DNA of 37,378 nucleotides from an uncultured virus (IMG/VR IMGVR_UViG_2627853969_000002) (lineage: Duplodnaviria; Heunggongvirae; Uroviricota; Caudoviricetes), in IMG/VR virus record IMGVR_UViG_2627853969_000002, one strand, 5' to 3'. The translations under genes and the position numbers were made by a program. Below the pieces are notes generated by a model that searched no databases, was not told the DNA's origin, and saw only the letters and a program-made list of their open reading frames with translations. Shown here one piece after another: positions 1-37,378 of the stretch. The first letter of the stretch is position 1, and each line of letters starts with the position of its first letter.

Positions 1-2
1 CT

Positions 3-392
3 ATGAGTGAAGCCCTCCTGCTCCCCGATACCGGAGAACTCAATCGACGCATCGTGATCTACCGCTGGACGGACGCGCCGAACATCAACTTCAACATCGA
101 CGCGCTCTTCGATGCGGCGATCAGCCGTTGGGCCAAGGTCGAGCCCATACGCGCAATCGCATCACGCATGGGAGTGACGACCGCCGAAGAACCCACCCAC
201 TCTTTTTGGGTGCGCTACAGCGCCGAAACGACGGCGGATTTCTTTTCGCAAGACCGCGTCATCGAATACCGACGACGACGCTATCGCATTCTCGATGCGC
301 AAAATTTCCAGGATGCGGACCTTTTCATCCGCATCACCACCAAGGACCTGGGCGCCATTGATGCGATGGTGCTTGGCGCTCCCATTGCCTGA
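3..392 (+). CDS. Phage head-tail adaptor / head closure protein (SPP1 gp16-like)
   Basis: GELNRRIVI...WAKVEP...THSFWVRY...RVIEYRRRRYRI pattern, ~130 aa, position upstream of tail genes. Confidence 0.8.
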   Translation: MSEALLLPDTGELNRRIVIYRWTDAPNINFNIDALFDAAISRWAKVEPIRAIASRMGVTTAEEPTHSFWVRYSAETTADFFSQDRVIEYRRRRYRILDAQNFQDADLFIRITTKDLGAIDAMVLGAPIA

Positions 393-400
393 GAAGGACC

Positions 401-838
401 ATGGAACACGACAGTACCCAGGGACAGGTCGCCGGCATACAGCTGTACGTCGGTTTGAAATTCCATCGCACCATCGACTACGACCGCAAGGCCATGCGCC
501 GTGCCTTGGTCAAGGGCGCGGCTGTCGTGCGCAAGGAGGCACGCACGCTGGTATCAGCGCGTGTGGTCTCCGAACCTGGTGAGTTCCCCGGCCAAGTGAC
601 CGGCGCCATGCGTCGGGCGATTGGCGTCATCGGCAAAGGCTCCAAGGGCGGCTGGATCAAGGTGGGCGTGCGCGCCATCCCCGGCAACTTTTATTACCCA
701 GCCGTGCTGTTCTATGGCAGCACCACGCGCAACATCCGCGCGCGCGGCAACTTCATGACCGCCGCCCTGGCCAATCGCGGCAACCAGATCCGCGAACAAG
801 TACGTGATGCCCTGCGCCAGGCGCTGCGTCCTCGCTGA
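401..838 (+). CDS. HK97 gp10-like tail completion/neck protein
   Basis: Basic protein with SEPGEFPGQVTGAMRRAI and YPAVLFYGS...IRARGNFM motifs; AAGGA RBS. Confidence 0.75.
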   Translation: MEHDSTQGQVAGIQLYVGLKFHRTIDYDRKAMRRALVKGAAVVRKEARTLVSARVVSEPGEFPGQVTGAMRRAIGVIGKGSKGGWIKVGVRAIPGNFYYPAVLFYGSTTRNIRARGNFMTAALANRGNQIREQVRDALRQALRPR

Positions 839-852
839 GACCCGCAGACACC

Positions 853-1536
853 ATGCAGCTCGAACGCATCGTGGCGCAATTGCGCGCGCTGTGTCCATCG
901 TTGGGTGGCCGGGTGGCCGGCGCTGCCCAATTCAAGCCGGTGCAAGAAGCCACCGCGCTGCCGGTCCCGTGCGCCTTTGTGATCCCGCTGGACGACAGGC
1001 CCGAACCTCCGACGGCCCTCAACGCCGTCGGGCAGGACATGACCGACAGCTTCGGCGTGATCGTGGCACTGGATAACCGGGCCGACGAAAAAGGACAACA
1101 TGCCTGCGACGGTGTGCATGCCATTCGGACCGAAATTTGGCGTGCCCTGCTTGGCTGGGTGCCCGGCCCCGTCAACACCGTCAATCCGGCCACCGACTAC
1201 AACGGTCTCTTCTATGAGGGCGGCAGCCTGCTGGCGATGGATCGCGCTCGACTTTGGTATCAGTTCGAATTCGGCGCGCACATGTGGATTGGTGCCAGCG
1301 ACGGTTGGGAAGCCGGTGCCTTGAGCGCTCTGCCAACCTTCGGCACCGAGAATGCTCAAGGCCAATGGTTACCCGGCTCGGCCGTCAACCTCGAAGTCGA
1401 CGTCGGTACGCCCATCTTCGATCCCACCGCCACCTATCCGGCCAACCCAAACAACGATCTCGCACAGTCCACCGTGCGCGCACCGCGTGAGCACGGGCCG
1501 GATGGGCGCGTGGAATTCAATCTTTCCGTTCCGTGA
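853..1536 (+). CDS. Phage tail terminator protein (Mu gp37-like)
   Basis: IVAQLR..CPSLGGRVAGAA, P.AFVIP, FGVIV, IWRALLGW.P, YEGG...LWYQFEF motifs; synteny before gp38 and sheath. Confidence 0.75.
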   Translation: MQLERIVAQLRALCPSLGGRVAGAAQFKPVQEATALPVPCAFVIPLDDRPEPPTALNAVGQDMTDSFGVIVALDNRADEKGQHACDGVHAIRTEIWRALLGWVPGPVNTVNPATDYNGLFYEGGSLLAMDRARLWYQFEFGAHMWIGASDGWEAGALSALPTFGTENAQGQWLPGSAVNLEVDVGTPIFDPTATYPANPNNDLAQSTVRAPREHGPDGRVEFNLSVP

Positions 1537-1571
1537 GCGGATCGCACAGGTCCGCAGCGGTGTTCATCAGC

Positions 1572-1600
1572 GCCCGCCACGACTGCAGGTCGTCGCGGGC
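1572..1600 (+). terminator. Intergenic stem-loop (possible weak terminator or mRNA-stability element)
   Basis: GCCCGC-C-ACGAC / TGCAG loop / GTCGT-C-GCGGGC followed by ACTTT; T-tract is poor. Confidence 0.3.
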
Positions 1601-1620
1601 ACTTTGCATTGGAGCCACAC

Positions 1621-1902
1621 ATGTACGCCATTCCCAAACCGGGCCGATCAGTGCCCATACCAGGCACACGCACCCTCCTTCCGGCGACGGGCCAGAACAT
1701 CGGCCCGGTGACCCAATACTGGCAACGCCGACTGCACGACGGCGACATCACGCTGAGCGAAACACCGCCAACGCTCACGTCAGTAGGCGATGCGGCAGAG
1801 AGCGCCGCTACAACGACCACTGCGGCATCGACCAACACTCCACCGCCCCCAACTCCACCGGCCACCGCTGAGGCGGCCAGTGCTTCCCAGAGGACGACAT
1901 GA
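1621..1902 (+). CDS. DUF2635 family protein (Mu gp38-like) with Thr/Pro/Ala-rich tail
   Basis: P.PGRSVP.P...LLP..G...YWQRRLHDGDI signature; GGAG RBS at 1611-1614; overlaps sheath start. Confidence 0.85.
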   Translation: MYAIPKPGRSVPIPGTRTLLPATGQNIGPVTQYWQRRLHDGDITLSETPPTLTSVGDAAESAATTTTAASTNTPPPPTPPATAEAASASQRTT

Positions 1903-3464
1903 GCGGCATCTCTTTCGAACACATTCCTTCCAACCAGCGGGTGCCGCTGTTCTATGCGGAGATGGACAACAGTCAGGCCAACCTGGGCGGGCAAGCACTC
2001 AATACGCTTCTGATCGGTCAGATGTTGTACTCGGGAACGGCGACACCGAACACAGCCGTCTTGGTCACCGATCCGAAATCGGCCATGGTCCTGTTCGGCC
2101 AGGGTTCGATGCTGGCGCGCATGGTGGCCTTCTATCGCTTGCAGGATGCAGGTTCGTGCAACCTGTGGTGCATTGGGGTGCGGGACGACCCGGCGTCCAC
2201 CCCGGCCATGGGCACCATCGTCATCAACGGCCAGGCCACTGCATCAGGCGCCATCACCCTGTACATCGCCGGTCAGCGCGTCAGTGTCAGCGTCCAGATG
2301 GGAGATAGCACCACCGACATTGCCACCAACATGGTCAGCAGGATCAATGCCACCGCAGACCTGCCGTTGACCGCCTGGATCGGCGAGAACTCCGATGCCA
2401 TTACCCCGATGCCATCCATTGTCGAAAGCTCCGCCGTGGTCATGCTGGGCAGCAAGTGGAGGGGGCTCAGTGCCAATGACATCACCATCGCCGACTCCTT
2501 CCTGGGCTGGAGTGCCGGCGAAATCATACCGGCGGGGGTGAGCCTGGCTTATTCCGGCCCGACACTCTCCGGTGGATTAACCGATCCGTCGATGGTCACC
2601 ACCGCCATCCACGGCATGGGCGATGACACCTACGACTTCATCATCCACCCCTATGCCCATGCGCTGGCGCTAAATGACTTGCAACTGGAACTGGACGACA
2701 CCACCGGTCGTTGGTCCTACGCCAAGCAAATCTATGGCCATGCCTACAGCGCTCTGCGCGGCACGCTCAGCGATCTGGTCGCCTTCGGCATGACCCGCAA
2801 CGACCAGCACCACACGGTCGCCGCCATCGATGCCGATTGCCCCAATCCTTGCTGGGAATACGCTGCCGCTTACGGTGGTGCCAATGCCGTGGACATCGCA
2901 GCCGATCCTGCGCGCCCGACGCAGACCACACCGTTGTCAGGACTGCTTCCACCACGTGCAGGCAACCGCTTCTTGTTCGAGGACAGGCAGGCGCTGCTCA
3001 ACTTCGGGATCGCCACCAGCTTCGTTTCCGGTGGTCAGCTGCGGGTTGAGCGCGCCATCACCACCTACCAACAAAACAGCTTCGGTGCGCCCGATAGCAG
3101 CTATCTGGATTCGGAAACCCTGCACACCTCGGCCTATGTGCTGCGTGCGCTCAAGAGCGTGATCACCTCCAAGTACCCCCGGCACAAGTTGGCCGATGAC
3201 GGCACCCGCTTCGCCGCAGGCCAAGCCATCGTGACCCCGGCGGTGATCAAGGGCGAGCTATGCGCCATCTACGGCCAGATGGAATACATGGGCATCGTCG
3301 AGAACCTGGACACCTTCAAACAGCACCTGATCGTCGAGCGCGATCCCCGTGATCCGAATCGAGTCAACGTGCTGTTCCCGCCGGACTACGTCAATCAATT
3401 GCGGGTGTTCGCGGTGCTGAACCAGTTCCGCCTGCAGTACCCGACCAACCAGATCGTGAACTGA
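1899..3464 (+). CDS. Contractile tail sheath protein (Mu gpL-like)
   Basis: ISFEHIPSNQRVPLFYAEMDNS N-terminus; ITTYQQN..G.PD.SYLDSETLHT; YPRHKLADDGTRF; PPDYVNQLRVFA. Confidence 0.97.
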   Translation: MSGISFEHIPSNQRVPLFYAEMDNSQANLGGQALNTLLIGQMLYSGTATPNTAVLVTDPKSAMVLFGQGSMLARMVAFYRLQDAGSCNLWCIGVRDDPASTPAMGTIVINGQATASGAITLYIAGQRVSVSVQMGDSTTDIATNMVSRINATADLPLTAWIGENSDAITPMPSIVESSAVVMLGSKWRGLSANDITIADSFLGWSAGEIIPAGVSLAYSGPTLSGGLTDPSMVTTAIHGMGDDTYDFIIHPYAHALALNDLQLELDDTTGRWSYAKQIYGHAYSALRGTLSDLVAFGMTRNDQHHTVAAIDADCPNPCWEYAAAYGGANAVDIAADPARPTQTTPLSGLLPPRAGNRFLFEDRQALLNFGIATSFVSGGQLRVERAITTYQQNSFGAPDSSYLDSETLHTSAYVLRALKSVITSKYPRHKLADDGTRFAAGQAIVTPAVIKGELCAIYGQMEYMGIVENLDTFKQHLIVERDPRDPNRVNVLFPPDYVNQLRVFAVLNQFRLQYPTNQIVN

Positions 3465-3476
3465 CAGGAGTCACCC

Positions 3477-3845
3477 ATGGCGCAACGCATTGCAGGCATC
3501 TGCTTCATCAAGATCGACGGCGCGCAGTTCGAAATCTCCGGCGACATCGAAATCCCACTCACCGAATTCAAGCGCGAGGCCGTCATGGGCCTGTCCCGGC
3601 CGGCTGGCTTCAAGGAAACGGCACTGGAGCCCTACATCAAGGTGGTGGCGCTGTTCACCCCCGATTTCCCGGTGAACACCCTGCGCACCAACACCACCCT
3701 CACCGTGACCGCTGAACTGGCCAATGGTGTCGTCTACACGCTCTCCAACGCCTTCGTGCGTGGCGAGCCCAAAGCTAAACCCATCGAAGGCACGATCGAG
3801 ATCGAATTCTCGGGAAGCCAGGGACAATGGAGTAACAACCAATGA
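3477..3845 (+). CDS. Tail tube protein (Mu gpM-like)
   Basis: RIAGICFIKIDG...TVTAELANG.VY.L...; 122 aa directly after sheath; AGGAG RBS. Confidence 0.93.
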   Translation: MAQRIAGICFIKIDGAQFEISGDIEIPLTEFKREAVMGLSRPAGFKETALEPYIKVVALFTPDFPVNTLRTNTTLTVTAELANGVVYTLSNAFVRGEPKAKPIEGTIEIEFSGSQGQWSNNQ

Positions 3846-4237
3846 ATCATGCAATCGCAACGCAAGAACCTCTCACACTTCCCCTGACCCGCACGGTGAT
3901 CGCACACGGCGAAGAAATCGATTGTCTGATCCTGCGCCATCCCACCACAGCCGATGTGATCGACCTCGGGCAACCGATGCGACTGCTCCCCGGCAATGGC
4001 ATGGAAGAGCCTGCCGTCGAAGTGCGGATGAATGTGGTCGCCCATTACGTGGCGCGACTGGCCGCCATTCCACTGTCCAGCGTCAAGGCACTGTCGCTGG
4101 GTGATTTTGGCCGCGCCACGCAGGCGGTGCTGGGTTTTTTCGGGGAAGACACAGTACCGCCGGATCGAGTGAGCAATTCACAGAGCGCGTCTTCGACCTC
4201 GCCTGGTTCTTCAAGACTTCCCCGCGCCACGTCCTGA
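3842..4237 (+). CDS. Tail assembly chaperone (Mu gp41 / P2 gpE-like)
   Basis: L.LR.PT..D and LAAIPLSSV..L...DF......V.GFF motifs; between tube and tape measure. Confidence 0.88.
   Translation: MNHAIATQEPLTLPLTRTVIAHGEEIDCLILRHPTTADVIDLGQPMRLLPGNGMEEPAVEVRMNVVAHYVARLAAIPLSSVKALSLGDFGRATQAVLGFFGEDTVPPDRVSNSQSASSTSPGSSRLPRATS
4132..4141 (+). promoter_or_regulatory. Programmed -1 ribosomal frameshift site (G GGT TTT / T TTT TTC)
   Basis: In-frame X XXY YYZ heptamers; -1 frame is open to TAA at 4312-4314. Confidence 0.8.
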
Positions 4238-4314
4238 GTTTGAGCCTGGCCGAATTCGAACTGTGGAACCAACACGCCGAGCGCATCGCCCAGCGCCTGC
4301 AGGACAGTCCGTAA
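4138..4314 (+). CDS. Frameshift extension of tail chaperone (P2 GpE'-like); absent from the ORF track
   Basis: -1 frame reads FRGRHSTAGSSEQFTERVFDLAWFFKTSPRHVLSLSLAEFELWNQHAERIAQRLQDSP*, matching the GpE' pattern (DLAW.F...P.....LSL.E...W...A). Confidence 0.8.
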   Translation, partial: FRGRHSTAGSSEQFTERVFDLAWFFKTSPRHVLSLSLAEFELWNQHAERIAQRLQDSP

Positions 4315-4338
4315 TGCCATCCCAATACACACCCCCTC

Positions 4339-6147
4339 ATGTCTGACCGCTTCGAACTCAAGGCCATTTTGTCGGCCAATGCGCAAAGCCTCATCCAGGG
4401 ATTGAAATCGGTCCAGGCCCCCGCACAAGCCGCGCGCAAATACCTCACCGACATCGGCAAGTCCGCCTCCGGTCTGGCAGGCAAGTTCGGTTTGCCCATC
4501 GGCATCGTCGGCGGCCTGGCGGCCGGTTTTGGCCTGGCCAAGGTCAAGGATGCGGTACATGCCTATGCCGAGCTGGGCGAGGCCGTGCATCACGGCGCCA
4601 CGCGCGCTGGCATGAGCGTGGAACAGTTCCAGCGCATGAAGTACGTCGCCGAACAAAACGGCGTGGCGGTCGAACAGATGGAAGGGGCCATGGGCAAACT
4701 CAACCTGACCCTGGGACGTGCGGCCAGCGGACGGGGCAAGGAGGCCGCCGCACTGCTGACCCATCTGGGCATCGCCATGCGCGATGCGTCCGGTCAGTTG
4801 CGCTCGGGCATGGGCGTGCTGCCAGAGCTGGCCGACGCCTTCGTGCGCAACGAAAACCCCGCCGTGCGTGCGCGCATGGGGATGGCACTGTTCGGGAAGA
4901 AGTGGCAAGAAATCGTACCGCTGCTGGAGGCCGGTGGCGAAGGCATCGAGCAAGCCCAGGCGCGCATGTCCCGCTTCAAGGGCGTCATGAACGAAGAAGA
5001 CATTGGTCGCTCGCGCGAATTCGCCAAATCGCTGCGCGATCTGGAGATCGTCAGTAAGGGGTTCCAGATCATCATTGCCAAGAACCTGGTACCGGCGATC
5101 AAACCGCTGCTGGATGCGTTCAACGACTGGATGGCGGCCAACAAGAAACTGGTGTCCACCGAGGTCAGCCGTATCGCCAAGGACCTCGGGCGCGGGTTGT
5201 CCAGCATCGACTGGCGCGGCATGGCCCGCAGTGTACTGGCGCTCGGACACGGCATCGGCAAGCTGGTCGACTTCGTCGGCGGTCCGCGCAATGCATTGAT
5301 CGGCTTGGCGGTCGTGATGAATGCCCAAACCATCATGGCCCTGGGCGGCCTGGTCGCCGCCGTCGGGCGCGCAGGGATCGCGTTGCTGGGGATGGCTGCC
5401 AGAGCCTATGTCGCCAGTAATGCGGCGCTGCTGTCGATGCTGCGCATGGGGCTGGGCGCATCACAGTTGGTCACCGGTCCGTTGGCGCTCTTGCGCTCGG
5501 GCTGGACACTGCTGACCACCACGACCGTCTCCATGAGTGGCCTGATGTCCAGCGCCTTTGCCCTGGTCGCCGGTGGCATTCGCGCCGTTGGCGCCGCCAT
5601 GATGGCCAACCCCCTCGGCATCCTCCTGGCCATCGCCTCGGCGGCCTGGCTCATCGTCGAAAATTGGGACACGCTGAAAGGCTGGTTCAACCGCTTCTGG
5701 AACTGGATCAAGGCGCATGCCGAACTGATCCTCACCTGCCTCGGTCCAATTGGCTGGGTCGCCAGTACGATCATTGAGCACTGGGAGCCGCTCAAGACGT
5801 GGTTCGGCGATTTCGTCCGCTGGCTGTCGGACAAACTCAGTTGGATGGTCGATGCGGCCAAGTCCGTCGGTCATGCCTTCGGGATCGGAAGCGAAGACGA
5901 AACAACCGAGAACAGCGCGCCCAACCACCCTTATCGAAGCACGCCCTTTTCGGCGCTGACACCCTCCGTTGCCGGCGACCGGCCCTCCTTGCTGGGGAAA
6001 GCAGCCGGCGGCGCCAAAGTGGAGGGCCAGGTCAACATCAAGATCGATGGTCTCCCCCCCGGCTCACGTGTCGAGCAGGTTCGTGGCGGCACCATGCCGA
6101 TCAATGTCGATGCCGGTTACAGCGCGCATGCGCTGCTGATGCCATAG
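4339..6147 (+). CDS. Tail tape measure protein
   Basis: 602 aa Ala/Gly-rich helical protein with Trp-periodic repeats (ENWDTLKGWFNRFW, EHWEPLKTWFGDF); follows chaperone. Confidence 0.92.
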   Translation: MSDRFELKAILSANAQSLIQGLKSVQAPAQAARKYLTDIGKSASGLAGKFGLPIGIVGGLAAGFGLAKVKDAVHAYAELGEAVHHGATRAGMSVEQFQRMKYVAEQNGVAVEQMEGAMGKLNLTLGRAASGRGKEAAALLTHLGIAMRDASGQLRSGMGVLPELADAFVRNENPAVRARMGMALFGKKWQEIVPLLEAGGEGIEQAQARMSRFKGVMNEEDIGRSREFAKSLRDLEIVSKGFQIIIAKNLVPAIKPLLDAFNDWMAANKKLVSTEVSRIAKDLGRGLSSIDWRGMARSVLALGHGIGKLVDFVGGPRNALIGLAVVMNAQTIMALGGLVAAVGRAGIALLGMAARAYVASNAALLSMLRMGLGASQLVTGPLALLRSGWTLLTTTTVSMSGLMSSAFALVAGGIRAVGAAMMANPLGILLAIASAAWLIVENWDTLKGWFNRFWNWIKAHAELILTCLGPIGWVASTIIEHWEPLKTWFGDFVRWLSDKLSWMVDAAKSVGHAFGIGSEDETTENSAPNHPYRSTPFSALTPSVAGDRPSLLGKAAGGAKVEGQVNIKIDGLPPGSRVEQVRGGTMPINVDAGYSAHALLMP

Positions 6148-6156
6148 CGCTGGACG

Positions 6157-7431
6157 ATGCCGATGGCCACGTATTCTGACTCCCTGCATCCGGCCTCCTT
6201 TCGCGGGATCGCGTTCCAGGTCAATGGCGCCGACTGCGGTGTTGGCCGTCGCGTGCAAATCCACGAGTATCCCCAGCGCGACACGCCCTGGGTCGAAGAC
6301 CTGGGCCGCGCCACCCGCGAGATCGCCCTGGACGCCTTTCTGATCGGCGCCGACTACATCGATCAAGCCAATGCCCTGCTCTGCGCCCTCGAAACAGGCG
6401 GACCAGGCACGCTCGTGCATCCCTGGCTAGGCACGATGCAGGTGTGCCTGTCGGCACCGGCGCGCGTGCGCTTCGATGCTGGACTGGGCGTGGCGACGGT
6501 CTCCCTGTCCTTCGTCGAATCCGGCGAACTCACCTTTCCCAATCCGACCCGTTCCACCCAGGCGGCCAGCCGGCTGGCCGCCGATGGACTGGCCACGGCG
6601 GCGATCCAGGATTTCACGGACAACTTCACCGTCGCCGGCTTCCAGAGTTTCGTCGCGGCGACCGCCCAAGGACAACTGGCCGCCATGCTGGGGTTCATCG
6701 GGGCAGGCCAAAGCGCGCAAGTGCTGACGAACTTCTCCTGCGACGCCACCTCGCTGGCCAATCTGGTCACACAGGCCGCGTCGTTCCTGCGCAATCCGGC
6801 GATGCTGGGGCACACGCTGCTCAATGCCTTCGGCATGTCCGGCAGCGCAGGCACCGTGGCGGCCTGGTCCAACGTGGTCAAGTTGCTCACCACAACGGCG
6901 GCATCCAAGCCCATGCTGACGCGCACCCCGATCATGGCCGCCACGCCCTCGCGCCGACAGATCGATACCAATGCCGGCGCGCTGTATAACCTGGGCCGAC
7001 AACTGCTACTCGCGCAGGCGGTCGGCATTTCGTCGCTGGTCGGCACCGAACAGGACAGCGTGCAAGCCGGCATCAGCCAGCCGCAAGGCAGTACGCCGAC
7101 CACCCCACAGCAGGTCACCCAAGACAGGATGCTGGCCGCGCGCGACACGCTGCTCTCCACCCTCGACGCCGAGATGCACCGCTGCGCAGACGCCGCCTAT
7201 GCGGCGTTGCAGACCGCCAGCGCAGCGATCTATGCAGACTTGACGACACGAGCGCAGAGCGCAGTACGCCTGACCTCCTGGACGCCACCGGAGACGATGC
7301 CCATGCTGGCGCTGGCCTACGAGCTGTATGCCGATGCCTCGCGCGATGCCCAGATCCAGTTGCGCAACGGTATCCGCCATCCAGGCTTCGTCCCTCCCAA
7401 TGCGCTGTGCGTGATGGCGCCGCTGACATGA
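6157..7431 (+). CDS. DNA circularization / tail protein (Mu gpN, gp43-like); alternative start 6163
   Basis: LHPASFRGIAF, GRRVQIHEYPQRD.PWVEDLGR, GPGTLVHPWLG, LY.DASR....RNGIRHPGFVP. Confidence 0.93.
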   Translation: MPMATYSDSLHPASFRGIAFQVNGADCGVGRRVQIHEYPQRDTPWVEDLGRATREIALDAFLIGADYIDQANALLCALETGGPGTLVHPWLGTMQVCLSAPARVRFDAGLGVATVSLSFVESGELTFPNPTRSTQAASRLAADGLATAAIQDFTDNFTVAGFQSFVAATAQGQLAAMLGFIGAGQSAQVLTNFSCDATSLANLVTQAASFLRNPAMLGHTLLNAFGMSGSAGTVAAWSNVVKLLTTTAASKPMLTRTPIMAATPSRRQIDTNAGALYNLGRQLLLAQAVGISSLVGTEQDSVQAGISQPQGSTPTTPQQVTQDRMLAARDTLLSTLDAEMHRCADAAYAALQTASAAIYADLTTRAQSAVRLTSWTPPETMPMLALAYELYADASRDAQIQLRNGIRHPGFVPPNALCVMAPLT

Positions 7432-8717
7432 CGACCCGTTGCGATCCGGTCGATCAGCCGGAAAATCAGCTGCGCCTGGTGGTGGGGGGACAGGACTTCG
7501 GCGGCTGGAAGAAAATCCGCATCGAGGCCGGAATCGAACGACAGGCACGCAGCTTCGAACTGGAAGTCACTGATCGCTGGCCCGGATCGACAGCAGCGGC
7601 AACGGCGGACACCGCCCCACCCCTGTGGCGCCGCATCCGTCCTTTCGATGCCTGCCAGATTTTCATCGGCAACGACCTGGTGCTAACTGGTTATGTCGAT
7701 GCCACCCCAATCCAATATGACGGCAAACGCATCAGTGTCACCGTCAAAGGCCGCAGCCGTACCTGCGATCTGGTCGACTGCTGTACGCCCGACACCGACC
7801 GCGCACCGACCGCCAGTCACAGCCTGTGGTCAGACGTCAAAGGCAAGGATGGCAAGACCGGCACCGTCGTGACGCCGGCAGCAGCCAACACCAACGTCTG
7901 GCGTAACGCCAAACTGGAAACCATCGCCGCCGCGCTGGCCGCCCCCTATGGCGTGCGCGTGCTGACCGAAATCGATACCGGCGCGCCAATCACCGAACAC
8001 CATGTCCAGATCGGCGAAACCGTGTTCGAGAGCATCGACCGGTTGATGCGCCTGCGCCATGTGTTGTCCACCGACAACGCTCTGGGCGATCTGGTCTTCA
8101 TTGATGTCGGCAGCAGCGGCAATGCCACCACCACGCTCGAGCTGGGCGAGAACATCCAAGATGGCAGCTGCGAACTCGACTTCAAGGCGGTGATGTCCAG
8201 CTACGTCGTCAAAGGCCAGCGTGCAGGCAATGACGATGACTTTGGCGTCGATGCCAACGAGGTCCAGGGGGACGATGACGACCTGGCCGAATTGGAAGGA
8301 GGCATCGCCGACACCGGCACGCCGGTCACCGCCAGTCTGGCCGATGCACGTTCCAAGCGCTTCCGTGTCCTGGTCATCAAGCAAGCCGGCCATGCCGATG
8401 CCGGCACCTGTCAGGACCGCGCGCTGTACGAGCGCGCACACCGCGCCGCCAAAGCGCTCGAAGCCACGTATACGGTCGCCGGCTGGCGCCAAGGTGACGG
8501 ACAACTCTGGAGGCCGAACCTGCTCGTGCGTGTGCGCGACGCGCTGATCGGCTTCGACCAAACCATGGTCATCGCCGAAGCGCATTACCTGCTCGACGAG
8601 GACGGACTACGCACGCAGCTGCGTGTAGGTCCCCCCGATGGTTACCGCTCCAAGGCGGCCAAATCCCCCAAGGGCATCAAGCACGGCGGCGCCGACACCT
8701 GGGCCGATCTGGAATGA
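7428..8717 (+). CDS. Baseplate hub protein (Mu gpP, gp44-like)
   Basis: GGWKKIRIEAGIERQARSF, VLTGYVDATP, GRSRTCDLVDC, YTVAGWRQGDGQLWRPN; ATGA overlap start. Confidence 0.93.
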   Translation: MTTRCDPVDQPENQLRLVVGGQDFGGWKKIRIEAGIERQARSFELEVTDRWPGSTAAATADTAPPLWRRIRPFDACQIFIGNDLVLTGYVDATPIQYDGKRISVTVKGRSRTCDLVDCCTPDTDRAPTASHSLWSDVKGKDGKTGTVVTPAAANTNVWRNAKLETIAAALAAPYGVRVLTEIDTGAPITEHHVQIGETVFESIDRLMRLRHVLSTDNALGDLVFIDVGSSGNATTTLELGENIQDGSCELDFKAVMSSYVVKGQRAGNDDDFGVDANEVQGDDDDLAELEGGIADTGTPVTASLADARSKRFRVLVIKQAGHADAGTCQDRALYERAHRAAKALEATYTVAGWRQGDGQLWRPNLLVRVRDALIGFDQTMVIAEAHYLLDEDGLRTQLRVGPPDGYRSKAAKSPKGIKHGGADTWADLE

Positions 8718-8727
8718 GAGCGCTGGC

Positions 8728-9366
8728 ATGACAGATTTCAACCGCCTGATGGCGCCCTATGCCAGGCGCCTATCGAACATGCTCGCCAGAGGCACCGTGT
8801 CCCTGGTCAACGCGGCAAGCAAGATGCAGAGCCTGCAACTACGCCTGCTGGCCGGCGAATCCAAAGCCGACGTCGAGCATTTCGAGCCGTATGGCTTGAC
8901 CAGTCATCCTCAACCTGGCGCCGAATGCATCGCCCTGTTCCTCGATGGAGACCGCTCCCATGGTGTCGTCATGTGCGTGGCCGACCGACGCTATCGCGTT
9001 AAAAGCTTGGAGAGCGGCGAAGTCATCGTGCATGACGATCAAGGGCAATCGGTCTACCTCATGCGCAATGGCATCAAGCTCACCGACAAGGCCGGATCGA
9101 CCGTGGTGCTGCAAGGTGACGGCAGCGGCGTCATGACCTTCAACGCCGGTCTCACGATCAATGCCAACAGCAAGGTGGTCGGAACACTGGAGGTCACCCA
9201 GAACATCACCTGCCAGGCCAGCATCACGGCGGCACAGGATGTCGGCGATCAGCGCGGCACCAAGACCATGGCAGGCATGCGTGCGGTCTTCAATGCCCAC
9301 ACGCACAGCGGCACCGACAGCCACGGCGACAGTTTCACCAGCAAATCGCCCAATTCAACGCAATAG
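8728..9366 (+). CDS. Baseplate spike / assembly protein V (Mu gp45-like)
   Basis: VEHFEPYGLTSHP.PGAE, GDRSHGVV...DRRYR...L..GEV..HDDQG; C-terminal HTH metal-binding motif (FNAHTHSG). Confidence 0.93.
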   Translation: MTDFNRLMAPYARRLSNMLARGTVSLVNAASKMQSLQLRLLAGESKADVEHFEPYGLTSHPQPGAECIALFLDGDRSHGVVMCVADRRYRVKSLESGEVIVHDDQGQSVYLMRNGIKLTDKAGSTVVLQGDGSGVMTFNAGLTINANSKVVGTLEVTQNITCQASITAAQDVGDQRGTKTMAGMRAVFNAHTHSGTDSHGDSFTSKSPNSTQ

Positions 9367-9381
9367 ACCCACGCCCACACC

Positions 9382-9849
9382 ATGCGCGACTCCATGCCAC
9401 TGACCGCCGTATTCGGCGGCCAGACAACCCCGCTCGGCCTGCTGCAGGACATCGACAACGACAGGGTCAATCCGTTGGTGCGCGCCGTCCTCATCAGTTT
9501 GTTCACCTGGCGGCGGGCCAATGCCGACGACACCTTGCCCGATCCGCGCGGCTTTCGCATGGGCTGGTGGGGCGACACCTACCCCGTGGTGGCCAACGAC
9601 CGCATCGGCTCACGGCTGTGGCTGCTGGCGCGCGCCAAGCTCACCCCAAGCACGGTGCAACGCGCACAGGACTACGCCGAAGAAGCCCTGCAGTGGCTGA
9701 TCGACGACGGTGTCGCTGCGCGTATCGCCGTGCGCGCCGAGCGCCAGGGTCTGTCCACGCTGGCCCTGCAATGCACGCTGTTCGCTGCCGATGGCACCGC
9801 CAACGCCGTGCTGAGGTTCGACAACCTCTGGAGTCTCTTGAATGTTTAA
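9382..9849 (+). CDS. Baseplate protein (Mu gp46-like)
   Basis: RAVLISLFTWRRA, GWWGD, IGSRLWLL.R.KLT, YAEEALQWLIDDGVA. Confidence 0.95.
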   Translation: MRDSMPLTAVFGGQTTPLGLLQDIDNDRVNPLVRAVLISLFTWRRANADDTLPDPRGFRMGWWGDTYPVVANDRIGSRLWLLARAKLTPSTVQRAQDYAEEALQWLIDDGVAARIAVRAERQGLSTLALQCTLFAADGTANAVLRFDNLWSLLNV

Positions 9850-10903
9850 CCGTCCGTCCCTGTCGGACCTGATCAATCGCACCACCAACGACGTGTTCCA
9901 ACGGTTGCAGCAGGACAACGTGTTGCGCCGCGCCGACGCGCAGGTCTACGCCCGCGTCCTGGCGGGTGTGGCCCATGGGCTGTACGGATTTATCGAATGG
10001 ATTAGCCGCCAGATCATCATCGACACCGCCGAGGCCGAGTTCCTCGAGCGCTGGGCATCCATCTGGCGCGTGCAACGTCTGGCCGCAACCCACGCCACCG
10101 GCACCATCACCTTCACCGTGGCCCCGAATGCAGCAGACATTCCGGTCGGAACTCTGGTGCAAACGCTCGATGGCACCCAGTTCCAGACGACAGCCGACAT
10201 CACAGTCAGTGGACTCCAGGCCACGACCAGCGTCACCGCGGTGATCCCGTCCGCCGCCAGCAACAGCTACGCCGGACAGACGGTCAATCTGGTCACCCCC
10301 GTACTGGGTGTGCAGACCACCGCCGTGCTCGGCGCGCTGAGCGGTGGCGGCGACCGCGAGTTAGACGACAGCCTGCGCGAACGCCTGCTCAACCGCATCC
10401 AAAAACCACCACAAGGCGGGGATGCCAACGACTACGTGCAATGGACCCTCGCAGCACCCGGCGGCGGCGCCACCCGCGCCTGGGTCGTACCGGAGCAATT
10501 CGGGGAAGGCACGGTGGGCGTGGCGTTCGTCTGCGATGGCAATGGCGCCGGCGCCGCGATCCTTCCCTCGAGCGCGCAGATCGCCGCCATTACGACCTAC
10601 ATCGACACGGTCCGCCCGGTCACCGCACATGTCACGGTCTATGCACCGCTCGCGGTGCCGATCAATTTTGCAATCGCAGGATTGAGTCCCAACACGCTAG
10701 CCGTTCAACAGGCCGTCGTGGCCGAACTCGCCGATCTGCTCGCCCGTGAAGGTCAACCCGGCGGCACGATCCTGCTGTCGCACATGCGCTCGGCGATTTC
10801 CTCTGCATCACAGGAATGGGATTACGTCCTGCTCACGCCGACCACCAACGTCGTGTTGCCGAGCGGCCAGATCCCGGTCATGGGCAAGGTGGCATGGCAG
10901 TGA
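9842..10903 (+). CDS. Baseplate wedge J-like protein (Mu gp47-like)
   Basis: F.RPSL, HGLYGFIEWI.RQ, GGGD.E.DD.LR.R.L.RIQ.PPQGG...DY..W, TRAW. Confidence 0.95.
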   Translation: MFNRPSLSDLINRTTNDVFQRLQQDNVLRRADAQVYARVLAGVAHGLYGFIEWISRQIIIDTAEAEFLERWASIWRVQRLAATHATGTITFTVAPNAADIPVGTLVQTLDGTQFQTTADITVSGLQATTSVTAVIPSAASNSYAGQTVNLVTPVLGVQTTAVLGALSGGGDRELDDSLRERLLNRIQKPPQGGDANDYVQWTLAAPGGGATRAWVVPEQFGEGTVGVAFVCDGNGAGAAILPSSAQIAAITTYIDTVRPVTAHVTVYAPLAVPINFAIAGLSPNTLAVQQAVVAELADLLAREGQPGGTILLSHMRSAISSASQEWDYVLLTPTTNVVLPSGQIPVMGKVAWQ

Positions 10904-11517
10904 TGCAACAGATCAACCAGCCATTGACCGCCGCCGACTACCTGGCATCGCTGCAAAAACTCTTGCCCTATGGACCCGCCTGGACCGATGACCCCGATGC
11001 GGCCATCACCCGATTACTGACGGGCCTGGCACAGGAACTGGCACGGTGTGATGCCACAAGTTGGCAACTCATCGCGGAGGCCGATCCGCGCACCACCGAT
11101 GCATTGTTTCCCGATTGGGAGCGGGTCGCTGGCTTGCCCGATCAGTGCGTGACCGCACTCAGCGGTCAACAGACGCCTACACAGCGACGAGCCGCCCTGG
11201 TCTCCCGACTCACCCAGATCGGCGGCCAGTCGCGCGCCTACTTCGTGGCCGTGGCCCGCACATTGGGTTCCACCATCACGATCACCGAGGGCTGGCAGAC
11301 CATCGACACCGTCATCTCGCCAGTCAACAACCCACTGACAAATGGCCGCTGGGTCTACACCTGGACGATTCATGTACGCCTCGGGGACACGCGCAGCACG
11401 CTCACGGTCAATGGCAGCGTCTGCGATCCGCTGGCGACTTGGCGCAACACATTGCTCGAGTGCGTGATGCGACGGCTCAAGCCCGCCCACACCACGCTGC
11501 TCTTCAGCTACACCTAG
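10894..11517 (+). CDS. Baseplate protein YmfQ/DUF2313 (Mu gp48-like); alternative start 10903
   Basis: LLPYGPAW, EADPRTT..L.PDWERVAGLPD.C, GGQSRAYF..VA..LG, LEC..RRLKPAHT.LLF.Y. Confidence 0.93.
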   Translation: MAVMQQINQPLTAADYLASLQKLLPYGPAWTDDPDAAITRLLTGLAQELARCDATSWQLIAEADPRTTDALFPDWERVAGLPDQCVTALSGQQTPTQRRAALVSRLTQIGGQSRAYFVAVARTLGSTITITEGWQTIDTVISPVNNPLTNGRWVYTWTIHVRLGDTRSTLTVNGSVCDPLATWRNTLLECVMRRLKPAHTTLLFSYT

Positions 11518-11525
11518 GAGATCAC

Positions 11526-12044
11526 ATGGACAACCGCGTCTGGGAGGCCAATGCCGCCCAAACTCCCCCCGTTCTACCGGCCAATCCATCAATCGGTTAT
11601 CCGACTGACGGCAATCCGACCACCAATACACCGGCCACGACACCTGGGGATTATTGGTTCTATCAGGTCAGCGAAGAAATCCGGAACGTGATTCTTGCTG
11701 GTGGCCTCGTCCCCGATCACAACGCACTCAACCAGCTCGGGCTGGCGATTGAAGCATTGATCAATGTCGCGATCACCAACGCACTGGCGAACTACAAACC
11801 AGCGGCACCACCACCGCCGCCTCCTGCACCACCTCCACCTCCACCTCCACCTCCACCTCCACCTCCACCTCCGCCTCCGCCTCCACCTCCACCTCCGCCT
11901 CCACCTCCACCTCCACCTCCACCTCCGCCTCCACCTCCACCTCCGCCTCCACCTCCACCTCCACCTCCGCCTCCACCTCCACCTCCACCTCCACCTCCAC
12001 CTCCACCTCCGCCTCCGCCTCCGCCGTCCCCACCAGGGGGTTAA
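11526..12044 (+). CDS. Short tail-fibre-like protein (172 aa): Mu-type baseplate anchor plus polyproline C-terminus
   Basis: AGGAG RBS at 11516-11520; GYPTDGNP...AT.PG..WF.QV.EEIRNVI..GGL.PD....NQL..AI is a Mu-like fibre N-terminus; occupies the gp49 position; ends P6-A-P66-SPPGG*. Confidence 0.85.
   Translation: MDNRVWEANAAQTPPVLPANPSIGYPTDGNPTTNTPATTPGDYWFYQVSEEIRNVILAGGLVPDHNALNQLGLAIEALINVAITNALANYKPAAPPPPPPAPPPPPPPPPPPPPPPPPPPPPPPPPPPPPPPPPPPPPPPPPPPPPPPPPPPPPPPPPPPPPPPPPPSPPGG
11808..12035 (+). repeat. Proline-codon microsatellite, mainly (CCACCT)n with interspersed CCGCCT
   Basis: 76 codons of which 74 encode Pro; uninterrupted Pro run at 11829-12026 (66 codons). Confidence 0.97.
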
Positions 12045-12053
12045 TCCAGGGAG

Positions 12054-12653
12054 ATGATCATGTACCTGCAAATGGCCGGTCTGCAGTTCATGCCGACCGG
12101 CGTGATCCTTTACGTCATCAACTACGTCGACATCGATCGACAGCACCTTGCCCGCGAGATCGACGAGCGTTACGAACCTTTCCACCACTGGGGAGACGTG
12201 CCGGACGACTTCAGCTACCACACCCCGTATCGACATCGGCTGCGCGGCAGCGTGGTGGAAGCCGCACAACCGGATCTACACGACTACCGCTTCCACTACC
12301 GACGGTTGCTCCTGATGGACCAAGTGCATGCGGGGTTGCGCTCGCAACGGACCGTGTTCGCCTCACGCTCGTTGCCACTACAGGATCGGGTGCTCGATCT
12401 CGCCCATGCCCAATGCCAGCAGTTTGATGATCATGGAGATGGTGAAGCGTTACCGCTGCTCAGCGCGATGGCGACCGCCTGGAATACCACGCTGGCCACT
12501 GCGGCAACGCGGGTCCGGATGGAATACGCCGACCGACAGGACACCTTGATCCAGTCCGAGGTCCGCCGCCTACATGCGCTGGCGACCGTTTGTGCCGCGC
12601 GTGATCATCACGATCTGGATGCGCTGTTCGTGAGGCACGGCGGCCATGACTGA
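12054..12653 (+). CDS. Hypothetical protein, probable tail fibre assembly chaperone
   Basis: Directly after the fibre; GGAG RBS; C-terminal PLLSAMA.A..TTLA.AA.RV...E.RR..A...V.AA resembles helical fibre-chaperone families. Confidence 0.5.
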   Translation: MIMYLQMAGLQFMPTGVILYVINYVDIDRQHLAREIDERYEPFHHWGDVPDDFSYHTPYRHRLRGSVVEAAQPDLHDYRFHYRRLLLMDQVHAGLRSQRTVFASRSLPLQDRVLDLAHAQCQQFDDHGDGEALPLLSAMATAWNTTLATAATRVRMEYADRQDTLIQSEVRRLHALATVCAARDHHDLDALFVRHGGHD

Positions 12654-13662
12654 CTTACTGGTCGCCCGCAATCTGGTGCAAGGCAATCCGTTCGCGAGCC
12701 GTTTACGCCAGGTCATCGGAGGTGTCCTCACAACCTCGCGCCTGGCATGTAAACCCGATCTGCTGCGCTTTGACGCCTGCTGTCCGATACCCGATGCGAC
12801 AACAACACAGCAGATCTCTTTTGCGCACTGCTGTGATGCCCGCGCGCGCGCGCTGCTCGATGCACATGCACGGCTGCACGTCATGTGGTCTGGTGGAATC
12901 GATTCGACCGTGGCGCTGGTCGCCTTGCTCAAAGCATTGCCTGGCAACGAACTCGACCGGCTCACCGTGTACCTGTCGAGCCACAGCATCGCCGAGAATC
13001 CAGGGTTCTACCAGGCCCACATCGCCGGCAGGCTGTCCGTCCAGCGCACCGTCAGCAAAGTCGGGCTGTACGAGAACATGGTGGTCACCGGGGAACTCGG
13101 TGACCAGTTGTTCGGGTCCGATCTGATGTTGGAGGCCACGCGGCGATTGGGGTTTGAAAGCCTGGCACAGCCACATGCGCTGGTCCTGCCTCGTCTATTC
13201 GGCAGCATCGCTGCAAATGAGCAGACCGGTACCGCACTCTATCGACGCTACGCGCCAATCGCCGACGAAGCCCCTTACCCCCTGGTCAGCGCACAGGATT
13301 TCCTGTGGTGGTGGAACTTCTCCCAAAAATGGCAGCACGTGAAGTACAGGCAACTGCTCTATGAGCCCCCAGGTTCGGACTATCGCGCGCTGCTCGGCAA
13401 GATCCAGCACTTCTTCGACACACCGGCATTCCAGCATTGGAGCATCACCCATCCCGCCGACAAACTTGGCGCCAGCATCGACACCTACAAAATGCCGGCC
13501 AAACGCTACATCGTCGCCTTCACCGGCGATCAGAGCTATCTGACCAAGGTGAAGATCGGTTCGCTGTGCAAGGTGTTCAAGTATCCACCGGTGGCCGCTA
13601 TCACCACCGATGGCACTTCGCTCGATCAGGCCGGCTTGCAGGCGTTCATCCGTTCTGACTGA
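12646..13662 (+). CDS. Asparagine-synthetase-like N-type ATP pyrophosphatase (PP-loop), no glutaminase domain
   Basis: VMWSGGIDST PP-loop and VVTGELGDQLFG (cf. AsnB SGEGADELFG); 338 aa with no Ntn domain. Confidence 0.8.
   Translation: MTDLLVARNLVQGNPFASRLRQVIGGVLTTSRLACKPDLLRFDACCPIPDATTTQQISFAHCCDARARALLDAHARLHVMWSGGIDSTVALVALLKALPGNELDRLTVYLSSHSIAENPGFYQAHIAGRLSVQRTVSKVGLYENMVVTGELGDQLFGSDLMLEATRRLGFESLAQPHALVLPRLFGSIAANEQTGTALYRRYAPIADEAPYPLVSAQDFLWWWNFSQKWQHVKYRQLLYEPPGSDYRALLGKIQHFFDTPAFQHWSITHPADKLGASIDTYKMPAKRYIVAFTGDQSYLTKVKIGSLCKVFKYPPVAAITTDGTSLDQAGLQAFIRSD
13583..13660 (+). repeat. Direct repeat copy 1 (3' end of the PP-loop gene)
   Basis: Aligns to 14492-14568 with 13 substitutions and 1 indel over 78 nt (~82%, hand alignment). 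Confidence 0.85.
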
Positions 13663-13713
13663 ACCAGCACTTCGGCTCGCGCGGATTGTTGCTCAGATCA
13701 AGCTGCGCCTCGA

Positions 13714-14409
13714 TTAACTTTCTTCCGCCATCACATCGGCATGAAGAATGGCGTAATCGATTAAATCAACCACCTGTTTAGCACGCTCCTGACGGCCGCG
13801 TAAATAAATTCCAAATAAATAAAAAAATGCAACTGGAATCAAAATAATAAAAAAGTACACACTGCGATTATCTTTCATGAAATTCGATGCAGCTATGAAT
13901 AAGGCTAAAAACGCAGGAAATAGACCATTCCTACGAAGATCTCCGATAAGAAAGCCGACACGACCATCCAAATTATCAAAATTGTTCCGATATTGTAGCA
14001 ATGCGTATTCCAACGTAGCTTTTTCATAGCATAGAAGCTGATTCAGGAAACCAACGTCGGACAACATATCGTTTTTTAGACGCGACAATTTCACAGACGC
14101 CCCCTGTTTACGGCGACGAAATAAAAATATAGCCATATCCAAAATTTGGATAAACATGTAAATAATACCAAAAAAAATCAAAAACCAACGAAATAATTTG
14201 ATAAAAAATGGATTTATTAGCGGCAGAAACATATATTGAATCAACTCGGAAATAATCAACATTATCCCAAATACAAAACCTCCAAAGATAATCAAAAATT
14301 CCAGGCGACGTATCCATTCCAGCGATATGAATGCCTCTTTATCACGCTTAACAAGCGTCATTTCCTCCAGCAGCGAGAACAGCGAAACGAGAGATTCCTG
14401 CTTGAGCAT
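13714..14409 (-). CDS. AT-rich hypothetical membrane protein (about 4 TM segments), moron-like
   Basis: 231-aa ORF antisense to the operon; two pairs of Phe/Ile/Leu-rich hydrophobic segments; much lower GC than flanks (e.g. 11/60 GC at 13801-13860). Confidence 0.8.
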   Translation of the reverse strand: MLKQESLVSLFSLLEEMTLVKRDKEAFISLEWIRRLEFLIIFGGFVFGIMLIISELIQYMFLPLINPFFIKLFRWFLIFFGIIYMFIQILDMAIFLFRRRKQGASVKLSRLKNDMLSDVGFLNQLLCYEKATLEYALLQYRNNFDNLDGRVGFLIGDLRRNGLFPAFLALFIAASNFMKDNRSVYFFIILIPVAFFYLFGIYLRGRQERAKQVVDLIDYAILHADVMAEES

Positions 14410-14491
14410 GTTGGTATCGAGTTCGTTGATCGAGCTGTAAAGGTATCAGGCAAACGGGACGCTGATTGGATTTCTGGCGTCCCCATCCATC

Positions 14492-14568
14492 ATCCGCCGA
14501 CAACCGCCATCACCACCAATGGCACTGCGGTCGACCAAGCCAGCTTGCAGGCGTTCTCCGCTCTGACT
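14492..14568 (+). repeat. Direct repeat copy 2 (degenerate relic of the PP-loop gene 3' end)
   Basis: Translates PPTTAITTNGTAVDQASLQAF versus PPVAAITTDGTSLDQAGLQAF; 1-nt deletion near the end. Confidence 0.85.
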
Positions 14569-14666
14569 CCCCACCCCGCTTCGACTTGAGCGGACTGTTG
14601 CTGAGTCATCCCCCCTCGCTCCCCACTCTCTATTTTTCAACCCATCCTTCCAAAGGAGGAATCGCC

Positions 14667-14993
14667 GTGCCTTTCACCGTGACGAAAACCACCACCCGCC
14701 CGGCCAACGAAGTGCCTGGATTCAAAGACAGCGCCGATCTCGATCCCGAGGTCGCAACGTCCATCGCCAACGTCAGCCATGCGGTTCGCACGCATCCCGC
14801 CGTGCTGTCCCGCTCGGTCGTGATGTCAGCCGACGGACTCACCAAAACGACGACCACCGTCTGGGAAAGCCAAGAGGCATATGACAGCTTCCAGGCTGCC
14901 AACAGCAGTGACCTGAGCAAGGTTTCCAGCGCCGCCAGCGTCTACAACAAGGCCAACGGCATCGTCGTCAACACCGCAAAATCCGGAGCCTGA
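14667..14993 (+). CDS. Small hypothetical protein (108 aa), possible ABM / dimeric alpha-beta barrel fold
   Basis: GTG start with strong AAGGAGG RBS at 14653-14659; TTTVWESQEAYDSF resembles the ABM W.S.EA...F motif. Confidence 0.6.
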   Translation: MPFTVTKTTTRPANEVPGFKDSADLDPEVATSIANVSHAVRTHPAVLSRSVVMSADGLTKTTTTVWESQEAYDSFQAANSSDLSKVSSAASVYNKANGIVVNTAKSGA

Positions 14994-14995
14994 TC

Positions 14996-15700
14996 ATGAA
15001 AACCGGCGCCTACATCGATGCCCGGCACAGCATGTACCCGTGCCAGTCCTGGTTGCTGTCCAAACCCATCAAGAACCACATCACCATCCCGCCGTTTTGC
15101 ACCCTGTATGGCTTTGTCGTTTCCGCCCCCACAGATCGGACGGCATCGATCATCGTGGGCGCAGGCAGCACCGACAAACCGAAAGTTCTGCGTCAAGCTA
15201 ACCAGGGGCAATACTTCTGCCATGCCACCGGCAGCGAGCATGCCGTGCTGATGCTGGACGAAGGCGTCATGGCCTTTGCCGTGATCCGGCATGGGTTTCG
15301 TGGACAAGGACTGGTCGGCGGGCCAATCGAGATGTCTGGACGGCTGTGCTACATCGACAACTGCTCGGACTCGTTGCTGGTCTACCCGCCGCGCAAAGGC
15401 GACCCAAGCCTCAACCACTTGTCGTTCCCTGCCGGTGTGCGCCAGTCCTTCCACATCCACCCCTCGATCCGCTTAGGCGTGGTCGCCAGCGGCTCCGGCT
15501 TTGCCTGCTTTGCAGGTCGCGAAATCCCACTCACCGCCGGCACCTTGTTCTGCATCGAAGAGCGCGAGTTGCATCGCTTCCGCACTGACGATCAGCCGCT
15601 CAATGTCATCGTGTTCCACCCCGATGGCGATTGGGGACCCACCGATCAAGCTCACCCGATGCTCAACCGCACCTATCTGTCGGCTGCGCATCATGCATGA
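14996..15700 (+). CDS. Cupin domain protein
   Basis: QSFHIHPSIRLGVVASGSG...LTAGTLFCIEERELHRF: cupin motifs 1 and 2 with HxH...H metal ligands. Confidence 0.8.
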   Translation: MKTGAYIDARHSMYPCQSWLLSKPIKNHITIPPFCTLYGFVVSAPTDRTASIIVGAGSTDKPKVLRQANQGQYFCHATGSEHAVLMLDEGVMAFAVIRHGFRGQGLVGGPIEMSGRLCYIDNCSDSLLVYPPRKGDPSLNHLSFPAGVRQSFHIHPSIRLGVVASGSGFACFAGREIPLTAGTLFCIEERELHRFRTDDQPLNVIVFHPDGDWGPTDQAHPMLNRTYLSAAHHA

Positions 15701-16364
15701 TCCTGCAACCATTCGAATGACCTATCCCGATGCACAGCTGTGTGCCGGCGAACGGGCGCACCAGGTGCTGATGGCGATCCGCTCTCCCAACGTCGTCGTG
15801 CTGGGTGGATTCCTGGACCAAGTCGATTGCCGCGATCTGATCGATCTGGCCGGACCGCGAATGAAACGCTCATCCGTCGTGCATCACGCGCAGGGGACGC
15901 GCATCGATGAGACGCGCACCAGTTCCGGTTGCCATTTCCGGCGCGGGGAAGTGGCGCTGGTGGCCGACATCGAGCAGCGCATCGCCGAACTCACAGGCAT
16001 ACCAGTGGAAAACGGCGAAGGTCTGCAGGTACTGCACTACCTGCCGGGACAGCACTACATCCCGCATTGGGATTACTTCCCACCAGAAAGCCCAACCTCG
16101 GCGGACATCGTCCGACCAGAATTTGGCGGGCAGCGCATCGCCACGTTCATCGCCTATCTGAACACCGTTCCCCTCGGCGGAGAGACGGAGTTCCCCAGTG
16201 CCGGCATCAAGGTGGCCGCCGTCCAGGGCAATGCCTGCTTTTTCTCCTACCGCACGGCAGACGGCCTGCCCGATCCCCTGACGTTACACAGTGGTAATGC
16301 CGTCATCGACGGCGAGAAGTGGATCGCCGTCAAGTGGCTGCGCGAGGGGCGCTACACCCGATAG
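15693..16364 (+). CDS. Prolyl 4-hydroxylase (2OG-Fe(II) dioxygenase, P4Hc family), 223 aa
   Basis: RTSSG, ENGEGLQVLHY..GQ.Y.PHWDYF (HxD), GGQRIAT...YLN.V..GGET.FP, DP.TLHSG (distal His), GEKW (2OG-binding Lys); start overlaps cupin stop. Confidence 0.92.
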   Translation: MHDPATIRMTYPDAQLCAGERAHQVLMAIRSPNVVVLGGFLDQVDCRDLIDLAGPRMKRSSVVHHAQGTRIDETRTSSGCHFRRGEVALVADIEQRIAELTGIPVENGEGLQVLHYLPGQHYIPHWDYFPPESPTSADIVRPEFGGQRIATFIAYLNTVPLGGETEFPSAGIKVAAVQGNACFFSYRTADGLPDPLTLHSGNAVIDGEKWIAVKWLREGRYTR

Positions 16365-16435
16365 GGATGACCCAACCATAAAGCTGGCCTTTGCAACTCA
16401 GGCCGCATTTCACGTTTCAACCAGAGGAATCAAAC

Positions 16436-16729
16436 ATGAGTGATGTCTGTGAATGCGGCCGTCCTATTGACCGGCTGCATGGCCTACAAACCACACGCCA
16501 TGCCTGCGGCGTGCTGTCGGAAAGCGACCGGCAGGCCCTGGCCGATGCGCTGTGCGAGGCGTTCGAGAAATCCGCGCCCGTGCTGTCCCAAGCACTCTCC
16601 GACGCACTACAGGCTCAGTTCGAGCGCGTGATCGGACGCGGCGTAGTCGGCTGGACAAAACGCATCCTGATCGCCGGCCTGCTCGCGCTCGCCGGCTACA
16701 CCTTTACCAAGAGCGGAAGCTTCAAATGA
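16436..16729 (+). CDS. Small protein with one C-terminal TM helix, putative holin/antiholin-like lysis protein
   Basis: GAGGA RBS; RILIAGLLALAGYTF hydrophobic segment; ATGA-coupled to the next gene. Confidence 0.5.
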   Translation: MSDVCECGRPIDRLHGLQTTRHACGVLSESDRQALADALCEAFEKSAPVLSQALSDALQAQFERVIGRGVVGWTKRILIAGLLALAGYTFTKSGSFK

Positions 16730-17202
16730 ACATCGTGATCACCCGAAAACACTCCAGCCCCAATGGCACGCCCGGCGAGTTGATCGCCACGAACGATGCT
16801 GGCCAAACCTTTACCTGCGACACCCTGGAACTGCCATGGCAGAACAACGCGCCAGGCGTGTCCTGCATCATGAACGACCGCTACCGCGCCACGATCTGGC
16901 ACTCCGATCACCTCGACTGCGACGTGCTGCGTTTGGAGGACAAGCACGGGCGGCGGAACTGCCTGATCCACTGCGGAAATTTTGCCGGCAATGTGTCTGA
17001 AGGCATGGAAACCCAGGTGCATGGATGCACGCTGGTCGGTCGCCGTTACGGGGCGCTGGTCAACGACGACGGGGGCGCGCAACTGGCCATCCTCGACAGC
17101 CGCGTGACGCTGACCAGGCTGATCGCCTTCGTCGGCAGCGGTGACCACACCGTCGACTACCAATGGGCACAGGGTTGCGAACCTGCCGCCTGCCACGCTT
17201 GA
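16726..17202 (+). CDS. DUF5675-family protein, putative endolysin
   Basis: GT.GEL...F.CDTLELPW.NN...SCI...Y, GR..CLIHCGN, GCTLVG motifs; lies between two membrane-protein genes. Confidence 0.75.
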   Translation: MNIVITRKHSSPNGTPGELIATNDAGQTFTCDTLELPWQNNAPGVSCIMNDRYRATIWHSDHLDCDVLRLEDKHGRRNCLIHCGNFAGNVSEGMETQVHGCTLVGRRYGALVNDDGGAQLAILDSRVTLTRLIAFVGSGDHTVDYQWAQGCEPAACHA

Positions 17203-17212
17203 GGAGATCACC

Positions 17213-17590
17213 ATGGACATCAGCGGCATCGGTACGGCGGCGGAAGCCGCCAAAAGCATCATCGGCATGTTCTTCCCCGACAAGACCGAGGAGGACAAGG
17301 CCAAGTTGGCGGCAACGCTTGCGCTCATTCAGACGCAGACCGACATCGACAAAGCAGAGGCGCAGAGTTCCGACCCTCTACAACACTGGCGCGGGGGATT
17401 GGGCTGGGTCTGCGTCGCAGGGTATGGCTGGAACTTCCTCGGCGGGCCACTGACGAACGCGGTCGCGGCGGTCGTCGGTCACCCTCTCAACCTGCCCGCA
17501 CTGGACATCGGGCCGCTCGCCACCCTCACGCTCGGCATGTTGGGATTGGGCGGACTGCATGTGGCCGAGCGTGTGAAAGGAGCGGCGTAA
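17213..17590 (+). CDS. Holin, 3TM (GTA-holin) family
   Basis: FPDKT, Q..IDKAEAQS, WR..LGWVC, LGMLGLGGL...ERVKG; GAGGAG RBS. Confidence 0.85.
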   Translation: MDISGIGTAAEAAKSIIGMFFPDKTEEDKAKLAATLALIQTQTDIDKAEAQSSDPLQHWRGGLGWVCVAGYGWNFLGGPLTNAVAAVVGHPLNLPALDIGPLATLTLGMLGLGGLHVAERVKGAA

Positions 17591-17660
17591 CGACTTACGG
17601 CAAGTACAGTGATCCAGTGCAGGACTCATGCGCGCGCTGCATCTCCAGATGGACGTGCGT

Positions 17661-17689
17661 TTGACAGATCCGGGACAATGTCGTATCCA
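17661..17689 (+). promoter_or_regulatory. Possible sigma70 promoter of virB6 unit (second copy at 18497-18525)
   Basis: TTGACA-17 bp-TATCCA conserved in both copies while the spacer diverges; the -10 box is weak. Confidence 0.35.
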
Positions 17690-17966
17690 ATAGGCTCACG
17701 GCTTGCACGTCGGTATCCCCTGCGCATAAGGACCATGGCTTGAGCAGGCACCCCATCCCCGAATCAGCTTCAGGACGCCCCCGTCAGTCGTGGGCGCATG
17801 TATGTATGGGCAATCTACGTGCCTGGCGCATCCATTGCGCCAGGTATCTGCCACGCGCGCTGCATCTGGTTCAGGTCGTGCCAACGCCTTACTGGTATCG
17901 CCCCTGCCCAACTGTTCTCCCCATTCACTAGATTTCGTTTACCACTCTCAATAAAGGCGCAAGGCC

Positions 17967-18440
17967 ATGAGCATGTTCGATGGATCGATGAATTGGTTAC
18001 ACCCCCTGGCGGATACCAGCCTGGGGGATTACGTCTTCTTCCGGCTGATCAACAACTACCTCAGTAACCAGATCGACACCTTCGGCATGGACGTGATGGC
18101 CCGCGCGATGCAGTGGGTAAGCGTCATCGCTTTGACCGCCACCACCTTCTGGGTGCTGTTGCTGGGCTATCGGATCGCCAGCGGACAATTACGCGAATCG
18201 GCCATGGCCACCATGATCAAGGCCGGCAAGGTGACGGTGATCCTGGGCATTGCGGCCGGCATCGGCGCCAACGGCACGCTGCTGCATAAAACCATGACCG
18301 ACGGTCTGGATAAGGAAATCCATTGGCTGTTCACCGGCCAGAAGGACAGCACCGCCGCCGACGCCATCGACGAGAACCTCACCTACACCCAATTGGCGCT
18401 GAGCACCTTGGACGCGATCCAGGTGGACCCCAACGACCCG
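17967..18440 (+). CDS. virB6: VirB6/TrbL type IV secretion protein, copy 1 (5' fragment, cut by assembly N)
   Basis: 158 aa identical to copy 2. Confidence 0.8.
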
Positions 18441-18491
18441 NTATCAGGAGTGAATTGACCGCCGAATCGTCCCGATCTTCACGCGGCACCA

Positions 18492-19283
18492 TGCGTTTGA
18501 CAGCCCCGGCACAATGCCGTATCCATAAATCAAACGGCTTGCACGTCGGCATCATCTGCCCATAAGGACTATGGCTTGAGCAGGCACCCCACCCCCGAAT
18601 CAGCTTCAGGACGCCCCCACCCCCCGTCGGCCGTGGACGCATGTATGCGTGGGCAATCTACGTGCCTGGCGCATCCATTGCGCCAGGTATCTGCCACGCG
18701 CGCTGCATCTGGTTCGGGTCGTGCCAACGTCTTACTGGTATCGCCCCTGTCCAACTGATCTCCCCATTCACTAGATTTCGTTTACCACTCTCAATAAAGG
18801 CGCAAGGCCATGAGCATGTTCGATGGATCGATGAATTGGTTACACCCCCTGGCGGATACCAGCCTGGGGGATTACGTCTTCTTCCGGCTGATCAACAACT
18901 ACCTCAGTAACCAGATCGACACCTTCGGCATGGACGTGATGGCCCGCGCGATGCAGTGGGTAAGCGTCATCGCGTTGACCGCCACCACCTTCTGGGTGCT
19001 TTTGCTGGGCTATCGGATCGCCAGCGGACAATTACGCGAATCGGCCATGGCCACCATGATCAAGGCCGGCAAGGTGACGGTGATCCTGGGCATTGCCGCC
19101 GGCATCGGCGCCAACGGCACGCTGCTGCATAAAACCATGACCGACGGCCTGGACAAAGAAATTCATTGGTTGTTCACCGGCCAGAAGGACAGCACCGCCG
19201 CCGACGCCATCGACGAGAACCTCACCTACACCCAATTAGCGCTGAGCACCTTGGACGCGATCCAGGTGGACCCCAACGACCCG
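18492..19283 (+). repeat. virB6 unit copy 2
   Basis: See copy 1; CDS offset is 843 bp. Confidence 0.92.
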
Positions 19284-19882
19284 GAAACCATCAAAAAGAA
19301 AGAAAACGCGCTGCTGCTGGCCGGCTTCGGCACCGCTGGCCCGCCGATCATGGCTGGGGTGATGCTGCTGATGTTCAAGTTCACCATGGCCTTCCTGATA
19401 GGGGTGGGGCCAATCTTCATCCTGTTCCTGATCTTCGACCAGACCAAGGACCTGTTCAAACGCTGGCTGTTCTATGTGATCGGCACGTTGTTTTCGATGT
19501 CGGTACTGTCGGTGGTCACAGCAATCGCATTGAAGATGACGGCCAGGATCGCGGCTGCCTACTGGGGGGCGAAGATCATCTCGCTAGGCAATGCGGAAGG
19601 CTTGTCCTCGCAGGCATTGCAGCAGGGCTGGGCAGGATTGATTGCCACCACCCTGATCGTCGTCCTACCCCCAATCGGGGCAATATTGTGGCAAGGCAGC
19701 ATGGCCAACTTCATGCACTTCTCCGTCTTCAATCCCGCCTCGGTCCCCGGACCGCAGGGGCAACCACCTGGGTCTTATACGCCACCGCAGGCGAGTGAAA
19801 ATAATCATAGAAATTTAGCGAATTCCTCAACAGTAAATTCAGAAACAGCAGGAAGATTCAAAGGGCCAGAGTCTACGCAATC
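18810..19882 (+). CDS. virB6: VirB6/TrbL type IV secretion protein, copy 2 (3' end lost in gap)
   Basis: Polytopic membrane protein with GPIFILFLIFDQTKDLFKRWLFY signature; PGPQGQPPGSY motif typical of Xanthomonadales VirB6. Confidence 0.88.
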
Positions 19883-19982
19883 NNNNNNNNNNNNNNNNNN
19901 NNNNNNNNNNNNNNNNNNNNNNNNNNNNNNNNNNNNNNNNNNNNNNNNNNNNNNNNNNNNNNNNNNNNNNNNNNNNNNNNNN

Positions 19983-21275
19983 GATCTCGCCCAATTCGAT
20001 GCGGAAACCACGGATCTTGACCTGGTGATCGTTGCGGCCCAAAAACTCGATCGTGCCATCGGCACGCCAGCGCCCCAGATCGCCAGTGCGGTACATGCGT
20101 GCTGTCGGATCAGCACTGAATGGATCAGGCAGGAAGCGCTCGACCGTCAGGTCGTCTCGGTTCAAATACCCCCGAGCTACGCCGTCGCCACCGATATACA
20201 ACTCACCCGCCACCCCAATCGGGACCGGCGCACCGTGTACATCGAGGATATAGATCCGTACGTTGTTAATCGGACGCCCGATCGGTGGCGCGCCCGTTAT
20301 ACTCGCATCACATTCATGCATACATGCGCAGACCGTCGTCTCTGTGGGGCCGTATGCATTGATCAAGCGTCTGCCTTGGCCCCAACGTTCTGTGATGCCA
20401 GCAGAGAGTGCTTCGCCGGCAACGACGAGTGTCTTTAGACAGGAAAGCTCTGGCTTTTCAGGTAGGTTATTCAATACCGAAGGTGGTAGGGTGACGTGAC
20501 TAATCTGATGTTCGCTCAATATTTTCGTGAGCGTTTCGCCTGCCAATACCGCACCTCGATCAGCGATATGCAGTGACGCTCCACAAAACAGCGACACAAA
20601 CAACTCAGAAGCAAATGCATCAAAACTCAGCGAGGAAAACTGCATGACACGGCTGTTTTCTTCGACATTGAACGCGCGTATCTGAGCCAGTGCCAGGTTC
20701 ACGACACTGCGATGCTCATTCATGGCGCCCTTGGGCGTACCGGTCGATCCCGAGGTGTAGATGACATAGGCTAGATGGTGTGCAGTCACACCGCTGGCGT
20801 GGTGATCGAGATTGAGGTCTGGCAGGTGTTCCCAGCGCTCGCCGTCAGCTTGCAGATCGACGATCACGGCCGTAGTAGCACTGTCCTCGACTAGATGGCG
20901 GCTGGCGGCATCCGTCAGCACCGCCACCGCGCCACAATCGGCACGCATGTAAGCCAGTCGCTCCGGCGGATAAGCCGGATCCAGCGGCACATACGCACCG
21001 CCTGCCTTCAGCACCGCCAACAGCGCCACCACCATCTCGACGCTGCGCTGCACGCAGATCGCCACCCGGTCGTCCGGGCACACGCCCAACTCGCGCAGGT
21101 AATGCGCCAACTGGTTGGCTTGCGCATTCAACTCGCCATACGTCAGCGATACCTCGCCCTGCACCACCGCGATGGCCGATGGATCGCGCGCCACTTGAGC
21201 CTCGAACAGTTCATGCACACAGGCATCGCGTGGATAATCCGATGCCGTTGCATTCCATTGCATCAGCACCTGATA
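19983..21275 (-). repeat. Duplicated adenylation-domain segment (partner at ~26348-27640)
   Basis: Long near-identical DNA at 6365-bp offset. Confidence 0.9.
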
Positions 21276-24200
21276 CCGTTCGTCCTCGCTCAGCAGTGGC
21301 AAATGGTCCACTGCCTGATCTTCGGCACCCTCGGCCACCATCGCATTCAACAGATGCTGCCAATGCCCTATCCAGCGATCCAACGTCGAACGCTCGAACA
21401 GCGCCGTGGCATAGTTCAAACTTCCGAGGATCCCGTCCTCGCTTTCGGCCAACGCCAACGCCAGATCGAACTGCGCACTCGTCTGCGCTGTGCCAAGACC
21501 ACTGGCTTCGAGTTCGGCAAGATCCAACTCGCCCTGTGGCGTGTTCTGCCAGGCGAACATCACCTGGAACAACGGTGCATGCGCCAGGCTGCGCGGCGGC
21601 TGTACCAATTCCACCACCTGTTCGAACGGAATGTCCTGATGCGCCTGTGCCTGCAGGGCACGTTCCTTCACCGATGCCAGCAGTTGCGCCAACGTCGGCG
21701 AGCCAGACAGTTCCACCCGCAGCGCCAGCGTGTTGACGAAGAATCCGATCAGCCCTTCGGTTTCCGAGCGACCACGATTGGCCGCCGGACTGCCGATCAC
21801 CACATCACCCTGTCCGGACAGACGCGACAACAACAGTGCCCAACTGGCGAGTAGCGTCATATACAGCGTCAGCCCATGCCGCTGGCTCAGCGCCTTCAGC
21901 GCCTGTGCCTGCTGCGGACCGATGACCACCTCCAGCATCGCACCGGCATGATCTTGCTGCGCTGGACGCGGACGATCCGTTGGTAGTTCCAACAGCACCG
22001 GCGCACCAGACAGCGCCTCGCGCCAATAAGCGGCCTGCCGCTGCAACACCTCGCCTGTCAACCATTGCCGTTGCCAGTGCGCATAATCGGCGTATTGGAT
22101 CGACAACGGCGACAGCGGATCGGCTTCGCCGCGCGCAAATGCCCGATACAAAACACTCAACTCGTTGATCAAAATCCCCATTGACCACCCGTCCGAGACG
22201 ATGTGGTGCATGGTCACGAAGAGGACGTGTTCGTCGTGGGCGAGCTGTACCAGCACGCCACGGATCAGCGGGCCGCACTCGAGCGCGAACGGTGTCTGCG
22301 CCTCGTCGGCCAATAACCGTTCCAATGCGGTCTCGCGATCTTGCACATCGCACAGGTCGTGAGCGATCAACTGGAAGCCGCTGTCCTCGGCGGCGATCTG
22401 CTGCAACGCCTGCCCATCGACTAGCGCGAAGCTTGTGCGCAGCGACGCATGCCGAGCCACGATACGATCCAGGGCATGTTGTAGTGCCTGAGTATCCAGT
22501 GCCCCACGCAACCGCAGGCCACCGCTGATGTGATACGCCTGACTGACGCCTTCGAACTGCGACAGGAACCAGAGCCGCTGCTGCGCGAAGGAGAGCATGC
22601 GTGGTGCATCCGGCTCCAGTGGCGTGATCGGCGGTAAAACTGAAGCGGACGAGGACGCCACGCACGCGGCAAGTTGCTGGAGCGTCGTATGCGTAAAAAG
22701 CTCCGCCACGCCGATCTCGGTCCCCAGCTCATGACGCAAGCGCGAGGCGACCCGCACCGCCAGCAAGGAATGTCCACCGAGGGCGAAGAAGTTGTCGTGC
22801 CGACCGATCGTCTCCAGACCGAGCAGGTCGCCCCAGATCGCGGCAATGGCCTGTTCGATGGCACCCTGTGGTGCTTCATACGCACGCGCGGCATAGGCCG
22901 TGCCATCCGGTGCCGGTAACGCCTTGCGATCCAGCTTGCCGTTGGCGGTCAACGGCAGCGCTTCCAAGTGCACATAAGCCGTCGGCAGCATCACCTCGGG
23001 CAGGCGATTGGCCAATTGACTGCGCAGGCGCTCGGCGCTGTGCACGTCGGCATTGCCGACCACATAGGCCACCAATCGCGGTTCGCCTGGGGTGTCCTCG
23101 CGCAGCAACACGACGGCATCCTGCACGCCCGCGCAGGCACGCAATGCGGCGGCGATTTCGCCCAGCTCGATGCGGAACCCGCGCAGCTTGACCTGGTCGT
23201 CGTTGCGACCGAGATACTCCAGCGTGCCGTCGGCGCGCCAGCAGGCGATATCGCCACTGCGATACATGCGTTGGCCGGGGTGCTCGGCAAACGGATCGGG
23301 GACAAAACGTTCGGCGGTCAGATCCGCACGCCCCAGATAGCCGCGCGCCAGCTGTGGCCCGGCGATATGTAGCTCTCCAGCCACGCCAATCGGCGCGTGT
23401 TGTCCGTGCGCATCGAGCACGTACAGGCGCAGATGCGCAATGGGTTGACCGATCGGCACGCGTCCGTTGGGTGCATGCGCATCGTCGGCGGTGGTCGTGT
23501 GGACCGCACAGCCGACCACGGTCTCGGTCGGGCCGTATTCGTTGATCAGCCGGGTGTGCGGTGCGAGGGCGTGCCAACGGGCCAGCGTGGCTGGCGGCAG
23601 TGCTTCGCCGCCGATCACCATCACCGCCGGAGTCAGCGGTGTTGAGTGGTCGGCCAACTGCTGGCCGAGCACGTCCAAATGCGCCGGAGTGAGCTTGACC
23701 AAGCCCAGCGGAGTCGGATCGCACAGGCGTTGCCGCAAGGCATCGAGGGTGTCGTGTTCGGGCAGCAGTTCGATCTGCGCACCGCACAGCAACGGGGCGA
23801 TCAGACTGGTCAAGGTGGCATCGAAGGACAGCGACGAGGACACCACCGCGCTGGGAGTTGGCCGATAGGTCGCGACGGCCCATTGCAGATAATGCGCGGC
23901 ACTAGCATGGGTGAGCAAAGTGCCCTTGGGTTGGCCGGTGGAACCCGAGGTGTAGATGACGTAGGCCAAATTGTCCGGACACAGGCCGGGGACATCCGGC
24001 GCGCTCGGATCATCGTGGTGTGTATCGGCAATGTCGTCCAGGGTCAGCACGCTGACGCGCAGCATGGCGCGACTGGCTGGGAGATGATCCTGCAAATTGG
24101 TGCAGGTCAGCACTGCGCGTGGGCGACTGTCCTCCAGCAGGAAGGCCAGACGCTCGCTGGGCAGTTCCGGATCCAGCGGCACATACGCCGCGCCGGCCTT

Positions 24201-27200
24201 GAGCGTGGCGAGCACCGCGACTACTTGTTCGATGCTGCGCGGCAGGTACAAGGCGACTCGACTCTCCACACCGACGCCGGAGCGGCGCAGACGCTGGGCG
24301 AGCCGATTGGCGCAGCCATCCAGTTCGGCATAGCGCAGGGTGTGTTCGCCTTCGCTGACCGCGATGGCATCGGGTGTGCGCTGTACCTGCGCTTCGAACA
24401 GGGAGTGGATGCAGGTGGCCGGTGGAAGCGACGTGCTCTCGGTGACGGTGAAGCGCTGCAATTGCACGCGTTCGTCGGCGGGCAACAGCGGCAGTTGCGC
24501 GACACGGACATGTGCGTCGGTGACCATGCCGCGCAACAGGGTCACGAACTGGGCCAGATGGCGTTCGAGAGTACTGCGCTCGAACAACGCCGTGGCATAC
24601 CCCAGGCTGCCGACGATACGATCCTGCTGCTCGTGCAGCGAGAACTCCAGATCGAACTTGGCATCGCTGGCCTGTGCGGGGATCGGCTGCAACCGAATGT
24701 CGGGCAGGATCAACTCGGCATCGGGCACGTTCTGCCAGGTGAGCACGACCTGGAACACGGGCTGCGCGGACAAACTGCGCTCGGGATTGAGCGCTTCGAT
24801 CACCTGTTCGAACGGTACGTCCTGGTGATCCTGCGCGGCCAGTGCGGTAGCGCGCACCTGCGCCAGCAAGTCGGCGACGGTGGGCGCACCGCGCAGATCG
24901 ATGCGTAGTGCCTGGGCGTTGACGAAGAACCCGATCAGCGCTTCGAGTTCGCTACGGGTGCGGTTGGCGACGGGCGCGCCGATCACAACCTGGTCTTGCC
25001 CCGACAGCCGTGACAACAGCACGGCCCAGCCCGTCAGCACGGTCATGAACACGGTGGTGCCGTGGCGTTGGCTCAGGGCACGCAGGGCGTGGGTGAGTGC
25101 GGTATCGAGGGTGATGTCGACATGGTCGCCGCGATAATCCTGCAATGCTGGACGCGGGTGGTCGGTGGGCAGTTCCAACAGTGCTGGCGCGCTATGCAGG
25201 TGCTCACGCCAGAAGCCAAGTTGACGTTGCAGCAGTGGTCCGTCGAGCCAGCGGCGTTGCCATACGGCGTAATCGGGATATTGGATCGGCAGCGGCGGCA
25301 GCGGATCGGGTTGACCTTGCACGAAGGCGGCGTACAGTGCACCAAGCTCGCGCAGCAGGATGCCGATGGACCAGCCATCGGAGATGATGTGGTGCATGGT
25401 CACCAGCAGGCGATGTTGCTGCTCGGCCAGCTGCAACAGGCGACCACGGATCAACGGAGCACGGCTCAGTTCGAAGGGCGTGTTGGTTTCCTGTTCGGCT
25501 TGATCTTGCGCGGCGACCTGGGCATCTGGCGTGTTGCGCAGATCTGCACACGTCAGCGCAAAGCCTACATCCGCAGGAGCAATCGACTGGGTGGCGCCGT
25601 CGTCGTCGGTCACGAAGCAGGTGCGCAGGGCTTCGTGGCGGGCGACGATGCGATCCAGCGCCTGTTGCAGCGCGGGCAGATTCAGCGCGCCGTGCAGGTC
25701 CACGCCGCCGGCGAGCAGGTACGCGCGTGCGGCACGTTGATCGAGCTGCTCTAGGAACCACAGTCGCTGCTGGGCGTAGGACAGCGGCAATGGCGCATCG
25801 CGGTCGGCTGGTACGATCGCCGGCAGGGTGCTGGCGTCGGTGTTGTCCAGGGCCTGGGCCAGATCGACCANGCGAATAAGGTGGCCAGCGGCAGTTCCAA
25901 TCCCAGCGCGCTGCGGATGCGCGAGATCAGGCGCACGCCGAGCAGCGAGTGCCCACCGAGGGCGAAGAAGTTGTCGTGACGCCCGATGTTCTCCAGGCCA
26001 AGCAGTTCACTCCAGATCGCAGCAATGGTCTGTTCGATTTCCCCCTGCGGTGCTTCATACGCATGCGCCGCATACGCCGACCCATCAGGTGCCGGTAACG
26101 CCTTACGATCCAGCTTGCCATTCGGGGTCAGTGGCAGGCGATCCAACCGCACATAAGCGGCTGGGACCATGTAATCCGGCAACACATCCGTTAGCCAGCT
26201 GCGCAAAGTTTCTGCGCCCAGATGTTCGGAGATCACACCCTCTGCACCGACCCAATACGCCACCAGTCGCTTATCGCTGCTTGTCACCGCATCCAGTGCC
26301 ACCACCACGCACTCGCGCACCTCCGCATGCGCGCTCAGACGCGCTTCGATCTCGCCCAGTTCGATGCGGAAACCGCGGATCTTGACCTGGTGATCGTTGC
26401 GGCCCACAAACTCGATCGTCCCATCGGCACGCCAGCGCCCCAGATCGCCAGTGCGGTACATCCGTGCTGTCGGATCGGCACTGAATGGATCAGGCAGGAA
26501 GCGCTCGACCGTCAAATCGTCTCGGTTCAAATACCCCCGAGCTACGCCGTCGCCACCGATATACAACTCACCCGCCACCCCAATCGGGACCGGCGCAATG
26601 TGTGCATCGAGAATATAGATCCGTACGTTGGCAATCGGACGACCGATCGGTGGCGCGCCCGTCATACTCGCATCACATTCATGTAGACATGCGCAGACCG
26701 TCGTCTCTGTGGGGCCGTATGCATTGATCAGGCGTCTGCCTTGGCCCCAACGTTCTACGATGCTTGCAGAGAGTGCCTCGCCGGCAACGACGAGTGTCTT
26801 CAGACAGGAAAACGCTGGCTTTTCAGGCAAATTGTTCAGTACCGAAGGTGGTAGGGTGACGTGACTAATCTGATGTTCGTTCAAGATTTTCGTGAGCGTT
26901 TCGCCTGCCAATACCGCATCTCGATCAGCGATATACAGTGACGCTCCGCAAAGCAGCGATACAAACAACTCAGAAGCAAATGCATCAAAACTCAGCGAGG
27001 AAAACTGCATGACGCGGCTGTTCTCTTCGACATTGAATGCGCGTATCTGAGCCAGCGCCAAGTTCACGACACTGCGATGCTCATTCATCGCGCCCTTGGG
27101 CGCACCGGTCGATCCTGAGGTGTAGATGACATACGCTAGGTGGCGTGCAGTCAGACCGCTTGCATGACGGTCGGGATTGCTGTCCGGTAGGTGCTCCCAG

Positions 27201-28559
27201 CATTTGCTATCGGCTTGCAGATCGACGATCACCGCCGAAGCGACACTGTCCTCGACTAGATGGCGGCTGGCGGTATCCGTCAGCACCGTCAACGCGCCAC
27301 AATCGGCACGCATGTAAGCCAGCCGCTCCGGCGGATAAGCCGGATCCAGCGGCACATAGGCACTACCGGCCTTCAACACCGCCAACAACGCCACCACCAT
27401 CTCGACGCTGCGCTGGGCGCAGATCGCCACCCGGTCGTCCGGGCGCACGCCCAACTCGCGCAGGTAATGCGCCATCCGGTTGGCCTGAGTATTCAACTCG
27501 CCATACGTCAGCGACACCTGGCCCTGCACCAGTGCGATGGCTGATGGTGTTCGCGCCACTTGTGCTTCGAACAGTTCGTGCACATAGGCATCGCGTGGAT
27601 AATCAACTGCTGTCGCATTCCATTGGGTCAACACCTGATGACGCTCGGCCTCAGGCAGCACGTCGAGATCGCGCACCCTCTTCTCCGGTGCATGGACAAG
27701 CGCATCAACGAGCCCTGTCAGCGCCTGCATCAGGAACGCGCCTATCCGTCCCGGGACCAGTGGGTGCTGCGACTGCACATTCACTGTAAAACCCGATCCA
27801 ACATCATCGATGGAAACGGCAAGCGGATAATTCGTTCGCTCATGACTTGACAGCGTCTGAATTCCCTCCCAGGCCATCGCCTCGGCAGTATCTTCTGCCT
27901 GGACGCCATGCCGGTAGTTGAGCAGCGAGGTGAACAACGGCGCTGGCGCAGGAACACCGCTGCACCGCTGCGCCAGCGATAGCGGCGCATGTTCGTGCCG
28001 CAACAGCCCGGCAAGACGCTGTTGCACCATCCGTACACTTTCCGCCACGTTGGATGCATCAATTTCGATCCGTAGCGGCAACGTGTTGATGAACACCCCC
28101 AGTGCACGGTCGGCCCCCGTCCCGCCCTGCATGCGGCCAAACAGCACCGTGCCGAACACAACCGTCTCACACCCCGTGGCGCGCGCCACCACCTGCGCCC
28201 AGGCCAGATGGAACAGGCTGGCCGCACTCACGCCAAGTACGCGTGCCTGGTCGCGCAGCAATGCCGACAGCGGATCCGGCAATTCAAGCCGTGCTTCTTC
28301 CACGTCCGCTCCATCGCCTTGTACATTGACCACGCCAAACGGTGCACAGGGCTCCTCCACATCGCTCAGCATCGCCCGGAAATACGCCTCATGCTCCTCG
28401 CGACTCACGCCCAACAGCGCCTGCGCCACAAAATTGCGGAACGGTAGCGGCGCCGGCAAGCTGTCGGCTTCACCACCCAAGTGGCAGCGGACTTCTTCCA
28501 GCACGATTTCCAGTGTGGTGTGATCCAGGGCAAGGTGATGGCAGAGCAACTGCAACAAC
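19983..28559 (-). CDS. NRPS internal fragment: (dual E/C)-A-T-C-A-T-C-A(partial); apparent frameshift at N 25871 is an assembly artefact
   Basis: HHLALDH, HHIISDGWS, HHIVSDGWS C-domain motifs; three YVIYTSGSTG and YGPTE A-domain cores; two DNFFALGGHSLL T-domain motifs; ELPLATLF-n-VDLAQAL continues across 25871. Confidence 0.95.
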
Positions 28560-28659
28560 NNNNNNNNNNNNNNNNNNNNNNNNNNNNNNNNNNNNNNNNN
28601 NNNNNNNNNNNNNNNNNNNNNNNNNNNNNNNNNNNNNNNNNNNNNNNNNNNNNNNNNNN

Positions 28660-31600
28660 GCGCGCTGTGCAACGCCCCCTGCGCCAGGTTCAGCGCCGCC
28701 GAGGTCACCGACACCGTCAACCCGCCTTGCTTGAACGCCGTCTTCTGCGCGCTGTCGCTGGTGTCATGTACCTCGGTAATCGCGATGGCCTTGGCCTTGG
28801 CGGTGATGTCGCCTTGCAACGCCATCACATCGCTGCCGGTGATCGCCAGCGTGTTGCCCGCCACCATCGTCACGTTGCCGTCCAGGCTGCCCACCGTGCT
28901 GCCGGTGTGGGTCAGCGTGCTGCTGGTGGCATCGGTCTTGAGCGATTGCTTGCCGTAGGTGACGCTGAGGCCACCATTGCCGAACAGGCCGCTCTTCTTG
29001 CGCTGGCTGTCGTGTTCTTCGCTGTGCGTGTTCTGCGCCGTCTCCAGGGTGAGGTTGTTGCCGGCGGCCAGCACCACATCGCCGGTGCCAACGATCTGCG
29101 CGCCTTGCGACAACAGATCGTTGCCCGCCGCGATCTGCACCGTGTCGCCACTCAGGCTGCTCGTCACCGCAATGCTGTCGTGGCTCTCGTCGTGCGTGGT
29201 CGTCGTCTTGCTGGAGAGGAACTTTTTCTTGCGCGTTTGCTCGTCCACCACGCTGTCGTGTTGTTCCTGCGTCGCCGTCAGCGCCACGTCGTGGCCGGCG
29301 GCCAGGGCGATGGCCCCGTTCTGGCTGGCGACCGCCGTCGATGCCAGGGTCAGGTCGTTGCCTGCGCGCATCACGATGTCGCCACCTGCACCCAGTTGCG
29401 TGCCTTGCACGTGTTCATCGTGGGTGGAGGTAACCAGCGAGTGGCGCTTGCTCACGCTGCTGTTGGACTGCGTGCGGCTGTCCACCACCGCCTGGCTATC
29501 GATGTCGTGGCCGGCCTGCACCGCCAGCGTCTTGCCGGCGCCGATCTGCGCTGCTTGCAAGGTCACATCGTGGCCCGCCGCCAGCACCATGTCGCTACCG
29601 GCACTCAGTTGCGTGCCTTGCACGTGTTCGTCGCTGGTCGACGCCACCCGCGTGCTGCGCCCGTTCATTCTGCTGCTTGACTGCGTATGAGTGTCAGTCA
29701 CCGCCTGACTGTCGATATCGTGACCGGCCTGCAGCGCCAGCGTCTTGTCCGCGCCGATCTGCGCTGCTTGCAAGGTCACATCGTGGCCCGCCGCCAGCAC
29801 CACGTCGCCCGCGCCTTGCACGCTGCTCACCGCATGCGTGGTCTCGCTGCTGCGTTGGTAGTTGCCTGCATTGCGCGTGGCGTCGGTACTGCGGGTGAGC
29901 GTCTGCGCGCCCAGTGTCAGGTCGTGACCAGCCACCAGTTGGGTCACCCCGTCGGTGCCGGCGTTGCGCACCTGCGCGCCCTGCAGGGTCACGTCGCCAC
30001 CGCCCACCACCGACAGGATGCCGCTGCCGTTGGTCCCGGTGACGTATAGCCCGGCCACGCGTGGGATCTGTGTGGTCGCGTACTGATGTCTGTCACCTCC
30101 TTGCAGAGTATCCACCGTAGAGGTCACATTGATGCTGCCCGCCGCCTTGACGCTCAACGCATCCACTGCGCTCACGCTCGCGCCATGGATGTCGATGTCG
30201 CTGGCCGAGGTCAGCGCCACTTGGTTGCCGCTGATGCTGCCGCCCAGGTGCTCGATCCGACCCGCATCCAAGGACACCAGTTGCCGACCGGCGATGGTGC
30301 CGGTGTTGGTCAGCGTGCCGCTCACATGTGCATCGACATTAGCCCCGGCCAGCAACGCGCCGCCGCTGTCCAGGTCGCCCGGATGCAGGCGCAGGTACAC
30401 GTGCGGCACCAGCGCCGTCGTCGTGCGGCCATCGGGCAGGGTCACCGTCTGTGCCACCAGCCACACGATGTCGCTGGTCAATTGCGCCATCTGCGCTGCG
30501 GTCAGCGCCACGCCCGGACGCAGGCCCCAGGCCTTGCCCACCGTCGCGCCGGCATCCAGCAGCGCCTGGTATTGCGCTTCGTCGCTGCTATACCCCTCCA
30601 GGAAGCGACGCCCGGTCAGTTGCCCGATCTGCTCGCGTACTAGCTTCTGTTCGTAGTAGCCATCGCCCAGGCGTTGTTGCAGGGTGTCGGCGTTGTAGCC
30701 CAGTTGCTTGAGCTGAGCATCGGAACTGAGCCAGGTGCGGTAGTTGGCGAAGCGCGGATCGGTCTCTACCAGCGCGTGGCCGCTGTTGGGTTGCACGCTG
30801 AACAGGCTGGCGCTGGGCAACTGCGTGTCCGGCACACCCATCACGATGCGGTCCGGCGAGCCGCCGGCGGCGTTGACTGCCATGCTGCCTTGGCCGTTGA
30901 CGCCATCGATGGCGTGCTGCGTGACGCCCGCTTGCGCGACACCATTGGCTGCCACCGCGTACGGGCCGTGCAGCGGACCGGAACCGCCACCGCCGATGGT
31001 CGCCTGATCACCCTGCACATCCAGGTTCGCCAGCACCGTCGCATTTTGCACGTTGGGCGCAGTAGGGCCCTGGTTGATGTTGCTCAGATTACCTACGTTG
31101 ATCTGCAGCGTGCCACCACTGGTGATCGAGCCGCCGACATAGCCGATCGGCGTGATGATCGTTGGGTCACTCCACGTTTTGTAATCTTCACCGCTCGAAC
31201 CATAGGCGGTGTATTCAGTATCGTCGTAGCGGTACAGCGTCTTCGACAGGTTAGTCACGCTGGCCGCGCCGGTGATGCCGTCGATGCTCAGGTCGCCGCC
31301 GGCGGCGATGCGTGCGTAGGTGTTGTGCAGGTTATCGGTGACGAGGTGCATCGCGCCGCCGGCGTGGATCACCGCATCTGGGCCCGCACCCGGTTGCAGC
31401 ACATCCTCTTGCGTGACGTGCTCGACAGCGATGTATGGCTTAGAACCATAATAGGCGCCCTGGTGTGGTGACTCCCTGTAGCGCGAAGTGATCTTGGTAA
31501 TCACCACTACATCGCGAACGTTATTAATCGCGCTGGCATGCAGCGCCAGCGTGCCGGCGATCTCGATGGTCGAGCCGAGGTTGTCCACCCGATTGGCATT

Positions 31601-34600
31601 GCCGGTGGCCTGGCTGTTGCCATCCAGCGCACCGCCGATGGCCGCATCGCCATCGCTGTAGATCAAGCCGCCGTCGGTGTTGCTCAATTGGCCCACGCCG
31701 ATGTCCAGGCGCTGGCGCGCGGCCACGGTGCCGGCCTGGGTCACCCCGGCCACGGTCTCGGCACGGTTGAGCAAGGTGCCAGCGGCGATGGCGACGTGAT
31801 CCCCATACACCCGCCCGCTGCCCACGTTGTCCAGGATGGCCGCTTGCAGTTGCGTCAGCGCGCCGTCGATCAAACCCCGGTTGGTCAATTGCCCGCTGGC
31901 CTGCACGTGGGTGACGCCCTGACTGCTCAGCTCCCCGCTGGCGGCGTTGTCCACATTGGCGGCAGACAGATCCAGATTGTTCGCGCGCAGCACGCCCTGG
32001 TTGCGCAGATCGCCGTCGGTGTGCACGGACAGGTTGCCGTTGGCGATCAGTTGCCCGGTATTGGTCAGGGTGTCGTGCAAGTTCAGGCTCAGATCGCCCT
32101 GGGATTGCACTTGTCCATCGCCGCTGAGCGCACGCGCGGCTACGAACTGGTTGCCCTGCGAGCGCAGCATGCCGCCGGTGTTGGTGACCGCATCGGCGCG
32201 CGTGGTCAGGCTGCCGGCCGCGGCGATCTGCCCTCCGCTGTTGTCCAGGGCCGTGCTCATTTGCACGCTGCTGCTGCCATTGCTCAGCAGCTGGCCCTGC
32301 TGGTTGTTCAGCGCCTGCGCCTGCAGTTGCAGTTGCCCGGCCTGCACGCCCAGCGTGTTGCCGGCGGTGAAGGTGTTGCGGTTGTCCAGCGTGGCCGCGG
32401 TGAGGCTGAGCAGGCCATTGGACGCCAGTAGTCCGGCTTGGTTGTTCACGTCCCCGCTCAGCGCCAGGGCCAGGCTCTGGCCACCCTGAACCCGACCGCC
32501 AGCGTTGTTCAGGCTCGCCGCGTTCAGCGCCAGATTGCCCGCCGCGCTCAGGCTGCCGGCGGCGCTGTTGTCCACGCCGCTCAGACCCAGGCGCGCATCG
32601 CCCTGCGCAAAGACCACGCCGCCGCGGTTGTCCAGGCTGCCGCCGTCCACTTGCAGGCGACCACCGGCCAGCAGGCCGCCGGTGGCGCCGGAGCCGGTGT
32701 TGACGATGGCCTGACCGTCGGTCTGCACCGACAGGTCGGTCTTGGCTTGCACCCGTCCGCCGGCGTTAGTCAATGCGCCGCTGTGCACGGACAGCGCGCC
32801 GCTCTGGCTGCCCAGGGTGCCGTTGCTGTTGTCCAGTGCCTGTCCTTGCGTCTCGACGCTCAACGTCCGGCCGACCACGCTGCCGCCCCGGTTGGACAAC
32901 CCGGCGCTCTGCAATTGCACAGCCCCGTTCGCCTGGAGCAGGCCCGCATCGTTATCCAGCGCGCCGCCGAGCTGCGCGCTCAGGTCGCCGCCGGCCACGA
33001 CGTTCCCGGTACCGCTGTTGTCCAGCGTACCCGCCGTCAAGGCCAGTTGACCGGCGCTGGAGATCACACCGTGGGCGTGGTTGTCCAGCGTTCCGTCCAC
33101 CTGCACTTGCAAGGTGCTACCGGCGGCGGTGAGCGTGCCGGCCTGGTTGACCAGGCTGCCGGCGCTGAGCTGCCCCGCGCCACCCAGCAGCAACTTGCCT
33201 TGCTGGTTCTGCAGGTCCTGGGTGATGTGTAACGTCGACAGGCCCTGGCCCGCCGCCTGCACGCTGCCCTGCGCATTGAGCAGGCGCTGCGCCTGCACCG
33301 CCAGCACGCCGTTGCCGGCGAGCGTGCCGCCGGTATTGTCCAGCGTGCCGTCCACATGCAGGGTCAGGGCCTGCGTGCCGCTGGCGGTCAGGTGGCCGCC
33401 GGCGGTGCTGAGCGTGCCGGTGCTGATGCCGATGGTCTGCGCCGAGGTAGTGGCCTGGCCCAGGTCGGTGCTCTGCCCGGTGATGCCCAGCGTGCCGTTG
33501 CTGATGATGCTGCCGCCGCGGCCATGGAGCGTGTCCGCCGCGATCTGCAACTGCCCGGTGCCGGCGTGCTGGATCGCACCCTGGGTGTTGTCCAGCGTCG
33601 TCGCTTGCAGGGTCAGGTCGCCATTGCTGGCCACCGTGCCGCCAGCGTTGTTCAACGTCTGCGCATGCAGCACGCTGGCATCGCTGCCGCTGGCCACGAT
33701 CCGCCCGCCGCCGCTGTTGTCCAGCGTGCCGGCCTGTACCTGGACGCTGGCCGCGCCCAAGGTCCCCTGGCGTTGCTCCACCGTGTCGGCCGTCAGGGTC
33801 AGCGCGGCGCTGCTGACGATGCTGCCTTGCGTGTTGTCCACGCCGTTGGCGCTGAGCGTCAGGCCCTGCGCGCCGGCATGGCTGAGCGTGCCGTGGGCGT
33901 TGAGCAGTTGATCGGCGCTGATGGACAGGTGGTTGCCGTTGCTCGCCACGGTGCCCTGGGTGTTGTCCAGTTGCCCGCTCACCACGATGGCGCTGTCCGC
34001 GCTGCCCGCAGCGGTCAAGGTGCCGCCGCCATTGTCCAATGCGCCGGCCTGGAGATTGATCCCCGCGTTGCTGAGCAGGCGACCGCCATGGTTGTTGAGG
34101 GCGCCCTGCACTTGCAGTGCCAGCGTCTGTGCGCCCAGCGAGGTCAATTGCCCGCCGGCGGTGCTCAGGCTGTCGGCGTGGAGGCCGATCCACTGCGCCG
34201 CAGTGGTCCCCCCGCTCAGATCGATCGCCCCGCCGCTCAGGCTCAACCCGCCGTTACTGAGCAGGCGGCCACCGCTGCCGGTCAGGCTGCCGGCGGCGAT
34301 CTGCAACAGCCCCGTTCCCGCCTGTTGCACCTGGCCACCGGCATTGCCGAAGGTCCCGGCCCCCAGGTTCAGATCGCCATTGCTGGCGATGCTGCCACCG
34401 GCACCGTTGTCCAGCAGATCGCGCACCTGCACGCTGGCCGCCTGCGGGCCGGTGGACAGCAGGGTGCCGCCGCGGTTGTCCAGACTGTCGGCTTGCACGT
34501 CCAGGACGCTGGCGCTGGTCGTGGCGGCGCGATGGTCGAGGGTGCCGGCACGCCACACCAGCGCACCCGGCGTGGCGATCTGCCCGCCCGCCCCGGACCA

Positions 34601-36484
34601 GTCCTGCGCGGTCAGGGTCAGGCCCTGCGTGCCGCTGTGGGTGATGTGGCCATTGACGTTGACCACCGTCTGCGCGTCCAGTTGCCACGCCGCCGCGTTG
34701 CTGGACAGCACCCCGCCGGTGTTGTCCAGCAGGCCCTGCACATGCCAGGCGCTCGCATCGCTGCCGCCGTGACGCAGGCTGCCGCCCTGGTTGCTCAACG
34801 ACGCCGCGCTCAGACCCAGCGCGTTGGCCACGTCCAGATGGCCCTGGTCGTTGACCAGCGCACCGAGTTGCAGATCCGCATCGCCGTACACCGCCAGGGT
34901 GCCGGCCCGGTTGATCAGGTCCCCGCGCACGTTCAGTGCCGCCACACCCAGACGCCCGGCGCTGTTGTCCAGCCCGGCGGCCACCGACACGGCGATGGGG
35001 CCAGCGCCCTCGATGCGCCCGCCGTCGTTGTCCAGCGCGCCGGCGATGGTCAACAGGCCCGGCGCCAGGAGAGTGCTGTTCGTCTGCCCCCCGCTCTGGC
35101 CGGAGGTGCTGCCGGCGGTGCTGCCGTTGCCTGCACTGCCGCCGGCACTGGACTGACCGTTGCCAGCCCCCGTGCCACTGCCACTGCCCGCGCCATTGCC
35201 GCTGCCACTGGCGGCGCCTTGCGCGTCCGCCGCCACGGTGCCCAAGCTCCCCTGGGCGCGATTGCTCAGGCTGCCGGCGTTCACTCCCAGCGCCTGCAGG
35301 CCGGTCTGCTCGATCTTGCCGCCCTGGTTGCGCAACGCCGCCGCCGCGAGCTGCAAGCGCTGCGCGTTGAGCGTGCCGCCACTGTTGTCGATCTCGGCGG
35401 CGGTGTTGACCTGCAGGGTGCCCCCCGCACTCACCACACCGGCATTGGCGATGCCGCCGCTGGCCGCGAGCTGCGTGTCCTGCTGCGATTGCAACGCGCC
35501 GCTGTTCTCCAGACGGCCATCGACGGTGACGACCAGTTCGCCCGCCTGCGCACCCAGATTGCCGGCGTTGCGCACGCCCACGCCGTGTTCGTTGCCGATC
35601 AGCCAGATCTTGTTGGCGAACATGCCGCCCAGCGCCCCGACATCCAGCGCGAACGCCGGCGCTGCGCCACTGGCCGCCTGTGCGGTGATCTGGCGCTGGT
35701 CGGCGCTGACCACGTTGTTGCCCAGCACCGCCTGCACTTGTTTGGCCCAAATGCCCGCGTTGACCTGCACCGCGCGCGCCAGCAACCCGGTGTAGTCGGT
35801 CCGACTGGCATCTAACCCGGCGCCACTGATCTGGATCGTCCCGCCGCTCACCCGATACCCATCCAGCGCGCCGTTGGTGACGATCGGTGTGCCGGTGGTC
35901 AACGTGACCCGACTGGCGTTGAGGAAGCCGCCGCCATCGACCTGGATGCCGGCCGGATTGGCGATCACCACTTCCGCCCGCGCCCCGGCCACTTCCACGT
36001 AGCCGCCCAGGTGGCTGACCGGCCCGTTGACCTCGTTGAGGATCACCTTGGCACCGGTGGACAGCCACGGATTGCCCTGCACCCAGCCGCCCAGTTGGGT
36101 CTGGCTCTGCACGGGAGAGTTGTTGAGGATCGCCCCCTGCCCACCCACGTCGAACTGGCTGTAGGTGTTGCGCGACACCCCCGCCGCCGAGGGCGTGGTG
36201 ATGTTCACCAATGGCACGCCATTGCCCGCGTTGAGCACGGTCGGGCGCTGCGCGCCGGGGGCCGTGGGATCGGCGACGATGCGGCCGAGCGACTGCGCAT
36301 GCGCTGCGGTGGACACACACACGCCACCCAACACATAGCACAGCGCCCAGCACAAGCGGGTCACCCGCGTCGGGCCCGCGTCCGCGCCGCCCAACCCACC
36401 GCCCGCCGGGCGGCGCACCTGTTCGGAGGCGACCTGCCACACGCGCAGAGCCCGGTTGAACACCAGTCGATAGATGCGATTCAT
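28660..36484 (-). CDS. fhaB: Filamentous haemagglutinin / CdiA-like TpsA exoprotein (C-terminus lost in gap)
   Basis: ESPR-type start MNRIYRLVFNRALRVWQVASE; TPS domain (NPWL, NPAGI); many LDNxGG repeats; ETDPRF...RLGDGYYEQKLVREQI block; FHA-2 repeats. Confidence 0.92.
29377..29802 (-). repeat. 213-bp (71-aa) tandem duplication within the FHA-2 region
   Basis: LAAGHDVTLQAAQIGA.KTLA.QAGHDIDSQAV...DEHVQGTQL occurs twice at a 213-bp offset. Confidence 0.85.
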
Positions 36485-36511
36485 GTCACTGCTCCTTGTG
36501 AGCGCTTATTT

Positions 36512-37184
36512 TTAGAGGTGCCAGGTCAGGCTGAGGCCGAACGTGCTGTAAGACGTGGAAAAATGCGGCGGAGTGTGTAGGGGCGCGCCAACGAAGCCGT
36601 CCACGCTGACGTGCTGCCACGTGCCACGCAGGCCCAGCGCCAGGCCGGTCAGGTCCTGGCCCGTTTGCAAGCGCGCCGACGGCCCCCCGGTCCGCCCGGT
36701 ATCGGCGGCTAGATAGGCTTCCAGGCCACTGCCCAGCACCAGGCCCAGTTCGTTGCGCAGCAGCCAGCCGCGCTCGCCGCTGAGCGTCACTTCCCCATCG
36801 AAGCCACGCACCGTGTAGCGTCCGCCGATGGCAAAACGGTCCTGCGGCGACAGCGGCGTGCGGTTCCACTGCCCACGCCAGGCGGCGGTGTAGCGCAGAC
36901 GCTGGGTGCCAAGCTGGAACGGCACCACCAATTGCGCATCGGCCAGGATCAACGCCATCCGCGAAGTTCCCTCCAGCGGCAACTGCGGAGCGAAGGCGTG
37001 CGCGCGCTCCTCCGGCGCACGCAGCGCGCCGAACGCGCCGGTGCCACGCCGATAGGCGACACTGCCATCCAACGTGGCCTTGCCAAAGAACTGGCGATCG
37101 GTCAGCCCCAGTTCCCAGCCGGCGGTGCGCCGACGCTGCACCAGGATCTCGGTGTCGTCGATGGCGCTATTGGATTGCCGCCAC
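36512..37184 (-). CDS. fhaC: ShlB/FhaC/CdiB family TpsB transporter (3' fragment)
   Basis: IDDTEI.VQRRR, IGGRYTVRGFDGE, amphipathic beta C-terminus; directly upstream of TpsA gene, which has an AAGGAG RBS. Confidence 0.92.
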
Positions 37185-37335
37185 NNNNNNNNNNNNNNNN
37201 NNNNNNNNNNNNNNNNNNNNNNNNNNNNNNNNNNNNNNNNNNNNNNNNNNNNNNNNNNNNNNNNNNNNNNNNNNNNNNNNNNNNCAAGCACGTGTCTTAT
37301 CAGCATTGTGGAGCGTTTGGCTTTTGATGGTGCAA

Positions 37336-37367
37336 TAAAAAATCCCCGTCTTTTAGGGACGGGGATT
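37336..37367 (-). terminator. Stem-loop, probable Rho-independent terminator on the minus strand
   Basis: AATCCCCGTC-TTTTAGG-GACGGGGATT 10-bp stem; A-run on + gives a T-tract on -. Confidence 0.45.
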
Positions 37368-37378
37368 AGGGGTGAAGC

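What the first reader, a model, noticed from the sequence alone, without database searches (positions are those of the whole stretch)
11526..16364. Candidate phage-encoded tail-fibre modification system: polyproline fibre, prolyl 4-hydroxylase, PP-loop ATPase, cupin and ABM-like protein
Seen: between baseplate gp48 and the lysis genes, where receptor-binding proteins normally lie, a fibre made of an anchor plus polyproline is followed by five co-oriented genes. Several are tightly coupled (12653/12646 and 15700/15693 overlap; 2 bp between 14993 and 14996), and one is an intact P4H. Established: monomeric plant, algal and chlorovirus P4Hs hydroxylate poly-L-proline type II helices; AsnB-like synthetase domains adenylate carboxylates; cupins are often metal oxygenases or isomerases. 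Inference: enzyme and ideal substrate are co-expressed late, so the virion may carry a hydroxyproline-rich, further decorated fibre whose binding specificity comes from post-translational chemistry rather than a folded tip. I do not recall such a system being described, but could not search.
Basis: partly seen in the sequence, partly recalled or inferred. Interest (0 to 1): 0.9.

Follow-up and report, generated by a model that had tools for sequence, protein, structure and literature searches.

The report
Polyproline tail fibre with modifying enzymes
A prophage in a Xanthomonas genome has, in place of the usual folded tail-fibre tip, a rod of about 75 prolines, followed by a genuine proline hydroxylase and an unstudied enzyme set that many uncultured phages keep beside their host-recognition genes, so host recognition here may depend on chemistry added after translation.

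Summary
After baseplate gp48 lies a 172-aa protein made of a tail-fibre anchor plus about 75 prolines ending in Gly-Gly. Five co-oriented genes follow: an orf199 protein of no known family, an AsnB-like PP-loop synthetase, a weakly ABM-like protein, a bicupin and an intact collagen/plant-type prolyl 4-hydroxylase (P4H). Lysis genes come next.

The same gene order occurs in 11 of 11 relatives that reach far enough (Xanthomonas, Comamonas, Ralstonia, Undibacterium, IMG/VR contigs). All 13 fibres are 157-182 aa. Their tails vary (polyPro, or (TP)n/(AP)n/(VP)n plus polyPro) and always end in Gly.

P4H travels only with this fibre, so hydroxylation of the fibre is the best reading (about 0.55). Those genomes are one lineage, so this is a single observation.

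The PP-loop, bicupin and orf199-like genes are a separate, large, uncharacterised phage module of 1,945 representative clusters. It lies beside tail or adhesin genes in 36 of 78 loci, often after Gly-rich gp38-like adhesins, and has neither P4H nor this Pro-rich fibre in 73 of 79 loci. Its chemistry and target are unknown.

This scan has noted phage polyproline fibres with P4H before, on other DNA.

The parts
10891..11517 (+). Mu gp48-type baseplate wedge protein (context; the ORF is open from 10816)
   Evidence: PF10076 E 1e-29; phrog_203 E 2e-55
11526..12044 (+). Fibre, 172 aa: an N-terminal baseplate-anchor domain of about 90 aa, then an 82-residue Pro-rich tail ending SPPGG
   Evidence: PHROG tail-fibre N-terminus hits. 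Conventional 326-347-aa fibres share the anchor at 59-62% identity. Thirteen orthologues of 157-182 aa all end in Gly.
11806..12022 (+). (CCACCT)n hexanucleotide array that encodes the polyproline
   Evidence: TRF period 6, 36.2 copies. The run is 66, 74 and 83 CCN codons in three strains. Codon use is CCT 34, CCA 29, CCG 12, CCC 0, against mostly CCG/CCC in neighbouring genes.
12060..12653 (+). orf199-like protein of no known family. An AGGGAG ribosome-binding site lies within the 15 nt after the fibre stop codon.
   Evidence: No Pfam, PHROG, NCBIfam or PADLOC hit. hhalign gives 92% probability to a 244-aa family that precedes PP-loop genes in unrelated phages. It is found in 13 of 79 loci by hmmsearch. 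Junction.
12646..13662 (+). AsnB-like PP-loop ATP pyrophosphatase: synthetase domain only, no glutaminase domain
   Evidence: SGGIDS is invariant in 33 sequences. Model pLDDT 91.8. Best structural matches are TsnB9 Z 12.8, beta-lactam synthetase Z 12.2, human ASNS Z 12.1, CarA Z 10.2 and AsnB Z 9.9; all other PP-loop enzymes score Z 6.7 or less.
13583..13647 (+). 65-nt direct repeat, copy 1 (the 3' end of the PP-loop gene). Copy 2 lies at 14492-14556 (82% identical). The two copies flank the inserted cassette.
13714..14409 (-). Low-GC gene for a 231-aa membrane-like protein. It is an insertion found only in the Xanthomonas copies and probably not part of the module.
   Evidence: GC 0.50-0.53. 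Absent from the 9 non-Xanthomonas relatives that reach this region. One or two copies are present, at only about 50% amino-acid identity between strains. No family hit.
14667..14993 (+). 108-aa protein, possibly ABM/ferredoxin-like
   Evidence: Pfam ABM E 0.15. Atlas top cluster has ABM on 40% of members, score 0.93. A homologue also lies beside a PP-loop gene in the unrelated locus L066.
14996..15700 (+). Bicupin with a conserved His/His/Glu/His site in the C-terminal barrel
   Evidence: Cupin_2 28.8 bits against a 27.2 cut-off. Q150, H153, H155, R159, H193, H208 and H220 are invariant and E191 is at least 90% conserved in 25 sequences. Model pLDDT 89.7. Many bicupins match at Z 14-16.
15693..16364 (+). 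Prolyl 4-hydroxylase (2OG-Fe(II) oxygenase), 223 aa
   Evidence: PF13640 E 9.8e-11. Chlamydomonas P4H 2jig/3gze E 7e-43 and Bacillus anthracis P4H E 1e-35; His-x-Asp, distal His and Lys align. H125, D127, H199 and K209 are invariant in 13 orthologues.
16436..17590 (+). Lysis cassette that closes the operon: a 92-aa membrane protein, DUF5675 (16726-17202) and a 3-TM holin (17210-17590)
   Evidence: No terminator-like site on the + strand between 11300 and 17700.

Best explanation
This is the distal end of the late (tail) operon of a Mu-like temperate myovirus. Its only fibre gene encodes a baseplate anchor followed by a 65-90-residue proline-rich rod that ends in an invariant C-terminal glycine. 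Where homologous fibres have a folded receptor-binding domain, this one has only the rod. Two enzyme sets are co-transcribed behind it. (1) A lineage-specific collagen/plant-type prolyl 4-hydroxylase. I infer that it converts prolines of the rod to 4-hydroxyproline in the cytoplasm before tail assembly, which would stiffen the polyproline-II rod and give it a hydroxyl-rich binding surface. (2) A module of an orf199-like protein, an AsnB-like adenylating synthetase and a bicupin, with an ABM-like protein added in this lineage. This module is widespread in uncultured phages, and in two of its clades it sits directly behind fibre-tip adhesin genes. By fold it should adenylate a carboxylate and form an amide. 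In 12 of 13 Pro-rich tails the only carboxylate is the C-terminal Gly, so I propose, as the weakest step, that this terminus is amidated or ligated. Shown: the gene content, conservation, family memberships and contexts. Inferred: every enzyme-substrate link. My sub-odds are: the fibre is a real virion protein, 0.85; P4H acts on it, 0.55; the PP-loop module acts on it, 0.3.
For: The fibre anchor matches tail-fibre N-termini and is 59-62% identical to the anchors of conventional 326-347-aa fibres. Thirteen orthologous fibres from gamma- and betaproteobacterial hosts keep their length (157-182 aa), a Pro-rich tail and a terminal Gly (GG in 11, QG in 1, DG in 1), while the repeat type changes between polyPro, TP, AP and VP. 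It is the only ORF in window 1-18000 with 12 or more Pro in any 30 residues. The P4H has E 7e-43 to Chlamydomonas P4H with catalytic residues aligned. The gene order is identical in 11 of 11 relatives that reach far enough. P4H is present in only the 5 loci of this lineage among 79 PP-loop loci. Independent cases I checked: 2 of 80 viral loci with 20 or more consecutive CCN codons carry a PF13640 oxygenase within 1.5 kb of the polyPro gene. One of them, L146, follows a 1,701-aa tail fibre. The PP-loop protein is AsnB-like, Z 10-13 against 6.7 or less for other PP-loop enzymes, with an invariant SGGxDS. A tail, fibre or baseplate gene lies within 4 genes in 36 of 78 loci. A Gly-rich (at least 20%) or Pro-rich neighbour lies within 5 genes in 28 of 78 loci, plus 5 Mu-like loci that my ORF caller mis-framed. 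In the cultured Pseudomonas phage Cygsa01 the order is distal long-tail-fibre subunit, then a 31%-Gly protein, then two PP-loop genes. In a FastTree of 64 sequences the tail-adjacent contexts form two clades (supports not examined). Tight coupling and the absence of + strand terminator-like sites fit one late transcript.
Against: All 13 fibre/P4H genomes are one phage lineage, so their co-occurrence counts once. The PP-loop module lacks P4H and this fibre in 73 of 79 loci, and 42 of 78 loci have no tail gene nearby; these include T4-like contexts next to SbcCD and peptide deformylase, and contexts next to RNR and SegE. Only 2 of 80 polyPro viral loci have a P4H-type gene nearby. Bicupin fold matches are non-specific. 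No glycosyltransferase is present. A run of 66-83 consecutive Pro codons, mostly the locally rare CCT and CCA, may be poorly translated. A 6-nt repeat unit keeps the frame by itself, so in-frame length variation within Xanthomonas is weak evidence of selection. RNA-library contigs cover the region but cannot show transcription. P4H relatives of about 50% identity are chromosomal genes in records titled Comamonadaceae and related bacteria, and their substrates are unknown.
Confidence: 0.4

Rival explanations
1. Only the P4H is fibre-directed, or none of the enzymes is. On this view the orf199-like, PP-loop and bicupin genes (with the ABM-like gene) are a mobile accessory cassette that acts on a host molecule or a small metabolite. 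The cassette lands near fibre genes because that is a common insertion hotspot for phage accessory genes.
For: The module occurs in quite different neighbourhoods: T4-like SbcD-SbcC-PPloop-x-cupin-peptide deformylase in 14 loci, RNR/SegE in 8 loci, and other non-tail contexts, giving 42 of 78 loci without a tail gene. The nearest solved relatives, TsnB9, beta-lactam synthetase and carbapenam synthetase, act on small molecules. The same intergenic spot has accepted an unrelated low-GC membrane gene in Xanthomonas.
Against: Adjacency to fibre-tip adhesin genes is kept across unrelated tail types (Mu-like, SU10-adaptor podovirus-like, J-type fibre, T7-like fibre, Cygsa01) and is structured by clade. 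There is tight translational coupling from the fibre into orf199 and from orf199 into the PP-loop gene. No PADLOC defence model matches, apart from a generic 2OG domain model on the P4H.
Confidence: 0.3
2. The fibre gene is a decaying remnant. A microsatellite expanded in a truncated fibre gene, the protein has no function, and the phage adsorbs through other proteins such as the gp45 spike.
For: The tract is a pure hexanucleotide microsatellite with length polymorphism. Its codon usage is atypical. There is no folded C-terminal domain, whereas anchor homologues have one.
Against: Thirteen genomes in hosts of two bacterial classes, with 70-99% identity elsewhere in the module, keep an open frame of 157-182 aa. 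They use different Pro-rich repeat types, share the same terminal Gly and keep the same 12-15-nt junction to the next gene. No other fibre gene lies between the baseplate and lysis genes.
Confidence: 0.08
3. The enzymes serve translation or host takeover rather than the virion. For example, P4H could hydroxylate a translation factor, as I recall being reported for some bacterial prolyl hydroxylases and EF-Tu. Alternatively the polyproline tract could act as an EF-P-dependent throttle on the coupled downstream genes.
For: A long polyPro run must stall ribosomes (established knowledge of EF-P, recalled). The downstream gene starts 15 nt after the fibre stop codon. In T4-like phages the module sits next to peptide deformylase.
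Against: The P4H is closest to collagen/plant-type enzymes. The anchor domain argues for a structural protein. No EF-P-modifying family was recognised in the module. My search for EarP in two related genomes was uninformative, because the control genomes also gave nothing.
Confidence: 0.05

Closest known systems
Chlorovirus PBCV-1 prolyl 4-hydroxylase and that virus's Pro-rich repeat proteins (Eriksson et al. 1999). I saw it only as a citation in a passage of PMC9301287; the details are recalled.
   Same: A virus-encoded monomeric P4H together with virus-encoded proline-rich repeats as presumed substrate. PDB 5c5t, a chain named only 'Prolyl 4-hydroxylase' (which the scan's earlier notes give as the PBCV-1 enzyme), matches at E 1.9e-12.
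   Different: That is a eukaryotic virus and its substrate proteins are not fibres with a baseplate anchor. Here it is a temperate phage of bacteria, the substrate candidate is the sole tail fibre, and the closest solved relatives are the algal and Bacillus enzymes.
Chlamydomonas reinhardtii P4H-1 (PDB 2jig, 3gze) and Bacillus anthracis P4H (3itq, 5hv0)
   Same: E 7e-43 and 1e-35. The alignment covers residues 25-217, and the iron ligands and the 2OG-binding Lys are conserved.
   Different: The phage enzyme is the bare catalytic domain of 223 aa. Chromosomal relatives at about 50% identity carry an extra N-terminal domain of 70-90 aa. That the algal enzyme prefers poly-L-proline and (Ser-Pro)n substrates is recalled, not tested here.
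AsnB-family synthetase domains: asparagine synthetase B, beta-lactam synthetase, carbapenam synthetase, TsnB9. Lasso-peptide cyclases belong here too (recalled).
   Same: PP-loop SGGxDS motif and the fold of the synthetase domain, Z 9.9-12.8. Carboxylate adenylation followed by amide formation is the expected chemistry.
   Different: No glutaminase domain. No Pfam Asn_synthase match at E 0.01 or better. It has its own invariant motifs (TGExGDQ, WWxN, YK). Its conserved partners are a bicupin and a 200-aa protein of no known family. No lasso-type protease is present.
T2/T6/S16-type gp38 adhesins (Pfam PF05268): glycine-rich fibre-tip proteins
   Same: In other phages the PP-loop/bicupin genes follow Gly-rich gp38-like proteins (PF05268 E 4e-10; phrog_2056 'host specificity'). 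Here they follow a Pro-rich tip. Both sequence types favour polyproline-II-like conformations (recalled).
   Different: The window's fibre has no gp38 domain, and no enzyme partner is known for gp38 adhesins.
Collagen-like tail-fibre proteins of prophages, for example in E. coli O157 (PMC3368898; search listing and abstract only)
   Same: Prophage fibre proteins built from proline-containing repeats.
   Different: Those are Gly-X-Y triple-helix repeats flanked by folded domains and have no co-encoded hydroxylase. Here there is no Gly periodicity and a P4H is encoded in the same operon.

Membership tests
Collagen/plant-type prolyl 4-hydroxylase (2OG-Fe(II) oxygenase, PF13640) | Domain match above the curated cut-off | tested here: met
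   42.9 bits against a cut-off of 27, E 9.8e-11
Collagen/plant-type prolyl 4-hydroxylase (2OG-Fe(II) oxygenase, PF13640) | Full-length similarity to solved P4Hs | tested here: met
   2jig/3gze E 7e-43; 3itq/5hv0 E 1e-35; human P4HA2 catalytic domain 7zsc E 1e-19
Collagen/plant-type prolyl 4-hydroxylase (2OG-Fe(II) oxygenase, PF13640) | His-x-Asp...His iron triad and 2OG-binding Lys | tested here: met
   PHWDY aligns with PHYDY, LHSG with LHGS, and KWIAVKW with KWSATKW. H125, D127, H199 and K209 are invariant in 13 orthologues.
Collagen/plant-type prolyl 4-hydroxylase (2OG-Fe(II) oxygenase, PF13640) | Hydroxylation of peptidyl proline | not testable with these tools
   Needs an enzyme assay or mass spectrometry.
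AsnB-like PP-loop synthetase | SGGxDS ATP-pyrophosphatase motif | tested here: met
   S82, G83, G84, D86 and S87 are invariant in 33 sequences
AsnB-like PP-loop synthetase | Fold of the AsnB C-terminal synthetase domain | tested here: met
   VIA Z 9.9-12.8 to 7ylz, 1jgt, 9b6c, 1q15 and 1ct9, well above other PP-loop folds. Foldseek E 1e-4.
AsnB-like PP-loop synthetase | N-terminal Ntn glutaminase domain (glutamine-dependent amidotransferase) | tested here: not met
   The protein is 338 aa, and the model aligns only from target residues about 153-178 onward. It is therefore not a complete asparagine synthetase B.
AsnB-like PP-loop synthetase | Pfam Asn_synthase (PF00733) match | tested here: not met
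   No hit at E 0.01 or better. A 568-aa relative gives only E 0.051.
Cupin superfamily (bicupin) | Cupin domain match and double beta-barrel fold | tested here: met
   Cupin_2 28.8 bits against 27.2. Z 14-16 to bicupins 1sfn, 4e2q, 1rc6 and 3h7j over 190-200 residues.
Cupin superfamily (bicupin) | Metal-binding His/Glu residues | tested here: inconclusive
   H153, H155 and H193 are invariant and E191 is at least 90% conserved. The geometry was not examined.
ABM (antibiotic biosynthesis monooxygenase) domain | Domain match | tested here: inconclusive
   PF03992 E 0.15, 12.7 bits against a cut-off of 23.1. Atlas score 0.93, with ABM on 40% of the top cluster's members. Not folded.
Phage tail fibre | N-terminal baseplate-attachment domain, with the gene placed after the baseplate wedge genes | tested here: met
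   PHROG tail-fibre families; anchor homologues on 326-347-aa fibres; position after gp48
Phage tail fibre | Folded shaft and receptor-binding C-terminal domain | tested here: not met
   Residues 91-172 consist of Pro with 3 Ala, 1 Ser, 1 Lys and 2 Gly
Lasso-peptide / RiPP maturation system | AsnB-like cyclase together with a leader protease (B2) and a recognition element (RRE) | tested here: inconclusive
   An AsnB-like enzyme is present. No protease family was found in the module. The fold of orf199 was not determined.

The most novel reading that the evidence does not exclude
The receptor-binding tip of this fibre is made by chemistry, not by folding. On this reading it is a hydroxyproline-rich polyproline-II rod whose invariant C-terminal glycine is adenylated by the AsnB-like enzyme and then amide-linked to ammonia, a small ligand or another protein. 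More generally, the roughly 2,000-cluster PP-loop/bicupin family would be a phage-wide maturation system for low-complexity (poly-Gly or poly-Pro) fibre-tip adhesins.
Probability: 0.15. Interest if true: 0.9.

Novelty: new variant of a known kind. Interest (0 to 1): 0.68.

Why it matters
P4H genes are among the abundant 'auxiliary' genes of aquatic viromes, and a 2022 survey states that how viruses use them 'remains cryptic' (PMC9301287, passage read). This prophage offers an unusually clean enzyme-substrate candidate pair. The P4H sits in the same late operon as a fibre that is nothing but an anchor and a proline rod. The pair also occurs in cultured, named bacteria (Comamonas phosphati, Undibacterium spp., Xanthomonas), so it can be tested directly. 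If confirmed, host recognition by a phage would depend on a post-translational modification of the fibre, which sequence-based host-range prediction and fibre engineering do not take into account. Separately, the work brings out a large protein family with no Pfam model: 1,945 representative clusters and only one cultured phage, where it is annotated as MnmA. This is an AsnB-like adenylating enzyme with a bicupin partner that repeatedly sits behind fibre-tip adhesin genes, and it is a new target for studying how adhesins mature.

Tried and rejected
Searches that found nothing or little:
- Megablast of 8600-17600 against 50,697 phage records gave no match.
- tblastn of three PP-loop forms against cultured phages found only Cygsa01, and nothing for the 568-aa form.
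- PADLOC gave nothing except a generic 2OG model on the P4H.
- NCBIfam gave nothing above cut-off.
- The Atlas search for orf199 returned only unnamed clusters.
- The fibre anchor was found in 4 of 300 genomes of the host's family: two close matches and two weak ones at E about 1e-6.
- The search of earlier findings by sequence found nothing.
- Literature searches and passages of PMC7824862 and PMC3482391 contain no description of such a system.

Tests that were negative:
- The N-terminal 255 aa of the 568-aa PP-loop proteins show no profile similarity to orf199-like families.
- Iterated hmmsearch did not join the 'unk211' and 'unk204' neighbour families to orf199. hhalign links them only indirectly, at 73-88%.
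- Stop-codon read-through joining the fibre to orf199 was considered, because both genes are in the same frame in 13 of 13 genomes. I rejected it: the spacer is simply a conserved 15 nt, and the one 12-nt variant (L012) has two consecutive stop codons.
- A signal peptide as a difference between phage and chromosomal P4Hs was rejected, because the chromosomal N-terminal extension is not a signal peptide.

Tools or data that gave no usable answer:
- The EarP (PF10093) search in two related genomes was uninformative, because the controls also gave nothing.
- RNA: four RNA-library runs hold contigs over the region. Two of these libraries contain contigs of up to 82-87 kb (13.7 kb over this stretch), which suggests genomic DNA. 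The other two hold short low-depth pieces over the fibre, orf199, PP-loop, P4H and lysis genes. Contigs cannot show transcription.

Full report
**What is there**

The window opens inside a Mu-like myovirus prophage. In order it encodes a head completion protein, tail terminator, sheath, tube, tape measure, DNA-circularisation protein, gpP/gp44 hub, gp45 spike, gp46, Baseplate_J and gp48.

Directly after gp48 comes a 172-aa ORF at 11526-12044.
- Its first 90 or so residues match the N-termini of PHROG tail-fibre families, with E down to 7e-9.
- Those residues are 59-62% identical to the anchors of three conventional fibres of 326-347 aa that continue into folded C-terminal domains.
- In the window the anchor is followed only by Lys-Pro-Ala-Ala, about 75 prolines, and Ser-Pro-Pro-Gly-Gly-stop.
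- The tract is a (CCACCT)n array: period 6, 36.2 copies.
- It uses CCT and CCA for 63 of 75 Pro codons, against 39 of 157 in eight neighbouring genes.

Five co-oriented genes follow the fibre.
- orf199. Its true start is probably 12060, with an AGGGAG ribosome-binding site in the 15 nt after the fibre stop codon.
- A PP-loop protein, overlapping orf199 by 8 nt.
- A 108-aa protein.
- A cupin, after a 2-nt gap.
- A P4H, overlapping the cupin by 8 nt.

A lysis cassette follows. No terminator-like site lies on the + strand between 11300 and 17700; all nine sites found are on the minus strand.

It lies in a GC trough of 0.50-0.53, against about 0.61 in the flanks. It is flanked by an 82%-identical 65-nt duplication of the 3' end of the PP-loop gene.

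**The individual proteins**

P4H
- It reaches PF13640 at E 9.8e-11.
- It aligns over residues 25-217 with Chlamydomonas P4H (2jig/3gze, E 7e-43) and with Bacillus anthracis P4H (E 1e-35). The His-x-Asp, distal His and Lys positions are conserved and invariant in 13 orthologues.

PP-loop protein
- It has no Pfam or NCBIfam family.
- Its SGGIDS motif is invariant.
- Its AlphaFold model (pLDDT 91.8) matches AsnB-type synthetase domains: TsnB9 Z 12.8, beta-lactam synthetase Z 12.2, human asparagine synthetase Z 12.1, carbapenam synthetase Z 10.2 and E. coli AsnB Z 9.9. All other PP-loop enzymes score 6.7 or less (Foldseek agrees).
- It has no glutaminase domain.

Cupin
- It is a bicupin (pLDDT 89.7).
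- Q150, H153, H155, R159, H193, H208 and H220 are invariant, and E191 is nearly so.
- Its fold matches many bicupins equally well at Z 14-16: DUF861/ureidoglycine aminohydrolase, BacB and ring-cleaving dioxygenases. The fold therefore gives no specific function.

The 108-aa protein is only weakly ABM-like. orf199 has no family match in any library.

**Relatives of the whole module**

The order baseplate J, gp48, fibre, orf199, PP-loop, ABM-like, cupin, P4H, 92-aa protein, DUF5675, holin is kept in 11 of 11 relatives whose sequence reaches that far. A twelfth, L007, ends at the PP-loop gene. The eleven are:
- two genomes of the window's genus (L004 at 98.6% and L005 at 93% nucleotide identity);
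- five IMG/VR contigs (L008-L012);
- four genome records titled Comamonas phosphati, uncultured Ralstonia and two Undibacterium.

The minus-strand membrane gene occurs only in the three Xanthomonas copies, as one or two copies of only about 50% identity. It is a later insertion.

The 13 fibres are 157-182 aa.
- The three Xanthomonas tails are pure polyPro, with runs of 66, 74 and 83 CCN codons.
- The others are (Thr-Pro)n, (Ala-Pro)n or (Val-Pro)n repeats followed by polyPro.
- All 13 end in Gly: Gly-Gly in 11, Gln-Gly in 1, Asp-Gly in 1.
- In 12 of 13 the Pro-rich part contains no Asp or Glu, so its only carboxylate is the C-terminus.

Composition, length and terminus are thus kept while the repeat sequence changes freely. 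This argues for a translated, selected protein and against a decaying gene. Within Xanthomonas the 6-nt repeat unit preserves the frame by itself, so length variation there is weak evidence of selection.

**Is P4H tied to the fibre?**

For a link:
- P4H occurs in 5 of 79 viral loci that hold a PP-loop relative. These are exactly the loci of this lineage (tblastn; HMM built from 120 P4H homologues).
- The fibre is the only Pro-rich ORF in the first 18 kb of the window.

Against weighing this heavily: all these genomes are one phage lineage.

As an independent test I scanned viral contigs for 20 or more consecutive CCN codons. I looked for P4H-type genes in those 80 loci. Two of 80 have one within 1.5 kb.
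- L095 looks like a contig of a large eukaryotic virus. A P4H at 34% identity lies 224 nt upstream of a membrane-anchored protein with 26 prolines.
- L146 is a phage contig. A 1,701-aa fibre with an endosialidase-chaperone domain is followed by a protein with a 30-proline run and then a PF13640 oxygenase at E 4e-10.

So the pairing recurs but is rare among polyPro-coding viral DNA.

The scan's own earlier notes list several uncultured phages with Pro-rich fibre proteins next to P4H-like genes. These are unchecked AI notes. I treat them as leads that agree with this reading, not as evidence.

My literature searches found no description of a phage P4H-fibre pair. One virome paper states that the viral use of P4H 'remains cryptic' (PMC9301287, passage).

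**The PP-loop/bicupin module is a separate, widespread entity**

Family size and distribution:
- A profile of the PP-loop family finds 1,945 representative clusters at E 0.001 or better, of which 980 reach 1e-30, among 1.84 billion representatives.
- In IMG/VR, 558 of 625 pattern matches encode relatives.
- All 120 listed homologues lack a Pfam domain.
- Among 50,697 cultured-phage records only Pseudomonas phage Cygsa01 has it, in two copies annotated MnmA.

Partners:
- The bicupin is found in 43 of the 79 loci, mostly 1-2 genes from the PP-loop gene.
- An orf199-like protein is detectable in 13 of 79 loci. Profile comparisons at 73-92% suggest that other 200-aa neighbour families are distant relatives.

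Contexts:
- In 36 of 78 indexed loci a tail, fibre or baseplate gene lies within four genes. The contexts include SU10-adaptor podovirus-like contigs (fibre, one or two Gly-rich gp38-like proteins, cupin, a 568-aa PP-loop protein, a second fibre), a J-type central fibre, a T7-like fibre, a baseplate wedge and the Mu-like lineage.
- The other 42 loci have no tail gene nearby. They include 14 T4-like loci (SbcD, SbcC, PP-loop, x, cupin, peptide deformylase) and 8 loci next to RNR and SegE.
- A Gly-rich (at least 20%) or Pro-rich protein lies within five genes in 28 of 78 loci, plus five Mu-like loci that my ORF caller mis-framed.
- In Cygsa01 the order is baseplate wedge, distal long-tail-fibre subunit, a 31%-Gly protein, PP-loop, a 90-aa protein, PP-loop.
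- In a FastTree of 64 distinct PP-loop sequences the tail-adjacent contexts fall into two clades. One holds the Mu-like lineage with the J-fibre locus. The other is a large clade spanning several tail types. The non-tail contexts fall into two other clades (support values not examined; many loci are close relatives).

**How it most likely works**

Shown: the gene content, family memberships, conservation and contexts above. Inferred: everything about substrates.

1. The fibre is an anchor with a polyproline-II rod of 65-90 residues. That is roughly 20-28 nm at the recalled 3.1 A per residue.
2. The P4H, which has no other evident Pro-rich target in the phage, hydroxylates the rod before assembly (odds 0.55).
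3. The AsnB-like enzyme should adenylate a carboxylate and form an amide. On this tail only the invariant C-terminal Gly is available, so C-terminal amidation or ligation is the most concrete proposal (odds 0.3). The bicupin might act as an oxygenase or as an ammonia or amine donor, and the orf199-like protein as an adaptor.

The main rival (0.3) is that the PP-loop module is an accessory cassette with a non-fibre target that merely inserts at the fibre hotspot. The non-tail contexts and the small-molecule substrates of its nearest solved relatives favour this view. The clade-wide adjacency to adhesin genes and the translational coupling argue against it.

Minor rivals:
- A decaying fibre gene (0.08).
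- A role in translation or host takeover (0.05).
- Read-through fusion of fibre and orf199, which I considered and rejected.

**Limits**
- No chemistry and no expression is shown. RNA-library contigs cover the region but cannot prove transcription.
- Neighbour annotation rests on one representative per cluster and on a simple longest-ORF gene caller of my own. It failed on the GC-rich Mu-like loci.
- Supplementary files of the papers were not consulted.

**Verdict**

The P4H-fibre pair is a credible, testable enzyme-substrate candidate in cultured hosts. The 'system' is really two units: a lineage-specific P4H, and a widespread, uncharacterised AsnB-like/bicupin module that is recurrently linked to fibre-tip adhesins.

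Noticed in passing
window 13583-14556 (gene 13714-14409, minus strand): A low-GC cassette encodes a 231-aa protein with several hydrophobic segments. It is inserted between the PP-loop and ABM-like genes and flanked by 65-nt direct repeats (82% identical) that duplicate the 3' end of the PP-loop gene. It is present as one or two copies of only about 50% identity in three Xanthomonas genomes and absent from the betaproteobacterial relatives. It matches no family in Pfam, PHROGs, NCBIfam or PADLOC. It looks like a swappable moron, possibly for exclusion or defence.
   Followed up: partly
window 17798-18910 and 17967-20438: Two near-identical copies of an 89-aa ORF (17798-18067 and 18641-18910) and of the first ~160 residues of a TrbL/VirB6 protein. 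The first TrbL/VirB6 copy stops just after a single N at 18441. This looks like a tandem duplication or an assembly artefact just past the prophage lysis genes. Runs of N also lie at 19883-19982, 28560-28659 and 37185-37284.
   Followed up: no
window 19985-25790 (minus) and 25751-36484 (minus): Host genes lie beyond the prophage: a non-ribosomal peptide synthetase fragment (C, A and PCP domains) and a two-partner-secretion filamentous haemagglutinin-like protein of more than 2,600 aa (TPS, ESPR and haemagglutinin repeats).
   Followed up: no
L095 6001-7402: A contig that looks like a large eukaryotic virus (RING/IBR-like zinc-finger protein, sugar-nucleotide enzymes). A membrane-anchored P4H lies 224 nt upstream of a 172-aa membrane-anchored protein with 26 consecutive prolines.
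   Followed up: partly
L146 1704-8537: A phage contig in which a 1,701-aa tail fibre with an endosialidase-chaperone domain is followed by a 229-aa protein with a 30-proline run and, about 470 nt further on, a PF13640 oxygenase (E 4e-10). DUF7796 and DUF6065 proteins come next.
   Followed up: partly
L212 (Pseudomonas phage Cygsa01, PP179332.1 11421-14448): Two genes annotated 'tRNA-specific 2-thiouridylase MnmA' are distant members (25-30% identity) of the phage AsnB-like PP-loop family. They lie right behind a gp37-like distal fibre subunit and a 31%-Gly protein. The MnmA annotation is probably wrong.
   Followed up: partly
L055, L059, L061, L037, L039, L047, L048: Several phage contigs carry two to four tandem paralogues of the PP-loop gene, each often preceded by its own protein of about 210 aa. 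This suggests that enzyme-partner pairs duplicate together.
   Followed up: no
window 8638-9366: The gp45-type spike protein gives a weak match (E 4e-4, below cut-off) to the middle domain of T4 short tail fibre gp12. This could matter if the polyproline fibre is not the primary adhesin.
   Followed up: no
P0153, P0157, P0191, P0220 (chromosomal P4H relatives): P4Hs at about 50% identity, which occur in records titled Comamonadaceae and related bacteria, carry a conserved N-terminal domain of 70-90 aa (consensus like ELRQWI..Q...G.....L...M...GW) that the phage enzyme lacks. Its function is unknown.
   Followed up: no
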